UHGV virus genome: UHGV-1351569 | Length of the DNA: 64,000 nucleotides | Source: a virus | Reading direction: 5' to 3' (one strand) | Shown here: one piece after another, positions 1 to 64,000 of the stretch | Numbering within the stretch: position 1 is the stretch's first letter | How the letters are laid out: each line of letters starts with the position of its first letter | Notes under the pieces: generated by a model | Told to the model about the DNA's origin: nothing | Databases searched by the model: none | Seen by the model: the letters and a program-made list of their open reading frames with translations, nothing else | Made by a program: the position numbers and the translations under genes

Positions 1-16
1 TCATAATCGGAATGCA

Positions 17-346
17 ATGATGACAGACACGCAACTTTTCGAATATCTTTATTTTTCGCCAAAAACTATTAAAAATAAATTGGTGAATCATTTTGAAATT
101 TTGGCAAATAACAACGTCTTGAGCGAATTTTATCCTAAGCAATACAAATTACAAAAAGGCGTATTCAAAGGATGCAGAGTTTTGTGTACTGCTCCTAATG
201 CAAGATTAATGAATAAAATTCCATATTTTACCATGGAATTTATTGATGGACCTTTTAAAGGACTAATCACACAGAGTTTAATGGCATATGATTCTGAGCC
301 ATTTTTAATTAAAGAACAATCTTGGATAAATTTATTTTCTAATTGA
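17..346 (+). CDS. hypothetical protein (vs-region small ORF)
   Basis: 109-aa ORF from track; dense same-strand gene packing; no recognisable motif. Confidence 0.5.
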
Positions 347-353
347 GGTTTAT

Positions 354-716
354 ATGAAAGCATATCAAATTCTTGAAGGCACACATAAAGGCACTATTTA
401 TTTTGAAGATGGTATTCAAGCACGAATTATTGTTTCTAAAACCTTTAAAGAGGACTCTTTTGTAGACCCAGAAATTTTCTATGGTTTGCATGCCCGTGAA
501 ATTGAAATTGAGCAACAGCCTACAGTTAAAATTGAAGGTGGTCAACACCTGAACGTTAACGTTCTGCGTCGTGAAACTCTGGAAGATGCAGTTAAGCATC
601 CGGAAAAATATCCACAGCTGACCATCCGTGTATCCGGTTATGCAGTTCGCTTTAACTCTCTGACTCCGGAACAGCAGCGCGACGTTATCGCTCGTACCTT
701 CACTGAGAGTTTGTAA
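354..716 (+). CDS. GrcA/YfiD-like autonomous glycyl radical cofactor (T4 Y06I-like)
   Basis: C-terminal [24 protein letters not shown] matches the glycyl-radical RVSGY motif of PFL/GrcA; RBS gaggtt before ATG. Confidence 0.8.
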
Positions 717-937
717 TGGCAAAGATAATTATTGAAGGTTCTAAAGATGTGCTAAATGCTTTCGCCGAGTGGTTTAGTAATTCAGGCGAACAGCAATTTA
801 ATGAAGCATGGAATATGGGTGATATTGATGGAATTTATCCTACGACAGAAATTTCTGTTCAGGGATATGGCATTCATGAACCTATTCGTTTAGTTGAATA
901 TGATTTAGGTACTGGTGAGGAAGTAAAATATGATTGA
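716..937 (+). CDS. hypothetical protein, 73 aa
   Basis: ORF start overlaps the previous stop (translational coupling). Confidence 0.5.
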   Translation: MAKIIIEGSKDVLNAFAEWFSNSGEQQFNEAWNMGDIDGIYPTTEISVQGYGIHEPIRLVEYDLGTGEEVKYD

Positions 938-1196
938 AGATATTAAGGGTTATAAGCCACATACTGAAGAGAAAATCGGTAAAGTGAATGCTATCAAAGA
1001 TGCTGAAGTTCGTTTAGGACTTATCTTTGACGCTTTATATGATGAATTTTGGGAAGCACTAGATAATTGCGAAGACTGTGAACTCGCGAAGAATTATGCC
1101 GAAAGCCTTGATCAGTTAACTATTGCTAAAACGAAACTCAAAGAAGCCAGTATGTGGGCTTGCCGTGCAGTGTTCCAACCAGAGGAAAAATACTAA
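930..1196 (+). CDS. hypothetical protein, 88 aa (vs-cluster)
   Basis: ORF from track, overlapping-stop coupling. Confidence 0.5.
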
Positions 1197-1474
1197 TGGC
1201 TCAATTAAGCGCAGGGTTTGGTTATGAGTATTATACTGCCCCTCGTCGTGTATCTGCTGCTCCTAAGAAAATTCAGAGTCTTGATGACTTCCAGGAAGTA
1301 GTTCGTAACGCTTTCCAGGACTATGCACGTTATCTTAAAGAAGATTCACAGGACTGTCTCGAAGAAGATGAAATTGCTTACTATACGCAGCGTCTTGAAC
1401 AGCTCAAAAATCTACATGAGGTTCGTGCAGAAGTTTCAAAGTCTATGAATAAATTGATTAGATTTAAAGAATAA
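1196..1474 (+). CDS. hypothetical protein, 92 aa (vs-cluster)
   Basis: ATG at 1196 overlaps previous stop (taATG) and follows agaggaaaaa RBS; the track's 1154 GTG start is less likely. Confidence 0.5.
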
Positions 1475-1476
1475 TT

Positions 1477-1506
1477 GTTTACTTTTCCTCTTGACTGTGG
1501 TATAAT
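1477..1506 (+). promoter_or_regulatory. T4-type early (sigma70) promoter upstream of regB
   Basis: GTTTAC at 1477-1482, 18-bp spacer, TGgTATAAT extended -10 at 1501-1506. Confidence 0.6.
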
Positions 1507-1533
1507 TTTTCTATCAGTTAAGAGGAGAACAAC

Positions 1534-1995
1534 ATGACTATCAACACAGAAGTTTTTATCCGTCGAAATAAGCTCCGTCGTCACTTTGAGTTGGAGTTTC
1601 GTCAAATTAACAATGAGATTCGTGAGGCATCAAAAGCAGCAGGGGTCTCATCGTTTCATCTAAAATATTCTCAACATCTTCTTGATCGCGCAATTCAACG
1701 GGAGATTGATGAGACATACGTTTTTGAATTATTCCATAAAATAAAAGACCATGTTTTAGAAGTTAATGAATTCCTGAGTATGCCTCCGCGTCCTGACATT
1801 GACGAGGATTTTATTGATGGGGTTGAATACCGTCCTGGACGTTTAGAAATCACAGATGGAAATCTTTGGCTTGGATTTACAGTTTGTAAACCTAATGCGA
1901 AGTTCAAAGACCCGTCGCTTCAGTGCAGGATGGCAATTATCAACAGTCGTCGTTTACCAGGAAAGGCTTCTAAAGCAGTAATTAAAACTCAATGA
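1534..1995 (+). CDS. regB: RegB sequence-specific endoribonuclease
   Basis: 153 aa; sequence and size match recalled T4 RegB; position between vs genes and tk side. Confidence 0.85.
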   Translation: MTINTEVFIRRNKLRRHFELEFRQINNEIREASKAAGVSSFHLKYSQHLLDRAIQREIDETYVFELFHKIKDHVLEVNEFLSMPPRPDIDEDFIDGVEYRPGRLEITDGNLWLGFTVCKPNAKFKDPSLQCRMAIINSRRLPGKASKAVIKTQ

Positions 1996-2002
1996 GGTAA
2001 GC

Positions 2003-2548
2003 ATGAGAAAAGCACTACTCGCTGGTCTATTGGCCATTTCAATGATGGCACATAGCTCCGAGCATACTTTCAGTAATGTCCAACTCGATAACATGCGTTA
2101 CGCGTATCAATTCGGGGAACAATTTTCTAAGGATGGAAAATATAAAACACACAAAAATATCCACAAGAGCGGATTAGGTCATATAATGGCTGCTATTTTA
2201 TGGCAAGAAAGCTCTGGCGGAGTTAATTTAAAATCTAAACCAAAGCATCACGCTTACGGAATGTTCCAAAATTATTTGCCTACTATGCGAGCAAGAGTTA
2301 AGGAACTTGGTTATAATATGACCGACGCTGAAATAAAAAGAATGTTGAATAAACGATCCAATTCAGCTTCCTGGGCGTACATTGAACTTTCTTATTGGTT
2401 AAATATACATAAGGGCGATATAAGAAAAGCAATATCCTCTTATAATTCGGGATGGAATGTTAAAGCAGGTTCTAAATATGCTTCTGAAGTCCTAGAAAAG
2501 GCTAATTACCTTAAAAATAATAAACTTTTGGAAATAGTAAATGACTAA
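2003..2548 (+). CDS. secreted protein with N-terminal signal peptide (T4 vs.1 position)
   Basis: 181 aa; hydrophobic N-terminus MRKALLAGLLAISMMAHS. Confidence 0.6.
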   Translation: MRKALLAGLLAISMMAHSSEHTFSNVQLDNMRYAYQFGEQFSKDGKYKTHKNIHKSGLGHIMAAILWQESSGGVNLKSKPKHHAYGMFQNYLPTMRARVKELGYNMTDAEIKRMLNKRSNSASWAYIELSYWLNIHKGDIRKAISSYNSGWNVKAGSKYASEVLEKANYLKNNKLLEIVND

Positions 2549-2888
2549 AATTTTGGTTTTATGTATAGGATTAATTTCATTTTCTGCTTCTGCGTCAGCA
2601 GATACATCATATACTGAAATTAGAGAATATGTAAACCGCACTGCGGCAGATTATTGTGGGAAAAATAAAGCATGCCAAGCTGAATTTGCACAGAAATTAA
2701 TATATGCATATAAAGACGGAGAAAGAGATAAATCAAGCAGATACAAAAACGATACATTATTAAAACGATATGCTAAAAAGTGGAATACTTTAGAATGTTC
2801 AGTTGCGGAGGAGAAAGATAAAGCCGCTTGTCATTCAATGGTTGACCGTTTGGTAGATTCTTATAATCGAGGATTGAGTACTAGATGA
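2541..2888 (+). CDS. small exported protein (T4 vs position)
   Basis: 115 aa; N-terminal signal-like segment LVLCIGLISFSASASA; overlapping start/stop. Confidence 0.55.
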   Translation: MTKILVLCIGLISFSASASADTSYTEIREYVNRTAADYCGKNKACQAEFAQKLIYAYKDGERDKSSRYKNDTLLKRYAKKWNTLECSVAEEKDKAACHSMVDRLVDSYNRGLSTR

Positions 2889-3364
2889 TTGTAAAATATA
2901 TCAAGGGCGATATTGTCGCCCTATTTCTTCAAGGTAATATTATTGCGCACGGGTGTAACTGTTTTCATACAATGGGCAGTGGTGTAGCTGGTCAATTAGC
3001 AAGAGCCTATCCCAAAATTTTAGAAATAGATAAGACCACAACTGAATATGGTTCGCGTGAAAAACTCGGTGATATGTCTATTGTTTTTAAACATAAACCT
3101 AATGGTTTTGGCATATGTTATAACTTGTATACGCAATACGAACCAGGTCCTAATCTTGATTATGGTGCTTTAGTAAACTGCATGATAGAATTAAATCTAC
3201 AGGCAGAAACCCTTTTGTTTAAACCAGTAATTTACATTCCACGCATAGGTTGTGGTATTGCTGGCGGTGATTGGGATAAGGTTTCTAAATTAATCGACAT
3301 GTTTACTCCTGATATTGATTTAATAGTGGTGGATTATGAAAGTACATTACCCACATCCGTTTGA
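2885..3364 (+). CDS. macro-domain-like protein (putative ADP-ribose binding/processing)
   Basis: N-terminal GDIVALF...GNIIAHGCNCF...MGSGVAGQLARAYP resembles the macro-domain GDIT...NAAN...GGGV signature. Confidence 0.55.
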   Translation: MIVKYIKGDIVALFLQGNIIAHGCNCFHTMGSGVAGQLARAYPKILEIDKTTTEYGSREKLGDMSIVFKHKPNGFGICYNLYTQYEPGPNLDYGALVNCMIELNLQAETLLFKPVIYIPRIGCGIAGGDWDKVSKLIDMFTPDIDLIVVDYESTLPTSV

Positions 3365-3548
3365 TCCTAAAAACAAAGCAGAAATTATTCGTCAATGGGA
3401 ACGCATTTGCCGTACTAAATGCCCAATTAATAGTTCACATGATGTAAATAAAGACTATATTGGAACATTCGTTGAATATACCTTTATTGATAAGAAAGGT
3501 CGTAAACAGCACGTAGAAGAATATTGCTTAAAGGTTACATGGTTATGA
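3336..3548 (+). CDS. hypothetical protein, 70 aa
   Basis: ORF from track. Confidence 0.45.
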   Translation: MKVHYPHPFDPKNKAEIIRQWERICRTKCPINSSHDVNKDYIGTFVEYTFIDKKGRKQHVEEYCLKVTWL

Positions 3549-3751
3549 GCCAAACTAGTATTCTTAAAAATGCCCATTGTGAAAAGTGTAAATGGCCTGT
3601 TGTTTTTGCTTTATGTAATGATGAAATGGCTTGTGATTTCGATTATTGGTGCTATTGTTCGAACAAAGGATGTAGCAATCATAAAGGTGAAGGGTTTTAC
3701 TCGGGATTTTACCCTTATCCTGATTTCGTTAAAGAAGGTGAACCAAAATGA
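3545..3751 (+). CDS. Cys-rich small protein (putative metal-binding)
   Basis: ATG at 3545 overlaps previous stop (ATGA); HCEKCKW...CNDEMACDFDYWCYCSNKGCSNH. Confidence 0.5.
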   Translation: MSQTSILKNAHCEKCKWPVVFALCNDEMACDFDYWCYCSNKGCSNHKGEGFYSGFYPYPDFVKEGEPK

Positions 3752-3924
3752 ATGATGATTTAAAATATCAATTATTACGTGAACTTGATGTTTTGATTGA
3801 ACTTTCTGCACAAAAAGGATTTATAATTGGATCGGGTCAAAAAGACCCCAACGGTCATTCAATCGTATCGGTTATGAATCAGAAACGAGTCATTTTAAAA
3901 CTTTTGGGGATTGACATACTGTGA
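3748..3924 (+). CDS. hypothetical small protein, 58 aa (below track size cutoff)
   Basis: Hand-translated; ATG overlaps upstream stop (aATGA); stop overlaps next start. Confidence 0.4.
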   Translation: MNDDLKYQLLRELDVLIELSAQKGFIIGSGQKDPNGHSIVSVMNQKRVILKLLGIDIL

Positions 3925-4106
3925 GCCTAAGCAAAGAACAAAAAGATAAATTGTTTGAGCTTATCCATGAACTTCTAGATGAGCATACAGAAGCAAACAC
4001 CTTTTATGATGAATACGGCCCGCTATCTCCCGAACAGCAGGAAGAATTTGCTGATCGGTTTGATAAGAAAGAAAATGAATTAATAGCTTATGTGAATACG
4101 CTTTAA
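3921..4106 (+). CDS. hypothetical protein, 61 aa
   Basis: ORF from track (GTG start), acidic helical. Confidence 0.45.
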   Translation: MSLSKEQKDKLFELIHELLDEHTEANTFYDEYGPLSPEQQEEFADRFDKKENELIAYVNTL

Positions 4107-4115
4107 GAAGGTGAT

Positions 4116-4697
4116 ATGGCGAGTTTAATTTTTACTTATGCAGCAATGAATGCTGGAAAATCTGCTTCTCTTTTGACTGCTGCGCATAATTATAAAGAAC
4201 GCGGAATGGGTGTATTAGTTCTTAAGCCTGCTATTGATACTCGCGATTCTGTCTGTGAAGTCGTTTCTCGCATCGGAATTAAACAGGAAGCGAATATTAT
4301 TACGGATGATATGGATATTTTCGAGTTCTATAAATGGGCTGAAGCACAAAAAGATATTCATTGTGTATTTGTAGATGAAGCTCAGTTTTTAAAAACTGAA
4401 CAGGTGCATCAATTAAGCCGAATTGTTGATACATATAATGTTCCTGTTATGGCTTATGGACTAAGGACTGATTTCGCTGGAAAATTATTTGAAGGTTCTA
4501 AAGAACTTTTGGCGATTGCAGATAAACTTATTGAACTAAAGGCAGTTTGTCATTGTGGTAAAAAAGCTATTATGACAGCTCGATTAATGGAAGATGGAAC
4601 ACCAGTTAAAGAAGGCAATCAAATCTGTATTGGTGATGAAATTTATGTTTCTTTGTGTAGAAAACATTGGAATGAATTAACTAAAAAGCTCGGTTAG
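4116..4697 (+). CDS. tk: thymidine kinase
   Basis: 193 aa; P-loop AAMNAGKS; C-terminal CHCGKKA...CxxH zinc motif typical of type II TK; matches recalled T4 Tk. Confidence 0.95.
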   Translation: MASLIFTYAAMNAGKSASLLTAAHNYKERGMGVLVLKPAIDTRDSVCEVVSRIGIKQEANIITDDMDIFEFYKWAEAQKDIHCVFVDEAQFLKTEQVHQLSRIVDTYNVPVMAYGLRTDFAGKLFEGSKELLAIADKLIELKAVCHCGKKAIMTARLMEDGTPVKEGNQICIGDEIYVSLCRKHWNELTKKLG

Positions 4698-4706
4698 TGC
4701 AAAAGT

Positions 4707-4714
4707 TATAAATA
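4707..4714 (+). promoter_or_regulatory. possible T4 late promoter core (TATAAATA)
   Basis: Exact TATAAATA about 25 nt upstream of the 4740 ORF. Confidence 0.4.
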
Positions 4715-4739
4715 GGTTTATCTAACTAAAGGGGTATAT

Positions 4740-4952
4740 ATGCTACAATTAACTGAAAAGCAACTTCGCAATCTTACTGTTCTTCAATTAGATGAAATTC
4801 GTAGGGAAGTTGGAAATATCATTTCAGCTTTGCGTCGAGAAGTATCGCTCAACCAATCTCCGGCAGACTATACTAGATTGCGAAATTTTGAAAAATACCT
4901 TGATAAAGTTAAGGCCGTGCATCGGCATAAAGTAAATACAGGACAAAAATGA
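4740..4952 (+). CDS. hypothetical protein, 70 aa
   Basis: ORF with ggggtatat RBS. Confidence 0.5.
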
Positions 4953-4964
4953 TAGGAGGCCTTT

Positions 4965-5258
4965 ATGGCCTTAAAAGCAACGGCACTTTTTGCCATGCTA
5001 GGATTGTCATTTGTTTTATCTCCATCAATTGAAGCGAATGTCGATCCTCATTTTGATAAATTTATGGAATCTGGTATTAGGCACGTTTATACACTTTTTG
5101 AAAATAAAAGCGTAGAATCGTCTGAACAATTCTATAGTTTTATGAGAACGACCTATAAAAATGACCCGTGCTCTTCAGATTTTGAATGTATAGAGCGAGG
5201 CGCGGAGATGGCACAATCATACGCTAGAATTATGAACATTAAATTGGAGACTGAATGA
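4965..5258 (+). CDS. rI: RI lysis-inhibition regulator (antiholin)
   Basis: 97 aa; N-terminal signal/SAR-like segment; near-identical to recalled T4 RI. Confidence 0.85.
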   Translation: MALKATALFAMLGLSFVLSPSIEANVDPHFDKFMESGIRHVYTLFENKSVESSEQFYSFMRTTYKNDPCSSDFECIERGAEMAQSYARIMNIKLETE

Positions 5259-5641
5259 AATTCAGCGACTTTTCACAAAGTGGAAAACCTTCAAAGGCAG
5301 ATGAATACTTAGGTTTATTAATGGCTGCACAAGCTTATTTTCATTCTGCGCATTTTGAAACTAAAAGTTATGCTAGACACAAAGCATACGATTTTATTTT
5401 CTCTGAGTTACCAGATTTGATTGATAAATTTGGTGAGCAATATTTGGGGTATTCTGGTAGAAAATACACACCTTCAATTCCAGATGCCAGTAAACTTCCT
5501 ACCGACACAATTAAAATGATTGATCGCATACTAGACCAATCTAACAGCATTTACAAAGAAATGCCTCCAGCCATTCAAAGCACGATAGATGATATTACTG
5601 GAATGTTTTACCAGAGTAAATATCTTCTTTCCCTCGAATAA
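5255..5641 (+). CDS. hypothetical protein, 128 aa
   Basis: ATGA overlap with rI stop. Confidence 0.6.
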
Positions 5642-5644
5642 CAT

Positions 5645-5668
5645 TAGTCTCCTTCGGGAGACTTTTTT
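5645..5668 (+). terminator. rho-independent terminator (UUCG tetraloop hairpin + U tract)
   Basis: gtctcc-ttcg-ggagac then tttttt. Confidence 0.6.
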
Positions 5669-5677
5669 CATTTTACC

Positions 5678-5707
5678 GGTTTACTTTCCATTTGAGCTGT
5701 GATACTA
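5678..5707 (+). promoter_or_regulatory. T4-type early promoter
   Basis: GTTTAC, ~17-bp spacer, TAnnnT -10; directly follows the terminator. Confidence 0.5.
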
Positions 5708-5736
5708 TACAACCATCAGATAAAGAGGAGAACATC

Positions 5737-5925
5737 ATGAAAATTGAAGCACTTAATCAAGAAGGAAATATCTACGTCATCATTAATGGTGATTTTTTCG
5801 TCAACATGGATGAAGTTACCAGTGAAGAACTTGAAAAACTTCTTAAGAAACGCTATGATATGTGTGATGAAGCTGCAACTCATATGGCGTGTGCAATATT
5901 CTCTCTTTCATATGTGGTGGAATAA
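5737..5925 (+). CDS. hypothetical protein, 62 aa
   Basis: ATG at 5737 preceded by aagaggagaa RBS (track start 5692 lacks RBS). Confidence 0.5.
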
Positions 5926-6128
5926 TGATTAGTATTGAACAAGCAGATAAAATTAAAGAATTGGTAGCTTTAATTCGCAAAGCAGACGAGGAACTTAGTG
6001 ACTTTGCTTGGTTTTCGGCAGGCATTGCAAATAAAGGCGCTGAAGAACTTGAAGCTAAAGTTGATAATGCTGTAGAAGCTTTAGATATGTTTCTTGATGA
6101 AATTATCGATCATAATACGAGAGTTTAA
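5925..6128 (+). CDS. hypothetical protein, 67 aa
   Basis: taATG overlap with upstream stop. Confidence 0.5.
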   Translation: MISIEQADKIKELVALIRKADEELSDFAWFSAGIANKGAEELEAKVDNAVEALDMFLDEIIDHNTRV

Positions 6129-6130
6129 GT

Positions 6131-6325
6131 ATGCTAACACGTGAACAGTTTGAAAAAATCATTAAATTAGCACGTGATATTGAAATAGATTCATACCAAT
6201 TGGCAGTTGAGCATTGTGAAGGATATTCATACGATGGTATAGAAGCAGCTAAAAAGGATTTGGATAAATCCAAAGCTAAGTTAGTTCAATATCTTGAAAT
6301 GATTAGGTGGAATAATGAAAACTGA
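6131..6325 (+). CDS. hypothetical protein, 64 aa
   Basis: ORF from track. Confidence 0.5.
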   Translation: MLTREQFEKIIKLARDIEIDSYQLAVEHCEGYSYDGIEAAKKDLDKSKAKLVQYLEMIRWNNEN

Positions 6326-6488
6326 AAAGCAGATGTTTTTAATGAAGCTAATTGAAGAATATGCTAATGCAGTTTCTGACTATGAGTATTCTTCTAGGGA
6401 AAGAGGTACAGCTTTCGCAAAGGAAGAAATGAAAATCATGGTTGATGCTCACACAAAGCTTCAGAATTTTATTGAAAACGTCATTTAA
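6315..6488 (+). CDS. hypothetical small protein, 57 aa (below track cutoff)
   Basis: Hand-translated; overlaps end of previous ORF. Confidence 0.35.
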   Translation: MKTEKQMFLMKLIEEYANAVSDYEYSSRERGTAFAKEEMKIMVDAHTKLQNFIENVI

Positions 6489-6490
6489 TG

Positions 6491-6520
6491 GTTTACAAGT
6501 TGGCAAGGTTATGGTATAGT
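6491..6520 (+). promoter_or_regulatory. T4-type early promoter
   Basis: GTTTAC 6491-6496, 18-bp spacer, TATAGT. Confidence 0.5.
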
Positions 6521-6655
6521 AATCTTGTCAACTGCCAAGGAGAAGAGAATGAAAGTTTTGTTTGTTGTGTATGTGATGATTCAATATTATCACCCGATGT
6601 TTACTTATAATCTGGTGAACAACATTATTGATATTATTCAAAGGAGTATGTAATT

Positions 6656-7033
6656 GTGAGTGAGTCGAAGAGAATCAATATGAAACGATTGGTATTAGAA
6701 GTTAGTCCACTTTTTGGTGAATTGGCTATAGAAAAAGTAAATAACATGTATCGTTTGACGCAAGAAGACGATATGCTGTATTTTACGCCTAGTGAAATCA
6801 TTCATTTAACCCAAATTGAATATCCTTATACTGATAAAATAGTAAGCATCAATGATGAGCACAAAATTCATTTTTATTCTTCATGCCCAGGATTTAATAT
6901 TAAAAGTGAGTCAATGTGTTTATCAGTTATCCATTGGGATAGTTTTATAGATAAGATTAAATATTTTTATTATTCTAATGAAAGAAAACATAGTTTAAAA
7001 TGGTTTAAAAAATTGCAATGCTATTATTACTAA
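6656..7033 (+). CDS. hypothetical protein, 125 aa (GTG start)
   Basis: aaggag RBS 9 nt upstream of GTG; see finding on downstream start-less open frame. Confidence 0.5.
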   Translation: MSESKRINMKRLVLEVSPLFGELAIEKVNNMYRLTQEDDMLYFTPSEIIHLTQIEYPYTDKIVSINDEHKIHFYSSCPGFNIKSESMCLSVIHWDSFIDKIKYFYYSNERKHSLKWFKKLQCYYY

Positions 7034-7220
7034 CGCTTGCAATCAGAACGATGAAACTCTTTTAAATGTATCAAAATGTTATGAAGATGGAGATGTCTTA
7101 ACTATTCGTCAAATTGATGATTTTCGATCGCATATTGTCACATTTACCAAAGACGAAGCTATTGCGCTAAAGACTTATCTTGATTCTGTCATTCCAACTA
7201 TGATTTCAAAGTGAGGAAAT

Positions 7221-7742
7221 ATGTTTATTTCAAGTGAAAGCGGTTTAATTCGTGTTGAATTTAAAAATGACATCTTTCTTATTCAAGGAGATGATATTAT
7301 TAAAATGAGTTATGACGAAATCAAGAAAATTTGTAATGCTCTTGAAAATCATGGAAAGGTGAATGCTGTCATTGATATTGGCGATTTATGGGTGACACTT
7401 TATGAAGTATCCGAAGGATTTAACATTGAAGATGAAAACAACATCTTAGCTATTGATAAAAGAAGCGATTTGTTTGATGTGTTAAAAGTTTATGAACAGT
7501 CAAACGGTGGAAGAAAAGCTGCATTGATTTATCAAAAACCACATTCATGCGGAACTGCTTCAATCATTTCCAATATTGAAGGCGAAGTTGATACTTATAT
7601 GTGTGTTTTAAAAGCTGGTGGTGACCGTCATCCGGATTTTATTTCTATTCGTCAAAACAATGGAGAAATTTCATTATCAAAATCAGAAGCTGAAGCTATG
7701 ATTAAGTATTTAACAACCGTTACGCCTTCAATGAAAGGATAA
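7221..7742 (+). CDS. hypothetical protein, 173 aa
   Basis: gaggaaat RBS. Confidence 0.6.
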   Translation: MFISSESGLIRVEFKNDIFLIQGDDIIKMSYDEIKKICNALENHGKVNAVIDIGDLWVTLYEVSEGFNIEDENNILAIDKRSDLFDVLKVYEQSNGGRKAALIYQKPHSCGTASIISNIEGEVDTYMCVLKAGGDRHPDFISIRQNNGEISLSKSEAEAMIKYLTTVTPSMKG

Positions 7743-7744
7743 TT

Positions 7745-8206
7745 ATGATTATTAATGAAAACTCTTGGCACTATAAATTATTCAAATTGTTTAACGATGA
7801 ATGGCAACGACCTAAGACACTATGCGCATATTTTTGGTCTATTGCCATTCCTACATTTTTCGTTTCTATTTTTGGATGTGCTATACTCGTAGGGCTAACA
7901 ATTATTTGTGCAGAAAGCCTACAACGTTGGCTTATTTTTGGTAGTTTATGGACTTTGCTTCCATCAGCATTTATACTTGCGATTTTGGTTGTTTTACTTA
8001 TTATCGGTTCATTTGTTATTCCTGCACATTTGCGTGAAAAATATAAAGATTATAAATGGAAAAAGGATTATGCTTTACACGTAGAAAATATTGATAGGGC
8101 GTATAAAGGTTTACCTCCTATTCAACCCAAGAAATCGATTATCGTTGAATTTTTAAAAGCTCGTAAAGCTAAAGTATGTCCTGTTATTGAATATAAGGCT
8201 GAATGA
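7745..8206 (+). CDS. hypothetical membrane protein, 153 aa
   Basis: Two long hydrophobic segments. Confidence 0.6.
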   Translation: MIINENSWHYKLFKLFNDEWQRPKTLCAYFWSIAIPTFFVSIFGCAILVGLTIICAESLQRWLIFGSLWTLLPSAFILAILVVLLIIGSFVIPAHLREKYKDYKWKKDYALHVENIDRAYKGLPPIQPKKSIIVEFLKARKAKVCPVIEYKAE

Positions 8207-9216
8207 TGAAAACAGTAATGAAAAGCTATTTTGGTAGTCATCTTTATGGAACTTCTACCCCAGAATCTGATGTAGATTTTAAAGAAATCTTTGTTCCTCC
8301 TGCTCGCGATATTCTTATCGGAAATGTCAAAGAGCATATGAGTAAAAACACTAACAACACATCATCTAAAAACACTAAAGATGATATTGACCATGAACTA
8401 TACAGTCTTAAGTATTTCTTTAAATTAGCAGCAGATGGTGAAACCGTAGCATTGGATATGCTCCACACTCCACCTGAGCTAGTGGTTAAATCTGATTTAC
8501 CTGATGTATGGAAATTTATCCAAGACAATCGTTCACGGTTTTATACAACTAACATGAAATCCTATTTAGGATATGTCCGCAAGCAAGCTTCTAAATACGG
8601 TGTCAAGGGTTCTCGTTTGGCCGCATTACGTGATGTATTGAAAGTAGTTAATCAAATCCCTGAGCAATGGGTTGATTACCAAGAAGACGGCTCCATTAAG
8701 CAGCGTCGCACTAAAGTTGAAGATATTAAGCATCGTCTTCCAGAGAACGAATTCTGTGAATGGGTATTCCATAATCATGAGAAAACAGGTCCACAAACGT
8801 TCTACACTGTGTTGGGTCGTAAATATCAAACAACGCTTTCTCTTATTGAGCTTAAGCAGTCACTGAATAAATTAGATGCTGAATACGGCGAACGTGCTCG
8901 TAAGGCTGAAGCGAATGAGGGCATCGACTGGAAAGCTCTGAGTCATGCTTGTCGTGGTGGACTCCAACTATTGGAAATTTACAAAACTGGTGACTTAGTC
9001 TATCCACTTCAAGACGCTCCATTTATTCTCGACGTGAAGTTGGGTAAACATCCATTTAAAACTGTTCAAGAGTTTTTGGAAGATGTGGTCGATCAAGTAG
9101 AAGCAGCATCCATTGAAGCTTCTAAGAACGGTATGCAGCAAAAAGTAGACATGGGTTTCTGGGATGACTTCCTTGAGAGGGTTTATCTTGAAAACCACCG
9201 AAGTTATTATAAATGA
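8203..9216 (+). CDS. predicted nucleotidyltransferase-fold protein
   Basis: 337 aa; N-terminal GSHLYGTSTPESDVDF fits the pol-beta-type NTase G[SG]x9-13Dx[DE] motif. Confidence 0.6.
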   Translation: MMKTVMKSYFGSHLYGTSTPESDVDFKEIFVPPARDILIGNVKEHMSKNTNNTSSKNTKDDIDHELYSLKYFFKLAADGETVALDMLHTPPELVVKSDLPDVWKFIQDNRSRFYTTNMKSYLGYVRKQASKYGVKGSRLAALRDVLKVVNQIPEQWVDYQEDGSIKQRRTKVEDIKHRLPENEFCEWVFHNHEKTGPQTFYTVLGRKYQTTLSLIELKQSLNKLDAEYGERARKAEANEGIDWKALSHACRGGLQLLEIYKTGDLVYPLQDAPFILDVKLGKHPFKTVQEFLEDVVDQVEAASIEASKNGMQQKVDMGFWDDFLERVYLENHRSYYK

Positions 9217-9218
9217 TA

Positions 9219-9243
9219 GGGAGCCTTCGGGCTCCCTTTTTTA
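9219..9243 (+). terminator. rho-independent terminator
   Basis: gggagcc-ttcg-ggctccc then tttttta. Confidence 0.65.
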
Positions 9244-9266
9244 TTTCAAAATTTTTTCACAAAACG

Positions 9267-9296
9267 GTTTACAAGCATAAAGCTTTATGGTACTAT
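9267..9296 (+). promoter_or_regulatory. T4-type early promoter with conserved leader (PeSL-like cassette)
   Basis: GTTTAC, 18-bp spacer, TACTAT; leader repeated elsewhere. Confidence 0.5.
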
Positions 9297-9330
9297 ACAA
9301 CTATCAACTGATACGGATTTGGAGAATAAA

Positions 9331-10300
9331 ATGAAAACTGTAACTATCAATAAGGGTATCTACTTCGGTAAAGAAATCTCTGGAACTTTTGAGCTCTTAG
9401 GCGAATGGTTCCCAGATAATGCTCCGGTAGATGCACAAGGAGATGGTAAAGTTTTTGTTGAAATTGACGGTAAACGTCGCGGTGTTTGGGTTTACAAATC
9501 AGATATTTCATATGATGGTGTAAAAGTTGAAGAAGTTAAAGAATCGTATGAAGATATGAAAACCCGCATTAATAAAAGATTTAATGTTATGGGAATGATG
9601 ACGAATGGTATTATTAATGGAAATATTCGTTCATTGATTATCTCTGGTGCAGCAGGTATTGGTAAAACGTATTCTTTAGATAAAGCTTTAAATAAAGCAA
9701 ATGATATTGGATACATTGAATATAAAAGCATTAATGGTAAAATCTCTGGTATTGGTCTTTATGAGCAGCTTTGGAATAATCGTGAAGAGAATTCTGTCCT
9801 TTTGATTGATGATGTGGATGTTTTCTCTGATATGGACATTCTTAATCTTCTAAAAGCTGCTCTGGACACTGGAGAGACCCGTAAAGTCTGCTGGAGCACG
9901 GCGTCTTCTTACTTAGAAGAAAAAGGCATTGAGCGTGAGTTTGAATTTAAAGGAACGATTGTTTTTATCACAAACGTTGACATTGACCGCGAATTAGACC
10001 GTGGTACTAAACTTGCCCCCACACTTACAAGCATTAGTGTCCCGCTCGGTTTATTTGGATTTAGGCGTTCACACTAATGAAGAAATTATGGTCAGGGTTG
10101 AAGATGTTATTCTTTCAACTGACATGATGCAAAAGCGCGGTCTTTCTGATGAAGAAACTTATAAAGCATTATCATGGATGAAAGTTAATGTTAATCGTTT
10201 ACGCAATGTTTCACTGCGTACTGCTCTTTATCTTGCTGACTTTATTATGACCGACAAAAACGGTTGGGAAGAAATTGCTGAGGTTACTCTTCTGAAATAA
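9331..10300 (+). pseudogene. AAA+ ATPase gene interrupted by a frameshift (N-part 9331-10077, C-part frame from 10001)
   Basis: Walker A GAAGIGKT, Walker B VLLIDDVD, sensor-1 TIVFITNVD in first frame; lid-like C-domain continues in the next frame; frames meet at a C5 run 10016-10020. Confidence 0.6.
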
Positions 10301-10389
10301 TTCATAAGAGGACTTCTATGACAAAAAGGCAGTTCAGAAATAGATTATATGGACTGCCATTAAAAAGATGACTAGAATTAAACTGGTGA

Positions 10390-10704
10390 ATGGAGGTAAT
10401 GATGTTATACTCAAAGGCTCGTGAAATTTACGAAACTAAAATTAAAGAAGCAGTATTTCAGTTCGCAACAACGATGCGATGGACAAATGATTGGGAGTAT
10501 TCAAAAAATCATAAGAAGCCCATGGTGACAAGAAAGGCTCATATGTTAGTGTTAATAGACCGTGAGCAGATTAAAGCCCGAGAAGCCCTCCAGAATCATA
10601 AAAAGGCTGCCTTTGAATGGTTTATGGATAACACTGCTCCTGAGACTAAGAAAGCAGTGAGCGCCTGGTTCAGTGGAAAAAATTGTGAAAGAAGTTTCTT
10701 TTAG
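10390..10704 (+). CDS. hypothetical protein, ~100 aa
   Basis: ggagg RBS; exact start among adjacent ATGs uncertain. Confidence 0.5.
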   Translation: MEVMMLYSKAREIYETKIKEAVFQFATTMRWTNDWEYSKNHKKPMVTRKAHMLVLIDREQIKAREALQNHKKAAFEWFMDNTAPETKKAVSAWFSGKNCERSFF

Positions 10705-10706
10705 TG

Positions 10707-10736
10707 GTTTACAAGACTGTTCCTCTGTGGTACTAT
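10707..10736 (+). promoter_or_regulatory. T4-type early promoter with conserved leader (PeSL-like cassette)
   Basis: GTTTAC, 18-bp spacer, TACTAT, leader acaactatcaactacggaggaacagaaaATG. Confidence 0.5.
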
Positions 10737-10764
10737 ACAACTATCAACTACGGAGGAACAGAAA

Positions 10765-11292
10765 ATGAACGCTAAAGATATTTTCAACTTGGTAAATTAC
10801 AACGATGGTAAATTTAAATCTGAAGCACAAAGCAAGTTCTTTAACGACATCTCAATCGGAGGTGAAATTACTGTTGATGGAGGACAAATTTACAAATCCC
10901 GTTGGAATTGGATCGTTATTATCGATGAGATTGGTATTGTAGAAATTTACAAGAATACGAATAAAAATCGTACATTACACTGGTCTCGTGATACTAATGA
11001 ACAGTACAAAAAGGATAAAGCATCTAAATTATCTCGTGTAACTCAAGAAGATATTGAGTTCATCAAGAAAGATATTTTAATGTATGATAACTTAATTGCT
11101 GAAGAGCAAGCTGTTATTGATAAATTTGACGAGATTAAAGCTTCTCGTGAAATTCCTGATTTTATGAAAGAATCAGTAAATGAACGATACTCTCTCATTT
11201 CAGAGCGTATTGAAACTTACAAAAAGCAAAGAGCTGAACGCCAAAATACTCTTCGGAAGTTTGAAGAACGGTTAAAGACGGTACTCGCATAA
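10765..11292 (+). CDS. hypothetical protein, 175 aa
   Basis: ORF downstream of conserved leader. Confidence 0.6.
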   Translation: MNAKDIFNLVNYNDGKFKSEAQSKFFNDISIGGEITVDGGQIYKSRWNWIVIIDEIGIVEIYKNTNKNRTLHWSRDTNEQYKKDKASKLSRVTQEDIEFIKKDILMYDNLIAEEQAVIDKFDEIKASREIPDFMKESVNERYSLISERIETYKKQRAERQNTLRKFEERLKTVLA

Positions 11293-11347
11293 CCGCTTTA
11301 TACCAAGGATGGTATAATGGTTCTAAGCCCTTTTAATTGAGATTGTT

Positions 11348-11752
11348 ATGAAACAGTTGATAATTAAAAGATTGAATTTATTGATATGTTGTTTATGTAT
11401 AGTAATTGCATATGGTTATTACGCAATTAATGATTATATGCATTATAAAGATTATGATGTTACTGTAGTTAATACCTTTACAGGAACTCAAGGAAAGGGG
11501 TCTAGTTTATCGTTTATTGCTGTATATGAACTCAAAGACGGTTATAGATTTAGCGAATATATTTCACCAGAGATGTATTCATCAATAGAAAAAGGCGATA
11601 ATATTACTGTAAGTTTACGTCCTTTCGACGTAAAACAGACATTGTTTGATAATATTGTTTGGTTCTTTGGAATGGTATTAGTTCAATCTGTATGCGGTGC
11701 TTATATAGTCTTTTCCATCATATTCTGCATATTTAGTAAAATTGAAAATTGA
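11348..11752 (+). CDS. hypothetical membrane protein, 134 aa
   Basis: N- and C-terminal hydrophobic helices. Confidence 0.55.
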   Translation: MKQLIIKRLNLLICCLCIVIAYGYYAINDYMHYKDYDVTVVNTFTGTQGKGSSLSFIAVYELKDGYRFSEYISPEMYSSIEKGDNITVSLRPFDVKQTLFDNIVWFFGMVLVQSVCGAYIVFSIIFCIFSKIEN

Positions 11753-12651
11753 GTGAGGAAAATATGTCAGTAGTAATTAATAATGTCAATGCAGTAATTA
11801 AATCTTTAGTTAATAAAAAATTGAATGAATGGACTGTACTTCGTCGTGGAGAGCCAGATAAATTTTTTCATAGATTTAACCCAACTTTGGATTTGAATGT
11901 TATTGACAGAGATGTTCATGCTGAAATTTTAGATAAATTTAAAGTTGATATTGGGTTTGGATTAGATAAACATTTACAACGAACAAACGGGTCTGGAATG
12001 GGTTTATCTAATCGCATCATGAAAGCCCTTAATAAAATTGGAGCGTTGTCTCGTATTAATGCGAGTGAAATCCTTCGTAATTATAATAAAGGATATGACC
12101 TTTATGGTCGACTAATGCCAAAATTATCATTCGATCAAATGATTGCGGATTTGTGGGAAAATCAACGACGATTATTAGCATTGGGAGCTCGATTAGCTAA
12201 AGGTCTAGATAAACAAATGATTTTTAAGACCAATAATACAGAAGACCTTAAATGCTTTAAATTTAGTATTCGTGGCGATGATTATTACATCAGAACTCGC
12301 TCCACAGATTATGTCAATATGGGCCATCATCTCTGTTTAGCTTTTGAAGTTTTAAAAGAAGCTGGAACATTAGAATATACGTCTGGTACTAAATGCCCGA
12401 TTGGTTCAAATTGTATTTTGATTTATCGCCCGGATGAATCCAGTTCAACTAAATTGCCTACGAAACCTGTACCAGTTCGTAGTAATGAAAAACATTCTGA
12501 ACAAATTGATTATTTTAATAAGCAAATTGAAGAGCTGAATATTTCTATTCAACAGTATGACGATGAAATTTTCAGACTATCTGGATTGAGTAGTAAAGCT
12601 AAATCTGAGCGTGAAAAGTTAATTAAAATTGTCGATTTACTTAAATCTTAA
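11749..12651 (+). CDS. hypothetical protein, 300 aa, C-terminal coiled-coil tail (member 1 of 4-gene tandem family)
   Basis: ATGA overlap upstream; C-terminal heptad-like helix. Confidence 0.6.
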   Translation: MSEENMSVVINNVNAVIKSLVNKKLNEWTVLRRGEPDKFFHRFNPTLDLNVIDRDVHAEILDKFKVDIGFGLDKHLQRTNGSGMGLSNRIMKALNKIGALSRINASEILRNYNKGYDLYGRLMPKLSFDQMIADLWENQRRLLALGARLAKGLDKQMIFKTNNTEDLKCFKFSIRGDDYYIRTRSTDYVNMGHHLCLAFEVLKEAGTLEYTSGTKCPIGSNCILIYRPDESSSTKLPTKPVPVRSNEKHSEQIDYFNKQIEELNISIQQYDDEIFRLSGLSSKAKSEREKLIKIVDLLKS

Positions 12652-12659
12652 GGAACACC

Positions 12660-13688
12660 ATGAAAACTCGTTCTCAAATTGAAGATATGGTTCGTAACGC
12701 CAGCTATACTCGTGATGTTATGACATTTTTGTGCCAAAATAATTTAGACCCTGATAAAGTTAATCGTGTTATTCATCACTTTAAGTATACGAATAGCAGT
12801 GAATGGGTGCGTAATTTTAGTAAAGCGGGGTATATTACACAAATGACTGCTCGTGAGCAGCTCACCGATTTCTGTAAAACTATTGATTATAAAAATCCTC
12901 TATTTGTTCAAGGCGTTGGTCAAAGTAAGGTCGATTTATCAACAGGATTTTTTAATCCAAATCATTATCGTATTGAATGGAGATTTATTGCTCTATTCCG
13001 TAAACAATTAAAGCAAATTTTGTCTACTGCTAGTCGATTAAAAGGTTCTGATATTAACTTAAAGAATCTGAAATTTGATGGTTATACTCTTCAGATGGAA
13101 GTAAGACCATTAAAAGAAAATAACAGAACTGCACGAATTAGCTTTAAACCTAATACAAAAAATTCTCTTTCAATTTGCGAATGCCTTAAATCGCAGTTGA
13201 CAGAAGCATTTAAGTATATGGATGTTGTTGCTGCTGTTCAGTCTAAGATTTCACAACATTTCGAACGATTTAAATTAGACACAACAACATATGAACTTGA
13301 TATGATCGTTTCATTTAAATATGAATTTTTGAGAAAGGACGAAGTTACACAAGAGAAAAAGCAAGAAGTGCAAGATAACTTAAATTTAAATTTATCCAAT
13401 TACTCATCAAACGATCCTAAATTTTGGATGTATAGTTCAGGTAATAAGGATGCATGGAAATTCAATAAAGTGAATTTTCTTCCTGTTGAAAATCCGAGTC
13501 TTAAACCTGTTGAAAAATGGCATGCAGATGCGATTGAGAAGTCTATCAAGGCAGTAGATGATGAACTCGTTAAAGCAACTAATGAAGTGCTAGAAGCTGA
13601 AAAGATGCTAGAAAAAGCTCAAGAAAAAGTCAAAAATCTCACGAAGCAACGTTCTAAACTGAACAATGCACTAAATGCACTGAACTAG
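12660..13688 (+). CDS. hypothetical protein, 342 aa, C-terminal coiled-coil tail (family member 2)
   Basis: N-terminus MKTRSQIEDM; C-terminal KAQEKVKNLTKQRSKLNNALNALN. Confidence 0.6.
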   Translation: MKTRSQIEDMVRNASYTRDVMTFLCQNNLDPDKVNRVIHHFKYTNSSEWVRNFSKAGYITQMTAREQLTDFCKTIDYKNPLFVQGVGQSKVDLSTGFFNPNHYRIEWRFIALFRKQLKQILSTASRLKGSDINLKNLKFDGYTLQMEVRPLKENNRTARISFKPNTKNSLSICECLKSQLTEAFKYMDVVAAVQSKISQHFERFKLDTTTYELDMIVSFKYEFLRKDEVTQEKKQEVQDNLNLNLSNYSSNDPKFWMYSSGNKDAWKFNKVNFLPVENPSLKPVEKWHADAIEKSIKAVDDELVKATNEVLEAEKMLEKAQEKVKNLTKQRSKLNNALNALN

Positions 13689-13718
13689 TTTACTTTACCA
13701 CAGGGATGTGGTATAATG
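13689..13718 (+). promoter_or_regulatory. T4-type early promoter
   Basis: GTTTAC, 18-bp spacer, TGgTATAAT. Confidence 0.5.
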
Positions 13719-13745
13719 TTCTTACTTTCTACTGAGGAGATTAAT

Positions 13746-14747
13746 ATGACTCGTAACGAATATATCAAATCATTCAATAGCGTTATTGATGATAAAGCTA
13801 TACCGATGTTTGGCCAAAATAGCGTTCTTTCTATTATCAATCAATGGCTCAATAGTGTTGATGCAAGTATTGTTTCTTCTACTAAATTTATTCATGAAAT
13901 TCGTAAAATTTCTAGCCGTGTAGATAAAGATGTTATCAAGAAAACCTTTAAAGAGTCTCGTCTTCTTTCATATTTGGTTAATCGGGATATTCTTGGTAAT
14001 TTTGGGAAAGAAATTAAACGAACCAAAGATGTAGTAGGATATAATTGGTTCGGTGATGTTAATTCTTATCATCTTAATAATAAAGAAGACCCTGAGAATA
14101 TTTTTACTCGTCGTTGGATTAGTAATTTCAGACTTTTCAAAGGACAGATTCTAAAATCAGCTTCTAAATTATGTTATGGCGATTATCGTCAAATTCATCC
14201 TTTGGCTTCTGATATGATTATCATAAAAGAATATGAACTTGATAAAAATAAAGTATCTATTTTTGTGAATTATGGATTTTTTACACCAGAAACTAACCAA
14301 AAGAATATTAATAAATTTTTCTCAATTGCTAGCACTATAACTCGTCAATTAGAGACCGCATTACTTTGTATGGAAACAGTAGAAAATATTCATACATATC
14401 CTTTTAAGAATATATGCGGATGGGAAGGATATAAAATTGTAATTAGTCTTCGTGAAGTGAAATGTGCTTATTCACCTACTGATAAAGAAATTTATCAACA
14501 AAAATGTGAGGAAATTGTGAATACTCCTAAAGAAGAAACTACCCTTGAGGAACTAATGGAATGTCTTGATGATTCACCTGAACCGGTAGAAATTCGTCCA
14601 GAAGTTATTGCATTAGAAAAAGCTTATAAAGAAGTTCTAGAAATTTCTAATAAAGCGCAGAAAGAATATGAGCAGGCTAAAAGGATTTGGGAAGAATCTG
14701 TTAATCGTCTTGATCGTCTGGAACAAGCTTTACAGTTAATTAAGTAA
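13746..14747 (+). CDS. hypothetical protein, 333 aa, C-terminal coiled-coil tail (family member 3)
   Basis: ATG at 13746 after gaggag RBS; N-terminus MTRNEYIKSF. Confidence 0.6.
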   Translation: MTRNEYIKSFNSVIDDKAIPMFGQNSVLSIINQWLNSVDASIVSSTKFIHEIRKISSRVDKDVIKKTFKESRLLSYLVNRDILGNFGKEIKRTKDVVGYNWFGDVNSYHLNNKEDPENIFTRRWISNFRLFKGQILKSASKLCYGDYRQIHPLASDMIIIKEYELDKNKVSIFVNYGFFTPETNQKNINKFFSIASTITRQLETALLCMETVENIHTYPFKNICGWEGYKIVISLREVKCAYSPTDKEIYQQKCEEIVNTPKEETTLEELMECLDDSPEPVEIRPEVIALEKAYKEVLEISNKAQKEYEQAKRIWEESVNRLDRLEQALQLIK

Positions 14748-14799
14748 TTTAAAGCCAAGGATGGCTCGGAGTATAAACTATTAACCAAGTGAGAAGAAC

Positions 14800-15726
14800 A
14801 TGAAAACTCGTAAACATTATATTGATTATTTTGACAGTCTTATTACTAAACATCGTAATTATCAGATAGGACACAGAGCAGTAATCAATAATATTCTTCG
14901 TGATTTTTTAGACTATATTGGATGGGAAAACCATATTTGTAAAGATACACAAAATGCGTATTCACATTCTCTTGGTTCTTTGCTCGAGTGGTTCAAACGT
15001 TCCCGATTACTATCTTCTGTGATAGCTGTTAATAATGTTAAAAAATTTATGTATCCAAGCTACATTGAGACTAATGTATCAAATGCTAGTGTTGTTACAT
15101 TTAATATTATTAACGACGTGAAAAGAACTTATTTAGAAGAATGGTTTTCTAAAGATAGTAAAGAAAAATTTGCCAGTGAGTTTTCACACGAATTTAATAA
15201 TAATGTGAATATGCTTTTTAAGCATTCTCGTAGACTGTTTTGTCATGGCGATGACCGTACTATTAATGTAAATGTAAAAGATTGGGTTACGGCTAAATTC
15301 ATTCCATCATCACAGAATGGACCATTTGAATTGTCAATTATTGTTTGTGCTCCGCATGAAATATATAAAAATATTCCATATATGAAACCATGTGAAGCTA
15401 ATAAACATAATAAAACGATTCGTTCTTTGACTTATAATCTTCGTACGTTATTGTCTAAAATGGACGTAGTTGAATCCTTTGATGATAATACGAATTATGG
15501 TCTTTCACTATTTGAAACTAAAGTTGTTATTAAGTTAAAGGACCCTAGTAAATTTAAACCTACGCCAAAGCCCAATCGTGGGAATGATACTATGAAAGAA
15601 GAACGCGAATATCTCAGTGCTCGTTTGATTGAAGTTGAAAAACAGATTGAAGAGCATACTAAAGTTATTAAGGCTTTAACTGCCAAAGCAAATGGTTTAC
15701 GTGATGCTATTGAGGTACTGAAATGA
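14800..15726 (+). CDS. hypothetical protein, 308 aa, C-terminal coiled-coil tail (family member 4)
   Basis: N-terminus MKTRKHYIDYF; C-terminal helix [31 protein letters not shown]. Confidence 0.6.
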   Translation: MKTRKHYIDYFDSLITKHRNYQIGHRAVINNILRDFLDYIGWENHICKDTQNAYSHSLGSLLEWFKRSRLLSSVIAVNNVKKFMYPSYIETNVSNASVVTFNIINDVKRTYLEEWFSKDSKEKFASEFSHEFNNNVNMLFKHSRRLFCHGDDRTINVNVKDWVTAKFIPSSQNGPFELSIIVCAPHEIYKNIPYMKPCEANKHNKTIRSLTYNLRTLLSKMDVVESFDDNTNYGLSLFETKVVIKLKDPSKFKPTPKPNRGNDTMKEEREYLSARLIEVEKQIEEHTKVIKALTAKANGLRDAIEVLK

Positions 15727-16040
15727 AAAAGCGTTTATTAGAAGATATTGCAGCTTCAAGTAATTCCAGTCTAATTAAAATTATTATGGCTGGTGAAGAA
15801 GACGATCTGGAAATGCGTGGAAAGATTCATGGTTGTGACGATTTAGATTTTAAACCTCCAGCTTGGGATGCCATTATGGCTATGGTTGAACGTCGCGAAA
15901 GGGCTTCTAAAAGCGTTCCTAATTGTCCTGAATGCGGTACTGAACAGGTTCAATTAGTCCATTGGCAGACTAGTAATCTTCGTTATAAATGCCGTCATTG
16001 CAAACACCGATTTAACCGAGAAGAAAATGACCAAGCGTAA
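15723..16040 (+). CDS. small zinc-ribbon protein, 105 aa
   Basis: CPECGTEQ...CRHCKHRF (CxxC...CxxC). Confidence 0.55.
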
Positions 16041-16254
16041 AGAATATATGGAGATTGCTGAAAAGGCAGTACGTGAATTAGCAATAGCATATTATAATGA
16101 ACATGGTAAATTTCCTGATAGATACAGCGTGCTTAAATCTGCTTTAACTCGTTCATATAAAAATATGCTATCAGAAGTAAGTGATATTATTACAAACATA
16201 AAGAACAAACGGGCCAAAGTCTTGATTACGACGAGACTTTTAAACAAGTACTAG
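16027..16254 (+). CDS. hypothetical protein, 75 aa
   Basis: ORF from track. Confidence 0.5.
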
Positions 16255-16269
16255 GAATTAAGGAATAAT

Positions 16270-16533
16270 ATGTTTAAAGTATATGGTTATGATAGCAACA
16301 TCCATAAATGTGTGTATTGCGATAATGCAAAACGTCTTTTGACTGTGAAGAAACAGCCGTTTGAATTTATCAATATTATGCCGGAAAAAGGTGTTTTTGA
16401 TGATGAGAAAATCGCTGAGCTTCTGACGAAACTAGGTCGTGATACTCAAATTGGTTTGACAATGCCACAAGTATTTGCTCCTGATGGAAGTCATATTGGC
16501 GGATTTGACCAATTGCGGGAATACTTTAAATGA
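16270..16533 (+). CDS. nrdC: phage thioredoxin/glutaredoxin NrdC
   Basis: 87 aa; CVYC active site; matches recalled T4 NrdC. Confidence 0.9.
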   Translation: MFKVYGYDSNIHKCVYCDNAKRLLTVKKQPFEFINIMPEKGVFDDEKIAELLTKLGRDTQIGLTMPQVFAPDGSHIGGFDQLREYFK

Positions 16534-16745
16534 TGCTCGAAGGAACTGATTATATCCATGACTACCGCGGAAGCGCGGTATATGTAGGTGATGAGGTTGC
16601 AGTTTATTACGGGTATGGAACTTTGATGACAGCAAAGGTTATTCAAATTAAAAATAACCGTGCTAAACTCGAAGTTTATTATTCTAATGGTGAAAAGTCT
16701 ATTTCTAAGTGGAAATACGGCGATTGCATGGTCAAACTGGGGTAA
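16530..16745 (+). CDS. hypothetical protein, 71 aa
   Basis: ATGA overlap with nrdC stop. Confidence 0.5.
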   Translation: MMLEGTDYIHDYRGSAVYVGDEVAVYYGYGTLMTAKVIQIKNNRAKLEVYYSNGEKSISKWKYGDCMVKLG

Positions 16746-16747
16746 AT

Positions 16748-16918
16748 ATGATTTACGATATTAATGTAGCAAGAGCTCCGTCAATGGTTACTATTCCAGC
16801 TGAAGAATTAGATCGTCTTCAGAAAATTGAAGAGCTTCTTTGGGAAATTGAATCTGATTTGCCATCAGGACTAGAATCCTGGATTGATTATGAAGAACTT
16901 AATAAATTGCGAAATTAA
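16748..16918 (+). CDS. hypothetical protein, 56 aa
   Basis: ATG at 16748 just after upstream stop. Confidence 0.4.
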   Translation: MIYDINVARAPSMVTIPAEELDRLQKIEELLWEIESDLPSGLESWIDYEELNKLRN

Positions 16919-16928
16919 TTGGTGAAAA

Positions 16929-17249
16929 ATGAATATTGAAAATAAATTAGATGTTGATGCAGTTCTGAGCGAAATCATCGAAGACCATGATGCATTTTCA
17001 GAAAATTATGATTTCGATTTTTCGGATTATCTTAAACCTGTCGAAATAGAAGACTGGGTGCAAGATGGTAAATGCCAATATCGTCAGTGTGTTTATTTTA
17101 GTCCAAAACATAACGTTCATGTGTCTGTAAATGAATCTCGTTCAGGTTCTTACCATTCTGACTGGTATTATGCAGTTCCGACTGTTGAACTAGTCGAGCC
17201 CCGTGAACGTGTAGTAACTCAGACAGTACGAGAATGGATTACGCTATAA
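16929..17249 (+). CDS. hypothetical acidic protein, 106 aa
   Basis: ORF from track. Confidence 0.5.
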   Translation: MNIENKLDVDAVLSEIIEDHDAFSENYDFDFSDYLKPVEIEDWVQDGKCQYRQCVYFSPKHNVHVSVNESRSGSYHSDWYYAVPTVELVEPRERVVTQTVREWITL

Positions 17250-17354
17250 AACCTTGGTGGGCGGCTAGATGGGAAACAGTAGAGCCAGAGCCGGAAGAAC
17301 CGGTTTACACTGATGAAGAAACAGTATATAATGAACCAACAATAAATGACTTAA

Positions 17355-17819
17355 TTGATATGGAGATGGGACATGATTACAGTAGATAAGTGGTTTAGAA
17401 TTAATCGTGCTGATAAAGGGCTGTGTAATTACTGGCCGGAACTTAGTGCAGGTACTGTCTTTAAAGTTCGTGAACTTGCAAAAGAATGCGAAGATGATAT
17501 AGAACCTGATACTGGAATTATTGAAATTGAACTTTCTGATGGAAAGATTATTAACATCTATGATAAGCCAATTACATATTGGTGCTTGTGGAATACCGAA
17601 TCAGTAGAAAATGGCGAAATTGAAGAAGTTGTAGAACGAGTTGATCAAGCTATTCATAAACCTAAAGCCGCTTTTCAAGGTGAACGCATTTCATATGCAT
17701 TATCTAAATCGGCGTTGAAAAAAGATATTGATGATTACGAAGGAAATTTAATGCAAGCCGCGGCAGAATATATTGAATGGCTTGAAACTCAAATTTCTTT
17801 TTCTGACCGAGCGTTTTAA
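17355..17819 (+). CDS. hypothetical protein, 154 aa (at the position where T4 carries pin)
   Basis: ORF from track; assignment to pin is positional only. Confidence 0.5.
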   Translation: MIWRWDMITVDKWFRINRADKGLCNYWPELSAGTVFKVRELAKECEDDIEPDTGIIEIELSDGKIINIYDKPITYWCLWNTESVENGEIEEVVERVDQAIHKPKAAFQGERISYALSKSALKKDIDDYEGNLMQAAAEYIEWLETQISFSDRAF

Positions 17820-17995
17820 TGAAAACCGAATTAATTTATACTGAAAAGTTAAATGGTGGTAAGGTTTGGAAACTTTTTATTAAAGGAAGTCCTACTGACC
17901 CTAATATGACCACTTGTATAGGAACTTATTCTCGTCCTACTAAAAAGATGATTCGACAATATAAGCGATTGCATCGAATGTTTTACAATACTTGA
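17819..17995 (+). CDS. hypothetical basic small protein, 58 aa (below track cutoff)
   Basis: Hand-translated; aATG overlaps upstream stop. Confidence 0.4.
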   Translation: MKTELIYTEKLNGGKVWKLFIKGSPTDPNMTTCIGTYSRPTKKMIRQYKRLHRMFYNT

Positions 17996-18007
17996 AAATA
18001 ATAAATA

Positions 18008-18036
18008 CCCTTATCTATTCAAGGTAAGGGTTTATT
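18008..18036 (+). promoter_or_regulatory. stem-loop over the gene 49 ribosome-binding region
   Basis: ccctta...taaggg inverted repeat enclosing the aagg SD, 6 nt before ATG. Confidence 0.45.
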
Positions 18037-18510
18037 ATGTTATTGACTGGCAAATTATATAAAGAAGAAAAACAGAAATTTTATGATGCGCAAAACGGTA
18101 AATGCTTAATTTGCCAACGAGAACTAAATCCTGATGTTCAAGCTAATCACCTTGACCATGACCATGAATTAAATGGACCAAAAGCAGGAAAGGTACGTGG
18201 ATTGCTCTGTAATCTCTGTAATGCTGCAGAAGGTCAAATGAAGCATAAATTCAATCGTTCTGGCTTAAAGGGACAAGGTGTTGATTATCTTGAATGGCTA
18301 GAAAATTTACTTACTTATTTAAAATCCGATTACACCCAAAATAATATTCACCCTAACTTCGTTGGAGATAAATCAAAGGAATTTTCTCGTTTAGGAAAAG
18401 AGGAAATGATGGCTGAGATGCTTCAAAGAGGATTTGAATATAATGAATCTGACACTAAAACACAATTAATAGCTTCATTTAAGAAGCAGCTTAGAAAGAG
18501 TTTAAAATGA
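18037..18510 (+). CDS. 49: endonuclease VII (Holliday-junction resolvase)
   Basis: 157 aa; CxxC...HLDHDH...CNLCN zinc/His-Cys box; matches recalled T4 gp49. Confidence 0.92.
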   Translation: MLLTGKLYKEEKQKFYDAQNGKCLICQRELNPDVQANHLDHDHELNGPKAGKVRGLLCNLCNAAEGQMKHKFNRSGLKGQGVDYLEWLENLLTYLKSDYTQNNIHPNFVGDKSKEFSRLGKEEMMAEMLQRGFEYNESDTKTQLIASFKKQLRKSLK

Positions 18511-19044
18511 CAATTGAAAAAGAAATTGAAGGATTGATTCATAAAACTAATAAAGACCTTTTAAACGAGAATGCTAATAAAGATTCTCGTGTTTTTCCAA
18601 CTCAACGGGACCTTATGGCTGGTATTGTGTCTAAACACATTGCCAAAAATATGGTCCCGTCTTTTATTATGAAAGCGCATGAAAGCGGAATTATCCATTT
18701 CCATGATATTGATTATTCCCCTGCTCTTCCATTTACTAATTGCTGTTTAGTAGATTTAAAAGGAATGCTTGAAAACGGATTTAAGCTCGGTAATGCACAG
18801 ATTGAAACTCCTAAATCAATCGGCGTTGCTACTGCAATTATGGCACAAATTACTGCACAGGTTGCTTCCCACCAATATGGCGGAACGACTTTTGCGAATG
18901 TAGATAAAGTACTTTCTCCTTATGTTAAACGCACCTATGCAAAACATATTGAGGATGCAGAAAAATGGCAAATCGCTGATGCGTTGAATTATGCTCAATC
19001 CAAAACAGAAAAAGATGTCTATGATGCATTCCAGGCGTATGAGT
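18507..19044 (+). CDS. nrdD: anaerobic ribonucleotide reductase NrdD, exon 1
   Basis: Exon ends after gagT where P1 pairing augagu/gcucau with intron IGS is visible. Confidence 0.85.
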
Positions 19045-19254
19045 TAATTTAATTCAGGCTCATGTAAAACCGGTCTAAACGGGGAACCTCTCTAGTAGAC
19101 AATCCCGTGCTAAATGTTCTTTTGAACTAAATGCCTAACGACTAACCGTGATGAATGTAGCGGTGTAGAATAGAAGCTAATGCTATTCGAAACGGCCGGC
19201 ATCGAAAGATGAAGATATAGTCTAATCTGCATGGCGACATGCAGCAGTCATCTT

Positions 19255-19262
19255 GTATAAAT
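19255..19262 (+). promoter_or_regulatory. T4 late promoter core (TATAAATA) inside intron, upstream of endonuclease ORF
   Basis: Exact TATAAATA 30 nt upstream of the ORF ATG. Confidence 0.55.
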
Positions 19263-19292
19263 AAGATTATCTTATGAATACGAGGTGAAACA

Positions 19293-20063
19293 ATGAAATG
19301 GATAAAAAGACGTTGTACTAAAATAAAAGATAAAGACGCATTTACATACTTAGTTAAGTTTTCTAATGGCGACATTTATATCGGTTATAAAAAAGTTAGA
19401 ACAATTAAAAACAAGCCCACAAACTGGAAAACTTACACAACGTCATCTAAGTATATAAATGAACGCTTAAAAACTGATACACCTACTAAATGGATAATTT
19501 TAAAAACATTTGATAGTTATAAAGACGCATTAAAACATGAAGAAGAGGTCATACGTAAATATTTTTATAGCAAAAAATGTTTAAATAAATCCATAGGCGG
19601 TAAAAAGTTTTATAAGCATCCGGATACTGAAGAACATATTCAAAAATTAAGAGATGCTCATAAGGGTAAAGTGTTATCCGAATCTCATAAAAACAATATA
19701 AAATCTTCTGTAGCTGAATATTATGCTAAAAACGGAAGATCTAAGGAACATGTGCAAAATAATATCAATAGTCGAAAAAGTAAAAAACAAGTATCGATAA
19801 AGCTTAAAAATAAAACTTTTAGAAGTTTTAAAAAAGCGGCGGAATATTTAAATTGCACTGAAAGTGAAGTCGAAACTCATCCTCTTGTTTTGAGTATTAA
19901 GACTACTATTCATAAAGTTCCTGAATATGTGGTTGTTGACGGTATTAAGTATACGTCTTATATAGAAGCAGCTAAAGCGCTAAATTTTCATCCTAGCACT
20001 ATAAAAGAACGTTGCGTATCTATGGACTATCCAAATTTTGTTGTTTCATATAAACGGGCATGA
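19293..20063 (+). CDS. intron-encoded homing endonuclease (I-TevII-like)
   Basis: 256 aa ORF wholly inside the intron; size and position match T4 I-TevII. Confidence 0.8.
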   Translation: MKWIKRRCTKIKDKDAFTYLVKFSNGDIYIGYKKVRTIKNKPTNWKTYTTSSKYINERLKTDTPTKWIILKTFDSYKDALKHEEEVIRKYFYSKKCLNKSIGGKKFYKHPDTEEHIQKLRDAHKGKVLSESHKNNIKSSVAEYYAKNGRSKEHVQNNINSRKSKKQVSIKLKNKTFRSFKKAAEYLNCTESEVETHPLVLSIKTTIHKVPEYVVVDGIKYTSYIEAAKALNFHPSTIKERCVSMDYPNFVVSYKRA

Positions 20064-20077
20064 ATTTGCGACTCATG

Positions 20078-21369
20078 CCGAATATAATGATGAAGTAAAT
20101 ACACTTTTCAGCTCTAATGGACAAACGCCTTTTGTAACAATTACGTTTGGTACGGGAACTGACTGGACTGAACGAATGATTCAGAAAGCAATTCTGAAAA
20201 ATCGTATTAAAGGTCTTGGTCGCGATGGGATAACTCCTATTTTCCCTAAGCTTGTTATGTTCGTTGAAGAAGGTGTTAATCTTTATAAAGATGACCCGAA
20301 CTATGATATTAAACAGCTTGCTCTAGAGTGCGCAAGCAAAAGAATGTATCCTGACATCATTTCGGCTAAGAACAATAAAGCTATCACCGGTTCATCTATT
20401 CCTGTTTCTCCAATGGGTTGCCGCAGTTTCTTGAGCGTATGGAAAGATTCGACTGGTAATGAAATTCTTGATGGACGTAATAATCTTGGCGTTGTAACAC
20501 TGAATCTTCCTCGCATCGCGTTAGATTCTTATATTGGAACACAGTTCAATGAACAGAAATTTGCCGAATTGTTCAATGAACGAATGGATTTATGTTTTGA
20601 AGCTTTGATGTGTAGAATTAGTTCCTTAAAAGGAGTTAAAGCGACTGTTGCTCCTATTCTTTATCAAGAAGGTGCATTCGGGGTTCGTCTTAAACCAGAT
20701 GACGACATAATTGAGTTATTTAAAAACGGTAGAAGTTCAGTGTCTTTGGGATACATTGGTATTCACGAATTGAATATTCTTGTCGGTCGTGATATTGGGC
20801 AGGAAATTTTGACTAAAATGAATGCTCATCTTAAGCAGTGGACTGAAAGAACCGGTTTTGCTTTTAGTTTGTATTCTACACCTGCTGAAAACCTGTGCTA
20901 TCGCTTCTGTAAACTTGATACCGAAAAATATGGAAGTGTAAAGGATGTTACTGATAAAGGCTGGTACACTAACAGTTTCCATGTTTCAGTAGAAGAAAAT
21001 ATCACTCCGTTTGAAAAGATTTCTCGTGAAGCGCCATATCATTTCATTGCGACAGGTGGTCACATTTCTTATGTTGAACTTCCTGATATGAAAAATAACT
21101 TAAAAGGTCTTGAGGCTGTATGGGATTATGCTGCACAACATTTAGATTATTTTGGCGTTAACATGCCAGTAGATAAATGTTTTACGTGTGGAAGTACCCA
21201 TGAAATGACTCCTACTGAAAACGGGTTTGTTTGTTCTATTTGTGGAGAAACTGATCCTAAAAAGATGAACACAATAAGAAGAACTTGTGGTTATTTGGGA
21301 AATCCGAACGAACGTGGATTTAATCTTGGCAAAAATAAAGAAATCATGCATAGGGTTAAACACCAATGA
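20078..21369 (+). CDS. nrdD: anaerobic ribonucleotide reductase NrdD, exon 2
   Basis: In-frame continuation; C-terminal RRTCGYLG glycyl-radical motif; joined product about 609 aa. Confidence 0.85.
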
Positions 21370-21836
21370 ATTATGATAGATTTTATCCTTGCGATTTTGT
21401 GAATGGCCCTGGATGCAGGGTCGTTCTTTTCGTTACAGGTTGTTTGCATAAATGTGAAGGGTGTTATAATAAATCAACATGGAATGCTAGAAATGGCGTT
21501 CCATTCACTGGTGAAACACTAGAACAATTAATTGAATGTTTGAATAATGATTATATAGAAGGATTAACTATAACTGGAGGTGACCCTCTTTATCCTGATA
21601 ACCGAGATGTTATTCATTGCATTGTTCAAACAGTAAAAAATCTTTATCCGAATAAAAGCATTTGGTTGTGGACCGGATATAAGTTTGAGGATATTAAACA
21701 ACTAGAAATGCTTAAATATGTTGATGTTATTATTGATGGGAAGTATGAGAAAAATCTTCCGACCAAAAAGCTGTGGCGAGGATCAGATAATCAGCGACTT
21801 TGGTCAAATACCGATGGGGTGTGGAAACATGATTAA
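21366..21836 (+). CDS. nrdG: anaerobic RNR activating enzyme (radical SAM)
   Basis: 156 aa; Cys cluster CRVVLFVTGCLHKCEGC; ATGA overlap with nrdD. Confidence 0.88.
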   Translation: MNYDRFYPCDFVNGPGCRVVLFVTGCLHKCEGCYNKSTWNARNGVPFTGETLEQLIECLNNDYIEGLTITGGDPLYPDNRDVIHCIVQTVKNLYPNKSIWLWTGYKFEDIKQLEMLKYVDVIIDGKYEKNLPTKKLWRGSDNQRLWSNTDGVWKHD

Positions 21837-21926
21837 ATTGAATTATATTATGGACACTATAAATGATATGATTTTTCATTTTGGTCCAGAATTTTATTCG
21901 CAATATAGTTTAGTGCTTATCAATGC

Positions 21927-22163
21927 TTGGTTAATCAATTAAGGGTAAATATGTATAAATTTCGTAAAGGTTTAGCTGATTTTCTTACAACCGTAACGTT
22001 CTTTTTGTTTATGGCAGTTGGTGCTATTTTTCTTATTCCTTTTATTGCTATATTTTTCGTGATTAGCTTAATTTCTCCAGAAAAAGGCTTATCTTCTAGC
22101 GAATTCAATGAGCGTCTGGATAAAATTACTAACAAGCTTAATGCTGCTCTTAGTAAGGAATAG
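21927..22163 (+). CDS. small membrane protein, 78 aa
   Basis: Central hydrophobic helix. Confidence 0.5.
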   Translation: MVNQLRVNMYKFRKGLADFLTTVTFFLFMAVGAIFLIPFIAIFFVISLISPEKGLSSSEFNERLDKITNKLNAALSKE

Positions 22164-22165
22164 TT

Positions 22166-22474
22166 GTGAAACAAAACAAGATTGAAGTCTATGGAATTCC
22201 AGATGAAGTAGGTCGTTGTCCTGGATGTCAATCAGTTACAAAACTTTTAAAGGAGCTCAATGCTCCTTTTACTTTCTATAAAGTTCTTACAAATAATGGT
22301 AAGATTGAGTATGATCGTCCACTGATTGTATCTCTTGCTAAACGAGCTGGATTCGCATCTCTTAGCATTCGTTATCCAGTCATTTTCATCAATGATTCTA
22401 GACAAAAGAACATTAAACACTTCAAAGAAACTCTCATTTCACTTGGATATGATAGAGATATCATAGAAGACTAA
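22166..22474 (+). CDS. nrdH: glutaredoxin-like protein (NrdH-type)
   Basis: 102 aa; CPGC redox motif near N-terminus. Confidence 0.75.
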   Translation: MKQNKIEVYGIPDEVGRCPGCQSVTKLLKELNAPFTFYKVLTNNGKIEYDRPLIVSLAKRAGFASLSIRYPVIFINDSRQKNIKHFKETLISLGYDRDIIED

Positions 22475-22477
22475 GAC

Positions 22478-22500
22478 GGGCCCTCTGGGCCTTTCTTTCT
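22478..22500 (+). terminator. putative rho-independent terminator
   Basis: GC hairpin ggccc-tct-gggcc then T-rich run. Confidence 0.45.
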
Positions 22501-22572
22501 CACATTCTGTATATTACCATTCTAAGCTATCGTTCCCTTCTTATCGTTCCCTAAAATAATTTTCACAAAGTT

Positions 22573-22602
22573 GTTTACAAGAAGTTCAAACTGTGGTATT
22601 AT
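22573..22602 (+). promoter_or_regulatory. T4-type early promoter
   Basis: GTTTAC, 18-bp spacer, TGgTATTAT. Confidence 0.5.
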
Positions 22603-22632
22603 TAACATATGAATTGCCTTTGAGGAATTGAT

Positions 22633-22809
22633 ATGGTTGATAAAGAGATTAAAAGGGATCAGTATTATCGTGTTAACGGACATATTGTTATTGTTACAGC
22701 AGTAGATGATCTAGATGTTCATTATACTGTACTTAAATGGAACAAACGCATGATTTGTGATCGTGCTGTATTTAGTTCAGTTGCTAAGGAAATTAAACTC
22801 CATGGGTAA
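22633..22809 (+). CDS. hypothetical small protein, 58 aa (below track cutoff)
   Basis: Hand-translated; gaggaa RBS 6 nt upstream. Confidence 0.4.
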   Translation: MVDKEIKRDQYYRVNGHIVIVTAVDDLDVHYTVLKWNKRMICDRAVFSSVAKEIKLHG

Positions 22810-23023
22810 AACGTATCGTCGTAAAGATTTAAAAGTACGTGATTATGACTATTTCGGAAAGCGTAAAGCTCCTGATGGTGTAAGTCATAAAGATATGGTT
22901 GAAAACATTTTTCGCTCTGATAAATGGCGTAGAATGAAAGGCATTGATTCAGAAGTTAAAGATGAGTTAAATCGTCAATTGCGTGGTGAAGTAAGAAAGT
23001 TGAAAAAAATCAGTTTACATTGA
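22802..23023 (+). CDS. highly basic small protein, 73 aa
   Basis: ATG at 22802 overlaps upstream stop; Lys/Arg-rich. Confidence 0.5.
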   Translation: MGKTYRRKDLKVRDYDYFGKRKAPDGVSHKDMVENIFRSDKWRRMKGIDSEVKDELNRQLRGEVRKLKKISLH

Positions 23024-23235
23024 CGATGATTTTGATTACAATACTTCTCAACGAGTTGCTAAGCGTAAATCAAACGAGTGCTATCGTTACAGCTGAGGAA
23101 AATATGAATATCAAACGCATGCTTTTTAAACAAGGATTATACACTTTAAATATTGCTCCAAAAGGCGATACGACCAAGTGGTCAGTAAATGACTGGATTA
23201 AATTCATTGATGAAAACGGTAACTGGAAAATTTAA
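23020..23235 (+). CDS. hypothetical protein, 71 aa
   Basis: ORF from track. Confidence 0.45.
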   Translation: MTMILITILLNELLSVNQTSAIVTAEENMNIKRMLFKQGLYTLNIAPKGDTTKWSVNDWIKFIDENGNWKI

Positions 23236-23436
23236 ATGAATCCTGAATCTAAATTATCACAACGAATTGCCGAAGCTCGTCGTCAGTTCTTTGAAAATAT
23301 GATAGCCCAAGGTATTGATGACGAAGTTTTTCTGAACTGGTTTTGGAATCACAAATATTCAAAATGCGCAGGAGCAATATTAATATCAGCTGCAATGATG
23401 TACGAAGGCTGGAAGGGTGCCAAACGGTTTAGCTAA
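23236..23436 (+). CDS. hypothetical protein, 66 aa
   Basis: ORF from track, followed by terminator. Confidence 0.5.
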   Translation: MNPESKLSQRIAEARRQFFENMIAQGIDDEVFLNWFWNHKYSKCAGAILISAAMMYEGWKGAKRFS

Positions 23437-23454
23437 GGGCTTCGGCCCTTTTTG
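23436..23454 (+). terminator. rho-independent terminator
   Basis: gggc-ttcg-gccc then ttttt. Confidence 0.6.
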
Positions 23455-23488
23455 GATAATAAAATTTTAACGTAATTGAGGATAATGT

Positions 23489-23815
23489 ATGACTATTCAA
23501 ATTAAAAACGCCATCAATTCTTATGCATATGATAAAGTAGTTTCTTTGCTAGAAAAAGGCGATATTGTAACTCCTCAAATTTTGGATAAATGGGAAAAAG
23601 AGCTTCATCAGACGATGAAACAGAATGATCAGAAAATTGGACGCAATACTGTCCGTGAATTGTTGGTTCAATATATCTTGTCAGAATTTGATGTTAAAGC
23701 TTTTGGCGTAGAATCTAAAGCTTATCAAAAGCATGAAATTTCTGATAAAACTATTCGTCGTATGAAAAATCAACGCAAGAAAAAATTTGCTGATCTGAAA
23801 ATTACTAAGGCATAA
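23489..23815 (+). CDS. hypothetical protein, 108 aa
   Basis: gaggataatgt RBS. Confidence 0.55.
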   Translation: MTIQIKNAINSYAYDKVVSLLEKGDIVTPQILDKWEKELHQTMKQNDQKIGRNTVRELLVQYILSEFDVKAFGVESKAYQKHEISDKTIRRMKNQRKKKFADLKITKA

Positions 23816-23817
23816 TT

Positions 23818-24033
23818 ATGAATGAAGCTCTTATTAACGATTTACGTCTTGCTGGGTATGAAGTAAATACAAATGGCATTGGTTTAACTCAAATTGAAGG
23901 AAACGGATTCATCCTTGAGTATGAATTTAGCCAATGGTGGTTATACGCTAATTACGGCGAATTGATTGAATACGTTGACCAATTTGATTCACTAGATGCA
24001 GCTCTCGAAGCGGCTAAGTTGATGAATGTATGA
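23818..24033 (+). CDS. hypothetical protein, 71 aa
   Basis: ORF from track. Confidence 0.5.
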   Translation: MNEALINDLRLAGYEVNTNGIGLTQIEGNGFILEYEFSQWWLYANYGELIEYVDQFDSLDAALEAAKLMNV

Positions 24034-24299
24034 AATTTATTAATATTTCTATTACTATTGAAAATTATGGAATTTTCTATGTTGATCAATACATGAAAAT
24101 TTCATTTTTCCCAAATAAGACTGGTGTTGGATATTGGGAAAGCCATGTTTCTGAATTAAATGAAAGCGAATATGTTAGCACACATGAAAAGTTTTTAGAC
24201 TTTTTATATCATGCTGATTTAACTAGTCATTATATAGATATTCATGAATTTAAAAAGATGATGGAGAAAGTATTCCAAGCATACTGTTTACTTAGATAA
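24030..24299 (+). CDS. hypothetical protein, 89 aa
   Basis: ATGA overlap. Confidence 0.5.
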   Translation: MKFINISITIENYGIFYVDQYMKISFFPNKTGVGYWESHVSELNESEYVSTHEKFLDFLYHADLTSHYIDIHEFKKMMEKVFQAYCLLR

Positions 24300-24310
24300 C
24301 TGATATCCTC

Positions 24311-24350
24311 TATGCTTTAAGATAGATCTTCAAATATTATGATATAATAG
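24311..24350 (+). promoter_or_regulatory. possible MotA-dependent middle promoter upstream of gene 55
   Basis: MotA-box-like TGCTTTA at 24313-24319; downstream TAnnnT candidates at irregular spacing. Confidence 0.35.
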
Positions 24351-24377
24351 ATCTATGAATTGAGCTAAGAGGTGAAA

Positions 24378-24935
24378 ATGTCAGAAACTAAGCCTAAATA
24401 TAATTACGTAAACAATAAAGAGCTTTTACAAGCTATTATTGATTGGAAAACAGAATTAGCAAATAATAAAGACCCAAATAAAGTAGTTCGTCAGAATGAT
24501 ACTATCGGATTAGCCATTATGCTTATTGCAGAAGGCTTATCTAAACGTTTCAACTTTTCAGGATACACCCAATCCTGGAAACAAGAAATGATTGCAGATG
24601 GTATAGAAGCTTCTATTAAGGGGCTTCATAATTTTGATGAAACGAAATATAAAAACCCACATGCGTATATAACTCAAGCTTGTTTTAATGCATTCGTCCA
24701 ACGTATTAAAAAAGAACGTAAGGAAGTTGCAAAGAAATATAGTTACTTCGTTCACAATGTCTATGACAGTCGTGACGACGATATGGTTGCGTTAGTAGAT
24801 GAAACTTTTATTCAAGACATCTACGATAAAATGACGCATTACGAAGAATCAACCTATAGAACACCGGGGGCTGAAAAGAAAAGTGTTGTAGACGATTCTC
24901 CTAGTTTGGATTTTTTATATGAGGCTAACGATTAA
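24378..24935 (+). CDS. 55: late-transcription sigma factor gp55
   Basis: 185 aa from ATG 24378 (gaggtg RBS); matches recalled T4 gp55 size and sequence. Confidence 0.9.
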
Positions 24936-25137
24936 CCTCTCCGGATTCTTGGAAGAAATACCCGAAGTTGAAGCTATTCCCTATTTACTTAAAATGTATC
25001 TCAGGGAAGTTTTAGCTCTTGACATTGATATTGATCCAGAAAATCCGTATGATACCGCTTTTAAATCTAATGGTGTAGAATTAAACTATCGGTATCATTT
25101 AACAGATGATGATTTTTATTTTATATTAGAGAAATAA
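24919..25137 (+). CDS. hypothetical protein, 72 aa
   Basis: ORF from track. Confidence 0.45.
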
Positions 25138-25138
25138 T

Positions 25139-25456
25139 ATGACTGATAAACCCGAAATTAATGATGAAGTGGAAAAGCTTATTTCTTCTATTGAAGAAAA
25201 GAACCGTCTTGAAGCAGAAAGAAAAGCAAATAAGTTATTGTCTAAAAACAAACGCGAACTGAACCGTCTCTATAAGCACGCTCAGATTGCAGCTGAAAAC
25301 AATAATTTTGCTCAATACGAATATGCTATCAAGAAAAGTCGGGATATTCTAAAACAGCCATATAACGATGAACTCATTAGTATTCTTTGGAAGACTACTA
25401 GATCGCAGATTGAGGATATGATTGATGCTTACACGCGTAAAATTCAAGCGTCTTAA
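25139..25456 (+). CDS. hypothetical protein, 105 aa
   Basis: ORF from track. Confidence 0.5.
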   Translation: MTDKPEINDEVEKLISSIEEKNRLEAERKANKLLSKNKRELNRLYKHAQIAAENNNFAQYEYAIKKSRDILKQPYNDELISILWKTTRSQIEDMIDAYTRKIQAS

Positions 25457-25628
25457 AATTAATGCAGGATTTACTGAATCTTTGAATGGTCATCTTTGCG
25501 TGAAAATTTCTGAAAAGGAATACCATGATAGTTCAATTAAAGAAGTTAATCCTCCTATTGTAAGAGCAGACCCTAATATGAAAGTGTGGGTTGATTCCTA
25601 TCAAGTCAAAAAATGGTGGCAACTGTGA
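25422..25628 (+). CDS. hypothetical protein, 68 aa
   Basis: ORF from track. Confidence 0.45.
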   Translation: MMLTRVKFKRLKINAGFTESLNGHLCVKISEKEYHDSSIKEVNPPIVRADPNMKVWVDSYQVKKWWQL

Positions 25629-25631
25629 AAG

Positions 25632-25805
25632 ATGAACACCCAGACTTCTGAAATAGATTATAATAAAATTCGTTCCTCTAAAGTAGAAATGATGAGACGC
25701 TTTAAAGAGTCTCATGATAAAGCTAAAGCAGAAGGAACTATAACATATAAGCGTATAAAATTTAGAAGCTCTAATGAGCCTCTGTATGGTGTATTATGCG
25801 GATAG
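25632..25805 (+). CDS. hypothetical small protein, 57 aa (below track cutoff)
   Basis: Hand-translated; stop overlaps the downstream hairpin. Confidence 0.35.
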   Translation: MNTQTSEIDYNKIRSSKVEMMRRFKESHDKAKAEGTITYKRIKFRSSNEPLYGVLCG

Positions 25806-25821
25806 GAGCTTCGGCTCCTAT

Positions 25822-25847
25822 ATTGCTTTACAAATTTTTGGTAAAAT
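25822..25847 (+). promoter_or_regulatory. MotA-dependent middle promoter upstream of alpha-gt
   Basis: TGCTTTA at 25824-25830, 11-bp spacer, TAAAAT. Confidence 0.5.
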
Positions 25848-25871
25848 AAACCAAAACAATGAGGATATTAA

Positions 25872-27074
25872 ATGAAAGTATGCATTTTTATGGCTCGAGG
25901 TCTTGAAGGTTGCGGTGTAACTAAATTTTCTCTTGAGCAACGTGATTGGTTTATTAAAAACGGTCATGAAGTAACTTTAGTTTATGCTAAAGATAAATCA
26001 TTTACCCGTAATTGCGCGCATGATTATAAATCATTTTCAATTCCGGTTTTATTGGCAAAAGAATACGATAAAACACTTAAGCTGGTAAATGATTGTGATA
26101 TTCTAATTATCAATTCAGTTCCTGCTACTTCAGTCGAAGAAGACACTATTAATAACTATAAAAAAATTATTGATAACATTAAACCTTCGGTTCGTGTTGT
26201 AGTTTATCAACATGACCATTCTTCTCTTTCTTTGCGTCGAAATTTGGGATTAGAAGAAACTGTTCGCCGAGCTGATGTTATTTTTAGTCATTCTGATAAT
26301 GGTGATTTTAATAAAGTTCTGATGAAAGAATGGTATCCAGAAACTGTTTCACTGTTTGATGATATTGAAGAAGCACCGACCGTATACAACTTTCAGCCTC
26401 CTATGGATATTGCGAAGGTTCGATCAACCTACTGGAAAGATGTTTCTGAAATTAACATGAATATCAACCGTTGGATTGGTCGTACGACTACATGGAAAGG
26501 TTTTTATCAGATGTTTGATTTTCACGAAAAACATCTTAAACCTGCAGGACTAAGTACTATTATGGAAGGTCTGGAACGTTCTCCAGCGTTCATTCCTATT
26601 AAAGAAAAAGGAATTCCATACGAGTATTATCGTCTTCATCAAGTAGACCAAATTAAAATTGCTCCTAATTTGCCAACGCAAATTCTTGACCGTTATGTAA
26701 ATAGCGAAATGCTTGAACGCATGAGTAAATCCGGATTTGGTTATCAGCTGAGTAAATTAGATAAAAAATATCTACAACGTTCTTTAGAATATACTCATCT
26801 CGAGCTTGGTGCATGTGGAACAATTCCAGTATTTTGGAAATCTACTGGCGAAAATTTAAAATTCCGTGTTGATAATACTCCGTTAATTTCTCATGATAGC
26901 GGTATCGTTTGGTTTGATGAAAATGACATGGAATCAACATTTGAGCGTATTAAAGAACTGTCATCTGACCGAGCTCTTTATGACCGTGAACGCGAAAAAG
27001 CTTATGAATTTTTGTATCAGCATCAAGATTCAAGCTTCTGCTTTAAAGAACAGTTTGACATTATTACAAAATAA
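25872..27074 (+). CDS. agt: DNA alpha-glucosyltransferase
   Basis: 400 aa; near-identical to recalled T4 alpha-gt along its length. Confidence 0.92.
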   Translation: MKVCIFMARGLEGCGVTKFSLEQRDWFIKNGHEVTLVYAKDKSFTRNCAHDYKSFSIPVLLAKEYDKTLKLVNDCDILIINSVPATSVEEDTINNYKKIIDNIKPSVRVVVYQHDHSSLSLRRNLGLEETVRRADVIFSHSDNGDFNKVLMKEWYPETVSLFDDIEEAPTVYNFQPPMDIAKVRSTYWKDVSEINMNINRWIGRTTTWKGFYQMFDFHEKHLKPAGLSTIMEGLERSPAFIPIKEKGIPYEYYRLHQVDQIKIAPNLPTQILDRYVNSEMLERMSKSGFGYQLSKLDKKYLQRSLEYTHLELGACGTIPVFWKSTGENLKFRVDNTPLISHDSGIVWFDENDMESTFERIKELSSDRALYDREREKAYEFLYQHQDSSFCFKEQFDIITK

Positions 27075-27092
27075 AGGGCTTCGGCCCTTTAG
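27075..27092 (+). terminator. rho-independent terminator-like hairpin
   Basis: gggc-ttcg-gccc then ttt. Confidence 0.5.
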
Positions 27093-27113
27093 CTTTATAC
27101 GGAGTTTGATATA

Positions 27114-27254
27114 ATGATATTTCTTGGATATGTGATACTTTTTCTCGCATTTTATCTATTCACTAGAGCATGTTGGATTGGGTTCTTTAGCACTCCAGAT
27201 GGATTTATTTCAATAATTTTATTTTGCATTTCAATGACGGTTCTTGATATATGA
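27114..27254 (+). CDS. small hydrophobic protein, 46 aa (below track cutoff)
   Basis: Hand-translated; ggag RBS; stop overlaps gene 47 ATG. Confidence 0.35.
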   Translation: MIFLGYVILFLAFYLFTRACWIGFFSTPDGFISIILFCISMTVLDI

Positions 27255-28270
27255 AAATTTTAAATTTAGGTGATTGGCATTTAGGCGTTAAAGCTGATGA
27301 TGAATGGATTCGCGGTATTCAAATTGATGGAATTAAGCAAGCGATAGAATATTCTAAGAAAAATGGAATTACTGTATGGATTCAATACGGTGATATTTTT
27401 GATGTACGAAAAGCGATCACGCATAAAACTATGGAGTTTGCTCGTGAGATAGTTCAAATGCTTGATGACGCTGGAATCACATTACATACTATTGTAGGAA
27501 ATCACGATCTCCACTATAAAAATGTAATGCATCCAAATGCTTCTACTGAGCTTTTGGCTAAATATCCTAATGTTAAAGTATATGATAAGCCTACTACAGT
27601 AGATTTTGACGGATGTTTGATTGATTTAATTCCTTGGATGTGCGAAGAAAATACTGGTGAAATTCTTGAACACATCAAAACTTCATCTGCTTCTTTTTGT
27701 GTTGGTCACTGGGAACTGAATGGATTTTATTTTTATAAAGGAATGAAATCTCACGGTCTTGAACCTGATTTCCTTAAGACTTATAAAGAGGTGTGGTCTG
27801 GTCACTTCCATACTATCTCTGAGGCTGCTAACGTCAGATATATTGGGACACCATGGACACTAACTGCAGGTGACGAGAATGACCCTCGTGGGTTCTGGAT
27901 GTTTGATACAGAAACAGAACGAATGGAATTTATTCCAAACAACACCACCTGGCATCGTCGAATTCAATATCCATTTAAGGGAAAAATTGACTATAAAGAT
28001 TTTACAAATTTATCAGTACGTGTTATAGTAACTGAGGTAGACAAAAATCTAACGAAGTTCGAATCTGAACTAGAAAAAGTTGTGCATTCATTACGAGTTG
28101 TGTCAAAGATTGATAACTCTGTCGAGTCAGATGATAGTGAAGAAGTTGAAGTTCAATCTCTTCAGACGTTGATGGAAGAATACATTAATGCAATTCCAGA
28201 CATCACTGATTCTGACCGCGAAGCACTTATTCAATATGCAAATCAGTTATATGTAGAGGCAACACAATGA
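27251..28270 (+). CDS. 47: recombination nuclease subunit gp47 (Mre11-like)
   Basis: 339 aa; phosphoesterase motifs GDWH, GNHD, GHFH. Confidence 0.92.
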   Translation: MKILNLGDWHLGVKADDEWIRGIQIDGIKQAIEYSKKNGITVWIQYGDIFDVRKAITHKTMEFAREIVQMLDDAGITLHTIVGNHDLHYKNVMHPNASTELLAKYPNVKVYDKPTTVDFDGCLIDLIPWMCEENTGEILEHIKTSSASFCVGHWELNGFYFYKGMKSHGLEPDFLKTYKEVWSGHFHTISEAANVRYIGTPWTLTAGDENDPRGFWMFDTETERMEFIPNNTTWHRRIQYPFKGKIDYKDFTNLSVRVIVTEVDKNLTKFESELEKVVHSLRVVSKIDNSVESDDSEEVEVQSLQTLMEEYINAIPDITDSDREALIQYANQLYVEATQ

Positions 28271-28530
28271 CTTTTGATGAATTTAAAAATGTTATGATGA
28301 GTCAGCATTTTGAATGTGAAGTAAAAGATGATATTGGGCATAAAGAAATTATTGAATATTGGTTTGAACCGCTAGAGGTTGAAGATAATTGTATTAAAAA
28401 GGTCACGGTCTGCACTGACTGGGCTGTATCTTTTAACTTCAACATTTTAGATAATGACACACCTAAATCATTACAAGATATGGCTGTATCTTGTATTAAG
28501 GATGCATACTGTGAAGTTTTCGACATTTGA
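28267..28530 (+). CDS. hypothetical protein, 87 aa
   Basis: ATGA overlap with gene 47. Confidence 0.5.
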   Translation: MTFDEFKNVMMSQHFECEVKDDIGHKEIIEYWFEPLEVEDNCIKKVTVCTDWAVSFNFNILDNDTPKSLQDMAVSCIKDAYCEVFDI

Positions 28531-28717
28531 CATTAACGATGAATTCATAGCAAATATTGATTACACCGAAGAAGATTCTAGATATGTTGGAATAATTTAT
28601 ATCACATCAAAAGCAGCACAAGGTGTTGTTTGCATGGCTGAATTTGATGAATACTTTTTAGATTATGATGATATGATAGAATGGTCTAAAAGATACATTA
28701 AAAGGAATCTTTTGTGA
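28502..28717 (+). CDS. hypothetical protein, 71 aa
   Basis: ATG at 28502 after aagga RBS; track start 28454 less likely. Confidence 0.45.
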   Translation: MHTVKFSTFDINDEFIANIDYTEEDSRYVGIIYITSKAAQGVVCMAEFDEYFLDYDDMIEWSKRYIKRNLL

Positions 28718-30396
28718 AGAATTTTAAACTAAACCGAGTTAGGTATCAAAATATAATGTCAGTAGGTGGAAATCCTATTGACATTCAATTAGATAAGGTT
28801 CAAAAAACTCTTATTACTGGACGAAATGGCGGTGGTAAGTCTACTATGTTAGAAGCCATCACATTTGGGCTTTTTGGCAAGCCATTTCGTGATGTAAAGA
28901 AAGGTCAATTAATAAACAGCACAAATAAGAAAGAACTTTTAGTTGAACTGTGGATGGAATATGATGAGAAAAAGTACTATATCAAAAGAGGACAAAAACC
29001 AAACGTTTTCGAAATCACCGTTAACGGTACACGTCTTAATGAATCTGCCAGCAGTAAAGATTTCCAAGCAGAATTTGAACAGCTTATCGGAATGTCATAT
29101 GCCAGTTTCAAGCAGATTGTTGTTCTTGGTACAGCAGGGTATACCCCTTTCATGGGTTTGTCGACCCCTGCACGAAGAAAGCTTGTGGAAGACCTGCTTG
29201 AGGTAGGAACATTAGCTGAAATGGATAAGCTTAATAAAGCACTAATACGTGAATTAAATTCACAAAACCAAGTGCTTGATGTTAAAAAAGATAGTATTAT
29301 CCAACAAATTAAAATATATAATGATAACGTTGAACGCCAGAAAAAATTAACTGGTGATAACCTTACTCGTCTGCAGAATATGTATGATGATTTGGCAAAA
29401 GAAGCTAGAACGTTAAAATCGGAAATAGAAGAAGCTAATGAAAGATTAGTTAATATTGTTTTGGATGAAGACCCGACTGATGCATTTAATAAAATCGGTC
29501 AAGAAGCATTTTTGATTAAATCAAAAATTGACTCGTATAATAAAGTCATTAATATGTATCACGAAGGTGGATTATGTCCAACCTGTTTGTCACAATTAAG
29601 TTCCGGCGATAAAGTTGTTTCTAAAATTAAAGATAAAGTTTCTGAATGCACGCATTCGTTTGAACAGCTTTCAACACATCGTGATAATTTAAAAGTTCTT
29701 GTTGATGAATACCGAGATAATATTAAAACCCAACAGTCGTTGGCGAATGATATTCGCAATAAAAAGCAATCTCTAATCACGACTGTAGATAAAGCTAAAA
29801 AAGTTAAAGCGGCTATAGAAAAAGCATCTTCTGAGTTTATTGACCATGCTGATGAAATAGCACTGCTTCAAGAAGAACTTGATAAAATTGTTAAGACAAA
29901 AACTAATTTAGTAATGGAAAAATACCATAGAGGAATTTTGACTGATATGCTCAAAGATTCTGGTATTAAAGGTGCTATTATTAAAAAGTACATTCCATTA
30001 TTTAATAAGCAAATTAACCATTATCTTAAAATAATGGAAGCGGATTATGTGTTTACATTAGATGAAGAATTTAATGAGACAATTAAATCCCGTGGTCGTG
30101 AAGATTTTAGTTATGCTTCATTTAGTCAAGGTGAAAAAGCACGAATTGATATTGCTCTTTTATTTACTTGGCGTGATATTGCTGAAAAAGTTTCAGGTGT
30201 TAAAATAAACACACTAATTCTTGATGAAGTTTTTGATTCAGCAACCGATGTTGAAGGTGTAAAAGCTATTTCAACTATTTTAGATAGTTTAAAAAATACT
30301 AATGTTTTTGTTATTTCACATAGAGACCATGACCCACAGGCATATGGTCAGCATCTCCAAATGAAGAAAGTTGGTCGATTTACTGTAATGGTTTAA
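28714..30396 (+). CDS. 46: recombination ATPase gp46 (Rad50/SbcC-like)
   Basis: 560 aa; Walker A GRNGGGKST; central coiled coil with CPTC zinc hook; C-terminal LILDEVFD. Confidence 0.92.
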   Translation: MKNFKLNRVRYQNIMSVGGNPIDIQLDKVQKTLITGRNGGGKSTMLEAITFGLFGKPFRDVKKGQLINSTNKKELLVELWMEYDEKKYYIKRGQKPNVFEITVNGTRLNESASSKDFQAEFEQLIGMSYASFKQIVVLGTAGYTPFMGLSTPARRKLVEDLLEVGTLAEMDKLNKALIRELNSQNQVLDVKKDSIIQQIKIYNDNVERQKKLTGDNLTRLQNMYDDLAKEARTLKSEIEEANERLVNIVLDEDPTDAFNKIGQEAFLIKSKIDSYNKVINMYHEGGLCPTCLSQLSSGDKVVSKIKDKVSECTHSFEQLSTHRDNLKVLVDEYRDNIKTQQSLANDIRNKKQSLITTVDKAKKVKAAIEKASSEFIDHADEIALLQEELDKIVKTKTNLVMEKYHRGILTDMLKDSGIKGAIIKKYIPLFNKQINHYLKIMEADYVFTLDEEFNETIKSRGREDFSYASFSQGEKARIDIALLFTWRDIAEKVSGVKINTLILDEVFDSATDVEGVKAISTILDSLKNTNVFVISHRDHDPQAYGQHLQMKKVGRFTVMV

Positions 30397-30408
30397 TTTA
30401 TTAGAGAT

Positions 30409-30434
30409 TATGCTTTAATTTATTAGAGTATAAT
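30409..30434 (+). promoter_or_regulatory. MotA-dependent middle promoter
   Basis: TGCTTTA 30411-30417, 11-bp spacer, TATAAT 30429-30434. Confidence 0.55.
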
Positions 30435-30451
30435 CTCTATGGAGGAAAAAC

Positions 30452-30640
30452 ATGGAATATTCAACTGGACAGCATCTATTAACTATTCCTGAAATAAAAC
30501 GATATATTCTGAGAAATAATTTTTCTAATGAAGAGCATATAGTTACTGAATCTATGCTTAAGAATGCATTTAAATCAGAATATACGAAAATAATGTCCAA
30601 CAGGAATGAAGCTTGGACTGTTACTGATTATTATGACTAA
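30452..30640 (+). CDS. hypothetical protein, 62 aa
   Basis: ggagg RBS. Confidence 0.5.
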   Translation: MEYSTGQHLLTIPEIKRYILRNNFSNEEHIVTESMLKNAFKSEYTKIMSNRNEAWTVTDYYD

Positions 30641-30649
30641 AGGTGTATT

Positions 30650-31039
30650 ATGACTAAAATTACTGTGAATTATACTGTTGATGTAAAAGATATTCAGCCA
30701 AAACACGTGCGTTCTGAATCAAATCCACAAAACCAAAATAAAATTCGTCGAGCATGGGTTTTGTCTCTTTCTGATAATGCAATGGAAGTTATTCAGAACA
30801 AAATTAAATCTGCACCTGCTCGTCATGCGTATTATGAAGCTATTGATCGTGAAGTGAGTGATAAATGGATTGAACTGATGCGCAAACATACGGCAGAATC
30901 TCTAAACGCTGGTGCCAAATTTATTATGACTTCATGTGGTGAACGCCTTGAAGATGATTACTGCGGTAATGCAGATGAACGTCTAATTGTTGCTGCTCAA
31001 ATTGTTGCTGAAACAATTGCTGCTGATTTTAATCGTTAA
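30650..31039 (+). CDS. rpbA: RNA polymerase-binding protein RpbA
   Basis: 129 aa, size and position between 46 and 45 as in T4. Confidence 0.75.
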
Positions 31040-31065
31040 TTGCTTTATTAAATTAGTTATAAAAT
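31039..31065 (+). promoter_or_regulatory. MotA-dependent middle promoter upstream of gene 45
   Basis: TGCTTTA 31041-31047, ~12-bp spacer, TAAAAT. Confidence 0.5.
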
Positions 31066-31094
31066 TAAATCTCATTTGAATTGAAGGAAATTAC

Positions 31095-31781
31095 ATGAAA
31101 CTGTCTAAAGATACTACTGCTCTGCTTAAAAATTTCGCTACTATTAACTCTGGTATTATGCTTAAATCCGGTCAATTTATTATGACTCGCGCAGTTAATG
31201 GTACAACTTATGCGGAAGCAAATATTTCTGACACTATTGATTTTGATGTAGCGATTTACGATTTGAACGGTTTTCTCGGTATTCTGTCTCTAGTTAATGA
31301 CGATGCAGAAATTTCCCAGTCAGAAGATGGAAATATTAAAATTGCTGATGCCCGTTCAACAATTTTTTGGCCAGCAGCTGATCCGAGTACAGTAGTTGCT
31401 CCTAATAAACCAATTCCATTCCCGGTAGCATCTGTTGTTACCGAAATTAAAGCTGAAGACCTTCAACAGCTGTTGCGTGTATCTCGCGGTCTGCAGATTG
31501 ATACAATTGCTATCACAGTAAAAGAAGGTAAAATTGTAATTAACGGTTTTAACAAAGTAGAAGATTCTGCTTTGACCCGTGTTAAATATTCTTTGACTCT
31601 TGGTGATTATGATGGTGAAAATACATTTAATTTCATTATCAATATGGCAAATATGAAAATGCAACCAGGAAATTATAAACTTCTTCTCTGGGCAAAAGGT
31701 AAACAAGGCGCTGCTAAATTTGAAGGTGAACATGCGAATTATGTAGTAGCTCTTGAAGCTGATTCTACCCACGATTTTTAA
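31095..31781 (+). CDS. 45: sliding clamp gp45
   Basis: 228 aa; matches recalled T4 gp45. Confidence 0.93.
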   Translation: MKLSKDTTALLKNFATINSGIMLKSGQFIMTRAVNGTTYAEANISDTIDFDVAIYDLNGFLGILSLVNDDAEISQSEDGNIKIADARSTIFWPAADPSTVVAPNKPIPFPVASVVTEIKAEDLQQLLRVSRGLQIDTIAITVKEGKIVINGFNKVEDSALTRVKYSLTLGDYDGENTFNFIINMANMKMQPGNYKLLLWAKGKQGAAKFEGEHANYVVALEADSTHDF

Positions 31782-31783
31782 TA

Positions 31784-31801
31784 AAGGGCTTCGGCCCTTT
31801 A
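31784..31801 (+). terminator. terminator-like UUCG hairpin
   Basis: gggc-ttcg-gccc then ttta. Confidence 0.45.
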
Positions 31802-31832
31802 TAATTTACACTAAAACTTGAATGAGGAAATT

Positions 31833-32792
31833 ATGATTACTGTAAATGAAAAAGAACACATTCTTGAACAGAAATATCGTCCATCTACTATCGATGAATG
31901 TATTCTTCCCGCCTTTGATAAAGAAACCTTTAAATCTATTACAAGTAAAGGTAAAATTCCACATATTATTCTTCATTCTCCTTCTCCAGGAACAGGTAAA
32001 ACAACCGTAGCAAAAGCATTGTGTCATGATGTAAATGCTGATATGATGTTTGTGAATGGATCAGACTGTAAAATTGATTTCGTTCGTGGTCCTTTGACTA
32101 ATTTTGCTAGTGCAGCTTCATTTGATGGTCGTCAAAAAGTAATCGTTATTGATGAATTTGACCGTTCAGGGTTAGCAGAGTCTCAGCGACATCTTCGTTC
32201 CTTTATGGAAGCTTATAGTTCAAACTGTAGTATTATTATTACTGCTAACAATATTGATGGTATTATTAAACCGCTTCAGTCACGCTGTCGAGTTATTACA
32301 TTCGGTCAACCGACCGATGAAGATAAAATTGAAATGATGAAGCAGATGATTCGTCGATTGACTGAAATCTGCAAGCATGAAGGAATTGCTATAGCTGATA
32401 TGAAAGTTGTAGCAGCTTTGGTTAAAAAGAATTTTCCTGATTTTCGTAAAACTATTGGCGAGCTCGATAGTTATTCATCTAAAGGTGTTTTGGATGCTGG
32501 TATTTTATCACTGGTTACTAACGATCGTGGTGCTATTGATGATGTTCTTGAGTCTCTCAAAAATAAAGATGTTAAACAACTCAGAGCTTTAGCACCAAAA
32601 TATGCAGCTGATTATTCGTGGTTCGTAGGTAAACTTGCCGAAGAAATCTATACACGCGTAACTCCGCAAAGTATTATTCGTATGTATGAAATTGTTGGTG
32701 AAAATAACCAGTATCATGGAATTGCGGCTAATACTGAATTACATTTAGCATATCTTTTCATTCAATTGGCATGTGAAATGCAGTGGAAGTGA
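31833..32792 (+). CDS. 44: clamp loader large subunit gp44 (AAA+)
   Basis: 319 aa from ATG 31833; Walker [11 protein letters not shown], Walker B VIVIDEFD. Confidence 0.93.
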
Positions 32793-32793
32793 T

Positions 32794-33357
32794 ATGAGCT
32801 TATTTCAAGATGATATTCAATTAAACGAGCATCAAGTTGCTTGGTATTCAAAAGATTGGACAGCTGTCCAATCCGCTGCTGATTCTTTTAAAGAAAAAGC
32901 TGAAAATGAATTTTTTGAAATAATTGGAGCTATTAATAATAAAACTAAATGCTCTATTGCTCAAAAAGATTATTCAAAATACATGGTTGAGAATGCATTA
33001 TCACAATTTCCTGAATGCATGCCAGCTGTATATGCTATGAATTTAATTGGATCAGGTTTAAGCGATGAAGCCCATTTTAATTACCTGATGGCTGCTGTTC
33101 CTCGGGGTAAAAGATATGGTAAATGGGCAAAACTGGTCGAAGATTCTACTGAAGTATTGATTATTAAGTTACTTGCTAGGCGGTATCAAGTTAATACAAA
33201 TGATGCAATTAACTATAAATCAATTCTTACTAAAAATGGAAAACTTCCTTTAGTATTAAAAGAACTAAAAGGTTTAGTCACGGATGATTTTTTAAAAGAA
33301 GTGACTAAGAATGTAAAAGAACAGAAACAACTCAAAAAACTAGCATTGGAATGGTAA
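32794..33357 (+). CDS. 62: clamp loader small subunit gp62
   Basis: 187 aa from ATG 32794, immediately after gene 44 stop. Confidence 0.88.
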
Positions 33358-33358
33358 A

Positions 33359-33727
33359 ATGATTGAAATTACTCTTAAAAAACCTGAAGATTTTCTGAAA
33401 GTAAAAGAAACTTTGACTCGTATGGGAATTGCTAATAATAAAGATAAAGTTCTGTATCAGTCCTGTCATATTCTTCAGAAAAAAGGACTATACTATATCG
33501 TTCATTTTAAAGAAATGCTTCGTATGGATGGTCGTCAAGTTGAAATGACAGAAGAAGATGAAGTTCGTCGTGATTCGATTGCATGGTTGTTAGAAGATTG
33601 GGGACTGATTGAAATCGTTCCTGGTCAAAGAACTTTTATGAAAGATTTAACTAATAACTTCCGAGTTATTTCTTTTAAACAAAAACATGAATGGAAACTC
33701 GTTCCTAAATATACGATTGGTAATTAA
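33359..33727 (+). CDS. regA: translational repressor RegA
   Basis: 122 aa; matches recalled T4 RegA. Confidence 0.9.
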   Translation: MIEITLKKPEDFLKVKETLTRMGIANNKDKVLYQSCHILQKKGLYYIVHFKEMLRMDGRQVEMTEEDEVRRDSIAWLLEDWGLIEIVPGQRTFMKDLTNNFRVISFKQKHEWKLVPKYTIGN

Positions 33728-33728
33728 T

Positions 33729-33950
33729 ATGACTGCTATAACTCCACAAGAATACATGGCGTCTCTTAAAGAAAAATATAATCTTTCTGCAACAGAAACA
33801 CTTTTCGATTTACCAGAAAACCTTCAACTAAAATTTCAGGTAGAATTTCAAAAATTAATTCACCCAGAACAAAAACACTTTACTGCGGTCGTTAAGTCAA
33901 TTAATGCAGATGGAATGACAATTTTTCACCGACAAATAGTACTAATTTAA
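33729..33950 (+). CDS. hypothetical protein, 73 aa
   Basis: ATG at 33729 after regA stop; track start 33687 overlaps regA. Confidence 0.45.
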   Translation: MTAITPQEYMASLKEKYNLSATETLFDLPENLQLKFQVEFQKLIHPEQKHFTAVVKSINADGMTIFHRQIVLI

Positions 33951-33953
33951 GCA

Positions 33954-33973
33954 AGGGGCTTCGGCCCCTTATT
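33954..33973 (+). terminator. rho-independent terminator
   Basis: ggggc-ttcg-gcccc then ttattt. Confidence 0.55.
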
Positions 33974-33992
33974 TGGAGTATAATATATCAAG

Positions 33993-34028
33993 AGCCTAAT
34001 AACTCGGGCTATAAACTAAGGAATATCT
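33993..34028 (+). promoter_or_regulatory. gene 43 translational operator (hairpin + RBS)
   Basis: agcc-TAATAACTCG-ggct hairpin followed by aaggaatatctATG. Confidence 0.6.
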
Positions 34029-36725
34029 ATGAAAGAATTTTATATCTCTATCGAAACAGTCGGAAATAACATTGTTGAACGTTATATTGATGAAAACGGA
34101 AAGGAACGTACTCGTGAAGTAGAATATCTTCCGACTATGTTTAGACATTGTAAGGAAGAGTCAAAATACAAAGACATCTATGGTAAAAATTGTGCTCCTC
34201 AAAAATTTCCATCAATGAAAGATGCACGAGATTGGATGAAGCGGATGGAAGACATCGGTCTCGAAGCTCTCGGTATGAACGATTTTAAACTCGCTTATAT
34301 CAGTGATACATATGGTTCAGAAATTGTTTATGACCGAAAATTTGTTCGTGTAGCTAACTGTGACATTGAGGTTACTGGTGATAAATTTCCTGACCCAATG
34401 AAAGCAGAATATGAAATTGATGCTATCACTCATTATGATTCAATTGACGATCGTTTTTATGTTTTCGACCTTTTGAATTCAATGTACGGTTCAGTATCAA
34501 AATGGGATGCAAAGTTAGCTGCTAAGCTTGACTGTGAAGGTGGTGATGAAGTTCCTCAAGAAATTCTTGACCGAGTAATTTATATGCCATTTGATAATGA
34601 GCGTGATATGCTCATGGAATATATTAATCTCTGGGAACAGAAACGACCTGCTATTTTTACTGGTTGGAATATTGAGGGATTTGACGTTCCGTATATCATG
34701 AATCGTGTTAAAATGATTCTAGGCGAACGCAGTATGAAACGTTTCTCTCCAATCGGTCGAGTAAAATCTAAACTAATTCAAAATATGTACGGCAGCAAAG
34801 AAATTTATTCTATTGATGGCGTATCTATTCTTGATTATTTAGATTTGTACAAGAAATTCGCTTTTACTAATTTGCCGTCATTCTCTTTGGAATCAGTTGC
34901 TCAACATGAAACCAAAAAAGGTAAATTGCCGTACGATGGTCCTATTAATAAACTTCGTGAGACTAATCATCAACGATACATTAGTTATAACATCATTGAC
35001 GTAGAATCAGTTCAAGCAATTGATAAAATTCGTGGGTTTATCGATCTAGTTTTAAGTATGTCTTATTACGCTAAAATGCCTTTTTCTGGTGTAATGAGTC
35101 CTATTAAAACTTGGGATGCTATTATTTTTAACTCGTTGAAAGGTGAACATAAGGTTATTCCTCAACAAGGTTCGCACGTTAAGCAGAGTTTTCCAGGCGC
35201 ATTTGTGTTTGAACCTAAACCGATTGCTCGTCGATACATTATGAGTTTTGACTTGACGTCTCTGTATCCTAGCATTATTCGTCAGGTTAACATTAGTCCT
35301 GAGACTATTCGTGGACAGTTCAAAGTTCATCCAATTCATGAATATATCGCAGGAACAGCTCCTAAGCCAAGTGATGAATATTCTTGTTCTCCGAATGGAT
35401 GGATGTATGATAAGCACCAAGAAGGTATTATTCCAAAGGAAATCGCTAAAGTATTTTTCCAGCGTAAAGACTGGAAAAAGAAAATGTTCGCGGAAGAAAT
35501 GAATGCCGAAGCTATTAAAAAGATTATTATGAAAGGTGCAGGGTCTTGCTCAACTAAACCAGAAGTTGAACGATATGTTAAGTTCAATGATGATTTCTTA
35601 AACGAATTATCGAATTACACCGAATCTGTTCTTAATAGTCTGATCGAAGAATGTGAAAAAGCAGCTACACTTGCTAACACAAATCAGCTGAACCGTAAAA
35701 TTCTTATCAACAGTCTTTATGGTGCTCTTGGTAATATTCATTTCCGTTACTATGATTTGCGAAATGCTACTGCTATCACAATTTTTGGTCAAGTCGGTAT
35801 TCAGTGGATTGCTCGTAAAATTAATGAATATCTGAATAAAGTATGCGGAACTAATGGTGAAGATTTCATCGCAGCAGGTGATACTGATTCAGTATATGTT
35901 TGTGTAGATAAAGTTATTGAAAAAGTAGGTCTTGACCGCTTTAAAGAACAAAATGATTTAGTTGAATTCATGAATCAGTTTGGTAAGAAAAAGATGGAAC
36001 CTATGATTGATGTTGCATATCGTGAGTTATGTGATTATATGAATAACCGCGAGCATCTGATGCATATGGACCGTGAAGCTATTTCTTGCCCTCCGCTTGG
36101 TTCAAAGGGTGTTGGTGGATTTTGGAAAGCGAAAAAACGTTATGCTCTGAACGTTTATGATATGGAAGATAAGCGATTTGCTGAACCGCATCTAAAAATC
36201 ATGGGTATGGAAACTCAGCAGAGTTCAACGCCAAAAGCAGTACAAGAAGCTCTCGAAGAAAGTATTCGTCGCATTCTTCAGGAAGGCGAAGAGTCTGTCC
36301 AAGAATACTATAAGAACTTTGAGAAAGAATATCGTCAACTTGATTATAAAGTTATTGCTGAAGTAAAAACTGCGAACGATATAGCGAAATATGATGATAA
36401 AGGTTGGCCAGGGTTTAAATGCCCGTTCCATATTCGTGGTGTACTAACTTATCGTCGAGCTGTTAGTGGTTTAGGTGTAGCTCCAATTTTGGATGGAAAT
36501 AAGGTAATGGTTCTTCCGTTACGTGAGGGAAATCCATTTGGTGACAAGTGCATTGCTTGGCCATCGGGTACGGAACTTCCAAAAGAAATTCGTTCTGACG
36601 TACTGTCTTGGATTGACTACTCAACTTTGTTCCAAAAATCGTTTGTTAAACCACTTGCGGGCATGTGTGAATCGGCAGGTATGGACTATGAGGAAAAAGC
36701 TTCGTTAGACTTCCTGTTTAGCTGA
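34029..36725 (+). CDS. 43: DNA polymerase gp43 (family B, with 3'-5' exonuclease)
   Basis: 898 aa; exo motif VANCDIEV, polymerase motifs SLYPS and YGDTDS. Confidence 0.97.
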   Translation: MKEFYISIETVGNNIVERYIDENGKERTREVEYLPTMFRHCKEESKYKDIYGKNCAPQKFPSMKDARDWMKRMEDIGLEALGMNDFKLAYISDTYGSEIVYDRKFVRVANCDIEVTGDKFPDPMKAEYEIDAITHYDSIDDRFYVFDLLNSMYGSVSKWDAKLAAKLDCEGGDEVPQEILDRVIYMPFDNERDMLMEYINLWEQKRPAIFTGWNIEGFDVPYIMNRVKMILGERSMKRFSPIGRVKSKLIQNMYGSKEIYSIDGVSILDYLDLYKKFAFTNLPSFSLESVAQHETKKGKLPYDGPINKLRETNHQRYISYNIIDVESVQAIDKIRGFIDLVLSMSYYAKMPFSGVMSPIKTWDAIIFNSLKGEHKVIPQQGSHVKQSFPGAFVFEPKPIARRYIMSFDLTSLYPSIIRQVNISPETIRGQFKVHPIHEYIAGTAPKPSDEYSCSPNGWMYDKHQEGIIPKEIAKVFFQRKDWKKKMFAEEMNAEAIKKIIMKGAGSCSTKPEVERYVKFNDDFLNELSNYTESVLNSLIEECEKAATLANTNQLNRKILINSLYGALGNIHFRYYDLRNATAITIFGQVGIQWIARKINEYLNKVCGTNGEDFIAAGDTDSVYVCVDKVIEKVGLDRFKEQNDLVEFMNQFGKKKMEPMIDVAYRELCDYMNNREHLMHMDREAISCPPLGSKGVGGFWKAKKRYALNVYDMEDKRFAEPHLKIMGMETQQSSTPKAVQEALEESIRRILQEGEESVQEYYKNFEKEYRQLDYKVIAEVKTANDIAKYDDKGWPGFKCPFHIRGVLTYRRAVSGLGVAPILDGNKVMVLPLREGNPFGDKCIAWPSGTELPKEIRSDVLSWIDYSTLFQKSFVKPLAGMCESAGMDYEEKASLDFLFS

Positions 36726-36737
36726 TAGAATAAATCT

Positions 36738-36760
36738 AGGGACCTCCGGGTCCCTTTTTC
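36738..36760 (+). terminator. rho-independent terminator
   Basis: gggacc-tccg-ggtccc then ttttt. Confidence 0.65.
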
Positions 36761-36842
36761 ATATAAGTAATATAAATCTATACTTATGAAAAAGAGATGA
36801 TTCTGGACCTTTTGGATTCATTAAAAATTTTTTCACAAAACT

Positions 36843-36872
36843 GTTTACATCTCTGTTCTTCCATGGTACTAT
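36843..36872 (+). promoter_or_regulatory. T4-type early promoter with conserved leader (PeSL-like cassette)
   Basis: GTTTAC, 18-bp spacer, TACTAT, leader acaactatcaactacggaggaacagaaaATG. Confidence 0.5.
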
Positions 36873-36900
36873 ACAACTATCAACTACGGAGGAACAGAAA

Positions 36901-37152
36901 ATGAAAAATATTCAAACTAATTTTATTCAAAATTTAAAAGTTGTTAACGCAGAAAAAGCGAATAAACTTTTTAAAGTTAAAGAATTTGAAAATGAAGGTA
37001 ACACTTACGGTATTATAGAACAAAATGGAATGGTGACTGGATTAGAAATTTATAATGGTAAAGGAAAATTTCAGTCACAGCCAATTTCTGTTATGGGTGT
37101 AAGAAAAGGAATTAAAACTGAAGATGCTTTAAAGTTATTTGTTAAGTTTTAA
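36901..37152 (+). CDS. hypothetical protein, 83 aa
   Basis: ORF downstream of conserved leader. Confidence 0.55.
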   Translation: MKNIQTNFIQNLKVVNAEKANKLFKVKEFENEGNTYGIIEQNGMVTGLEIYNGKGKFQSQPISVMGVRKGIKTEDALKLFVKF

Positions 37153-37164
37153 GAGGAAATTATT

Positions 37165-37545
37165 ATGAAAATCGCTATTTTGGTTATTGCATTAGGTCTT
37201 ACTGGTTGTGTAGCTCAAGGACCGGTAGTAAATCAGTCTGATGTAGGAAAAATTGTAAACTGTTCAAGCAAGTTTTATAATCCTAATGTCAAGTGTTATA
37301 AAGAAGCTCCAAAACAGACAGTAGAACAAATGCAGGCGAATTTTGACGAAGCTATTCGTCCAGATGAATCTGCTCAAGCATATCGTAATTCGGATGTAAT
37401 TACACGCGAAGAAAAAATTGAAAACTACTGCGCAGAACTTTGGGCAAATTGGGCTAATAATTACCAATGGCGTACTGGTAAAAATGCTCCGATGGAGTAT
37501 GTAGTGAATTCTTATAATTCATGTGTAAAAAATTTGACTAAGTGA
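37165..37545 (+). CDS. putative lipoprotein, 126 aa
   Basis: Signal peptide with lipobox LGLTGC at residues 11-16. Confidence 0.6.
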   Translation: MKIAILVIALGLTGCVAQGPVVNQSDVGKIVNCSSKFYNPNVKCYKEAPKQTVEQMQANFDEAIRPDESAQAYRNSDVITREEKIENYCAELWANWANNYQWRTGKNAPMEYVVNSYNSCVKNLTK

Positions 37546-37552
37546 GGAAAAC

Positions 37553-37804
37553 ATGGAAACTTTAGTAGCAGGTTCAATTTTTATGGTTTTAGTTTCAGGT
37601 GTGTTGGCTATTATTATATACATGCTTCCATGGTTTATCGCCTTGATGCGTGGGTCAAAATCGACAGTAGGAATCTTTTTCACATCTTTACTGTTTAACT
37701 GGTCAATTATTGGTTGGTTTATTACATTTATTTGGTCAATTGCAGGTGAAACTAAAAAGTCTGCACAGCCAAATCAGGTAATTATCATCAGAGAGAAGGA
37801 ATGA
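37553..37804 (+). CDS. imm: superinfection immunity protein Imm
   Basis: 83 aa, two TM helices, position before gene 42. Confidence 0.8.
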   Translation: METLVAGSIFMVLVSGVLAIIIYMLPWFIALMRGSKSTVGIFFTSLLFNWSIIGWFITFIWSIAGETKKSAQPNQVIIIREKE

Positions 37805-37950
37805 AAAGCAAAATTATAACAGTGTTGCTTTTAATCTTGATGATTATAATAAGTATATACTATAGTGTAACGGTTCCTCTTATGATTCCAACTATTATTT
37901 TAGGTTGGGGTTTATTACTGTTACAAGTTAAATATGAATGTATCAATTGA
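37801..37950 (+). CDS. small membrane protein, 49 aa (below track cutoff)
   Basis: Hand-translated; aATGa overlap with imm stop; strongly hydrophobic. Confidence 0.4.
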   Translation: MKSKIITVLLLILMIIISIYYSVTVPLMIPTIILGWGLLLLQVKYECIN

Positions 37951-37957
37951 GGTTTAA

Positions 37958-38698
37958 ATGATTAGTGACTCTATGACAGTTGAAGAAATCCGTCTTCATT
38001 TGGGACTTGCATTAAAAGAAAAAGATTTCGTAGTTGATAAAACTGGCGTTAAAACTATTGAAATTATTGGCGCATCATTTGTAGCAGATGAACCGTTTAT
38101 TTTTGGCGCTCTTAATGATGAATACATTCAGCGTGAACTTGAATGGTATAAATCTAAAAGCTTGTTCGTTAAAGATATTCCAGGTGAAACACCGAAGATT
38201 TGGCAACAAGTAGCATCTTCTAAAGGTGAAATTAACTCGAATTATGGTTGGGCTATCTGGTCAGAAGATAACTATGCCCAGTATGATATGTGTTTAGCTG
38301 AACTTGGTCAAAATCCTGATTCTCGACGTGGTATCATGATTTATACTCGTCCATCCATGCAATTTGACTACAATAAAGATGGCATGTCAGATTTCATGTG
38401 TACTAATACAGTACAGTACCTGATTCGTGATAAGAAAGTCAATGCAGTAGTAAGCATGCGCTCAAATGATGTGGTCTTCGGATTCCGTAATGATTATGCA
38501 TGGCAAAAATACGTATTAGATAAATTAGTATCTGATTTGAATGCAGGCGATTCAACTCGTCAGTATAAAGCAGGTTCTATTATATGGAATGTTGGAAGTC
38601 TTCATGTATATTCTCGTCATTTTTACTTGGTTGATCATTGGTGGAATACTGGCGAAACTCATATTGTGAAAAAAGATTATAACGGTGAGTGGAAATGA
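37958..38698 (+). CDS. 42: dCMP hydroxymethylase gp42
   Basis: 246 aa; thymidylate-synthase-like fold; size and position as in T4. Confidence 0.9.
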   Translation: MISDSMTVEEIRLHLGLALKEKDFVVDKTGVKTIEIIGASFVADEPFIFGALNDEYIQRELEWYKSKSLFVKDIPGETPKIWQQVASSKGEINSNYGWAIWSEDNYAQYDMCLAELGQNPDSRRGIMIYTRPSMQFDYNKDGMSDFMCTNTVQYLIRDKKVNAVVSMRSNDVVFGFRNDYAWQKYVLDKLVSDLNAGDSTRQYKAGSIIWNVGSLHVYSRHFYLVDHWWNTGETHIVKKDYNGEWK

Positions 38699-39537
38699 TT
38701 CAATTCGTAATTCCAAGCTATCAACGCGTAGGGGCAGTTTCTGCCCTTGATATGTTTCCGACTGATTATGAACCTCATATTGTAGTACGTGAACACGAAG
38801 AAAAAGCTTATTATGACGCTTACGGGTCTAGGGCTAAAATTATAACTATTCCTGATGATGTAAACGGAATTGCCGGTACTCGTAAAGCAATTACTGATAT
38901 GTATGCAGGTCAACGAATCTGGATGATTGACGATGATACTACTATTCGTATGAGTTCAATGCGAAAAAGAGATGATCGTCGTTGTGTAGATAAAGTCAAT
39001 CAATTGACTCGTGAACAGTTCTATGAATTGATTCAATATGTTGAGGATGCCATGGATTGTGGGTATTATCATGGCCATGCTCGTCTACCTATTTTTAAAA
39101 TTACTTCATCTTGGGGTAATTATCGTGAAAATTCATATGGATTCACGAATACATGGTATGACCTCGGAAAACTTACTACAGAACAAATTGGGTATGGAAA
39201 AATTGATTTATGCGAAGATATGTATGCATTTCTCAATTTAATTAATCAAGGTTATCCGCATTTGGCCTTGTTCAAATATCTGGTTGTATCTGGAAAAGCA
39301 CAAGCTCCTGGCGGGTGTAGTTCAATTCGTAGTAATTCTAAACATAATAGAGCGCTTGAGCAAATCAATAGAGAGTTTCCAGAGCAAGCTCGTTGGAAAA
39401 CTTCTAATATTGAAAAACGAAAATCGTTGGGTGAAGAAGACGAGCCATTAAAGGTTCTTCGTATGTGTGTTTCGCGTAAAGAAAAATCAGAAGCATTTCA
39501 TAAGTTTAATGCTATTCATCCAATAGCAGTTGATTAA
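38695..39537 (+). CDS. putative DNA glycosyltransferase (T2/T6 beta-alpha-gt-like), 280 aa
   Basis: Occupies the 42-uvsX slot where T4 has beta-gt but does not resemble T4 beta-gt; ATG 38695 overlaps gene 42 stop. Confidence 0.5.
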   Translation: MIQFVIPSYQRVGAVSALDMFPTDYEPHIVVREHEEKAYYDAYGSRAKIITIPDDVNGIAGTRKAITDMYAGQRIWMIDDDTTIRMSSMRKRDDRRCVDKVNQLTREQFYELIQYVEDAMDCGYYHGHARLPIFKITSSWGNYRENSYGFTNTWYDLGKLTTEQIGYGKIDLCEDMYAFLNLINQGYPHLALFKYLVVSGKAQAPGGCSSIRSNSKHNRALEQINREFPEQARWKTSNIEKRKSLGEEDEPLKVLRMCVSRKEKSEAFHKFNAIHPIAVD

Positions 39538-39614
39538 TGCCTAAATTTATTGTGTTATAATTACCCTATCTTTAACCAGTGAGGAAAATATAATGATGCC
39601 TATGGAAAAAATGA

Positions 39615-40796
39615 ATGTCTATTGCAGATTTAAAATCCCGTTTGATTAAAGCTTCCACTTCTAAAATGACTGCTGAACTGACTACATCTAAATTCTTTAA
39701 TGAAAAGGATGTAATCCGTACAAAAATCCCAATGCTTAATATCGCTATTTCAGGTGCGATTGACGGTGGTATGCAGTCTGGTTTAACCATTTTTGCAGGT
39801 CCTTCTAAACACTTTAAATCAAATATGTCTTTGACTATGGTTGCGGCGTATTTGAACAAATATCCTGACGCGGTATGTCTATTCTATGATAGCGAATTTG
39901 GTATTACACCAGCTTATTTGCGATCCATGGGAGTTGACCCGGAACGAGTAATTCATACACCAATTCAGTCAGTTGAACAGCTGAAAATTGATATGGTGAA
40001 TCAGCTTGAAGCTATTGAGCGTGGTGAAAAAGTTATTGTATTCATCGACTCAATCGGTAATATGGCTTCTAAGAAAGAAACGGAAGATGCCTTGAATGAA
40101 AAATCTGTGGCAGATATGACTCGTGCTAAATCACTGAAGTCATTATTCCGTATTGTTACTCCTTATTTTAGTATTAAAAACATTCCATGTGTTGCGGTTA
40201 ACCATACAATTGAAACAATTGAAATGTTTAGTAAAACCGTGATGACAGGTGGTACAGGCGTAATGTATTCGGCTGATACTGTATTCATTATCGGTAAGCG
40301 CCAGATTAAAGATGGTTCTGATCTTCAGGGGTATCAATTTGTTCTAAATGTAGAAAAATCTCGTACCGTTAAAGAAAAAAGTAAATTCTTTATTGATGTT
40401 AAATTTGATGGTGGTATCGATCCTTATTCTGGATTGCTAGATATGGCTCTAGAATTAGGATTTGTAGTAAAACCTAAGAATGGTTGGTATGCTCGTGAAT
40501 TTCTTGATGAAGAAACCGGCGAGATGATTCGCGAAGAAAAATCTTGGCGTGCAAAAGATACCAACTGCACTACATTCTGGGGTCCTTTATTTAAGCATCA
40601 ACCATTCCGAGATGCTATTAAACGTGCTTATCAGTTAGGTGCTATTGATAGTAATGAAATTGTTGAAGCTGAAGTTGACGAATTGATTAACTCAAAGGTT
40701 GAAAAATTTAAATCTCCAGAAAGTAAAAGTAAATCAGCAGCTGATTTAGAAACTGACCTAGAACAGTTAAGTGATATGGAAGAATTTAATGAATAA
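39615..40796 (+). CDS. uvsX: recombinase UvsX (RecA-like)
   Basis: 393 aa; Walker A GPSKHFKS; very similar to recalled T4 UvsX. Confidence 0.95.
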   Translation: MSIADLKSRLIKASTSKMTAELTTSKFFNEKDVIRTKIPMLNIAISGAIDGGMQSGLTIFAGPSKHFKSNMSLTMVAAYLNKYPDAVCLFYDSEFGITPAYLRSMGVDPERVIHTPIQSVEQLKIDMVNQLEAIERGEKVIVFIDSIGNMASKKETEDALNEKSVADMTRAKSLKSLFRIVTPYFSIKNIPCVAVNHTIETIEMFSKTVMTGGTGVMYSADTVFIIGKRQIKDGSDLQGYQFVLNVEKSRTVKEKSKFFIDVKFDGGIDPYSGLLDMALELGFVVKPKNGWYAREFLDEETGEMIREEKSWRAKDTNCTTFWGPLFKHQPFRDAIKRAYQLGAIDSNEIVEAEVDELINSKVEKFKSPESKSKSAADLETDLEQLSDMEEFNE

Positions 40797-41133
40797 AGAT
40801 GATTTAGATTTAGATCTAGAAATTATCGATGAATCCCCCTCTTCGGAGGGGGAAGAAGAAAGAAAAGAACGTCTTTTTAATGAATCTCTTAAGATAATTA
40901 AATCTGCCATGGAAAATGTTATCCAGGAGATTGTCATTAAACTAGAAGATGGTTCTACACATATAGTGTATGTAACTAAACTGGATTGGGTTGATGGAAA
41001 GGTTGTAATGGACTTTGCTGTTCTTGACCAAGAAAGAAAAGCTGAGTTAGCTCCTCATGTAGAAAAATGTATTACAATGCAACTACAAGATGCATTTAAT
41101 AAAAGGTCAAAGAAAAAATTTAAATTCTTTTAA
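40789..41133 (+). CDS. 40: gp40 head-assembly protein
   Basis: 114 aa from ATG 40789 overlapping uvsX end; position as in T4. Confidence 0.75.
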   Translation: MNKDDLDLDLEIIDESPSSEGEEERKERLFNESLKIIKSAMENVIQEIVIKLEDGSTHIVYVTKLDWVDGKVVMDFAVLDQERKAELAPHVEKCITMQLQDAFNKRSKKKFKFF

Positions 41134-41142
41134 GGAGTAAGT

Positions 41143-42570
41143 GTGGTAGAAATTATTCTTTCTCATCTCATATTTGATCAAGCTTATTTTTCAAAAGTTT
41201 GGCCATATATGGATTCAGAATATTTTGAAAGTGGTCCAGCTAAAAATACATTCAAATTAATTAAATCTCATGTCAATGAGTATCATAGCGTTCCATCTAT
41301 TAATGCGTTAAATGTTGCATTAGAAAATAGTTCATTTACTGAAACAGAATATTCTGGTGTAAAAACACTTATTTCAAAACTGGCTGATTCTCCGGAAGAC
41401 CACAGCTGGTTAGTAAAAGAAACAGAAAAATATGTTCAGCAAAGGGCGATGTTTAATGCTACGTCTAAAATAATCGAAATTCAAACTAATGCTGAGCTTC
41501 CTCCGGAAAAACGAAATAAGAAAATGCCAGATGTAGGTGCTATTCCTGACATCATGCGCCAAGCATTATCAATTTCATTTGATAGCTACGTTGGTCATGA
41601 TTGGATGGATGACTACGAAGCACGTTGGCTATCTTATATGAATAAAGCTCGTAAGGTTCCATTTAAACTCAAAATTCTAAATAAAATTACTAAAGGCGGA
41701 GCTGAAACTGGAACACTGAACGTTTTAATGGCTGGTGTTAACGTTGGTAAGTCATTAGGATTGTGTTCATTGGCAGCAGATTATTTGCAGCTCGGACACA
41801 ATGTTCTTTACATTTCCATGGAAATGGCAGAAGAAGTCTGTGCTAAGCGTATTGACGCTAATATGCTCGATGTTTCTCTTGATGACATTGATGATGGGCA
41901 TATTTCTTACGCTGAATATAAAGGAAAAATGGAAAAATGGCGTGAGAAATCTACTCTCGGTCGTTTAATCGTTAAACAGTATCCTACTGGTGGAGCAGAC
42001 GCTAATACATTTCGTTCTCTTTTGAACGAATTGAAGCTCAAGAAGAATTTTGTTCCAACAATCATTATTGTTGACTATCTGGGTATTTGTAAATCTTGCC
42101 GCATCAGAGTTTATTCAGAAAATAGTTACACAACTGTTAAAGCTATCGCAGAAGAATTACGTGCTCTGGCTGTTGAAACCGAAACTGTTCTTTGGACCGC
42201 AGCACAGGTTGGTAAACAAGCTTGGGATTCTTCTGATGTTAACATGAGCGATATTGCAGAATCTGCCGGTCTTCCAGCAACAGCCGATTTTATGCTTGCG
42301 GTCATTGAAACCGAGGAGCTAGCAGCTGCTGAACAACAACTAATTAAGCAAATCAAATCACGATATGGCGATAAGAATAAGTGGAATAAGTTTTTGATGG
42401 GTGTTCAAAAAGGAAATCAGAAATGGGTAGAAATTGAACAAGATTCTACTCCAACTGAAGTGAACGAAGTAGCAGGTTCACAACAGATTCAGGCTGAGCA
42501 GAATCGCTATCAAAGAAATGAATCTACTCGAGCCCAGTTAGATGCTTTGGCGAATGAATTAAAATTTTAG
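41143..42570 (+). CDS. 41: replicative DNA helicase gp41
   Basis: 475 aa; Walker A GVNVGKS; matches recalled T4 gp41; GTG start. Confidence 0.95.
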   Translation: MVEIILSHLIFDQAYFSKVWPYMDSEYFESGPAKNTFKLIKSHVNEYHSVPSINALNVALENSSFTETEYSGVKTLISKLADSPEDHSWLVKETEKYVQQRAMFNATSKIIEIQTNAELPPEKRNKKMPDVGAIPDIMRQALSISFDSYVGHDWMDDYEARWLSYMNKARKVPFKLKILNKITKGGAETGTLNVLMAGVNVGKSLGLCSLAADYLQLGHNVLYISMEMAEEVCAKRIDANMLDVSLDDIDDGHISYAEYKGKMEKWREKSTLGRLIVKQYPTGGADANTFRSLLNELKLKKNFVPTIIIVDYLGICKSCRIRVYSENSYTTVKAIAEELRALAVETETVLWTAAQVGKQAWDSSDVNMSDIAESAGLPATADFMLAVIETEELAAAEQQLIKQIKSRYGDKNKWNKFLMGVQKGNQKWVEIEQDSTPTEVNEVAGSQQIQAEQNRYQRNESTRAQLDALANELKF

Positions 42571-42599
42571 TTTACAAGCTGACGAGACTATGGTATAGT
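42570..42599 (+). promoter_or_regulatory. T4-type early promoter
   Basis: GTTTAC, 18-bp spacer, TGgTATAGT. Confidence 0.5.
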
Positions 42600-42628
42600 A
42601 GTCTTGTTGGTTAAATGAGGAGATTGTT

Positions 42629-42811
42629 ATGGAATTGGTAAAGGTAGTTTTTATGGGGTGGTTTAAGAATGAAAGCATGTTTACTAAAGAAACCACAATG
42701 ATGAAAGATGACGTTCAATGGGCTACTACTCAGTATGCTGAAGTTAATAAAGCGCTAGTTAAAGCTTTCATTGATGACAAAAAAGTATGCGAAGTGGATT
42801 GCCGAGGATAA
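42629..42811 (+). CDS. dmd: Dmd antitoxin (inhibitor of RnlA/LsoA)
   Basis: 60 aa; near-identical to recalled T4 Dmd. Confidence 0.85.
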   Translation: MELVKVVFMGWFKNESMFTKETTMMKDDVQWATTQYAEVNKALVKAFIDDKKVCEVDCRG

Positions 42812-42812
42812 T

Positions 42813-43070
42813 ATGCATATCGTTTTATTTAAACCTACTCCGTATAACGTCAGGAAAAATACTCAATTCAAAGCACTTATTGCAGATACGTGGGAATTGG
42901 TGTTAGATATTCCAGCAGAAGAAAGTCCTCCATTTGGTCGAGTGGAATTTATTAAGTTTGCTGTGCGCCCTACGAAGCGACAGATTCGCCAATGCAAAAG
43001 ATACTTTCGTAAAATCGTCAAGTTAGAGAAACAGTTTGTAACATGTGATTACGCAGAAGTTTTAAAATAA
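42813..43070 (+). CDS. hypothetical protein, 85 aa (T4 61.4 position)
   Basis: ATG at 42813 just after dmd stop; track start 42771 overlaps dmd. Confidence 0.5.
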   Translation: MHIVLFKPTPYNVRKNTQFKALIADTWELVLDIPAEESPPFGRVEFIKFAVRPTKRQIRQCKRYFRKIVKLEKQFVTCDYAEVLK

Positions 43071-43072
43071 CT

Positions 43073-43102
43073 GTTTACTTTTGTTGAAAATTGAGATACT
43101 AT
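43073..43102 (+). promoter_or_regulatory. T4-type early promoter
   Basis: GTTTAC, 18-bp spacer, TACTAT. Confidence 0.45.
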
Positions 43103-43128
43103 AAACATAAACTACTGAGGAGATTATC

Positions 43129-43422
43129 ATGAAAAAATTTATCTTTGCTGCAATTTTTGCTTTATCTTCTTGCGCTGCTCAGCCTGCTATGGCGGGTTAT
43201 GACAAAGATTTGTGTGAATGGTCTATGACCGCAGATCAGACTGAAGTTGAAACTCAAATTGAAGCGGATATTATGAATATCGTTGAGCGTGATCGTCCTG
43301 AAATGAAAGCTGAAGTGCAAAAACAGCTTAAGTCTGGTGGTGTAATGCAGTATAATTACGTTCTGTATTGTGATAAAAACTTCAATAATAAAAATATCAT
43401 CGCTGAAGTGGTAGGTGAGTAA
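43129..43422 (+). CDS. sp: Spackle periplasmic protein
   Basis: 97 aa with signal peptide; matches recalled T4 Sp. Confidence 0.8.
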   Translation: MKKFIFAAIFALSSCAAQPAMAGYDKDLCEWSMTADQTEVETQIEADIMNIVERDRPEMKAEVQKQLKSGGVMQYNYVLYCDKNFNNKNIIAEVVGE

Positions 43423-43434
43423 ATAGAGGTTAGT

Positions 43435-43791
43435 ATGTATAGTTCTGAATTTTCATATTTAAAAATGGAAAAAATTTCATACGATTTTATAGATGAAAAG
43501 GTTTATTATAGTTTCCATGAACCACGTTTTAACAGTGAAGTCGGTTTTATTGTAGTAAAAGATAATTTCATTTTAAAAATATATTCGGCATTAAAGGATT
43601 TTCACTACGAAAATATTAACCTAAAATTTGATAAAGAAAACGTTCATAATTGTGCAGTAACAATTACAGGAAATAAAGGTACATGTGTTATGCTATCTGA
43701 TGAAATTAATGATTTGTTAAATGATGTAGAAAAGGTTGCTGTTCCATCAATTGATGACCAAATTTTTAACGCTTTTATGAATAGAGGTTAA
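43435..43791 (+). CDS. adfA: 61.2-position protein (anti-DarT factor AdfA in T4-like phages)
   Basis: 118 aa at the 61.2 slot between sp and 61; identity rests on synteny and size. Confidence 0.55.
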   Translation: MYSSEFSYLKMEKISYDFIDEKVYYSFHEPRFNSEVGFIVVKDNFILKIYSALKDFHYENINLKFDKENVHNCAVTITGNKGTCVMLSDEINDLLNDVEKVAVPSIDDQIFNAFMNRG

Positions 43792-43792
43792 T

Positions 43793-43957
43793 ATGAAAAC
43801 ATATAAAGAATTTATTAAAGAAGATGTGGTAGCTGGAGATTCAGGTGGTAATCCTGAAAATATCTCTACTGGAACAACAACAGGTGCTGTAGTAAATAAA
43901 GGTCCTGAACAGATTCCTAAAAAGAAAAAAGAGGAATCTAAAGAAAAAGAAGAGTAA
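43793..43957 (+). CDS. small Lys/Glu-rich protein, 54 aa (T4 61.1 position; below track cutoff)
   Basis: Hand-translated; ATG 2 nt after upstream stop, stop 2 nt before gene 61 ATG. Confidence 0.45.
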   Translation: MKTYKEFIKEDVVAGDSGGNPENISTGTTTGAVVNKGPEQIPKKKKEESKEKEE

Positions 43958-43959
43958 AA

Positions 43960-44988
43960 ATGTCATCAATACCTTGGATTGATAATGAGTTTGCATACCG
44001 TGCATTGGCTCATTTACCTAAATTCACACAAGTAAATAATAGTTCAACTTTTAAATTGCGGTTTAGATGCCCTGTTTGTGGAGATTCAAAAACCGACCAA
44101 AATAAAGCTCGTGGATGGTATTACGGTGATAATAATGAAGGAAATATTCATTGTTATAACTGTAACTATCATGCACCAATCGGAATATATTTAAAGGAGT
44201 TTGAACCTGATTTATATCGTGAGTATATCTTTGAAATAAGAAAAGAAAAAGGTAAAAGTCGTCCAGTAGAAAAACCTAAAGAACTTCCTAAGCGACCTGA
44301 GAAGAAAATAATTAAATCTCTTCCGTCATGTGTTAGATTAGATAAACTGGCGGAAGACCATCCAATTATAAAATATGTAAAAGCTCGTTGTATTCCAAAG
44401 GATAAATGGAAATATCTTTGGTTTACAACCGAATGGCCTAAATTAGTTAATAGTATAGCACCGGGAACATACAAAAAGGAAATACCTGAGCCTCGTCTTG
44501 TTATTCCAATTTATAATGCTAATGGAAAAGCTGAGTCTTTTCAAGGCCGTGCGTTAAAGAAAGATGCTCCTCAAAAATATATCACCATCAAAGCTTATCC
44601 TGAGGCAACAAAAATCTATGGAGTCGAACGAGTCAAAGATGGTGATGTATATGTTCTAGAAGGACCTATAGATTCACTTTTTATTGAAAATGGTATAGCT
44701 ATTACAGGTGGTCAATTAGACCTAGAAATTGTTCCATTTAAAGATAGACGTGTATGGGTTTTAGATAATGAACCTCGTCATCCTGACACTATTAAACGAA
44801 TGACTAAATTAGTTGATGCAGGAGAAAGGGTTATGTTTTGGGATAAATCTCCCTGGAAATCAAAAGATGTTAATGATATGATTAGAAAGGAAGGTGCAAC
44901 CCCTGAACAAATTATGGAATATATGAAAAATAATATTGCCCAGGGGTTAATGGCTAAAATGCGGCTATCTAAATATGCCAAGATTTAA
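43960..44988 (+). CDS. 61: DNA primase gp61
   Basis: 342 aa; N-terminal zinc ribbon CPVCGDS...CYNCNYH; matches T4 gp61 size. Confidence 0.93.
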   Translation: MSSIPWIDNEFAYRALAHLPKFTQVNNSSTFKLRFRCPVCGDSKTDQNKARGWYYGDNNEGNIHCYNCNYHAPIGIYLKEFEPDLYREYIFEIRKEKGKSRPVEKPKELPKRPEKKIIKSLPSCVRLDKLAEDHPIIKYVKARCIPKDKWKYLWFTTEWPKLVNSIAPGTYKKEIPEPRLVIPIYNANGKAESFQGRALKKDAPQKYITIKAYPEATKIYGVERVKDGDVYVLEGPIDSLFIENGIAITGGQLDLEIVPFKDRRVWVLDNEPRHPDTIKRMTKLVDAGERVMFWDKSPWKSKDVNDMIRKEGATPEQIMEYMKNNIAQGLMAKMRLSKYAKI

Positions 44989-45185
44989 ATTAACCCAACC
45001 AAAGCAAATGCTAAATCTACGAATGTATCAAGAGTAACTACTGGAATATTAATACCATGCGCAATAGCTACTGGCGATAAAACAAAATTCCAAAGTAAAA
45101 TTCCTATCATAGCAGAAATAGTAAAAGCTATACGTTTTTTATTACCTTTGATGGCATTAACAAGTGCCATTAATTTTTGTACCAT
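44985..45185 (-). CDS. small hydrophobic protein, 66 aa, opposite strand
   Basis: Only ORF in the 61-56 gap; AAGGAGGA RBS 5 nt before ATG on minus strand; two hydrophobic segments. Confidence 0.55.
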   Translation of the reverse strand: MVQKLMALVNAIKGNKKRIAFTISAMIGILLWNFVLSPVAIAHGINIPVVTLDTFVDLAFALVGLI

Positions 45186-45196
45186 ATGTCCTCCTT

Positions 45197-45222
45197 ATTG
45201 CTTTATATATTTATTGTATAAT
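45197..45222 (+). promoter_or_regulatory. MotA-dependent middle promoter upstream of gene 56
   Basis: TGCTTTA 45199-45205, 11-bp spacer, TATAAT 45217-45222. Confidence 0.55.
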
Positions 45223-45256
45223 TAATCTACTAACCCATGAATTGAAAGGAAAAATA

Positions 45257-45775
45257 ATGGCTTACTTTAACGAATGTTCACAACTGATTGAAGGCGCTGA
45301 TAAAGCTCAAAATGAATATTGGGATATTCTCGGCGATGAAAAAGACCCACTACAGGTTATGCTTGATATGCAGAAATCTCTGCAGGTTCGTTTAGCTAAA
45401 GATAAACCTGAATATAACCGTCATCCTGATGATTTGGCTACCGCAGGTGAAGTTGTTGATTGGCTGCGCAATCAGAAAGATTATATTGACGATGAATTCC
45501 GTGAACTTCTGACTTCTCTTGGTGGTATGAGTAATGGTGAAAAAGACGCATCTGCTGTATGGAAACCTTGGAAGTCGCAGCATGGTGAACGTCGTGAAAC
45601 TCTGATTACTGATTTGTCTCCGCAAGACCAGTTAGAAATTAAATTTGAAATGATTGATATTCTTCATTTCGTTCTGAACATGTTCCAAGGTCTCGGTCTT
45701 ACGGCTGAAGAAATCTTTAAACTTTATTATCTAAAAAATGCTGAAAACTTCGCTCGTCAAGACAGAGGTTATTAA
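45257..45775 (+). CDS. 56: dCTPase/dUTPase gp56
   Basis: 172 aa from ATG 45257; close match to recalled T4 gp56. Confidence 0.9.
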   Translation: MAYFNECSQLIEGADKAQNEYWDILGDEKDPLQVMLDMQKSLQVRLAKDKPEYNRHPDDLATAGEVVDWLRNQKDYIDDEFRELLTSLGGMSNGEKDASAVWKPWKSQHGERRETLITDLSPQDQLEIKFEMIDILHFVLNMFQGLGLTAEEIFKLYYLKNAENFARQDRGY

Positions 45776-45819
45776 TGGCTCGTTTATTTAAACGACGACT
45801 TAAAAGCCGCGAGAATTAT

Positions 45820-45827
45820 TATAAATA
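45820..45827 (+). promoter_or_regulatory. T4 late promoter core (TATAAATA) upstream of soc
   Basis: Exact TATAAATA about 30 nt upstream of soc ATG. Confidence 0.6.
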
Positions 45828-45857
45828 ATCATGTAATTTAAATAAAAGGAGAATTAC

Positions 45858-46103
45858 ATGGCTAGTACTCGCGGTTATGTTAATATCAAAACGTTTGAGC
45901 AGAAATTAGATGGAAATAAGAAAATTGAAGGAAAGGAAATTTCTGTAGCTTTCCCTCTTTATTCTGACGTTCACAAAATTTCTGGCGCTCATTACCAGAC
46001 ATTCCCTTCAGAAAAAGCAGCATATACTACTGTATATGAAGAAAATCAACGCGCTGCGTGGATTGCTGCAAACGAAGATTTGTGGAAAGTAACTGGTGAA
46101 TAA
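45858..46103 (+). CDS. soc: small outer capsid protein Soc
   Basis: 81 aa; near-identical to recalled T4 Soc. Confidence 0.93.
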   Translation: MASTRGYVNIKTFEQKLDGNKKIEGKEISVAFPLYSDVHKISGAHYQTFPSEKAAYTTVYEENQRAAWIAANEDLWKVTGE

Positions 46104-46108
46104 ATTCA

Positions 46109-46133
46109 GGGACTCCTTCGGGAGTCCTTTTTT
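46109..46133 (+). terminator. rho-independent terminator
   Basis: ggactcc-ttcg-ggagtcc then tttttt. Confidence 0.65.
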
Positions 46134-46143
46134 CATTTTACCG

Positions 46144-46173
46144 GTTTACTTTCCACAATGAGTATGGTATAAT
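46144..46173 (+). promoter_or_regulatory. T4-type early promoter
   Basis: GTTTAC, 18-bp spacer, TGgTATAAT. Confidence 0.5.
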
Positions 46174-46199
46174 AGAATTATCTTATAGAGGAGAGCACT

Positions 46200-46412
46200 A
46201 TGTTAAATCGTTGGATTAAACCAAATGAAGACCTCCAGAAGGTTCTTGATAAAGCTATCTCTGATAAATGGGGTATGAAAAGCTGGGATTGTGATGTCGT
46301 CACGCATTCATTCATGATGCATGCAGATGGTTCAGTCGAGTTCAATGCTGAAATGCGATACACTGACTGGGGTGGATTTCAAAGAGTCGAATTTCAAAGA
46401 GGCTTTTTGTAA
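46200..46412 (+). CDS. hypothetical protein, 70 aa
   Basis: gaggagagcact RBS. Confidence 0.5.
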   Translation: MLNRWIKPNEDLQKVLDKAISDKWGMKSWDCDVVTHSFMMHADGSVEFNAEMRYTDWGGFQRVEFQRGFL

Positions 46413-46753
46413 TGTTTATCTTTAATTGGTTTAAAAGTTTCTTTACGGATTTTTTCTCTACAGCTCCTGGAGAAGGTGTAGTTCCTATTTCAAACGACTA
46501 CCTTCCTTTAACTGTAGTTGAATATGTTTATATGGGAGATGGAACAGTAGAAGCAGTTACTATGACTTATGAAGAAGCCCAGGAATATTATAAAAATCCT
46601 TGGCGCTGGTCAACACCTACTACATCATCTAATGCACAGAATACACAGTCTAGTTCTGATTCATATGACACTAATGTTCCTGTTCATGTATGGACGGGCG
46701 ATTCGTGTGGAAGTTCTTGTGATTCTAGTTGTTCATCTACATCTTGCGATTGA
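46412..46753 (+). CDS. hypothetical protein with Ser/Cys-rich C-terminal tail, 113 aa
   Basis: C-terminus [18 protein letters not shown]. Confidence 0.5.
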
Positions 46754-46761
46754 GGAAAATT

Positions 46762-47247
46762 ATGGAAGCGATTTTGTTTGAAATGTATATTAGCAGTAAT
46801 AGTATGTCGTTTGCTAAAGATGTTCCAATTACAGTAGCAGTAATGATTGATAAGGGTTATTGTGACCCAATGTATCTCGTAGAAAATTTCGTTTCAATGC
46901 CAGTTCCAGAAGATGCTGAAATAAAACTTAAAAAGATTGGTATCATTGAAACTGTACCAAATATTCCGTTTAGAGCAATTGAAGCATTTACTAAATCCGA
47001 ATACATTAATGTTAGCGCAGAACAATATAATGATAAGCCTTTATCTTTTTATTCGTACGATTCACTATATAGTTGGAAAATAGATAAAGGAAATAAATTT
47101 ATAATTGCAAGTGAAGATGCTTTATCATACTTTATTTCTTCTGTATGGAATAGTTTACATCCAAATTTGCTAAAAATTCATGAATTTGATGATGCTCCTA
47201 CTGTTGTTTTAGGTAAAACAAATGAAAGTTCTGAAGAAAATGTTTGA
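46762..47247 (+). CDS. mrh: Mrh (modifier of rpoH-dependent heat-shock response)
   Basis: 161 aa from ATG 46762 (gaggaaaatt RBS); size/position as T4 mrh. Confidence 0.6.
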
Positions 47248-47425
47248 ATGGTTCAATAGACCAAACTCAATGTATATTGATGATGGTTGGGTTGAACAAG
47301 CAAATAAAGAAATGCAGAACGAATCAGAAGAATGGATGAAATCAATGATTAGTGCTGAGAAAGAAAAGAAATTAGAGCGCTCAGCGCTTAAATTGATGAG
47401 AGACATCTATGGGGATAAATCATGA
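47222..47425 (+). CDS. hypothetical protein, 67 aa
   Basis: ORF from track. Confidence 0.45.
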
Positions 47426-47586
47426 ACAAAGATATGACGTTAGAAGAGGCAAAGGCTAAAGCAAATGAAGCATTGGATTTGCTTCTTAAAATCGGTAGTA
47501 AAATGATGGAAGAAAATGAGAAATACATTCAGGAAAACAAAATTCCTGACGGTCCATTAGTAGGCAAAAGGAAATCACATGATTGA
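47422..47586 (+). CDS. hypothetical small protein, 54 aa (below track cutoff)
   Basis: Hand-translated; ATGA overlap upstream. Confidence 0.35.
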
Positions 47587-48049
47587 AGTAGCAAAACATT
47601 ATTCAATAGAATTTATGTCCAAAGAAGGTAAATCAGTAAATACACTTGATAAAAAATGCTCATTAATTATTCCTTTAGCAGAAAATCCGGATTTTTTAAT
47701 TAAAGATATAAAAGAAAGAAAATATCCAGAAAATGTTATTCTAATTATAAAGCATACTGAAGATATTTTGCAGAATACAGATTCACCATTTTCTTCTTCT
47801 GAAGCTTTAACTATTAAAGGCTATAAAAGAGCTCACGAATATGGTCTTTTTGACATGTTTGAAGACGATAAAGTTAAATTAGCGAGTCAACCTTCTAAAA
47901 GTAAAACATTCATTATTGAAGATATTAAAGATATAAATGCATTTGTTAGGATGGTCTGGGCTCATTTTGATGTTGGACTACGCTGGAGAATGTCCGAAGA
48001 AGAAAGAAAGATTATTGAAGCTAATCGTCACTTTGGTTTTTATCGCTAG
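47579..48049 (+). CDS. hypothetical protein, 156 aa
   Basis: ORF from track. Confidence 0.55.
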
Positions 48050-48057
48050 GAATTAAT

Positions 48058-48240
48058 ATGGATTTATTTGAGATGTTAGAAGATAATCATTCTACGAATA
48101 TCCAGAATGATTCTAGTGATTATAAGAAAGAGTACCGTATAGTATTACAGAATTATGGAATTGAAGCCCCAGATGCTCTTCTAGAAGAACTAGCTTCATA
48201 CCATCTTGACCCTCCGCCCTGGGCTCCCTGGGCAAAATAA
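48058..48240 (+). CDS. hypothetical protein, 60 aa
   Basis: ORF from track. Confidence 0.45.
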   Translation: MDLFEMLEDNHSTNIQNDSSDYKKEYRIVLQNYGIEAPDALLEELASYHLDPPPWAPWAK

Positions 48241-48251
48241 TTCAAAAAGTT

Positions 48252-48281
48252 GTTTACTTTCCTTCCTAACAATGATATGAT
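48252..48281 (+). promoter_or_regulatory. T4-type early promoter
   Basis: GTTTAC, 18-bp spacer, TATGAT. Confidence 0.45.
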
Positions 48282-48307
48282 AGCTTCTGAAGTATACGGA
48301 GGCTATC

Positions 48308-48931
48308 ATGATTATTAATCCTGCAGATGTTGAACAGTTATCTATAAAAGCTGAAAGCGTTGATTTTCAATATGATATGTATAAAAAAGTCTGTGAAAAA
48401 TTTACTGACTTTGAGCAGTCTGTTCTTTGGCAATGTATGGAAGCCAAAAAGAATGAAGCTCTCCATCGGCAGTTGAATAAAATCGTTAAAAAGCATTTAA
48501 CTAAATCACCTTATCAGCTATATCGTGGTATATCAAAATCGACAAAAGAACTCATTAAAGATTTACAAGTTGGAGAAGTGTTTTCAACGAACAGAGTAGA
48601 TTCATTTACTACTAGTTTGCATACAGCGTGTTCTTTTTCTTATGCTGAATATTTCACTGAAATAGTACTTCGCTTAAAAACTGATAAAGCTTTTAATTAC
48701 TCTGACCATATCAGCGATATTATACTTTCTTCTCCTAATACTGAGTTTAAGTATACATATGAAGATACTGATGGATTAGATTCAGAGCGTACTGATAACT
48801 TAATGATGATTGTACGTGAACAAGAATGGATGATTCCAATTGGAAAGTATAAAATAACTTCTATTTCAAAAGAAAAATTACACGATTCATTTGGAACATT
48901 TAAAGTGTATGATATTGAGGTAGTTGAATGA
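48308..48931 (+). CDS. modB: ADP-ribosyltransferase ModB
   Basis: 207 aa; R-S-E ART signature (LYRG, STS, QEWMIP); size and order as T4. Confidence 0.75.
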   Translation: MIINPADVEQLSIKAESVDFQYDMYKKVCEKFTDFEQSVLWQCMEAKKNEALHRQLNKIVKKHLTKSPYQLYRGISKSTKELIKDLQVGEVFSTNRVDSFTTSLHTACSFSYAEYFTEIVLRLKTDKAFNYSDHISDIILSSPNTEFKYTYEDTDGLDSERTDNLMMIVREQEWMIPIGKYKITSISKEKLHDSFGTFKVYDIEVVE

Positions 48932-49530
48932 AATATTCAGCAATGCAATTAAAAGATTTTAAAATCAAATCAATGGATGCATCGGTGCGTGCTTCTATTC
49001 GTGAAGAATTACTTTCTGAAGGATTTAATTTATCTGAAATTGAACTTTTAATTCATTGTATTACTAATAAGCCAGACGACCACTCTTGGTTAAATGAAAT
49101 AATCAAATCTCGTTTGGTTCCAAACGATAAACCTCTTTGGAGAGGTGTTCCAGTTGAGACTAAGCAGGTGTTAAATCAAGGAATTGATATTATTACATTT
49201 GATAAAGTAGTATCAGCTTCATATGATAAAAATATAGCTCTACATTTTGCTTCTGGTTTAGAGTATAACACACAAGTTATTTTTGAATTCAAAGCTCCTA
49301 TGGTATTTAATTTCCAGGAGTATGCTATAAAAGCTCTACGTTGTAAAGAATATAGTCCGAGTTTTAAGTTTCCGGATAGCCATCGCTATCGTAATATGGA
49401 ATTAGTTTCAGATGAACAAGAAGTAATGATACCAGCTGGAAGTGTATTTAGAATTGCAGATAGATATGAGTATAAAAAGTATTCAACATACACTATCTAT
49501 ACTCTTGATTTTGAAGGATTTAATCTATAA
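48928..49530 (+). CDS. modA: ADP-ribosyltransferase ModA
   Basis: 200 aa; LWRG, SASY, QEVMIP; paralogous to preceding gene. Confidence 0.75.
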   Translation: MKYSAMQLKDFKIKSMDASVRASIREELLSEGFNLSEIELLIHCITNKPDDHSWLNEIIKSRLVPNDKPLWRGVPVETKQVLNQGIDIITFDKVVSASYDKNIALHFASGLEYNTQVIFEFKAPMVFNFQEYAIKALRCKEYSPSFKFPDSHRYRNMELVSDEQEVMIPAGSVFRIADRYEYKKYSTYTIYTLDFEGFNL

Positions 49531-49587
49531 TGGAAGGACTTAGATTCATTATACCATGAAATTTTTAAAGCATTTTTACATAAAGTT

Positions 49588-49617
49588 GTTTACAAGTTAA
49601 GGTAAAAATGTTATAGT
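49588..49617 (+). promoter_or_regulatory. T4-type early promoter
   Basis: GTTTAC, 18-bp spacer, TATAGT. Confidence 0.45.
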
Positions 49618-49646
49618 ATAAGTAGTTAACCGTTCGTGAGAAAAAT

Positions 49647-50393
49647 ATGAAACTGTCTAATAATCAAATTCGTAAAATTACACGTCGTCTAGAGCATACT
49701 CAGGCATCAGCTAAAAGACGTTCTAAAGATTTTAACTTAGACTTCAATTACATTAAGAACATTTTAGATCAGAAAGTTTGCGCTTACTCAGGAGAACCTT
49801 TTGATAATCGTATTGAAGGAGAGAAATTATCGTTAGAACGTTTTGATAATAACGTTGGATATATTAAAGGGAATGTTATTGCAGTAAAGAAAAAGTATAA
49901 TACATTTCGTTCTGATTATACTTTAGAAGAGTTGATTGAAAAGCGTGATTTATTTGCTTTGCGAATTGGTCGTTCATCTGCGAAAAAAGTTCATAAACTA
50001 AATTTAGATGAAAAGAAATGGGCTAAAATCAAAAAGACTTATAATCAAATTAAATCTATACAGAAAAAACGTGAAAACCGAATTGAGCACATTTCTCAGC
50101 TTTCTAAATCAAAACAAACTTCTGACGTTAAGCTAACGATTATAGCACTTAAAGCTCGTATTGATGGTTCTCGTATAGCAGAAGGCGCTGAAGTTGTTAA
50201 ATTGAACGTTCTTCTTAAAGGCTCGGATTGGAAAACCGTGAAAAAGTTGTCAGAAGCAGAAATGCAATATGATATGTGTGATAAAATTATTCAAGGTGTA
50301 GAGCGGTATCAAAACTTGTCTTTTATTGATAAACTTAAACTGAAAAGAGGATACCCGCTAAATTGTTCAATTTTTAAACTTATCCGAGGATAA
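49647..50393 (+). CDS. srd: Srd-position protein (sigma-factor-like decoy in T4)
   Basis: 248 aa, between modA and dda.1/dda as in T4; assignment positional. Confidence 0.55.
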   Translation: MKLSNNQIRKITRRLEHTQASAKRRSKDFNLDFNYIKNILDQKVCAYSGEPFDNRIEGEKLSLERFDNNVGYIKGNVIAVKKKYNTFRSDYTLEELIEKRDLFALRIGRSSAKKVHKLNLDEKKWAKIKKTYNQIKSIQKKRENRIEHISQLSKSKQTSDVKLTIIALKARIDGSRIAEGAEVVKLNVLLKGSDWKTVKKLSEAEMQYDMCDKIIQGVERYQNLSFIDKLKLKRGYPLNCSIFKLIRG

Positions 50394-50394
50394 T

Positions 50395-50706
50395 ATGTTT
50401 TATGTATATGCGATAGTGTATAGAGATAAAGATGGATTTGCGGTGCCTGTTCCTCTTGATGAACATCGTCCTGCTGTATTTTTTGAAAGGGAGATTGCTG
50501 ATAAAGTATTTACAACTCTTAAAGAGCAGTATCGACTAGCTTTAGGTATGGGAATTCCGAGATTAGTTGAGACTCCACGCAAGTTTTGGTTTAATAAAAT
50601 AGAAGTTAAACACGTTAAGCCTGATGTAGACACACAAAGATTATATCGGCGAATTTTAGATACTGGGCGTATTGTTAGTATACCAATTGCAGGGAATTTA
50701 CGATGA
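50395..50706 (+). CDS. hypothetical protein, 103 aa (dda.1 position)
   Basis: ORF from track. Confidence 0.55.
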   Translation: MFYVYAIVYRDKDGFAVPVPLDEHRPAVFFEREIADKVFTTLKEQYRLALGMGIPRLVETPRKFWFNKIEVKHVKPDVDTQRLYRRILDTGRIVSIPIAGNLR

Positions 50707-52022
50707 CATTTGATGATTTGACCGAAGGCCAGAAAAATGCCTTTAACATCGTTATGAGGGCTATCAAAGAAAAGAAACATCATGTAACTATTAATGGACC
50801 TGCTGGTACTGGTAAGACTACTCTTACTAAGTTCATCATTGAAGCTTTAATATCTACGGGCGAAACTGGAATTATTTTAGCAGCTCCTACACATGCAGCT
50901 AAAAAGATTCTTTCAAAACTATCAGGGAAAGAAGCGAGTACTATTCACAGTATTCTTAAAATTAACCCAGTAACATACGAAGAAAACGTTCTTTTTGAAC
51001 AAAAAGAAGTACCAGATTTAGCTAAATGCAGGGTATTAATTTGCGACGAAGTGTCAATGTATGATAGAAAGCTATTTAAAATTCTGCTTTCAACTATCCC
51101 GCCGTGGTGTACTATAATTGGAATAGGTGATAATAAGCAAATTAGACCTGTTGACCCAGGAGAAAATACTGCTTATATCAGTCCATTCTTTACACACAAA
51201 GATTTTTATCAGTGTGAACTTACTGAAGTTAAACGTAGTAATGCTCCTATTATTGATGTAGCTACTGATGTTCGCAACGGTAAGTGGATTTATGATAAAA
51301 TTGTTGACGGGCATGGAGTACGTGGATTTACTGGTGATACCGCTTTACGCGATTTTATGGTAAATTATTTTTCAATCGTCAAATCGCTAGATGATTTGTT
51401 TGAAAATCGTGTAATGGCATTTACGAATAAATCCGTTGACAAGTTAAATAGCATTATTCGCAAAAAGATTTTTGAAACTGATAAAGATTTTATCGTTGGT
51501 GAAATTATTGTAATGCAGGAACCATTAATTAAAACATATAAAATTGATGGAAAGCCTGTGTCAGAAATTATTTTTAATAACGGACAATTAGTTCGTATTA
51601 TAGAAGCAGAGTATACATCAACGTTTGTTAAAGCTCGTGGTGTTCCTGGAGAATATCTAATTCGTCATTGGGATTTAACAGTAGAAACTTACGGCGATGA
51701 TGAATATTATCGTGAAAAGATTAAAATAATTTCGTCTGATGAAGAGCTGTATAAGTTTAACTTATTTTTAGGTAAAACGGCAGAAACTTATAAAAATTGG
51801 AATAAAGGTGGAAAAGCTCCGTGGAGTGATTTTTGGGATGCTAAATCACAGTTTAGTAAAGTGAAAGCACTTCCTGCATCAACATTCCATAAAGCTCAGG
51901 GTATGTCTGTAGACCGTGCTTTCATTTATACGCCTTGTATTCATTATGCAGATGCTGAATTGGCCCAACAACTTCTTTATGTTGGTGTTACCCGTGGTCG
52001 TTATGATGTGTTTTATGTGTGA
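50703..52022 (+). CDS. dda: Dda DNA helicase (SF1)
   Basis: 439 aa; Walker A GPAGTGKTT, Walker B LICDEVSM. Confidence 0.93.
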   Translation: MTFDDLTEGQKNAFNIVMRAIKEKKHHVTINGPAGTGKTTLTKFIIEALISTGETGIILAAPTHAAKKILSKLSGKEASTIHSILKINPVTYEENVLFEQKEVPDLAKCRVLICDEVSMYDRKLFKILLSTIPPWCTIIGIGDNKQIRPVDPGENTAYISPFFTHKDFYQCELTEVKRSNAPIIDVATDVRNGKWIYDKIVDGHGVRGFTGDTALRDFMVNYFSIVKSLDDLFENRVMAFTNKSVDKLNSIIRKKIFETDKDFIVGEIIVMQEPLIKTYKIDGKPVSEIIFNNGQLVRIIEAEYTSTFVKARGVPGEYLIRHWDLTVETYGDDEYYREKIKIISSDEELYKFNLFLGKTAETYKNWNKGGKAPWSDFWDAKSQFSKVKALPASTFHKAQGMSVDRAFIYTPCIHYADAELAQQLLYVGVTRGRYDVFYV

Positions 52023-52028
52023 GGCTAT

Positions 52029-52289
52029 ATGATTAACATCAATTCAAAATATTTAAATCGTCTAATAGATGGTATAAAGAAGCATACTGATAAGCAAGAT
52101 AATCTCAGTGTTATGGTAACAGGAGCTGAGCTCCTTTATAAGCTTAATCTTATAAGTGATACTATACTAGCAATTAAACGAATTGAAAAACAATCATATC
52201 ATAGTAATACAGACACTGTAATTGCATTAGATGAAAGTGTCTGTAAATTACTAATTAAATTTGAGGAAGCTATTCGTGGAAATAACTAA
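52029..52289 (+). CDS. hypothetical protein, 86 aa
   Basis: ORF from track. Confidence 0.5.
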   Translation: MININSKYLNRLIDGIKKHTDKQDNLSVMVTGAELLYKLNLISDTILAIKRIEKQSYHSNTDTVIALDESVCKLLIKFEEAIRGNN

Positions 52290-52521
52290 AGACCAGTTTT
52301 ATCTGCTTCAAGATAAAGTGAGCGAAATTTATGAAATAGCTTATAGTAAAAATCGCAAAAACGTGAAAATTGAATCGGGCAAATTAATGCTTCAATTGGA
52401 AGAAATTGAACGAGATTTGATTGCATTAGAATTCTTTTGCGGTGAAGTGAAAACTGTTACAATCAGTGATTATGTTTTAGGTGAAATTAGCCATCTTTAT
52501 AAGGCGGTTATTAATGATTGA
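52261..52521 (+). CDS. hypothetical protein, ~86 aa (paralog of next ORF)
   Basis: Shares LEEI..D......F......V.I.DY..G.I pattern with 52481-52756; start uncertain. Confidence 0.45.
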   Translation: MRKLFVEITKDQFYLLQDKVSEIYEIAYSKNRKNVKIESGKLMLQLEEIERDLIALEFFCGEVKTVTISDYVLGEISHLYKAVIND

Positions 52522-52756
52522 ATTAAGTTTGCAGCAGTTTAAATCTCTTATGACAAATGTTAAAGCTGTCATTCAAGAAAATTCGGGACCTGATAATGTT
52601 ACTATTCGCGAAAAAGCTTTAAAGATAGTATACAGTCTTGAAGAGATACAAAAAGATATTGAATCTATGGCAAAATTTATTGATGAGCCCATTAATAAAG
52701 TTTATATCCAAGATTATACTGTAGGTCAAATTCGCGATTTAGCGAGGAAAATTTAA
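52481..52756 (+). CDS. hypothetical protein, 91 aa (paralog of previous ORF)
   Basis: See previous. Confidence 0.5.
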   Translation: MKLAIFIRRLLMIELSLQQFKSLMTNVKAVIQENSGPDNVTIREKALKIVYSLEEIQKDIESMAKFIDEPINKVYIQDYTVGQIRDLARKI

Positions 52757-53439
52757 TGTTTGATTTTATTATAGATTTTGAAACAATGGGAAACGGTGAA
52801 AAGGCAGCTGTTATTGATTTGGCTGTTATTGCCTTTGACCCTAATCCAGAAGTAGTTGAAACATTTGATGAATTAGTTTCACGCGGCATTAAAATCAAGT
52901 TTGATTTAAAAAGCCAAAAAGGACATCGTCTTTTTACTAAAAGCACTATCGAATGGTGGAAAAATCAGTCTCCTGAAGCTCGAAAAAATATTGCACCATC
53001 AGATGAAGATGTAAGCACTATCGATGGTATTGCAAAATTTAATGATTACATCAATGCACATAACATTGATCCTTGGAAATCTCAAGGCTGGTGTCGTGGA
53101 ATGTCGTTTGATTTTCCAATTTTAGTCGATCTCATTCGCGATATTCAACGTCTTAATGGCGTTTCTGAGAATGAGCTTGACACATTTAAGTTAGAACCAT
53201 GTAAATTCTGGAATCAGCGTGATATTCGTACCAGAATTGAAGCACTTTTGCTTGTTCGTGATATGACCACATGTCCTCTTCCAAAGGGAACTTTAGATGG
53301 ATTCGTTGCACATGATTCTATTCATGACTGTGCGAAAGACATTCTGATGATGAAGTATGCTTTGCGATATGCTATGGGTCTTGAAGATGCTCCATCAGAG
53401 GAAGAGTGCGATCCTCTGTCTCTTCCAACAAAACGATAA
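52756..53439 (+). CDS. dexA: exonuclease A (DEDDh 3'-5' exonuclease)
   Basis: 227 aa; N-terminal DFETMG exo motif; position next to dda. Confidence 0.85.
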   Translation: MFDFIIDFETMGNGEKAAVIDLAVIAFDPNPEVVETFDELVSRGIKIKFDLKSQKGHRLFTKSTIEWWKNQSPEARKNIAPSDEDVSTIDGIAKFNDYINAHNIDPWKSQGWCRGMSFDFPILVDLIRDIQRLNGVSENELDTFKLEPCKFWNQRDIRTRIEALLLVRDMTTCPLPKGTLDGFVAHDSIHDCAKDILMMKYALRYAMGLEDAPSEEECDPLSLPTKR

Positions 53440-53445
53440 AAAGTT

Positions 53446-53478
53446 GTTTACTTCCTCGGTTAGTTGTGGTATTATAAT
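53446..53478 (+). promoter_or_regulatory. T4-type early promoter
   Basis: GTTTAC, 18-bp spacer, TATTATAAT. Confidence 0.5.
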
Positions 53479-53502
53479 ACCATAGCTACTGAGGATAATA
53501 AA

Positions 53503-54000
53503 ATGAAAATTTATCGTGTTGAATCATCGTTTAGTATTCTTGATTATGAAGATGCTATAACAATACGTCGAAATCTTTGTGTTCAAATAACACCGTACAG
53601 GAGTATAATAGATTCATGGAGCGAAGAGTGGCTATTACACGTAGGTTATGACAGACCTAATTTTATGCATCATAACGATAATAAAAGAATTCCTTTACCA
53701 CACGAAGATAAACTATTAGTTAAAAACGCTAATATAGTAATTAATACTAAGTTCAAGAAAGATTATGTTGGAGTAGAATATCATATTCCAGGATGGTTTA
53801 TAGCTCTTTATCATTTTGCTTTCGCTAGTGAATATGATATGATGAGATGGTTCACACGAGAAGAGCGGGAAGAATTATCTTCTAAAGGATTTTATCTCGC
53901 TGTATACGAAGTTCCTGAAGATGAAGTTATCATTGGCGGGCACCAAGTAATGTTCCGCAAATCGCATGCTGAACTCATAGATTTTATTGAAATGAGATAA
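53503..54000 (+). CDS. hypothetical protein, 165 aa
   Basis: ATG at 53503 after gaggataataaa RBS; track start 53464 lies within promoter. Confidence 0.55.
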   Translation: MKIYRVESSFSILDYEDAITIRRNLCVQITPYRSIIDSWSEEWLLHVGYDRPNFMHHNDNKRIPLPHEDKLLVKNANIVINTKFKKDYVGVEYHIPGWFIALYHFAFASEYDMMRWFTREEREELSSKGFYLAVYEVPEDEVIIGGHQVMFRKSHAELIDFIEMR

Positions 54001-54002
54001 TT

Positions 54003-54542
54003 ATGAAATTTAATTATAATCCTGAATACACACCAAATCCGGTAGCTAAACTGATTGATTTTGATGTTGTAAGCACTTATGTATGCCCTGTTAAACCACT
54101 GGAAATTAAGGAACCTACTATGACTACCGCTATTGAAATCGGCAAAATCTACAAACTGGCTGAAACTGAAATTAAAACTACTGAACTAAATTTGGGTTAT
54201 AAAGCATTGACTAATGTTTTTGGTGAAGGCGAGTTTGTGGTTAAAAGCTTTTCAAAAAGTAACTGGCATGATAAGAATAAAGCTTACGTGATTCGAGTGC
54301 ACCGTTTAGATAATGATGAAGTAATTAAAACTATAGTTTTTGAAGCAGAGTTCATCCTCTTTCAAGAATGCGATCCTACTGACCTTCTAACTCGTGCGGT
54401 AGCTATCAAGACTCCATTTATTTCGGTCTGTGGTTGGGTAACAGACCAATGGATTGAAGATGGTGTTGAACTTCTGAACGTTGTTCATGCAGGTGATTTT
54501 AGTGTAGTACCTCGTAGTGCGGTGGTAGCTATTTTAAATTAA
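54003..54542 (+). CDS. hypothetical protein, 179 aa (paralog of next gene)
   Basis: C-terminal CGWVTDQWIEDGVELLNVV resembles CGYITDQWVEDGVKLYNVV of the next ORF. Confidence 0.6.
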   Translation: MKFNYNPEYTPNPVAKLIDFDVVSTYVCPVKPLEIKEPTMTTAIEIGKIYKLAETEIKTTELNLGYKALTNVFGEGEFVVKSFSKSNWHDKNKAYVIRVHRLDNDEVIKTIVFEAEFILFQECDPTDLLTRAVAIKTPFISVCGWVTDQWIEDGVELLNVVHAGDFSVVPRSAVVAILN

Positions 54543-54544
54543 TA

Positions 54545-54574
54545 GTTTACAAACTCTTGGGACCAGAGTATAAT
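54545..54574 (+). promoter_or_regulatory. T4-type early promoter
   Basis: GTTTAC, 18-bp spacer, TATAAT bracketed by gggacc/ggtccc inverted repeat. Confidence 0.5.
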
Positions 54575-54618
54575 GGTCCCGTGGAGTATAAAATCTTTTT
54601 AACAAGTGAGAGATAACT

Positions 54619-55107
54619 ATGATTATTAATATTGGTGAAATTGCTCGTGTATCTGATAAATCCCGTTCTAAAGCAGCAGGAAAATTGGTTGAAATTGTAA
54701 GCATTCAGCTTAAACACGGTGTTAAAGATGAAGATTCTGAAGTAAAAGTGCGTATCATTCCTAAAGATGGAAAGTCTAAACCTCAGTTTGGCTATGTTCG
54801 TGCGAAATTTCTTGAGTCTGCGTTTTTGAAAGCTGTTCCTGCTAAAGGAATTAAAACGATTGATACTTCGCATGTAGGTGTAGACTTTAAGTGGAAACTC
54901 GGTCAATCTATTAAGTTCATTGCTCCTTGTGAATTTAAATTCATCCCAGATGATGGAAAGGCTGTTTATACTCGTGCTATGTGTGGATACATTACCGATC
55001 AATGGGTAGAAGACGGTGTTAAGTTGTACAACGTGGTATTTTTAGGAACATACAAAGTCATTCCTGAAAGTTGGATTAAACACTATAGAAATGCGCTCTA
55101 TGCATAA
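54619..55107 (+). CDS. motB: MotB-position protein, 162 aa
   Basis: 162 aa as T4 MotB and located between dexA and the cef/goF region; assignment positional. Confidence 0.5.
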   Translation: MIINIGEIARVSDKSRSKAAGKLVEIVSIQLKHGVKDEDSEVKVRIIPKDGKSKPQFGYVRAKFLESAFLKAVPAKGIKTIDTSHVGVDFKWKLGQSIKFIAPCEFKFIPDDGKAVYTRAMCGYITDQWVEDGVKLYNVVFLGTYKVIPESWIKHYRNALYA

Positions 55108-55204
55108 AATTTAAAATTTTTTCATAAAACTATATACATCAGTAGTTGATTATGGTACTATATCAATATCAACTACTGATACAGAAAACAACTTGGAGAA
55201 TAAA

Positions 55205-55474
55205 ATGGAAAACTTAATTATCATCGAACAATCTTTCAACGATTATGGTATGGCTTACGGTTATCGTGCGATAATGGAAGATTCTCGTGGATGTGTTATC
55301 GATATTGCTGAATGTAAAGATTTACTGCAGCTTTTGAAGATTGTTCGCAAAAATTGGGATTGTGAAAACATTAAAGTTCGTGTTGTAACGGAAGAAGAAA
55401 CTATTTTTCATGATGTAAAATTTGCCAAAGGTGCTGCTACTCTTCTGAAACGCATCGCTCCACTGTTCAATTAA
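55205..55474 (+). CDS. hypothetical protein, 89 aa
   Basis: ATG 55205 after conserved leader ggagaataaaATG; track TTG start 55193 unlikely. Confidence 0.5.
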   Translation: MENLIIIEQSFNDYGMAYGYRAIMEDSRGCVIDIAECKDLLQLLKIVRKNWDCENIKVRVVTEEETIFHDVKFAKGAATLLKRIAPLFN

Positions 55475-55487
55475 TGAGGAAATTGTA

Positions 55488-55703
55488 ATGAAACGTAAAA
55501 TTGTTCAGAATTGCACTAATGACGAATTTGAAGATGTATTATTCGATCCAGATTTGGTAGTAGTTCAAAAGGAACACACTGCTAAGTTTACTCACTTGAC
55601 TTCGGTTTATGTGTATGAAAAGGTTGGTGATAAACAACCAATTTACGGTGTATTCCGTGAAATCACCGAAGACGGTACAACTTACTGGAAGGAAATTTAT
55701 TAA
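55488..55703 (+). CDS. hypothetical protein, 71 aa (T4 cef position/size)
   Basis: gaggaaattgta RBS; 71 aa equals recalled Cef length. Confidence 0.45.
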
Positions 55704-56122
55704 TGGCTATTAAATTTGAAGTTAATAAATGGTATCAATTTAAAAATAAACAAGCTCAAGAAAATTTTATTAAAGACCATACTGATAACGGAATCTATGC
55801 GCGGCGTTTAGGTATGGAACCTTTTAAAATTTTAGATGTTGACTATTACGGGCGTCCTACTAAAATTGTGACATCTACTGGCATAGTTGGATATTCATCA
55901 CGAGGTACAGTCATTGACGAAAACTTTATCTGGCTTTGTACTAACGAAGCTGGGTTCTTTGATGAAGTGGAAAATCCATACCAAGCAGCTGAAGAGCAAG
56001 AGCAGGAAGAGCAAGAACAAATAGAAGATTTCACAGAATTTCCTGCCATGAAAGTTACTATTGAAAATAATGAACAGGCATGGTCCTTGTATCAGATGTT
56101 GAAAGCACACTTTAAGGAATAA
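55703..56122 (+). CDS. hypothetical protein, 139 aa with acidic [10 protein letters not shown] stretch (T4 goF position)
   Basis: ORF from track; assignment positional. Confidence 0.5.
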
Positions 56123-56124
56123 TT

Positions 56125-56301
56125 ATGCCAATGTATGATTATAAATGCCAATCCGAAGATTGCGGGCATGAATATGAAAAAATTAAAAAGATTTCTGAAC
56201 GAGAAAATGATGTTTGCCCTAAATGTCATCGTCTGTCTATTCGTCGGCCTTCTGCTCCTAAGCATGTGAATGGTGGATTTTACGACTTACTTAAAGGGTA
56301 A
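56125..56301 (+). CDS. FmdB-family-like zinc-ribbon small protein, 58 aa (below track cutoff)
   Basis: Hand-translated MPMYDYKCQSEDCGHEYE...CPKCH fits the FmdB MxxYxYxCxxCGxxFE...CPxC pattern. Confidence 0.5.
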   Translation: MPMYDYKCQSEDCGHEYEKIKKISERENDVCPKCHRLSIRRPSAPKHVNGGFYDLLKG

Positions 56302-56303
56302 TT

Positions 56304-56588
56304 ATGTTTAAAATCGGTAAGAAATATCGCATTCGCGAAGGTGAAGAAAAGAAATATCTATCTTCTGCTATTTATAGGAATGGTTCTATTAATGCCGTAA
56401 TATCTACAAGCGAATTTATCGTTGAAGATATGAAAGGTCATAACGTTACAATGATTAGTACAGCAACTAGCAGAAATGCTGGAAAAATTCTTCACAGTCT
56501 TCGGAGTGAAGTTTTAATTTATGATGAAGAATTTGACTTCTTCGAAGAAGTTCCCGAAGATTTTGATTTGAATGTACTATCACTATGA
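56304..56588 (+). CDS. hypothetical protein, 94 aa
   Basis: ORF from track. Confidence 0.5.
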   Translation: MFKIGKKYRIREGEEKKYLSSAIYRNGSINAVISTSEFIVEDMKGHNVTMISTATSRNAGKILHSLRSEVLIYDEEFDFFEEVPEDFDLNVLSL

Positions 56589-56669
56589 AATCTGGTGACC
56601 CTCTTTCTTTTACAGTTAAAGATGAAAGAAGTCGTTTAAGAATTATTAGTCTCCTTCAAGCCATTAAAT

Positions 56670-56942
56670 TTGAGTGAAATTATGAAATATGTTAATCGTT
56701 CTATCGCGGCATTAGTATTAGCAGTGTCTTTAGCAGGATGTACTGATGCTGATAATGCAACCAAAGTTTTGTCTTCAAGTGGTTTTACTAATATTGAAAT
56801 CACTGGATATAATTGGTTCGGTTGCTCTGAAAATGATTTCCAGCATACTGGATTTCGTGCTATTGGACCTACCGGACAGAAAGTAGAAGGAACAGTATGT
56901 TCTGGTCTATTCTTCAAGGATTCGACTATCCGTTTTAAATAA
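56670..56942 (+). CDS. putative lipoprotein, 90 aa
   Basis: Signal peptide with lipobox LAGC. Confidence 0.55.
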   Translation: MSEIMKYVNRSIAALVLAVSLAGCTDADNATKVLSSSGFTNIEITGYNWFGCSENDFQHTGFRAIGPTGQKVEGTVCSGLFFKDSTIRFK

Positions 56943-56960
56943 AAGGCCTTCGGGCCTTTA
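56943..56960 (+). terminator. terminator-like UUCG hairpin
   Basis: ggcc-ttcg-ggcc then ttta. Confidence 0.45.
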
Positions 56961-57011
56961 GCTTTATGATTACCGGAGTATAATATTCCCGAAACCAAAC
57001 GAGGATAAGTG

Positions 57012-58829
57012 ATGATTAAGAATGAAATTAAAATTCTGAGCGATATTGAACATATCAAAAAGCGTAGCGGCATGTACATTGGTTCTTCTGCTAATGAAAT
57101 GCATGAGCGCTTTCTGTTTGGTAAATGGGAAAGTGTTCAGTATGTACCTGGTCTTGTTAAGCTTATTGATGAAATTATCGATAACTCAGTAGATGAAGGT
57201 ATTCGTACTAAGTTTAAATTCGCGAATAAAATTAATGTTACTATTAAAAACAATCAAGTAACAGTTGAAGATAACGGTCGTGGTATTCCACAAGCGATGG
57301 TTAAAACACCTACTGGTGAAGAAATTCCTGGTCCTGTTGCCGCCTGGACTATTCCAAAAGCAGGTGGTAACTTTGGTGATGATAAAGAACGCGTCACTGG
57401 CGGTATGAACGGTGTTGGTTCTAGTTTAACTAACATTTTTTCTGTGATGTTTGTCGGTGAAACTGGTGATGGTCAAAATAATATTGTAGTTCGTTGTTCA
57501 AATGGCATGGAAAATAAATCGTGGGAAGATATTCCTGGAAAATGGAAAGGAACTCGCGTTACTTTCATTCCTGATTTTATGTCATTTGAAACTAATGAGC
57601 TATCTCAGGTTTATCTTGACATTACACTAGATCGTCTCCAGACACTTGCAGTAGTTTATCCTGATATTCAATTTACCTTTAATGGTAAAAAGGTTCAGGG
57701 TAATTTTAAGAAATATGCACGTCAATATGATGAGCATGCTATCGTTCAAGAACAAGAAAACTGTTCTATTGCGGTCGGTCGTTCACCTGATGGTTTTCGT
57801 CAATTAACGTACGTCAATAACATTCATACTAAGAATGGTGGCCATCATATTGACTGTGTTATGGATGATATTTGTGAAGACCTTATTCCACAAATCAAAC
57901 GCAAGTTCAAAATTGATGTAACTAAAGCACGTGTTAAAGAATGTTTGACTATCGTTATGTTTGTTCGTGATATGAAAAACATGCGATTTGATTCTCAAAC
58001 TAAAGAGCGTTTGACTTCTCCATTTGGTGAAATTCGCAGTCATATTCAGCTTGATGCTAAAAAGATTTCACGTGCTATTCTAAATAATGAAGCAATTTTA
58101 ATGCCAATTATTGAAGCTGCCTTGGCTCGTAAATTGGCGGCAGAAAAAGCAGCAGAAACTAAAGCAGCTAAAAAGGCTTCTAAAGCTAAGGTTCATAAAC
58201 ATATTAAAGCGAATCTTTGTGGTAAAGATGCTGACACTACTCTTTTCTTGACTGAGGGTGATTCTGCTATCGGATATCTTATTGATGTTCGTGATAAAGA
58301 ACTTCATGGTGGTTATCCATTACGTGGTAAAGTTCTCAACAGTTGGGGTATGTCATATGCTGATATGCTTAAAAACAAAGAACTGTTTGATATTTGCGCA
58401 ATCACTGGATTAGTTCTTGGTGAAAAAGCCGAAAACTTGAATTATCATAATATCGCAATTATGACCGATGCTGACCACGATGGTCTAGGAAGCATTTATC
58501 CTTCTCTGCTCGGATTTTTTAGTAATTGGCCAGAATTGTTTGAACAAGGAAGAATTCGCTTTGTCAAAACTCCTGTAATCATCGCTCAGGTCGGTAAAAA
58601 ACAAGAATGGTTTTATACAGTCGCTGAATATGAGAGTGCCAAAGATGCTCTACCTAAACATAGCATCCGTTATATTAAAGGACTTGGCTCTTTGGAAAAA
58701 TCTGAATATCGTGAGATGATTCAAAACCCAGTATATGATGTTGTTAAACTTCCTGAGAACTGGAAAGAGCTTTTTGAAATGCTCATGGGAGATAATGCTG
58801 ACCTTCGTAAAGAATGGATGAGCCAGTAG
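57012..58829 (+). CDS. 39: DNA topoisomerase II ATPase subunit gp39, unsplit form
   Basis: 605 aa from ATG 57012 (gagga RBS); GHKL ATPase N-domain; C-terminal ~130 aa equals recalled T4 gp60 C-terminus, so one ORF covers T4 39 plus 60. Confidence 0.9.
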   Translation: MIKNEIKILSDIEHIKKRSGMYIGSSANEMHERFLFGKWESVQYVPGLVKLIDEIIDNSVDEGIRTKFKFANKINVTIKNNQVTVEDNGRGIPQAMVKTPTGEEIPGPVAAWTIPKAGGNFGDDKERVTGGMNGVGSSLTNIFSVMFVGETGDGQNNIVVRCSNGMENKSWEDIPGKWKGTRVTFIPDFMSFETNELSQVYLDITLDRLQTLAVVYPDIQFTFNGKKVQGNFKKYARQYDEHAIVQEQENCSIAVGRSPDGFRQLTYVNNIHTKNGGHHIDCVMDDICEDLIPQIKRKFKIDVTKARVKECLTIVMFVRDMKNMRFDSQTKERLTSPFGEIRSHIQLDAKKISRAILNNEAILMPIIEAALARKLAAEKAAETKAAKKASKAKVHKHIKANLCGKDADTTLFLTEGDSAIGYLIDVRDKELHGGYPLRGKVLNSWGMSYADMLKNKELFDICAITGLVLGEKAENLNYHNIAIMTDADHDGLGSIYPSLLGFFSNWPELFEQGRIRFVKTPVIIAQVGKKQEWFYTVAEYESAKDALPKHSIRYIKGLGSLEKSEYREMIQNPVYDVVKLPENWKELFEMLMGDNADLRKEWMSQ

Positions 58830-58858
58830 TTTACTTTACCACAAGGATGTGGTATAAT
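58829..58858 (+). promoter_or_regulatory. T4-type early promoter
   Basis: GTTTAC, 18-bp spacer, TGgTATAAT; near-duplicate of promoter at 13689. Confidence 0.5.
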
Positions 58859-58883
58859 TAATTGGGCAAATGAGGATATTGAA

Positions 58884-59087
58884 ATGAAATCATATAAAGT
58901 AAATTTAGAACTTTTTGATAAAGCAGTTCATCGAGAATATAGAATCATTCAACGCTTTTTCGATATGGGAGAAGCCGAAGAGTTTAAAAACCGCTTTAAG
59001 GATATTAGAGATAAAATTCAATCCGACACTGCAACTAAAGATGAACTACTAGAAGTTGCTGAAGTTATTAAACGCAATATGAATTAA
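58884..59087 (+). CDS. hypothetical protein, 67 aa
   Basis: gaggatattgaa RBS. Confidence 0.5.
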
Positions 59088-59097
59088 TGAGGAAATT

Positions 59098-61275
59098 ATG
59101 ATTATCACCACTGAAAAAGAAACAATTCTTGGTAATGGTTCTAAATCAAAAGCATTTAGCATCACAGCATCTCCTAAAGTATTTAAAATTCTGTCATCTG
59201 ATTTGTATACAAACAAGATTCGCGCAGTAGTCCGCGAATTGATTACCAACATGATTGATGCCCATGCTCTCAATGGAAATCCTGAAAAATTTATCATTCA
59301 AGTTCCAGGACGATTAGATCCGCGATTTGTTTGCCGAGATTTTGGTCCGGGTATGAGCGATTTTGATATTCAAGGTGATGATAATTCTCCTGGGTTGTAT
59401 AATTCATACTTTAGTTCATCTAAAGCCGAATCTAACGATTTCATTGGTGGATTTGGTTTAGGTTCTAAATCTCCGTTTAGTTATACTGATACGTTTAGTA
59501 TTACTTCGTACCATAAAGGTGAAATTCGTGGTTATGTAGCTTACATGGATGGTGATGGTCCACAGATTAAACCTACATTCGTAAAAGAAATGGGTCCAGA
59601 CGATAAAACTGGTATTGAAATCGTAGTTCCAGTTGAAGAAAAAGACTTTAGAAACTTTGCTTATGAAGTTTCTTATATCATGCGACCATTCAAAGATTTG
59701 GCTATCATTAATGGTCTTGACCGTGAAATTGATTATTTTCCGGATTTTGATGACTATTACGGTGTAAATCCAGAAAGATACTGGCCAGATCGTGGTGGAT
59801 TGTATGCTATCTATGGCGGTATTGTTTATCCTATTGATGGTGTTATTAGAGACCGTAACTGGTTAAGCATCCGCAATGAAGTGAATTATATTAAGTTTCC
59901 AATGGGTTCACTTGATATTGCTCCATCGCGTGAGGCTCTTTCACTGGACGATCGTACTCGTAAAAATATTATTGAGCGCGTTAAAGAGCTTAGTGAGCGG
60001 GCATTCAATGAAGATGTAAAACGATTTAAAGAATCTACATCTCCTCGTCATACATATCGTGAATTGATGAAAATGGGATATTCTGCTCGAGATTATATGA
60101 TTAGCAATTCAGTCAAATTCACGACTAAAAATCTGTCATATAAAAAGATGCAGAGCATGTTTGAACCTGACAGTAAGTTATGCAATGCAGGGGTTGTGTA
60201 TGAAGTAAATCTTGACCCTCGACTGAAACGCATTAAACAAAGTCATGAAACTTCAGCCGTTGCGTCAAGCTATCGTCTGTTTGGTATTAATACGACAAAA
60301 ATTAATATTGTTATTGATAATACTAAAAATCGTGTTAATATTGTCCGTGGATTAGCACGTGCATTAGATGATAGTGAATTTAATAACACCTTAAATATTC
60401 ATCACAATGAGCGGCTTCTGTTTATTAATCCAGAAGTAGAATCGCAGATTGATTTGCTTCCTGATATTATGGCAATGTTTGAAAGTGATGAAGTTAACAT
60501 TCATTATTTGTCAGAAATTGAAGCTTTAGTTAAAAGTTATATTCCAAAGGCAGTAAAAAGTACAGCTCCTCGTCCTAAAGCTGCTACTGCATTTAAGTTT
60601 GAAATTAAAGACGGGCGCTGGGAAAAAGAGGAATTGTTTACACTTACGTCAGAAGCAGATGAAATTACTGGTTATGTAGCATACATGCATCGTTCTGATA
60701 TTTTCTCTATGGATGGTACTACATCGCTTTGTCATCCATCTATGAATATTTTGATTCGTATGGCTAATCTTATTGGCATTAATGAATTTTATGTTATTCG
60801 TCCGCTTTTACAGAAAAAGGTAAAAGAACTTGGTCAGTGCCAATGTATTTTTGAAACTTTGCGTGATTTATATGTAGATGCTTTTGATGATGTAGATTAT
60901 GATAAGTATGTAGGTTATTCAAGTTCAGCTAAACGATATATTGATAAAATTATCAAGTATCCTGAGTTAGATTTTATGATGAAGTACTTCAGTGTAGATG
61001 AAGTTTCTGAAGAATATACACGACTCGCTAATATGGTTAGTTCATTACAGGGTGTATATTTCAACGGTGGAAAAGATACCATCGGTCATGACATCTGGAC
61101 AGTAACTAATCTTTTTGATGTATTATCAAATAATGCTTCAAAAAATAGTGATAAAATGGTTGCTGAGTTTACCAAGAAATTCCGTATTGTTTCCGACTTC
61201 ATCGGTTATCGCAGCTCTTTAAGTGATGATGAAGTTTCTCAAATCGCTAAAACTATGAAGGCCCTTGCGGCCTAA
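59098..61275 (+). CDS. rIIA: rIIA protein
   Basis: 725 aa, exactly recalled T4 rIIA length; position downstream of gene 39. Confidence 0.85.
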
Positions 61276-61286
61276 TAAGGAAAATT

Positions 61287-62225
61287 ATGTACAATATTAA
61301 ATGCCTGACCAAAAACGAACAAGCTGAAATTGTCAAACTGTATTCAAGTGGTAATTATACCCAGCAGGAATTGGCTGATTGGCAAGGTGTATCGGTGGAC
61401 ACAATCCGTCGTGTTTTGAAAAATGCTGAAGAAGCTGAGCGTTCCAAAGTTACCATTAGCGGTGACATTACAGTTGAAGTTAAGAGTGATGTAGCCATTG
61501 CTCCAGTTGCTAAATCTGACATTATTTGGAATGCATCTAAAAAATTCATTTCAATTACTGTTGATGGCGTAACTTATAACGCAACTCCTAATACTCATTC
61601 AAACTTCCAGGAAATTCTTAATCTGCTTGTTGCAGATAAATTGGAAGAAGCAGCGCAAAAAATTAATGTTCGCCGCGCTGTTGAAAAATATATTTCTGGT
61701 GATGTTCGAATTGAAGGTGGAAGCTTGTTCTATCAAAACATTGAATTACGGTCTGGTTTAGTTGATCGTATTCTCGATTCGATGGAAAAAGGCGAAAACT
61801 TTGAATTTTATTTTCCGTTCTTGGAAAATCTGTTGGAAAACCCGAGCCAAAAAGCGGTATCTCGACTCTTTGATTTCTTGGTAGCAAACGATATTGAAAT
61901 TACAGAAGACGGTTACTTCTATGCTTGGAAAGTAGTTCGCAGTAATTACTTTGACTGCCATTCAAATACTTTTGATAACAGTCCTGGTAAAGTAGTTAAA
62001 ATGCCACGTACTCGTGTGAATGACGATGATACACAAACTTGTTCTCGTGGTCTGCATGTGTGTTCTAAATCTTATATTCGTCACTTTGGCAGTTCAACCA
62101 GTCGAGTTGTAAAAGTTAAAGTACATCCTCGCGATGTAGTATCAATTCCGATTGATTACAACGATGCTAAAATGCGTACTTGCCAATACGAAGTAGTTGA
62201 AGACGTTACTGAACAATTTAAATAA
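61287..62225 (+). CDS. rIIB: rIIB protein
   Basis: 312 aa, recalled T4 rIIB length; follows rIIA. Confidence 0.85.
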   Translation: MYNIKCLTKNEQAEIVKLYSSGNYTQQELADWQGVSVDTIRRVLKNAEEAERSKVTISGDITVEVKSDVAIAPVAKSDIIWNASKKFISITVDGVTYNATPNTHSNFQEILNLLVADKLEEAAQKINVRRAVEKYISGDVRIEGGSLFYQNIELRSGLVDRILDSMEKGENFEFYFPFLENLLENPSQKAVSRLFDFLVANDIEITEDGYFYAWKVVRSNYFDCHSNTFDNSPGKVVKMPRTRVNDDDTQTCSRGLHVCSKSYIRHFGSSTSRVVKVKVHPRDVVSIPIDYNDAKMRTCQYEVVEDVTEQFK

Positions 62226-62253
62226 GGGCTTCGGCCCTTAACTAAGGAAAATT

Positions 62254-62448
62254 ATGTTAGGTTATCAAGCACGAGTAAAAGAAGAATACGATCAATTAAT
62301 GCTCAAAATTAATGCACTGAGCAAATTTTTAGAAAGCACAAAGTTTCTAACGATTAATGAAGTTGAGCAAGAATTGCTGCTTTCACAATTCATCTCAATG
62401 AAATCTTACGCAGATTGTTTAGAAAAAAGAATTGCACAATTCAAATAA
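62254..62448 (+). CDS. hypothetical protein, 64 aa
   Basis: ORF between two UUCG hairpins. Confidence 0.5.
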   Translation: MLGYQARVKEEYDQLMLKINALSKFLESTKFLTINEVEQELLLSQFISMKSYADCLEKRIAQFK

Positions 62449-62452
62449 AATA

Positions 62453-62472
62453 AGGGGCTTCGGCCCTTTTGT
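62453..62472 (+). terminator. rho-independent terminator
   Basis: gggc-ttcg-gccc then ttttgtttt. Confidence 0.55.
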
Positions 62473-62535
62473 TTTAAGGAAAAATTATGATTTATTGTAT
62501 GAATATCAGTGATTCCGACGTAAAAGGAAAGTTTA

Positions 62536-63093
62536 ATGCAGAAAACGAATCCGGGTTTACAGAGACTATTTCAGATTCCGACATTTACCCTATCGAACAG
62601 TGACTTGACTAGTGAAATGAAGGTCAAAATTGCTGATACAGCAAGATACTCTTTAAAACAAAACCCGAACCAGGATAAAGCAGAAGTTATTGAAAGATGT
62701 CGTATCGCGGTGTACGCAGAGTTTTTTGTAGCAGATTGGCTAAGCGGGTATGTTAACAAAGGCCAAGAGGATGTTAATGACCCGTATACATACGCATGGG
62801 ATGTATTGGCGCATCCAAGATATTGCGGGCTTCGTGTAGAAGTTAAGACACACCAAACTGACTCACGTTGGATTTCGGTAACAACCGGATGCAGCGGAGA
62901 GTATCCATACGGTTCTGGAATAAATCTAGGGCCCATTCTGAATCACCAAGTCGCTGACTGTATAATTATATTCAACACTAAAGAAATTCATCCAGGTGTC
63001 ATCCAGTACACTCCGAAGTTCATCGGTGATAGAGAAGACCTTCGTAAAGTTGTAAGAAAAAGCAACTACAACGGATGGTATCTTTCCATTTAA
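62536..63093 (+). CDS. denB: endonuclease IV (DenB)-position protein, 185 aa
   Basis: 185 aa equals recalled T4 DenB length; lies downstream of rIIB as in T4. Confidence 0.6.
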   Translation: MQKTNPGLQRLFQIPTFTLSNSDLTSEMKVKIADTARYSLKQNPNQDKAEVIERCRIAVYAEFFVADWLSGYVNKGQEDVNDPYTYAWDVLAHPRYCGLRVEVKTHQTDSRWISVTTGCSGEYPYGSGINLGPILNHQVADCIIIFNTKEIHPGVIQYTPKFIGDREDLRKVVRKSNYNGWYLSI

Positions 63094-63110
63094 AAAAATT
63101 TCACAAAACA

Positions 63111-63140
63111 GTTTACATACCACAAGGACTGTGGTACTAT
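63111..63140 (+). promoter_or_regulatory. T4-type early promoter with conserved leader (PeSL-like cassette)
   Basis: GTTTAC, 18-bp spacer, TACTAT, leader ...gatacggatttggagaataaaATG. Confidence 0.5.
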
Positions 63141-63174
63141 ATAACTATCAACTGATACGGATTTGGAGAATAAA

Positions 63175-63381
63175 ATGTTTACTACAGCTGAATTAAAACG
63201 AGCAAAAGCTAAGAAAGGGCAAGGAAAATATAAAGCTGAATTAGTTAAAGAACTTCAGTTTGCTGAGGCTGAATTGAATTCAATGATTATTCAAAATGCT
63301 CCAGAAACTGAAATTGCTCTTAAACGTATTGCGAATAAGTGTCTTCGTGATGCAATCGTCGATCTTTTAGCGGATTATTGA
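63175..63381 (+). CDS. hypothetical protein, 68 aa
   Basis: ATG 63175 after conserved leader; track TTG start 63163 unlikely. Confidence 0.5.
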   Translation: MFTTAELKRAKAKKGQGKYKAELVKELQFAEAELNSMIIQNAPETEIALKRIANKCLRDAIVDLLADY

Positions 63382-63650
63382 GTAAAATGAAATTTAAATT
63401 TTATTACGCTAAACATAAAATAACTGATGAGTTTGTGTCAGTTGAATATTCTAGCGATGATGAAGGTATGATTTATACTCGCTTAGGGTTATCGCACTGG
63501 GAGTCTGATACGCCTTATTTTTCAACTCCTGAAGAAATTACACGTTTAGTTAATGGTCATATGAATGACCACTGGAATGTAATTCTTTCAGATAGTCTTA
63601 AAGCGGCTATTAATAGTAATGAAATGAAAATCGCTGAGATTGAACTATGA
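63378..63650 (+). CDS. hypothetical protein, 90 aa
   Basis: ATGA overlap. Confidence 0.5.
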   Translation: MSKMKFKFYYAKHKITDEFVSVEYSSDDEGMIYTRLGLSHWESDTPYFSTPEEITRLVNGHMNDHWNVILSDSLKAAINSNEMKIAEIEL

Positions 63651-63835
63651 GTTCATTATGGTGGTGTTTTGTTTGGTTAATTAGTATTCCATTGATTTGT
63701 TTAGTATTTACTTTTGTGATGAGGTTATTATGAAAATTTTGAATTCTGTACTTATTGCTTGTGCATGGTGGGTTGCACAGGTTTCAGCGGTAGTAGTTGG
63801 TATTCACATTTATTACGAATATTTTTAAAAAAGTT

Positions 63836-63865
63836 GTTTACAAGACTGTTCTTCCGTGGTACTAT
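63836..63865 (+). promoter_or_regulatory. T4-type early promoter with conserved leader (PeSL-like cassette)
   Basis: GTTTAC, 18-bp spacer, TACTAT, leader ...ctatcaactacggaggaacagaaaATG. Confidence 0.5.
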
Positions 63866-63893
63866 TACCCTATCAACTACGGAGGAACAGAAA

Positions 63894-64000
63894 ATGAAAA
63901 AGATTGTTAAAGCTATATGGAATGTAGTTATAATACTAATAGTTTTGAGTATATTCCCAATCGTTTTAATGATTGATGTATTAAACGTTTACTTTGGATT
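63894..64000 (+). CDS. hydrophobic small protein, 5' part only (runs off window end)
   Basis: ATG after conserved leader; an in-frame upstream ATG at 63729 with gagg RBS is an alternative start. Confidence 0.4.
   Translation, partial: MKKIVKAIWNVVIILIVLSIFPIVLMIDVLNVYFG

Follow-up and report, generated by a model that had tools for sequence, protein, structure and literature searches.

In the 64,000-nucleotide stretch of viral DNA analyzed here ("the window"), a single extra cytosine interrupts nrdC.10, an accessory early gene of a T4-like phage. The insertion is recent and confined to one lineage, and it has very probably inactivated the gene, turning it into a pseudogene. The most likely origin is replication slippage in a run of four cytosines, which would have converted GCCCCA into GCCCCCA. 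Translation from the ATG at 9331 would then deliver 230 native residues followed by 18 wrong ones, with a stop at 10075. Such a product, being without the Ser-Arg-Ser helix, the fifth strand of the core (beta5), and the lid, would not act as a normal ATPase. This is, of course, an ordinary phenomenon in a known gene.

To judge from its sequence, the window is a segment of a Tequatrovirus (T4-like) genome, and it runs in reverse orientation when compared with the standard map of T4. Searching with 1.2 kb of sequence around the site gave matches to approximately 500 phage genomes at 95-99% DNA identity. At the equivalent place, the relatives hold a gene annotated as nrdC.10, in each case one ORF of 969 nt; the label "thioredoxin" is a frequent mistake. 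The neighboring genes are nrdC.11 (an RlaP-type nucleotidyltransferase) upstream and nrdC.9 downstream, and the same arrangement is seen in phages SA20RB, KNP5, ECP2301, PP01, and T4. In the contig carrying the window gene, Pfam family PF10127 is found upstream of nrdC.10 and DUF7203 downstream. On these alignments, the broken gene reads as the T4 nrdC.10 orthologue. Its features, together with those of three other lesions discussed below, are collected in Table 1.

Table 1. Coordinates of nrdC.10 features and of other single-nucleotide lesions in the window.
Feature	Position	Strand	Details
A6 run (relatives have A5)	7007-7012		177-aa mobD.1/y05I-like ORF split into 6632-7033 and 6999-7214; found in 0 of 368 phage records
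Intrinsic terminator after nrdC.11	9218..9245	+	GC-rich hairpin and T-run; a terminator is annotated at the equivalent place in SA20RB
T4 early-promoter-like site before nrdC.10	9268..9296	+	GTTTAC ... TACTAT, 9/12 matches, TG extension; an early promoter is annotated at the matching site in SA20RB
Shine-Dalgarno GGAG	9321..9324	+	6 nt upstream of ATG 9331; read from the sequence
Truncated nrdC.10 frame	9331..10077	+	248 aa: native residues 1-230 and an 18-residue out-of-frame tail TLTSISVPLGLFGFRRSH, then TAA
Walker A, GAAGIGKT, residues 106-113	9646..9669	+	G106, G109, G111, K112, and T113 invariant in 28 sequences
Walker B, VLLIDDVD, residues 156-163	9796..9819	+	D160, D161, and D163 invariant in 28 sequences
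Strand beta4 with sensor-1-like Asn, VFITN	9961..9975	+	N215 in FITN (212-215), invariant in the alignment
C5 run (frameshift site)	10016..10020	+	G at 10015; GCCCCCA in the window, one C more than C4 (GCCCCA)
Peptide across the site			full-length ...KLAPHLQALVSR... versus truncated ...KLAPTLTSISVPLGLFGFR
KLAP-H-L-x-A-L-V-S-R-S			residues 227-239; conserved block (28-member alignment)
Out-of-frame nrdC.10 remainder	10022..10300	+	native residues 231-322: H231, ALVSRS with R238, strand beta5 (VYLDL), helical lid with LRNVSLRTAL
Premature stop TAA in shifted frame	10075..10077	+	
LRNVSLRTAL			residues 290-299; nearly invariant (28-member alignment)
Natural nrdC.10 stop TAA	10298-10300	+	
1-nt loss, ATTATATAC -> ATTATTAC	16191		80-aa Phage_T4_Y04M ORF, C-terminus altered; found in 0 of 507 phage records
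A7 run (relatives have A6)	23003-23009		97-aa DUF5499 (gp55.5-like) ORF cut to 73 aa; found in 0 of 409 phage records

The DNA around nrdC.10 is an insertion hot spot among the relatives (window ~9220-9330; L009 14569-14978; L007 1537-2263). Phage vB_EcoM_F1 (F1) and several others have approximately 480 bp extra between nrdC.11 and nrdC.10, with a DUF4031 ORF and a small ORF, and in RB3, nrdC.10 and nrdC.9 are separated by a putative intron-like endonuclease. Within the window, short promoter/leader segments recur far apart at 87-91% identity (9255-9333 and 63099-63177; 10703-10769 and 63832-63898). These are probably copies of T4 early-promoter regions.

The preliminary description of this DNA reported an AAA+-type ATPase frame broken at a run of five cytosines, with a first frame running to 10077 and a second open from 10001 to 10300, the two meeting at gccccc (10016-10020). 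The break was confirmed as one extra C, and the coordinates hold. The first ORF might start at TTG 9319 or at ATG 9331, and the second frame is open from 9998 or 10001 to 10300. When one C is removed, the two frames join to encode 322 amino acids from the ATG, or 326 from the upstream TTG, the latter being the length of approximately 326 that had been proposed. The repaired 322-residue protein is exactly P0061, the commonest NrdC.10 allele, which is recorded on 252 contigs, including phages T2 and HY01. Conversely, when the intact F1 protein was used as a tblastn query, its residues 1-235 matched one frame of the window and its residues 228-322 matched the next, at 98-99% identity. A match of this quality, divided between two frames, identifies a frameshift in a single gene far beyond chance.

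The length of the C run in T4-like orthologues, which the preliminary description had singled out for comparison, places the change in the window. Aligned with its relatives at the DNA level, the window is longer by exactly one base at the run. Their commonest state is GCTCCA, seen in SA20RB, KNP5, ECP2301, PP01, F1, and T4; a run of four (GCCCCA) is seen in T4_ev240, TB004, and RB3, and C5 in none of them. A 121-nt query taken from the window matched 492 phage records, and in all 60 that were listed it aligned over 120 nt. None of the 492 was at least 99% identical to the query, and none of these records carried C5. Within the window itself, there are ten C4 runs and two C5 runs, including the one at 10016-10020.

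Searches of contig collections with short patterns were also made. A 15-mer around the C5 run gave 41 matches in viral_contigs, all of them chance matches having no similarity to nrdC.10, and a 30-mer pattern spanning the C4/C5 gap found one C4 contig and zero C5 contigs in the same collection. In metagenome_contigs, from which even a known carrier contig is missing, the 30-mer searches (the C4/C5 gap pattern and plain C5) returned zero matches.

The protein family tells the same history. A large protein collection holds 1007 homologues of NrdC.10. The best 120 of these are nearly all single proteins of 321-340 amino acids, with 99-100% query coverage and identities that descend to 53%; the distant ones come from T4-like phages of Acinetobacter, Aeromonas, and Vibrio. 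The preliminary description had considered, as the contrary case, that orthologues might have two separately conserved ORFs. The orthologues examined do not bear this out, being single ORFs. Among the family members examined, none is truncated at the C5 position, the few shorter entries being N-terminally short or partial. Two proteins that might have been like truncations, P0186 (247 aa) and P0176 (229 aa), were rejected for this reason; it is N-terminal residues that they are missing, through choice of start site or a partial record. The repaired protein aligns with phrog_1250 over residues 1-322 (E = 1e-166), and its identity to the homologues listed, more than 100 in number, is 53-100%. 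Members of this family have one uninterrupted ORF of approximately 322-335 codons, and this is what the window lacks. By descent, the window gene is evidently a member of the NrdC.10 family, but a disrupted one.

What might the gene have encoded before its disruption? The repaired protein is predicted to be a P-loop ATPase having the AAA+ fold. Its AlphaFold model (pLDDT 88.7, pTM 0.72) has an N-terminal beta domain (residues 1-62), a long helix (73-95), a P-loop core of five strands (101-105, 130-135, 155-160, 209-214, and, as beta5, 240-243), a helix at 229-238, and a helical lid (249-320). When the model was compared with the PDB using Foldseek, the top 50 matches were all AAA+ proteins, with E ~1e-5, a probability of 1.0, and TM-scores of 0.3-0.45. 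These include Sec18/NSF, ORC1, RFC subunits, Hda, RuvB, dynein, and sigma-54 activators. The Pfam AAA models all scored under their gathering cut-offs (23.5 versus 27 bits for AAA_14, the best of them, and 16.5 versus 21.2 for AAA). PHROG 1250 has no functional annotation, and the PHROG clamp-loader families gave weak matches. A phmmer search against PDB sequences was discarded as meaningless, its sole match being a designed helical protein. A comparative-genomics paper of 2006 noted, for nrdC.10, no more than a weak AAA match. In the 28-row family alignment, which includes the frameshifted protein (P0001) itself, R238 and the R291-L299 block score as nearly invariant.

In the predicted fold, the break follows Pro230, where helix 229-238 begins, and is within the ATPase core. 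The preliminary description had assigned an N-domain to the first frame and a lid to the second. The lid does indeed lie in the second frame; the break, however, is not at the border between ATPase and lid, but inside the core, ahead of the arginine-finger-like helix and beta5. Everything from the N-terminal beta domain through Walker A and Walker B to sensor 1 is therefore retained in the 248-residue product, whereas the S-R-S motif, beta5, and the entire lid with LR-x-AL are missing. By analogy with other AAA+ proteins, R238 (in ALVSRS) is a candidate arginine finger, and R291/R296 (in LRNVSLRTAL) are candidates for sensor 2; the frameshift precedes the codons for all of them, and the 248-residue product has none. 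Because the break precedes the SR helix, beta5, and the lid, this product should be inactive, unable to fold or to hydrolyze ATP normally, an expectation drawn from the predicted structure and the conservation of the motifs. A trace of full-length NrdC.10 may still be made by spontaneous +1 slippage at CCC-A, a context where slippage of this kind is possible at a low level.

The lesion is also young. Where codons of the repaired frame differ from those of eight relatives, the change is overwhelmingly synonymous; downstream of the break, the pairwise totals, taken over pairs that are not independent, are 35 synonymous and 2 non-synonymous, and the repaired protein has zero private substitutions. 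This, in turn, means that the C-terminal part was under purifying selection in the frame of the orthologues until very recently. Read in this way, the C-terminal part shows no decay so far.

The same allele is found in several assemblies. The exact 248-residue truncated product is on record on 11 contigs. Seven contigs retrieved via this product all have C5 and match the window at 100% identity across 1.6-6.7 kb. They are JGI 3300045988 Ga0495776_001669 (168,202 bp, presumably the window's own contig), an ENA MEGAHIT contig of equal length, two SPAdes contigs (ERZ2661055 and ERZ2661042), and three MEGAHIT contigs from SRR2191451, SRR2191163, and SRR2228257. The last three are separate gut metagenome runs of PRJNA217052 (the Fiji Community Microbiome Project, FijiCOMP), which we take to be Illumina data. 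The complete identity of these contigs implies a single clone, and they may all derive from one cohort or one source. Here, what has been replicated is the sequencing, not independent evolution.

Nor is this lesion alone. Comparison of all ORFs of phage F1 with the window found three further unique 1-nt indels, each breaking a small conserved ORF (Table 1). At these three sites, the best phage matches differ by the indel alone. The altered products are found in this lineage only, on 11-16 contigs from JGI, ENA, Logan, and further FijiCOMP runs; the altered Y04M product (P0077) forms a one-member cluster with 16 contigs, and the truncated DUF5499 product (P0078) is on 12. All four lesions lie within window 1-23 kb, which we take to be the dispensable (accessory) tk-nrdC-nrdD region of the T4 map, and none is in the replication genes at 23-64 kb. 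Selection acting on real mutations would give such a distribution, unlike random sequencing errors.

Several other observations were made along the way. The mobD.1/y05I-like ORF is frequently misannotated as [quoted passage not shown] At gene borders, there are two more 1-nt differences from F1, namely A4 versus A3 at window 11748 (the end of nrdC.7) and CCC versus CC at 25641, just after an ATG. An apparent break in the window near 49043 was rejected. There, the window has an intact ADP-ribosyltransferase (ModA/ModB-like) ORF (48928-49530, 200 aa), and it is F1 in which an 11-nt deletion splits the gene into two annotated CDS (L008 ~11864-12455). A 256-aa NUMOD1-type ORF separates nrdD into parts of 181 aa and 442 aa (window ~18500-21400; L059 10481-13343), an arrangement that looks like the known T4-type nrdD intron with its homing endonuclease. 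In the protein collection, the 90% cluster that holds the gp43 DNA polymerase of this phage has an E. coli OpgD as its representative, an evident clustering artefact, and T4-like proteins are filed under the names "Enterococcus faecalis" and "Pseudomonas aeruginosa," probably from contaminated assemblies.

The preliminary description had offered sequencing error, genuine inactivating frameshift, and programmed frameshift as explanations for the break, and it is the genuine inactivating frameshift that the evidence favors. A 1-nt difference in a homopolymer may suggest an artefact of sequencing or assembly, with the phage truly having C4 and an intact gene. The suspicion grows when one strain shows four such unique 1-nt indels, and when its SPAdes contigs are labelled with a coverage of only ~4. 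Against it, C5 was recovered at 100% identity in all seven contigs, by MEGAHIT (k119 and k127) and by SPAdes, from at least three separate runs. The same C5 in several read sets and from several assemblers excludes a random homopolymer miscall. Further, the products of the other lesions recur across 11-16 contigs, the Logan assembly included. The comparison with F1 ORFs found zero frameshifts in the replication genes of the window, and neither the ten C4 runs nor the second C5 run was among the gene breaks that it returned. An artefact is, on this evidence, very unlikely. The four indels might instead be real without being independent. They might come from a frameshift-prone (mutator) replication apparatus, or they might be sites of ribosomal or transcriptional slippage by which accessory genes are expressed at a low and tunable level, nrdC.10 then being down-tuned, not dead. 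This is a shade less probable again. By exact look-up, the gp43 sequence is unique to the lineage, a fact that speaks neither for nor against a mutator allele.

Programmed, or usefully leaky, +1 frameshifting would have a Pro-tRNA slip from CCC to CCA at GCC-CCC-A, so that both full-length and truncated NrdC.10 are made. Skipping one base after CCC (10018-10020) does restore ...KLAPHLQALVSR... exactly (KLAPHLQ), and a tRNA in the P site can re-pair from CCC 10018-10020 to CCA 10019-10021, both of these being Pro codons; this is necessary for such a shift, not sufficient. In enterobacteria, CCC-N is a classic context for +1 shifts, and a tRNA-Pro (UGG) is among the tRNAs that T4-type phages encode. 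A programmed site would, however, be conserved, and the extra base is in 0 of 492 phage records and in no homologue examined, its allele being that of a single recent clone. The next codon is a sense codon (ACA), neither a stop nor a known hungry codon; no Shine-Dalgarno-like (GGAGG-like) element stands upstream of the site; and the RNA downstream folds no better than shuffled sequence (z = 0.29). The programmed reading is thus unsupported, and its chances are slight. The same slight chance is given to a phase-variable switch, with C4 (on) and C5 (off) as alternating states of the run in the phage population. Homopolymer tracts are the usual substrate for such switches, and related phages do have the C4 allele. 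A five-base run is, however, much shorter than typical contingency tracts, and efficient transcriptional slippage and classical phase variation both need a longer one. Most relatives, having GCTCCA, possess no run at all. Further, no mixture of C4 and C5 was seen among contigs of the strain, neither in the seven with C5, whose choice via the truncated product was biased, nor in three more (L059-L061) that were found via another lineage marker and also carry the 248-residue call. Least probable of all is a functional split gene, with an N-terminal fragment and a C-terminal fragment initiated separately at GTG 10001 or ATG 10088, the two either assembling with each other or acting on their own. 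Gene callers predict a downstream ORF of 70-87 aa, and the sequence of the C-terminal fragment is still intact. But GTG 10001 has no Shine-Dalgarno sequence ahead of it, nor does TTG 10013, and the break falls within the alpha/beta core, ahead of beta5, rather than at a domain boundary, all of which makes a separate C-terminal piece unlikely. Zero split orthologues were found among the homologues examined, and the C-terminal fragment starting at GTG 10001 is not on record in the protein collection.

If the gene was inactivated, as is preferred here, then loss of nrdC.10, a widely conserved and uncharacterized gene of T4-like phages with an AAA+ fold, is compatible with a phage's continued circulation, as seen in human gut samples. 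This fits the view that the gene is dispensable, and the biological weight of its break is presumably little. In practice, the matter is one of annotation. What public metagenome records list as genes of 248 aa and of 70-87 aa are to be understood as two pieces of one pseudogene. The C5 homopolymer difference should not be "corrected" as an error without inspection of the reads.

It is instructive to set the locus beside known systems. In the prfB (RF2) gene, as at this site, a +1 change is at a codon whose tRNA could re-pair (here, CCC to CCA). The nrdC.10 site differs in that its A-site codon is not a stop, a Shine-Dalgarno-like stimulator is missing upstream, and orthologues do not share the site. 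With AAA+ proteins (NSF/Sec18 D2, ORC1/Cdc6, RFC, Hda, and RuvB), NrdC.10 shares Walker A, Walker B, and the sensor-1 Asn; its S-R-S motif before beta5 resembles the "SRC" arginine finger of RFC, and the LR-x-AL motif on its helical lid resembles AAA+ sensor 2. It differs from these named systems in its low identity to them (10-17%), the low TM-scores, and the extra N-terminal beta domain (1-62). From T4 nrdC.10 itself (T4p094, NP_049708, PHROG 1250; a 36.7-kDa uncharacterized protein in some records), the window gene differs by little. DNA identity is 96% with T4 and 97-99% with other Tequatrovirus, and the setting is the same: nrdC.11, its terminator, and an early promoter come first, and nrdC.9 follows. 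The extra C at 10016-10020, with the 248-residue product that it gives, sets the window gene apart, and it is present in 0 isolate genomes of the phage collection. The closest parallel is therefore with frameshift pseudogenes made by slippage in dispensable phage genes, where the same gain of 1 nt in a short homopolymer strikes an accessory early gene in one lineage. Similar lesions stand in other accessory ORFs of the window genome, and the F1 ADP-ribosyltransferase gene, split by its 11-nt deletion, is a comparable lesion in a dispensable phage gene. From such slippage pseudogenes, nrdC.10 of the window shows no substantive difference.

Follow-up and report, generated by a model that had tools for sequence, protein, structure and literature searches.

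The closest described relative of the locus studied here is T4 nrdC.5, which in trans restores the plating of T4 on cells with ECOR17 Dsr1, a SIR2-type defence protein of E. coli (PMC9391042). The gene has also been described as an early gene. Other defence inhibitors lie in the same genomic island: T4 nrdC.1 is reported as a Septu inhibitor and bas37_0203 as a Druantia III inhibitor in the HIDEN-SEQ study (10.1101/2025.11.20.689424), and gp49.2 inhibits OLD (PMC13096335). We take bas37_0203 to be the nrdC.8 ortholog, by gene order and its 528-nt length and not by sequence comparison. In the HIDEN-SEQ main text, nrdC.3-nrdC.6 are not among the genes pointed out as conditionally essential on the clinical isolates (10.1101/2025.11.20.689424), which speaks against the reading given below.

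Here we analysed a 64,000-nt stretch of the virus genome UHGV-1351569 (hereafter the window), which carries a tandem array containing the nrdC.5 ortholog. An earlier note on this DNA had suspected a locus for host takeover or counter-defence, and the activity of nrdC.5 against Dsr1, together with the neighbouring inhibitors nrdC.1, nrdC.8 and gp49.2, supports the counter-defence view. The four proteins of the array are probably diverged tandem paralogs, which would form a diversifying set of early-expressed, stoichiometric and non-enzymatic defence inhibitors, NrdC.5 being the one for which this function is demonstrated.

Organization of the array

The array consists of four adjacent and co-oriented genes on the + strand, termed A to D, which are the orthologs of T4 nrdC.6, nrdC.5, nrdC.4 and nrdC.3, respectively, with identities of 95-98%. 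The features of the array and its surroundings are as follows.

10765..11292, + strand: nrdC.8 ortholog (context), 175 aa, 98% identical to T4 NrdC.8, heptad helix at the C-terminus
11348..11752, + strand: nrdC.7 ortholog (context), predicted membrane protein (product name from the T4 annotation), 91% identical to T4 NrdC.7
11764..12651, + strand: gene A, nrdC.6 ortholog, 295 aa, PF26899 / phrog_2257, 96.5% identical to T4 NrdC.6 over 259 aa
Within gene A, + strand: body, aa 1-232; linker and heptad tail, aa 233-295 (about 12460-12648)
12660..13688, + strand: gene B, nrdC.5 ortholog, 342 aa, DUF7235 (PF23882), 95% identical to T4 NrdC.5
About 13515-13682, + strand: gene B tail helix, aa 286-341, from the AF2 model
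13688..13717, + strand: putative T4 early-type promoter between genes B and C, GTTTAC-N14-GTGGTATAAT
13746..14747, + strand: gene C, nrdC.4 ortholog, 333 aa, PF26897 / phrog_1435, 98% identical to T4 NrdC.4
14577-14744, + strand: gene C tail, about aa 278-333
14800..15726, + strand: gene D, nrdC.3 ortholog, 308 aa, phrog_1435 (as gene C), 95% identical to T4 NrdC.3
15562-15723, + strand: gene D tail, about aa 255-308
15723..16040, + strand: nrdC.2 ortholog (context), zinc-ribbon protein
16027..16254, + strand: nrdC.1 ortholog (context), 85% identical to T4 nrdC.1 over 88% of its length

The earlier reading of four consecutive same-strand ORFs of 300, 342, 333 and 308 aa stands for the array and for three of the lengths, whereas the first gene is shortened to 295 aa. 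Its start is most likely the ATG at 11764, which has a GAGG ribosome-binding site upstream and agrees with the T4 annotation; the TTG at 11749, which gives 300 aa, is an overcall. For gene C, the start at 13746, which is preceded by GAGGAG, gives the 333-aa form, and the stop of gene D overlaps the start of nrdC.2. The putative promoter matches 10 of the 12 positions of the early-promoter consensus quoted in the phage SA35RD annotation, in addition to the TG, by a consensus scan and also by direct reading. In a repeat comparison over positions 11300-16100, genes B and D were found to begin with the common DNA ATGAAAACTCGT; no recombination repeats were detected in this region, and the other DNA matches are short and at chance level.

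Pfam splits the array proteins into three separate families. Gene B matches DUF7235 over the entire model (positions 1-307 of 307), with 422 bits and an E-value of 1.8e-126 against a gathering score of 30 bits, whereas the Pfam scan gave no DUF7235 match for genes A and C, and for gene D 11 bits in the tail only (E 0.24). Gene A matches phrog_2257 over its full length (E 2.2e-152), and all of its homologs (105 of 105) carry the precomputed PF26899 label. Genes C and D both match phrog_1435 over their full length, with E-values of 3.6e-169 and 3.2e-100, respectively. As judged from these sequence matches, genes A, C and D are outside the Pfam family DUF7235 and would belong only to a wider superfamily. 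Gene B is predicted to counteract Dsr1, given its 95% identity and synteny with T4 NrdC.5.

PDB sequence, NCBIfam and member-wise Pfam scans returned nothing past DUF7235 and generic coiled-coil models, and the heads have no significant match among solved structures or curated characterised families. No catalytic motif or known enzyme domain was found in the four proteins by the Pfam, NCBIfam and PDB sequence searches, as had been noted from the translations. By contrast, the earlier statement that the array is assignable to no described system needs correction, because gene B corresponds to a known anti-defence gene and T4 annotations have long listed all four ORFs.

Divergence and copy number

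The family is confined to T4-like phages (Straboviridae). Between genera, the four genes share 24-55% identity or are absent, whereas nrdC.11, nrdC.10, nrdC.8, nrdC and gp49 keep 70-89% in Mosigvirus and Dhakavirus. The copy number is four in Tequatrovirus, three in both Mosigvirus and Dhakavirus, and one in both ACG-C40 and Jiaodavirus, and the subsets differ by genus; SA35RD_4925 of Mosigvirus is an nrdC.6-type protein. Downstream of the array, an nrdC.2-like gene forms a conserved anchor in every genus examined. Gene D has two allele classes within Tequatrovirus, with identities of >90% and about 60%. Inside each family the tail is better conserved than the body, the identities of body and tail among divergent orthologs being 42 and 67% for A, 37 and 62% for B, 46 and 59% for C, and 57 and 68% for D, respectively, and the conserved tails thus point to purifying selection.

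These patterns bear on an alternative in which NrdC.5 alone is an anti-defence protein, and the other three serve host takeover in other ways, or are duplicates that are redundant or decaying and persist through linkage. It would agree with the non-essentiality of all four genes in transposon mapping of T4 and Bas37 (10.1101/2025.11.20.689424), and with natural losses, including the deletion of most of nrdC.5 through nrdC.3 in ACG-C40 and an nrdC.5/nrdC.3 fusion in P0056. The tail of NrdC.6 is frameshifted in reference T4, and a literature search on nrdC.3, nrdC.4, nrdC.6, DUF7235, the sister Pfam families and anti-Dsr1 activity turned up no study on the function of A, C or D. However, intact ORFs are present in hundreds of phage records (742 for A, 582 for B, 554 for C and 654 for D), the tails appear to be maintained by selection, and the re-sequenced T4 used for HIDEN-SEQ has a full-length nrdC.6 of 891 nt (10.1101/2025.11.20.689424). 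Moreover, loss and replacement would also be expected of accessory anti-defence genes. We regard a lone role for NrdC.5 as unlikely.

Overall architecture and the C-terminal tail

The four proteins share a common layout: the N-terminal part is helical and is followed by a strand-strand-helix-strand-strand unit, a linker rich in proline and finally a heptad helix of 45-55 aa. The AF2 models of genes A and B, with pLDDT values of 79 and a moderate 68, respectively, have an identical order of elements, in which a linker of low confidence is followed by a long C-terminal helix. The tail of gene B is modelled as the helix 286-341, whereas that of gene A comprises two helices (residues 242-271 and 277-294) folded back as a hairpin, not a single helix. 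A Foldseek search showed that both models match one BFVD structure, A0A2Z4QAR2 of Klebsiella phage Mineola, with an E-value of 1e-6 for B, and an E-value of 2e-3, a probability of 1.0 and a TM of 0.44 for A. We take A0A2Z4QAR2 to be Mineola gene 080 by the equal length of 326 aa; this gene adjoins an nrdC.2-like gene and is matched by the B profile with an E-value of 5e-8. Several further genera of T4-like phages also have proteins of similar structure, about 220-375 aa long, and in the one genus checked their genomic position is the same.

Heptad periodicity is significant in all four tails: hydrophobic residues occupy 79-93% of the a/d positions, compared to 51-61% in shuffled sequences (P <= 0.001), and there is power at period 3.5 (P <= 0.002). 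The tails also share the terminal pattern L-x-x-A/V-L/I-x-x-L-K and give weak matches to leucine-zipper and SNARE models. At the other end, the N-terminus M-K-T-R / M-T-R ... Y/F-I is common to the nrdC.5, nrdC.4 and nrdC.3 families, with T3 and R4 invariant in a 26-sequence alignment, and does not extend to nrdC.6. The variable globular part followed by a helical tail in all four, as well as the similar N-terminus in three, had been proposed from the translations, and both are upheld, the former by the AF2 models of A and B and the heptad statistics of all four. Between families, profile comparisons of the tails alone gave no significant match (P 0.004-0.15), so the common tail is an architectural statement and not a sequence one; the tail could have been acquired or be convergent.

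The similar length and terminal pattern of the tails, along with the adjacency and co-orientation of the genes, would also fit a single multi-subunit device, in which the heptad tails join the four proteins in one hetero-oligomeric complex. However, different genera keep one to four copies and different subsets, and plasmid-borne NrdC.5 alone is sufficient against Dsr1, in an evolved clone that lacks nrdC.5 and may retain its paralogs (PMC9391042). Besides, between families the tail sequences are as different as those of unrelated coiled coils, which favours homotypic pairing, and a complex of the four is quite improbable.

Evidence for paralogy of the four proteins

The relationship among the four proteins is graded. 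Pairwise BLASTP found only the pair C-D, with 24% identity over 270 aa, for which hhalign gave a probability of 98% and an E-value of 1e-13. Gene B matches C+D by hhalign with a probability of 94-95% and E-values of 2e-8 to 1e-7 over about 180 columns. Relative to T4 NrdC.5, genes A, C and D have 16-24% identity or are detectable solely by profile or structure. The gene A family matches the B/C/D profile with an hhalign probability of 30-40% (P 3e-4 to 5e-4), which is below the usual confidence, in an alignment that pairs one helix motif, LLALGARLAKGxD / ILSTASRLKGSD / ILKSASKLCYGD. Nevertheless, the scores of A against B/C/D top 59 of 59 shuffles in each of four controls. Against the B family, the score is 35.1. 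Column shuffles gave 14.5 +/- 2.2 and 7-column block shuffles 17.2 +/- 3.3 (maximum 28.1), and in either control none of the 59 reached 35.1. By hhalign on clean families, gene A is not significantly similar to any single family.

Among the 145 ORFs of the window, gene A is the best non-member match of the B+C+D profile, which revealed no further paralog elsewhere in the 64 kb. NrdC.8, which has a heptad C-terminus, was considered as a fifth member and rejected, as its hhalign comparisons to all four families were not significant. When the C+D head profile was run exhaustively with HMMER against 1.84 billion representatives, 9 proteins only were found; all listed matches align to the C/D head and none belongs to the A or B sets, and neither a link across families nor a relative beyond the C/D family emerged.

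Altogether, the sequence evidence for paralogy is strong between nrdC.4 and nrdC.3 and good for nrdC.5 with these two, whereas the case for nrdC.6 is weaker but consistent, combining a weak sequence match, the element order and a structural neighbour common with nrdC.5. The diverged paralog family first suggested by the earlier note is thus retained: the similarity exceeds chance, and for none of the four was a confident homolog found among unrelated characterised proteins. That nrdC.6 has no kinship with nrdC.4/nrdC.3, and nrdC.5 perhaps none either, the likeness arising from generic helical C-termini and AT-rich composition, would suit the single BLASTP pair, the non-significant matches of A to single families, the three Pfam families and the HMMER search that stayed inside the C/D family, but is highly improbable in view of the profile match of B to C+D, the scores of A above all shuffles, its rank in the window, and the matching element order and common neighbour A0A2Z4QAR2 of the A and B models.

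Proposed function of the array

Since its paralog NrdC.5 disarms Dsr1, each of NrdC.6, NrdC.4 and NrdC.3 is a good candidate for a further immune-evasion protein. In our model of diverged paralogs acting as defence inhibitors, each protein has a globular head that evolves fast and an amphipathic heptad helix of about 45-55 aa that evolves more slowly, with a disordered linker rich in proline between them. The head may provide the target-recognising surface, and as hosts change the heads would diversify through duplication, loss and replacement of alleles. The tail may drive coiled-coil self-association, or dock to one conserved partner. NrdC.6, NrdC.4 and NrdC.3 might each be directed against a further defence protein or another allele, possibly related to Dsr1. 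At least gene C would be expressed early, from the putative T4 early-type promoter.

A more elaborate and distinctly unlikely possibility is a modular inhibitor scaffold, in which the conserved heptad tails dock the paralogs on one common partner or bundle them, and the rapidly exchanged heads each blind a different defence protein out of a large group with a TPR sensor of the Dsr1/Avs7 type. This sensor recognises the major capsid protein and is joined to NADase, nuclease, kinase or STAND modules (PMC12803255). If so, the array would be a phage panel matched to a host sensor family, which would account for the two alleles of NrdC.3 and for the different subsets kept by different genera.

With the array read as diverged paralogs, NrdC.5, so far an isolated anti-Dsr1 gene, gains three neighbouring paralogs with the same head-linker-tail design, which are concrete candidate defence inhibitors in the best-studied phage. 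The design offers a testable division of labour, in which the variable head would recognise the target and the conserved tail would serve assembly, and the natural series of diverged sequences could be used for mapping the Dsr1-contacting surface. It also adds evidence for the nrdC-nrdC.11 block of T-even phages as an anti-defence island.

Comparison with known systems

The array usefully extends what is known and does not represent a system of a new kind. Gene B resembles T4 NrdC.5 in sequence, in its place between nrdC.6 and nrdC.4 and in the full-length DUF7235, whereas A, C and D are no more than distant paralogs of T4 NrdC.5 and do not match DUF7235. NrdC.1, NrdC.8 / Bas37_0203 and Gp49.2 are comparable to the array proteins in residing in the same genomic island, being non-essential and having no known domains, but their sequences are unrelated and, at 75-175 aa, far shorter.

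Among described systems, the nearest analogue in kind is DSAD1, a phage protein directed against the SIR2-type DSR2, according to the abstracts of three reports (PMC10973363, PMC11087589 and PMC11290490), which make no mention of a coiled-coil tail. DSAD1 differs in its target, DSR2 and not Dsr1, and belongs to another phage group; the likeness is meant as one of described role. Finally, PF26897 / phrog_1435 and PF26899 / phrog_2257, which match C+D and A over their full length, respectively, are given no function in the databases and are kept there as separate families, whereas here they are joined with DUF7235 as one proposed superfamily; as for A, the homologs carry precomputed Pfam labels.

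Organization of the array and its neighbors

The window is a segment of a Tequatrovirus (T4-like) genome. A search with its 3978-base array stretch hit 503 phage records, with RB18 on top at 97%. ORF identities were assigned by comparison with the annotated T4 reference and by BLASTP. The array consists of four consecutive genes, termed A to D. Upstream of it lie nrdC.8 and nrdC.7, and it is followed by nrdC.2, nrdC.1 and nrdC.

Features of the array and its neighbors
10765-11292, +, nrdC.8 ortholog, counterpart of Bas37_0203, a reported Druantia III inhibitor
11764-12651, +, gene A, T4 nrdC.6 ortholog, 96.5% identity
12660-13688, +, gene B, T4 nrdC.5 ortholog, 95% identity
13688-13717, +, predicted T4 early promoter of textbook form between B and C, GTTTAC-N14-GTGGTATAAT
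13746-14747, +, gene C, T4 nrdC.4 ortholog, 98% identity
14800-15726, +, gene D, T4 nrdC.3 ortholog, 95% identity
16027-16254, +, nrdC.1 ortholog; T4 nrdC.1 is a reported Septu inhibitor
16929-17249, Gp49.2 ortholog, 106-aa ORF, 97% identical to T4 Gp49.2

The four ORFs, read in the earlier note as 300, 342, 333 and 308 aa, are real, except that the most likely start of gene A is ATG 11764, which follows a GAGG ribosome-binding site and gives 295 aa, not 300; the T4 annotation agrees with this start. The T4 reference NrdC.6 (NC_000866, L001 12067-12894) has only 275 aa, with a frameshifted C-terminus lacking the heptad tail. In the HIDEN-SEQ transposon-mapping study (10.1101/2025.11.20.689424), nrdC.6 of the re-sequenced T4 is full length at 891 nt; the short reference protein probably reflects strain variation or an error in an old sequence.

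Upstream, nrdC.10 (9319-10300) is broken into two ORFs that overlap (9319-10077 and 10001-10300) and cover T4 NrdC.10 residues 1-235 and 228-316, respectively. Relative to its T4 and Mosigvirus orthologs it carries a frameshift, which may mark a pseudogene, a genuine variant or a sequencing error. Downstream, the window NrdC.1 has 75 aa against 80 aa in T4, with different C-termini. At the position of T4 gene 49.3 (16530-16918) lie two other small ORFs, of 71 and 69 aa, neither matching T4 49.3; the layout is like that of pSe_SNUABM_01 and ACG-C40, in which the second ORF carries an antitoxin annotation. The region of pin, the Lon protease inhibitor gene (17355-17995), is apparently rearranged: ORF 17355-17819 is 89% identical to T4 Pin residues 1-146, and the final 18 residues of ORF 17819-17995 resemble the Pin C-terminus.

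Relatedness of the four proteins

Plain BLASTP found C and D as the sole pair (24% over 270 aa). PHROGs places C and D in phrog_1435, B in phrog_2351 and A in phrog_2257, and B alone among the four has a Pfam match, DUF7235. For profile-profile comparison, homologs were collected for A, B and C, and those of D were taken from phage genomes. The clean families of C and D matched at 98% (E 1e-13), and B matched the merged C+D profile at 94% (E 1e-7) over ~180 aligned head columns, the head being the N-terminal globular part; addition of divergent B-type proteins from Mosigvirus, Dhakavirus and Jiaodavirus raised this to 95% (E 2e-8). The paralogy suggested earlier for all four genes holds for B, C and D.

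Gene A gave a weaker match to the B family or the merged B+C+D profile (score ~35, P 3e-4 to 5e-4, probability 30-40%); one of the main alternatives, though an unlikely one, is that A is unrelated to the other three. The score lies above every shuffle: it was reached by none of 59 column shuffles (14.5 ± 2.2) and none of 59 seven-column block shuffles (17.2 ± 3.3, maximum 28.1). The alignment spans a helix pair ending LLALGARLAKGxD, a motif whose counterparts are ILSTASRLKGSD in B and ILKSASKLCYGD in C. A is the best non-member match of the B+C+D profile among the 145 window ORFs. We infer that A probably belongs to the same superfamily.

Architecture of heads and tails

The AlphaFold2 models of A (pLDDT 79) and B (pLDDT 68) have an identical order of elements.

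Elements of the AlphaFold2 models (residues)
N-terminal helical region: A 3-150; B 4-128
Strand-strand-helix-strand-strand unit: A 167-221; B 144-219
Low-confidence linker: A 227-241; B 225-283
C-terminal helix: A 242-271 and 277-294; B 286-341 (single helix)

A Foldseek search of BFVD with the B model returned as top matches uncharacterised proteins of other T4-like phages, namely Erwinia Cronus, Klebsiella Mineola and Serratia CBH8 (326-374 aa) and Aeromonas 65.2 (222 aa). The A model retrieved its own family and similar proteins of Enterobacter, Pectobacterium, Acinetobacter, Citrobacter and Klebsiella phages. Both models matched Mineola A0A2Z4QAR2 (B, E 1e-6; A, E 2e-3, probability 1.0, TM 0.44), which, from its length of 326 aa, we take to be Mineola gene 080; this gene matches the B profile with E 5e-8 and, like the array in the window, lies directly upstream of an nrdC.2-like gene. 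The head therefore represents an uncharacterised fold. None of the four proteins contains an enzymatic motif, in line with the earlier reading.

All four tails show strong heptad periodicity, with an a/d hydrophobic occupancy of 0.79-0.93 (P <= 0.001), and share an L-x-x-A/V-L/I-x-x-L-K-like ending; tail profiles compared between families showed no significant similarity. Together with the models, this bears out the proposed architecture of a head followed by a helical tail. In every family, conservation is higher in the tail than in the head: among divergent orthologs, head and tail identities are 42 and 67% for A, 37 and 62% for B, 46 and 59% for C, and 57 and 68% for D.

Distribution and turnover

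The four families were found in enterobacterial T4-like phages alone (554-742 of 50,697 records), and the C+D head profile, searched exhaustively against 1.84 billion protein representatives, yielded just 9 clusters. The comparison across T4-like genomes that the earlier note called for revealed one to four copies: four in Tequatrovirus, three in Mosigvirus SA35RD (A-, B- and D-type) and Dhakavirus MX01 (A-, B- and C-type), and one in Jiaodavirus Mineola and in ACG-C40, where a deletion runs from early nrdC.5 to the nrdC.3 tail. Across genera the A-D genes are 24-55% identical or absent; in the same comparison, nrdC.11, nrdC.10, nrdC.8, nrdC and gp49 are 70-89% identical in Mosigvirus and Dhakavirus. 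The array thus undergoes rapid turnover.

Natural deletion products are seen in ACG-C40 (L004 6802-7213), which has kept no more than the opening 72 codons of nrdC.5 and the end of nrdC.3, and in the metagenomic phage contig P0056, which encodes an in-frame nrdC.5/nrdC.3 fusion protein. NrdC.3 forms two allele classes in Tequatrovirus (>90% and ~60% protein identity). DNA matching the window stops inside nrdC.3 (14800-15726) in many genomes, at query position ~3313-3541, a break suggesting that the rest of the gene was replaced mosaically. The Mosigvirus nrdC.6-type protein (L003 4925-5920) matches the A profile only at the N-terminal helices (30-152) and the tail (260-331); its differing middle part suggests exchange of a central unit within the family.

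Known and proposed roles in anti-defence

An evolved T4 clone with deletions lost infection of ECOR17 and regained it upon deletion of host dsr1, and T4 nrdC.5, expressed by itself, restored plating on MG1655 cells that carry Dsr1, a SIR2-type defence protein (Srikant et al., eLife 2022, PMC9391042). The B ortholog NrdC.5 therefore has an anti-Dsr1 role. According to a 2026 preprint (PMC12803255), the Dsr1 sensor is homologous to that of Avs7 and recognises the major capsid protein. According to the HIDEN-SEQ study (10.1101/2025.11.20.689424), T4 nrdC.1 inhibits Septu and Bas37_0203 inhibits Druantia III; by coordinates, gene order and length (528 nt), we take the latter to be the gene in the nrdC.8 position. 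Gp49.2 inhibits the OLD defence nuclease, as reported in 2026 for the T6 ortholog (PMC13096335). The Gp49.2 ortholog, together with nrdC.1, nrdC.5 and nrdC.8, makes this block an anti-defence island, which agrees with the counter-defence locus suspected from sequence.

We propose that the heads would serve as target-binding surfaces in an arms race, that the tails may act in docking or oligomerisation, and that other defence proteins may be the targets of A, C and D as inhibitors. A main alternative is that NrdC.5 is the sole inhibitor of the four. Our literature search turned up no functional study of nrdC.6, nrdC.4 or nrdC.3; the HIDEN-SEQ study classes nrdC.3-nrdC.6 (bas37_0198-0201 in Bas37) as non-essential in T4 and Bas37, and its tables include a borderline log2 fold change for bas37_0201 (-0.73, p 0.057). 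Alternatively, the four proteins might form one hetero-complex, which the heptad tails would allow; the activity of nrdC.5 on its own and the arrays of fewer than four genes fit this less readily.

The genes have long been annotated, and one has a published function; what is new is the family relationship, from which three further anti-defence candidates are predicted beside the known Dsr1 inhibitor.

Follow-up and report, generated by a model that had tools for sequence, protein, structure and literature searches.

A putative mosaic group I intron with an I-TevII-like endonuclease gene at the T4 nrdD site of a T4-like phage

The anaerobic ribonucleotide reductase gene, nrdD, of the virus genome UHGV-1351569 is interrupted at the site used by the sunY/nrdD intron of T4, and we conclude with good confidence that the interruption is a self-splicing IA2 group I intron, spanning positions 19045 to 20089, that represents a separate, mosaic allele carrying a homologue of the homing endonuclease I-TevII. 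Positions throughout are those of the window, that is, the whole 64,000-nt stretch of DNA that was analysed (Table 1). By local BLAST, the window is colinear with T4 (map positions ~64 kb down to 0) and its closest public genomes reach only ~95-97% identity over 18 kb, and thus, on sequence grounds, it is a T4-like Tequatrovirus distinct from T4 itself. Joined together, the two exons encode an NrdD of 605 aa, with 601 of the 605 residues identical to T4 NrdD and nucleotide identities to T4 of 96.5% for exon 1 and 94.7% for exon 2. The Pfam NRDD match is likewise divided, with model positions 1-141 falling in exon 1 (E = 1.4e-40) and the remainder of the match in exon 2.

Rfam assigned the element to RF00028 (group I) with a score of 75.4 bits, above the gathering threshold of 50 (E = 2.5e-17, span 19013-19244, model positions 1-253), the sole Rfam match within the 64-kb window; against the same model, the T4 nrdD intron scores 105.3 bits. 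Together with the split NRDD match, this upholds the class proposed by a first-pass annotation made from the sequence alone, namely a group I intron with an endonuclease ORF in nrdD. The span of the Rfam match was also considered as a pair of intron ends and rejected: its P1/P2 part sits on the exon and it stops before the ORF, and it is therefore taken as evidence of class only, not of splice sites.

Structurally, helices P1, P3-P9 (with P7.1 and P7.2) and P9.2 were drawn from the window sequence, P3 and P7 crossing as a pseudoknot, and were compared across an alignment of seven introns with their ORF-bearing loops removed: the window intron, the nrdD and td introns of T4, the nrdD introns of EPFV3, KKP_3264 and Vibrio phage F88, and the terminase intron of Aeromonas phage 2L372X. 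Standard pairs occupy 94.4% of helix cells, and 28 of the 60 pairs show compensatory changes on both sides; in the controls, sliding one strand by 1-3 columns left 36-43% paired, and none of 500 shuffles reached the observed values. The hallmark of subgroup IA2, an extra P7.1 and P7.2 between P7 and the 3' strand of P3, is present, and P2 is absent from the helix model of the window intron. As modelled, then, the ribozyme is a complete IA2 type without P2, as in T4, and modelling of P1-P9 bears out the first-pass assignment. So does the pairing of the exon-1 end (AUGAGU) with the intron guide (GCUCAU), with its U-G pair at the 5' splice site, which was recovered as originally described. Both the 5' site and the insertion point are as in T4, with exon 1 ending ...TATGAGT and exon 2 beginning ATGAAG.

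This architecture bears on whether nrdD is spliced at all, as the gene could instead yield two polypeptides or be a pseudogene, in the manner of nrdA in phage Aeh1 ('genes in pieces'). Two separate nrdD CDSs are indeed annotated in nearly all of the public records with the window-type allele that we inspected, the second often beginning within the endonuclease ORF, with the spliced join absent and the endonuclease labelled 'homing endonuclease' or 'hypothetical protein', and nrdD is dispensable under aerobic laboratory growth. Against this, the group I core is complete and strongly covarying, no convincing start codon or RBS for exon 2 is present at the junction (the listed ORF, with its TTG start, begins within the endonuclease gene), and the exons are under evident constraint, as their near identity to T4 at the amino-acid level attests. 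We therefore regard the absence of splicing as extremely improbable, and the proper annotation for nrdD here is one spliced gene, join(18507..19044, 20090..21369).

The 3' boundary of the intron was set by comparing exon junctions. In intronless T2 and RB3, the junction reads ...TATGAATATGAAGTA (in a longer reading, GCTTATGAATATGAAGTAAAT) and encodes AYEYEVN, and the annotated spliced nrdD of T4 gives the same peptide (...AYEYEVNTLF). Within the window, this peptide is reproduced only by joining U19044 to A20090, i.e., by splicing after G20089, with ...GCGTATGAGT ligated to ATGAAGTAAAT (also written as ...CAGGCGTATGAGT ligated to ATGAAGTAAATACAC), and the intron therefore runs from 19045 to 20089. 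The first-pass annotation had described, in effect, T4's own nrdD intron of 1033 nt, spliced at G20077. Splicing there keeps the reading frame, as was claimed; both G20077 and G20089 have AU before and GAA after them, P9.0 and P10 fit either site, and the CCGAAU that follows G20077 could form a short P10 with AAUUCAG. However, ligation at G20077 (...GAGT to CCGAATATAATGATGAAG) would put SEYND in the place of Y, lengthening the protein by four residues; SEYND is missing from the NrdD of T4, T2 and RB3, and G20077 is itself base-paired in the 3' strand of P9.2, a helix in which 5 of 7 pairs covary. The choice of G20089 thus rests on the intronless alleles, the T4 junction and P9.2, and the junction first proposed is off by 12 nt; that annotation had itself named a different exon junction as an outcome that would contradict it. 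The 1033 nt given there corresponds to the T4 intron, this one being 1045 nt long. The implied identity with the T4 intron also fails on divergence: although the exons are 95-96% identical to those of T4, identity is 72% in the intron core and 63% (nucleotides) in the ORF, and the endonucleases share 55.6% of their amino acids. In T4, moreover, mobC lies between nrdD and nrdG, and it is not found there in the window. Taken together, we consider it very unlikely that this is T4's own intron spliced at G20077.

Under the preferred boundaries, 19045-20089, P9.0 is possible between AU 20087-20088 and AU 19225-19226, and a P10 candidate joins the intron to the start of exon 2 (Table 1). The layout of the 3' end has parallels, since in T4 nrdD, T4 td, EPFV3 and KKP_3264 a P9.2-type hairpin gives way to a (U)GAACAUAAUG-type tail of ~10-12 nt that leads to the terminal G. 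Judging from the structure, the guide would pair with the end of exon 1, and the P3-P9 core would then catalyse two steps, a guanosine-initiated cut after U19044 and the joining of the exons after G20089, to give the 605-aa NrdD. At the closing pair of P9.2, a window-specific C20079 (T in five other carriers of the allele) turns a G-U into a G-C pair.

Table 1 Features of the nrdD region, modelled intron helices and gene 39, in window coordinates
Feature	Position	Strand	Remarks
gp49 endonuclease VII	18037-18510	+	upstream neighbour of nrdD
nrdD, split	18507-21369	+	group I intron inside
nrdD exon 1	18507-19044	+	179 codons + 1 nt; ends at splice-site U19044
Group I intron, IA2-type (predicted)	19045-20089	+	1045 nt; Rfam, junction comparison, helix model
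P1	19039-19044 AUGAGU / 19058-19063 GCUCAU	+	U19044-G19058 wobble at 5' splice site
P10 candidate	UUCA 19052-19055 / exon-2 UGAA 20091-20094	+	possible pairing
P3	19070-75/19194-99	+	5/6 pairs covary
P4	19079-84/19103-08	+	catalytic core 19070-19244
P5	19089-91/19097-99	+	catalytic core
P6	19109-10/19133-34	+	catalytic core
P6a	19116-19/19124-27	+	catalytic core
P7	19140-44/19218-22	+	invariant across the seven-intron alignment
P7.1	19145-48/19161-64	+	3/4 pairs covary
P7.2	19168-73/19183-88	+	4/6 pairs covary
P8	19200-03/19208-11	+	catalytic core
P9	19227-33/19238-44	+	catalytic core
RBS-hiding hairpin (predicted)	stem 19248-19258 / 19278-19288	+	11 bp; inner 6-bp hairpin
T4-type late promoter motif TATAAATA	19256-19263	+	29 nt upstream of ATG
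Homing-site-like (operator-like) CTTATGAATACGAGGTGAA	19271-19289	+	contains Shine-Dalgarno GAGG 19282-19285
Homing endonuclease gene, GIY-YIG + NUMOD1	19293-20063	+	256 aa, I-TevII homologue
P9.2 GGCAUGA...UCAUGCC	20057-20063 / 20073-20079	+	5/7 pairs covary; overlaps ORF stop codon
3' tail GAAUAUAAUG	20080-20089	+	ends in terminal G20089
nrdD exon 2	20090-21369	+	Pfam NRDD positions 145-562 + Gly_radical
nrdG	21366-21836	+	directly after nrdD, without mobC between
Gene 39, topoisomerase II large subunit	57012-58829		one uninterrupted 605-aa ORF; GyrB/Toprim domains

The region between P9 and the exon-2 boundary may fold unlike its counterpart in T4. There, the ORF loop is closed by P9.1 (CUGUUUAU/AUAAACGG, −7.2 kcal/mol), whereas a search of the window for this long-range pairing gave a best duplex of only −2.7 kcal/mol, and the helix is not conserved. 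When the ORF was deleted and the intron refolded, the strand at 19248-19258, which masks the RBS, instead took the 3' tail and the beginning of exon 2 as its partner. The P9.1 region (19245-19262 with 20036-20095) is identical in all copies of the window-type allele; by these fold predictions, the 3' domain may differ from that of T4.

Ahead of the ORF, the late promoter motif reported by the first-pass annotation is present, at a position homologous to that in T4, where it aligns with TATAAAT of the T4 intron. By composition, 10 matches to TATAAATA would be expected in the 64-kb window and four were found; as a sequence match its occurrence is unremarkable by chance, and its weight comes from the T4-homologous position. 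The motif starts at the final base of the 5' strand of the RBS-hiding hairpin, a structure with an MFE of −17.8 kcal/mol (z = −4.55; none of 200 shuffled sequences folded as stably) that is homologous to the CCUCGUAU/AUACGAGG hairpin of T4, from which it differs by an 11-nt insertion in the loop. Given this placement, a late transcript would expose the RBS. The control mechanism formed by late promoter and RBS hairpin is documented for T4 (PMC2988022), and by homology the 11-bp hairpin would bury the Shine-Dalgarno sequence of the ORF in early nrdD pre-mRNA, while late transcripts, beginning a few bases past TATAAATA and thus without the 5' strand of the hairpin, would be translatable. The Shine-Dalgarno sequence itself lies within CTTATGAATACGAGGTGAA, 16 of whose 19 positions agree with CTTATGAATATGAAGTAAA, the junction in intronless T2. 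This likeness to the homing site is also reported for T4, where it has been read as a relic of invasion by the endonuclease gene (Loizos et al., cited in PMC3984707; PMC2988022) and also as a possible autorepression operator (PMC3984707; PMC2988022).

The ORF that follows is the 256-aa frame noted at first pass. Its product matches SegE_GIY-YIG (PF19835) with 25.6 bits, barely above the cut-off of 25, and NUMOD1 with 25.1 bits (cut-off 22.8), and it aligns with I-TevII over its full length (256 versus 258 aa, E = 7e-85), the columns FTY...YIG, E83 and N98 being conserved. A search of solved structures with the endonuclease sequence gave no match at E up to 1. By tblastn, the window-type protein is found at ≥95% identity in 45 phage records, and in ~30 of the records it is at least 98.8% identical; a further ~20 full-length matches at ~55% are of the T4 type (T4 stocks, RB55, RB59, PST and fPS-2), and U5 holds a partial T4-type match. 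The window ORF has two private residues, V35 and V242, which are F and I elsewhere.

We also weighed a splicing ribozyme combined with an endonuclease that has lost, or is losing, its activity. The intron would then persist and move only by ordinary recombination or with the help of other nucleases, as with the defunct I-TevIII and mobE of T4. The marginal Pfam score of the GIY-YIG domain would fit such decay, as would frameshifted copies of the ORF in two related records (tblastn) and the two private changes in the window, and a defunct intron endonuclease with trans-homing is on record (PMC2790892). Nevertheless, the ORF is intact and full length by comparison with I-TevII, its product is almost unchanged across the ~30 records mentioned above, and the promoter, the RBS hairpin and the homing-site-like operator are all retained; nor does the window hold a free-standing nuclease gene next to nrdD, as mobC is absent and nrdG follows directly. 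An endonuclease in decay thus seems unlikely to us, with the proviso that the ORF could be so alike among phages because it spread recently and not through selection for activity.

At the population level, the exon-1 end was found in ~650 records, of which ~45 carry the window-type endonuclease; set against these and the ~20 T4-type matches, most records are therefore intronless. Five phages with the window-type allele, two of them classified as Mosigvirus, have a core identical at 248 of 248 positions and an ORF that is 99.2-99.4% identical, while their gp49 is 81-97% and their nrdD exons are 89-97% identical. The element is thus more conserved than its surroundings (99-100% where the flanks are 81-97%), and the stretches of perfect exon identity around the intron are short, 19-25 nt on the upstream side and 13-55 nt on the downstream side. 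Because the intron is more alike than its flanks, the identical exon tracts are short and the intron is polymorphic for presence and absence, the sequence pattern, as indirect evidence, indicates recent spread and is what recent homing, with co-conversion of short tracts, would be expected to leave. From these population data, we suggest that the GIY-YIG enzyme would cut intronless nrdD in co-infecting phages, and that repair would copy the intron, plus short exon tracts, into the cut allele.

Evolutionarily, the intron shares a site and a layout with the T4 nrdD (sunY)/I-TevII element, and much less of its sequence. Common to both are the insertion site, the P1 guide GCUCAU, the absence of P2, the P7.1/P7.2 extension, an ORF located downstream of the core and running into P9.2, and, ahead of that ORF, the TATAAATA motif, the RBS-hiding hairpin and the homing-site-like sequence. 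Alignment of the two introns accordingly sustained the placement and architecture expected from the first-pass annotation, though with a diverged sequence. P3, P6a, P7.1, P7.2, P8 and P9.2 differ in sequence with pairing kept, as in P6a (GUUC/GAAC in the window versus CAGC/GCUG in T4), P7.1 (ACCG/CGGU versus UCCC/GGGA) and P9.2, where GGCAUGA...UCAUGCC is equivalent to GUAGAG...CUCUAC of T4. The longest exact word in common with the T4 nrdD intron core is 19 nt and lies in the RBS region (19273-19291). With respect to descent from the T4 intron, then, the site is the same and identity to the T4 intron is below the level of the exons.

Other parts of the core have closer relatives elsewhere. 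Positions 19074-19115, from the end of P3 to P6, are identical in the T4 td intron, and the identity extends over 71 nt (19074-19144, from the end of P3 via P6a to the 5' strand of P7) in a td intron without ORF from Tequatrovirus CJY920, and the window also resembles td in its 3' tail, ...AUAAUG. The td intron differs in its host gene, P1, guide and the stretch from P7.1 to P8; it also possesses a P2, and its ORF (I-TevI) is located in P6a. A second segment, 40 nt spanning J6/7, P7 and P7.1 (19129-19168), is identical in the nrdD intron of the Vequintavirus EPFV3. This intron and those in nrdD of Justusliebigvirus KKP_3264 and Vibrio phage F88 share the guide GCUCAU with P1 kept, the overall IA2 architecture and the P9.2-plus-tail layout. 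They reside, however, in phages of unrelated genera, and their exon-1 end at the junction is AUGGGU, unlike AUGAGU in the window; with an EPFV3 exon 1 that is also much longer (390 aa), the EPFV3-type insertion site appears, from these sequences, to be different. The ORF of EPFV3 (annotated as winged-helix) and that of F88 (annotated as HNH) lie in P6a, and KKP_3264 is without an ORF.

This pattern in the window core fits module exchange between related phage introns, as judged from shared sequence blocks. Such exchange of intron modules was reportedly shown experimentally for T4 by Bryk and Belfort in 1990. Tentatively, the data can be taken further: we regard it as possible, rather than probable, that two old allelic intron/endonuclease lineages compete for one nrdD site of T-even phages, with that of the window apparently the commoner in natural isolates, and that its ribozyme is a shuffled IA2 type whose I-TevII-like enzyme (56% identity) may differ from that of T4 in recognition and cleavage, as may the 3' fold. 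The shuffled modules would be a td-type P3-P6a, a Vequintavirus-type P7-P7.1, and an nrdD-type P1 and ORF region. No description of a second nrdD intron allele was found in the literature searched; Sandegren and Sjoberg 2004 (J Biol Chem) may hold one.

Within the window, the intron ORF is the sole homing endonuclease gene found in the 64 kb. The first-pass annotation had considered two other T4 homing-endonuclease loci unoccupied, and they are: gene 39 is a single ORF, and comparison with T4 shows that the window lacks mobA, 60.1 and the segment of gene 60 that includes the 50-nt translational bypass, and that no segF lies in the 82-nt spacer between the end of gene 56 (45775) and the start of soc (45858). 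Likewise absent from the window are mobB (near 25856-25881), mobC (nrdD/nrdG junction, 21366), mobD and segA, and a scan of the ORFs in window segments without T4 homology yielded no endonuclease domains. Several of these loci differ from T4 in other ways. The 56-soc spacer holds a copy of TATAAATA at 45820, and gene 56 (region 45164-46103) is only ~75% identical to T4, with neighbours at ~94-96%; at 45196-45217, the T4 dam methyltransferase gene (T4 16846-17625) is without a counterpart, ~900 bp of T4 being missing. A single 280-aa ORF at 38695-39537, matching Pfam TAGT (TET-associated glycosyltransferase, E = 1.2e-9), takes the place of T4 beta-glucosyltransferase and segA. At the mobD position (7221-8206), the window has genes for a putative transcription factor resembling y05I (173 aa) and for a 153-aa product of hydrophobic appearance that gave no Pfam match. 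A 118-aa ORF stands in place of the T4 61.2 region (43435-43791), and its match to Pfam AdfA (anti-DarT factor A, E = 1.8e-8) is confined to the C-terminal part of that family.

The allele is an uncharacterised addition to the T-even nrdD intron/I-TevII family, a known kind of element and no new category. It is already present in dozens of public phage genomes, where it is usually mis-annotated. It shares site and architecture with the classic T4 sunY/I-TevII element but has other helices and an enzyme of only 56% identity. As a natural companion to that element, it offers a ready comparison for 3' splice-site choice, for the function of P9.1 and P9.2 and for target recognition by GIY-YIG enzymes, and it illustrates clearly how phage introns exchange modules.

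Follow-up and report, generated by a model that had tools for sequence, protein, structure and literature searches.

The six repeated cassettes in this genome, one of them at 36843-36900, are, judged by their sequences, T4 early promoters with putative RegB-sensitive leaders, and those that stand beside variable ORFs are PeSLs, an already known kind of element. The most economical reading is that they are regulatory units that double as passive homology, and nothing points to a dedicated mobility machine. We consider it probable that these T-even units, which start early transcription and translation, also serve as passive, portable homology for accessory ORFs. All positions refer to the window, i.e., the whole 64,000-nucleotide stretch of virus genome UHGV-1351569 that was analyzed, and cassettes are named by the first position of their -35 hexamer (Table 1).

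The source phage is T2/T4-like and belongs to the genus Tequatrovirus. Its best relatives, among them T2, RB27 and ECO4, are 96-97% identical to it, and no database record identical to the window was found. In the window, early transcription runs along the + strand. Gene order runs vs.7, regB, tk, rI, nrdC.11-nrdC, 49, nrdD/G, 55, a-gt, 47-44, regA and 43 (34029-36725), followed by ORF83, imm.1, imm, 42, uvsX, 41, 61, 56, soc and modA/B, and then by dda, dexA, motB, cef, 39, rIIA, rIIB, denB and the ndd region.

Several loci in this gene order differ from one or more of the comparators T4, T2, AR1 and T6. Gene 39 (topoisomerase II large subunit; 57009-58829) is a single 606-aa ORF, as in T2, at a locus without the T4 insertion of gene 60, mobA and 60.1; T4 is 1117 bp longer there. 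A dam methyltransferase gene is absent between gene 61 and gene 56 (44989-45260), an interval that is 899 bp longer in T4 and 1417 bp longer in T2 than in the window. For AR1 and T6 no indel relative to the window was called at this locus and neither annotates dam there, so that both appear to lack dam as well. The nrdD gene contains a group I intron (19013-20090; Rfam RF00028, 75 bits) with a homing-endonuclease ORF (19293-20063; phrog_314), and a 1047-bp block is missing here from T2, AR1 and T6. Between regA and gene 43, an 87-aa ORF (33687-33950; phrog_3826, no assigned function) that is missing from T4, T2, AR1 and T6 is followed by a UUCG hairpin (33953-33970), with no adjoining early promoter. 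A 137-bp segment at 17811-17947, which overlaps a small ORF (17819-17995), is likewise missing from all four comparators.

Table 1. Positions of the cassettes, their parts and the neighboring genes and terminators in the window
Feature	Start	End	Strand	Remarks
regB (RegB endoribonuclease)	1534	1995	+	annotation transfer from vB_Eco_NR1 and T4; behind early promoter 1477
UUCG-tetraloop terminator after nrdC.11	9218	9237	+	directly upstream of cassette 9267
Cassette 9267, type B leader	9245	9330	+	exact GGAGAATAAAA at 9321-9331; predicted to drive nrdC.10
nrdC.10 (AAA-like NTPase family)	9331	10300	+	conserved; split by +1 frameshift near 10016
Cassette 10707, type A leader	10689	10764	+	leader identical to that of 36843; predicted to drive nrdC.8
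nrdC.8	10765	11292	+	conserved, syntenic in genus and beyond
Intrinsic terminator closing gene 43	36738	36755	+	7-bp stem, UCCG loop, T-run; conserved in T4, AR1
A/T-rich UP-like tract AAAAATTTTTTCACAAAACT of cassette 36843	36821	36842	+	common to 9267, 55132, 63111 (72-84% pairwise)
Early promoter core of cassette 36843	36843	36872	+	orthologue is the T4 promoter at T4 27080, upstream of imm.1
-35 GTTTAC of cassette 36843	36843	36848	+	followed by 15-nt gap
TGGTACTAT of cassette 36843	36864	36872	+	hexamer TACTAT at 36867-36872
Type A leader of cassette 36843	36873	36900	+	start region ACAACTATCAAC, then SD/putative RegB site, up to ATG; predicted unstructured
ORF83 (phrog_18567, no assigned function)	36901	37152	+	variable cargo; then directly imm.1 SD, ATG at 37165
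Cassette 55132, degenerate, between motB and cef	55110	55204	+	-35 ATATAC; longer type B leader, exact GGAGAATAAAA; T4 6630 same sequence
ORF89 (phrog_3720)	55205	55474	+	variable cargo, slot 55132
Cassette 63111, type B leader, downstream of denB	63089	63174	+	T4 orthologue 167086
ORF68 (63175-63381) and next ORF (63378-63650)	63175	63650	+	PST ORF269 and ORF268
Cassette 63836, type A leader	63818	63893	+	predicted to drive ndd.4-like ORF (starts 63894, cut by window end); T4 orthologue 166807

The cassette at 36843-36900 reads GTTTAC-atctctgttcttcca-TGGTACTAT-acaactatcaactacggaggaacagaaa, followed by ATG, and its sigma-70 register at 36844-36872 is TTTACA-17-TACTAT with a TG extension. The initial annotation had put 18 bp between GTTTAC and TGGTACTAT. 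The true gap is 15 nt, and the literal pattern GTTTAC-N18-TGGTACTAT has no relevant match in the window; it is the distance from GTTTAC to the TACTAT hexamer that is 18 nt, or 17 nt in the TTTACA/TACTAT register. The six intervals that had been given do each begin at the -35 hexamer and end immediately before the ATG, except that the copy said to start at 55140 had to be shifted to 55132, where its alignment begins with a degenerate -35 (ATATAC). The same ATATAC is present in T4.

That near-identical modules recur at these six sites was borne out, far above chance. In the self-comparison of the window that had been suggested, all six fell within the top direct-repeat family, D1, which has seven copies of 84 nt (repeat family D1/D4). 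When the window was searched for GTTTAC-N{13,19}-TGGTAYWAT, the form with N15 gave 11 exact matches, all on the + strand, against an expectation of 0.02, and 0 of 100 dinucleotide-preserving shuffles reached 11 matches. A weight matrix trained on 17 clear sites and scanned across the window found 19 early-type promoters, every one of them on the + strand. The notion that the cassettes are chance or low-complexity A/T-rich sequence, with no real repeat family, has in its favor the A/T-richness of the genome and the simple sequence of the UP tract. Against it, the copies extend over 84-89 nt with 61-85% identity, the strand bias is 19 to 0, and orthologues occur in T4 and hundreds of genomes. 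We regard the notion as vanishingly improbable, and as refuted by the shuffle statistics together with the orthology.

Orthologous cassettes are present in T4 at all six junctions (T4 55384, 53943, 27080, 6630, 167086 and 166807, in the order of the window sites), and T4 carries one further cassette upstream of motA. An 89-nt cassette query matched 3234 places in 546 phage records, nearly all of them Tequatrovirus, i.e., about 5.9 per genome. The T4 orthology and the roughly six copies per genome in 546 records indicate that the cassettes are fixed landmarks of the genus and not moving elements. Two GenBank records, U76612 and L13089, mark -35/-10 signals in matching T4 sequence. Because the T4 record AF158101 has no annotated promoter features, identification of the T4 promoters rests on sequence orthology and these two small records; a literature search yielded no usable genome-wide T4 transcription-start data.

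T4 early promoters, also called 'uber' promoters, combine UP, -35, TGn and -10 elements with extra conserved positions, and they prevail over host promoters in the competition for unmodified sigma-70 polymerase (Hinton, 2010; PMC2988021). The form expected of a T4-type early promoter, with a -35 near GTTTAC/TTGACA, a spacer of 17 ± 1 nt and a -10 TAnnnT behind TGn, is the one seen at 36844-36872. The window copies share with them the -35 GTTTAC, the TGn-extended -10, the A/T-rich upstream tract, the orientation with early genes and the extra conserved positions. They differ in nothing substantive, although the six represent one sub-type (TACTAT -10 plus ACAACTATCAAC) of the 19 and the -35 at 55132 is weak. 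By analogy with the T4 orthologues, the promoters would be active in the source phage, with transcription presumably starting at the corresponding position. The UP-like tract, the GTTTAC -35, TGGTACTAT and the conserved start region would then recruit unmodified host sigma-70 polymerase immediately after infection.

The six copies form a distinct subfamily among the 19 early-type promoters, with TGGTACTAT as their -10. Over the first 13 nt past the -10 (ACAACTATCAACT), mean identity was 83% in the six but 34% in the other 13, and for the upstream tract AAAATTTTTTCACAAAAC the values were 59% and 37%. UP-like tracts of the AAAATTTTTTCACAAAAC type are found at 9267, 36843, 55132 and 63111, and weaker forms at 10707 and 63836. 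The promoter spacers are 87% identical between 10707 and 63836 and 73% identical between 36843 and 63836, while three copies have the very same 13-nt start region. To judge from these alignments, the paralogy of the copies exceeds what function requires, since they share spacer and start-region positions that have no known role. In addition, the cassette upstream of imm.1 in T4 joins a type A spacer (AAGACTGTTCTTCCA) to a type B leader, where the window has a type A leader, and this chimerism indicates exchange between copies.

The six copies belong to one subfamily of paralogous repeats and stand at fixed orthologous positions in T4-like genomes. Given the highly active recombination of T-even phages, their 60-90 nt of shared sequence by gene starts could act as passive, portable homology, through which small accessory ORFs might be swapped, inserted or lost without loss of expression, as in the published PeSL idea. 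Alternatively, the cassettes might be regulatory only, their likeness reflecting selection for promoter strength and RegB/S1 recognition, and the turnover nearby being the ordinary microhomology gain and loss of any T-even junction. Consistent with this second reading, every consensus element has a known function; it does not account well for non-functional positions being common to paralogues, or for cassettes that are chimeric between genomes. We consider a purely regulatory role possible but rather doubtful.

Two further pairs of early promoters in the window are paralogous including the spacer, i.e., 13686-13717 with 58827-58858 (97% over 32 nt) and 6491-6528 with 42570-42607 (84% over 38 nt). 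Their likeness goes beyond the consensus, suggesting that copy-to-copy exchange is not confined to the six-member subfamily.

Both of the leader endings that had been described were found. Type A leaders are 28 nt long and end in ...CGGAGGAACAGAAAATG (...ATCAACTACGGAGGAACAGAAAATG) at 10707, 36843 and 63836; type B leaders, which end in ...TTGGAGAATAAAATG (...ATCAACTGATACGGATTTGGAGAATAAAATG), measure 34 nt at 9267 and at 63111 and are longer at 55132. The RegB/S1 target is an 11-nt single-stranded sequence, GGAGRAYARAA, with the T4 consensus GGAGAAUAAAA (Durand et al., 2006; PMC1702504). All three type B copies (9267, 55132 and 63111) match this consensus exactly (11/11), as GGAGAATAAAA. The three type A copies have GGAGGAACAGA (36888-36898 in the 36843 cassette), which contains GGAGG and agrees at 8/11 consensus positions. 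A G at position 5, as in GGAGG, is stimulatory for RegB cleavage; in T4, the nrdC.8 SD, which is of type A, is cleaved moderately by RegB, and the motB.2 GGAU site is also cleaved (PMC1702504). The T4 nrdC.8 leader is near-identical to the 36843 leader, with one base different.

The leaders had MFE values of -0.5 to -6 kcal/mol (z ≥ -1.1), folding no better than shuffles, and the RegB/S1 sites were predicted to be single-stranded. An Rfam scan of the cassettes found no RNA family in any of them. A structured leader RNA or riboswitch was rejected on both counts. The putative sites resemble known RegB/S1 sites (PMC1702504) in being intergenic, single-stranded GGAG SD sequences followed by an A-rich tract, and regB itself is in the window; they differ in that type A agrees at only 8/11 positions and its T4 counterpart nrdC.8 is only moderately cut. 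From the T4 orthologues, cleavage of these leaders by RegB would be expected in the source phage. The promoters would produce an unstructured leader of about 20-35 nt in which the GGAG SD is embedded in the RegB/S1 recognition sequence. With the SD placed within that site, translation of the downstream gene would begin immediately, and RegB of the phage would afterwards inactivate the mRNA.

Stem-loops are a less regular companion of the cassettes than had been thought. The initial annotation placed them usually just after a UUCG-tetraloop terminator, which is directly true of only one in six (9267). The terminator of gene 43 lies 88 nt upstream of the 36843 promoter, and a weak hairpin (36796-36822) precedes its -35. 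At 10707, 55132, 63111 and 63836 there was no G+C-rich terminator within 140 nt. At 10707 a weak A/U hairpin (AAAGAAGTTTCTTT) immediately precedes the -35, and no convincing stem-loop was seen at 55132, 63111 or 63836. A clear stem-loop accompanies only two of the six copies. Two early promoters that had not been listed, at 5679 and 46144, do follow UUCG terminators. A separate family of near-identical UUCG-tetraloop hairpins (AAGGGCTTCGGCCCTT) follows genes at 23435, 27072, 31781, 33953, 56942, 62223 and 62452. Several of these are not followed by a T-run, and may therefore be RNA-stability or processing hairpins rather than terminators.

The slot between gene 43 and imm.1, behind the 36843 cassette, is polymorphic. 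The ORF83 allele was covered in 31 of 522 related records (6%). In about 60% of the sampled records the slot holds an unrelated ORF of similar length (the AR1 ar1_049 type), and in about 30%, including T4, T6 and PST, it holds no ORF. When alleles were aligned, homology stopped after ATCAACTAC in the leader and resumed at the imm.1 ATG, and in three alleles the left breakpoint fell exactly after ATCAACTAC. A breakpoint of this precision, next to a start region conserved well past known promoter needs, could suggest integron-like site-specific exchange, in which a phage protein cuts or pairs ACAACTATCAAC/leader to capture ORF cassettes; a helper protein has been raised as an idea by Arbiol et al. 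(PMC2839356). However, the right-hand junctions vary by slot and lie at ordinary start codons, the crossover point varies by event (UP tract, leader or ATG), the annotations examined list no integrase-like gene in association with the cassettes, and short homology suffices for T4 recombination (PMC2839356). Because the junction positions differ between events, we judge a dedicated site-specific mechanism to be very unlikely.

Like integron cassettes and phage morons, the slots carry small accessory ORFs at defined intergenic sites, with or beside their own expression signals. Unlike integrons, they have no integrase and no attC-like folded site, and they differ from morons in that the repeat conserved here is the flanking regulatory sequence itself. 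As to the recombination pathway at the slots, we infer that exchange at the cassettes is most simply general homologous or microhomology recombination.

A tblastn search with ORF83 found 31 Tequatrovirus records and, at 54% identity, seven Dhakavirus records. In Dhakavirus IME08 the homologue (54% amino acid identity; L017:2400-2722) occupies a different slot, after rI.-1, and is immediately preceded there by a UUCG terminator, GTTTAC...TGATACTAT, and a leader of the form CTATCAACTA...GAGGAG. The ORF83 family therefore goes together with this kind of cassette in a second genus and at a different locus, and its occurrence behind like cassettes in different slots of two genera counts against a purely regulatory role. 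A bolder proposal would make the TGGTACTAT/ACAACTATCAAC subfamily (6-7 copies per Tequatrovirus genome) more than a promoter variant, namely a privileged exchange platform, with the start region/leader as a specific joint for recombination that a phage factor might recognise, and with ORF families such as ORF83 hopping between slots and genera (Tequatrovirus g43-imm.1 vs Dhakavirus rI.-1). We think this improbable.

The genes just downstream of the cassettes had all been proposed as candidate mobile cargo. This stands for ORF83, ORF89 and ORF68 but not for nrdC.10, nrdC.8 and ndd.4: across about 500 records, universal conservation and synteny of the downstream genes fails to hold at three of the sites. 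ORF89, in the 55132 slot, is intact in about 261 of 509 Tequatrovirus records (about 51%); T4 and T6 keep the cassette and an ORF89 remnant with a 200-bp internal deletion. ORF68, in the 63111 slot, is present in about 118 of 506 records (about 23%). Here ORF68 lies with the next ORF in a 440-bp block that has AATAAAATG and AATGAAATG at its ends and is missing from T4, while RB59 has neither ORF and the e112 type keeps only the second. Comeau et al. (2014; PMC4122927) use the corresponding PST ORF268/269 as an example in their Fig. 6A. A Pfam search of the small cargo ORFs gave no match, and in PHROGs they fall only in families without assigned function.

The region of nrdC.10 and nrdC.8 is kept by nearly the whole genus and beyond, 495 of about 507 Tequatrovirus records covering at least 80% of 9000-11500 and other genera having homologues at 77-80% identity, so these two genes are not variable cargo. 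The 10707 (nrdC.8) and 63836 (ndd.4) slots were conserved in every genome examined, the ndd.4 region being colinear in all five of REP4, T4, PST, e112 and RB59. In the window, nrdC.10 comprises two ORFs (9331-10077 and 10001-10300), with an extra C in a C-run (GCCCCCAC vs T4 GCTCCAC); either nrdC.10 is truly a pseudogene here or the homopolymer was misread in sequencing.

The 9267 slot takes extra cassette-flanked ORFs in three relatives. In T2 the insert consists of a promoter, a 486-bp ORF and a second terminator, with the UP tract directly repeated over 26 nt on either side; in UGKSEcP1 two cassettes enclose two ORFs, and GGRGAATAAAATGAAAACT flanks the insert; and in MLF4 a 201-bp ORF stands between two cassettes. 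The direct repeats that flank the T2 and UGKSEcP1 inserts are 19-26 nt long. Three independent inserts in the nrdC.10 slot, each bracketed by two cassettes and two of them flanked by direct repeats of cassette sequence, are not readily explained if the cassettes are regulatory only.

The initial annotation pointed to the proposal that such cassettes drive modular gene shuffling, to which a census of breakpoints lends no general support. We compared the window with T4 (whole), T2, AR1 and T6 using DP-chained alignments and collected indels and replacements of ≥40 bp. There were 28 distinct events, of which four (14%) had an end inside an early-promoter cassette. Since about 19 of about 130 gene junctions (15%) carry a cassette, this is the level expected by chance (P = 0.60). 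For the six-member subfamily, the count was 3/28 (P = 0.14), or 4/29 if the T2 insert is counted (P = 0.04), a weak enrichment. Many of the other indels are homing-endonuclease insertions (mobA to mobD, segA, segF and segH).

Junctions at the three variable slots show 8-9 nt of microhomology and fall in the leader, the SD or the ATG, not between two long cassettes. The loss of ORF89 in T4 is the internal 200-bp deletion, with 4-8 nt of microhomology. A 998-bp block containing motB.2 and motB.1 is missing from T2 (L001:40940-41175, compared with window 53446-54619). This deletion begins about 30 nt within motB.2 and stops 12 nt before the -35 of the motB promoter; as it ends inside an ORF and before a -35, it lies near two cassettes but is not a crossover between them.

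In favor of a purely regulatory role, 24 of the 28 indels fell away from any cassette, with the 14% at cassettes matching their 15% share of junctions; the T4 ORF89 loss and the T2 loss of motB.1/motB.2, which ends outside homologous cassette sequence, point the same way. Against this, in the comparison with T4 alone an indel borders three of the six subfamily members but none of the other 13 early promoters (Fisher p = 0.02). Like the paralogy and the bracketed inserts, this favors regulatory units with a second role as homology; the cassettes probably contribute passively, as patches of homology, and do not amount to a dedicated system for mobility.

The PeSL label that had been attached to the cassettes is right. 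PeSLs were described in the T-even pair PST/T4 as a composite of an AT-rich tract, a TTTACW-N17-TAYWAT promoter, an SD and a start codon (Comeau et al., 2014; PMC4122927). They have also been published for phi1/RB49 (Arbiol et al., 2010; PMC2839356), and cassette-to-cassette deletion circles were reported for RB49 and phi1 by inverse PCR. The definition asks for likeness between copies over roughly 100 bp and for a stem-loop, in or beside the promoter, that could terminate or attenuate transcription coming from upstream; recombination between flanking copies would give deletions or mini-circles, of which the cassette-ORF-cassette arrangements in relatives, with direct repeats at the T2 and UGKSEcP1 inserts, would be an indirect sign. 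The window cassettes have the published make-up, repeated over about 60-90 nt from the AT-rich tract through the early promoter and SD to the ATG, beside ORFs that differ among close relatives. They fit TTTACW-N17-TAYWAT, the slot downstream of denB is the published PST ORF268/269 example, and ORFs flanked by two cassettes occur in relatives. They differ from PeSLs in that a convincing stem-loop is present at only two of the six copies, three of the six downstream genes are conserved, each variable ORF block in the window has a cassette on one side only, and the breakpoint census showed no general indel enrichment at cassettes. Adjoining ORFs vary among relatives at the 36843, 55132, 63111 and 9267 slots, but not for nrdC.8 or ndd.4. 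The published PeSL interpretation therefore holds for three cargo ORFs and one slot, and not for nrdC.10, nrdC.8 or ndd.4.

What is added here is a check of the published hypothesis at population scale (about 500 genomes), which opens no new question. Its outcome is that the slots are truly polymorphic, yet most indels fall outside early-promoter cassettes as a class. The main value of the cassettes lies in annotation: they mark putative immediate-early, RegB-limited transcription units of a T-even phage, and they flag the slots g43-imm.1, motB-cef, denB-ndd and nrdC.11-nrdC.10, which hold strain-specific accessory ORFs. These ORFs are plausible host-takeover or anti-defence genes.
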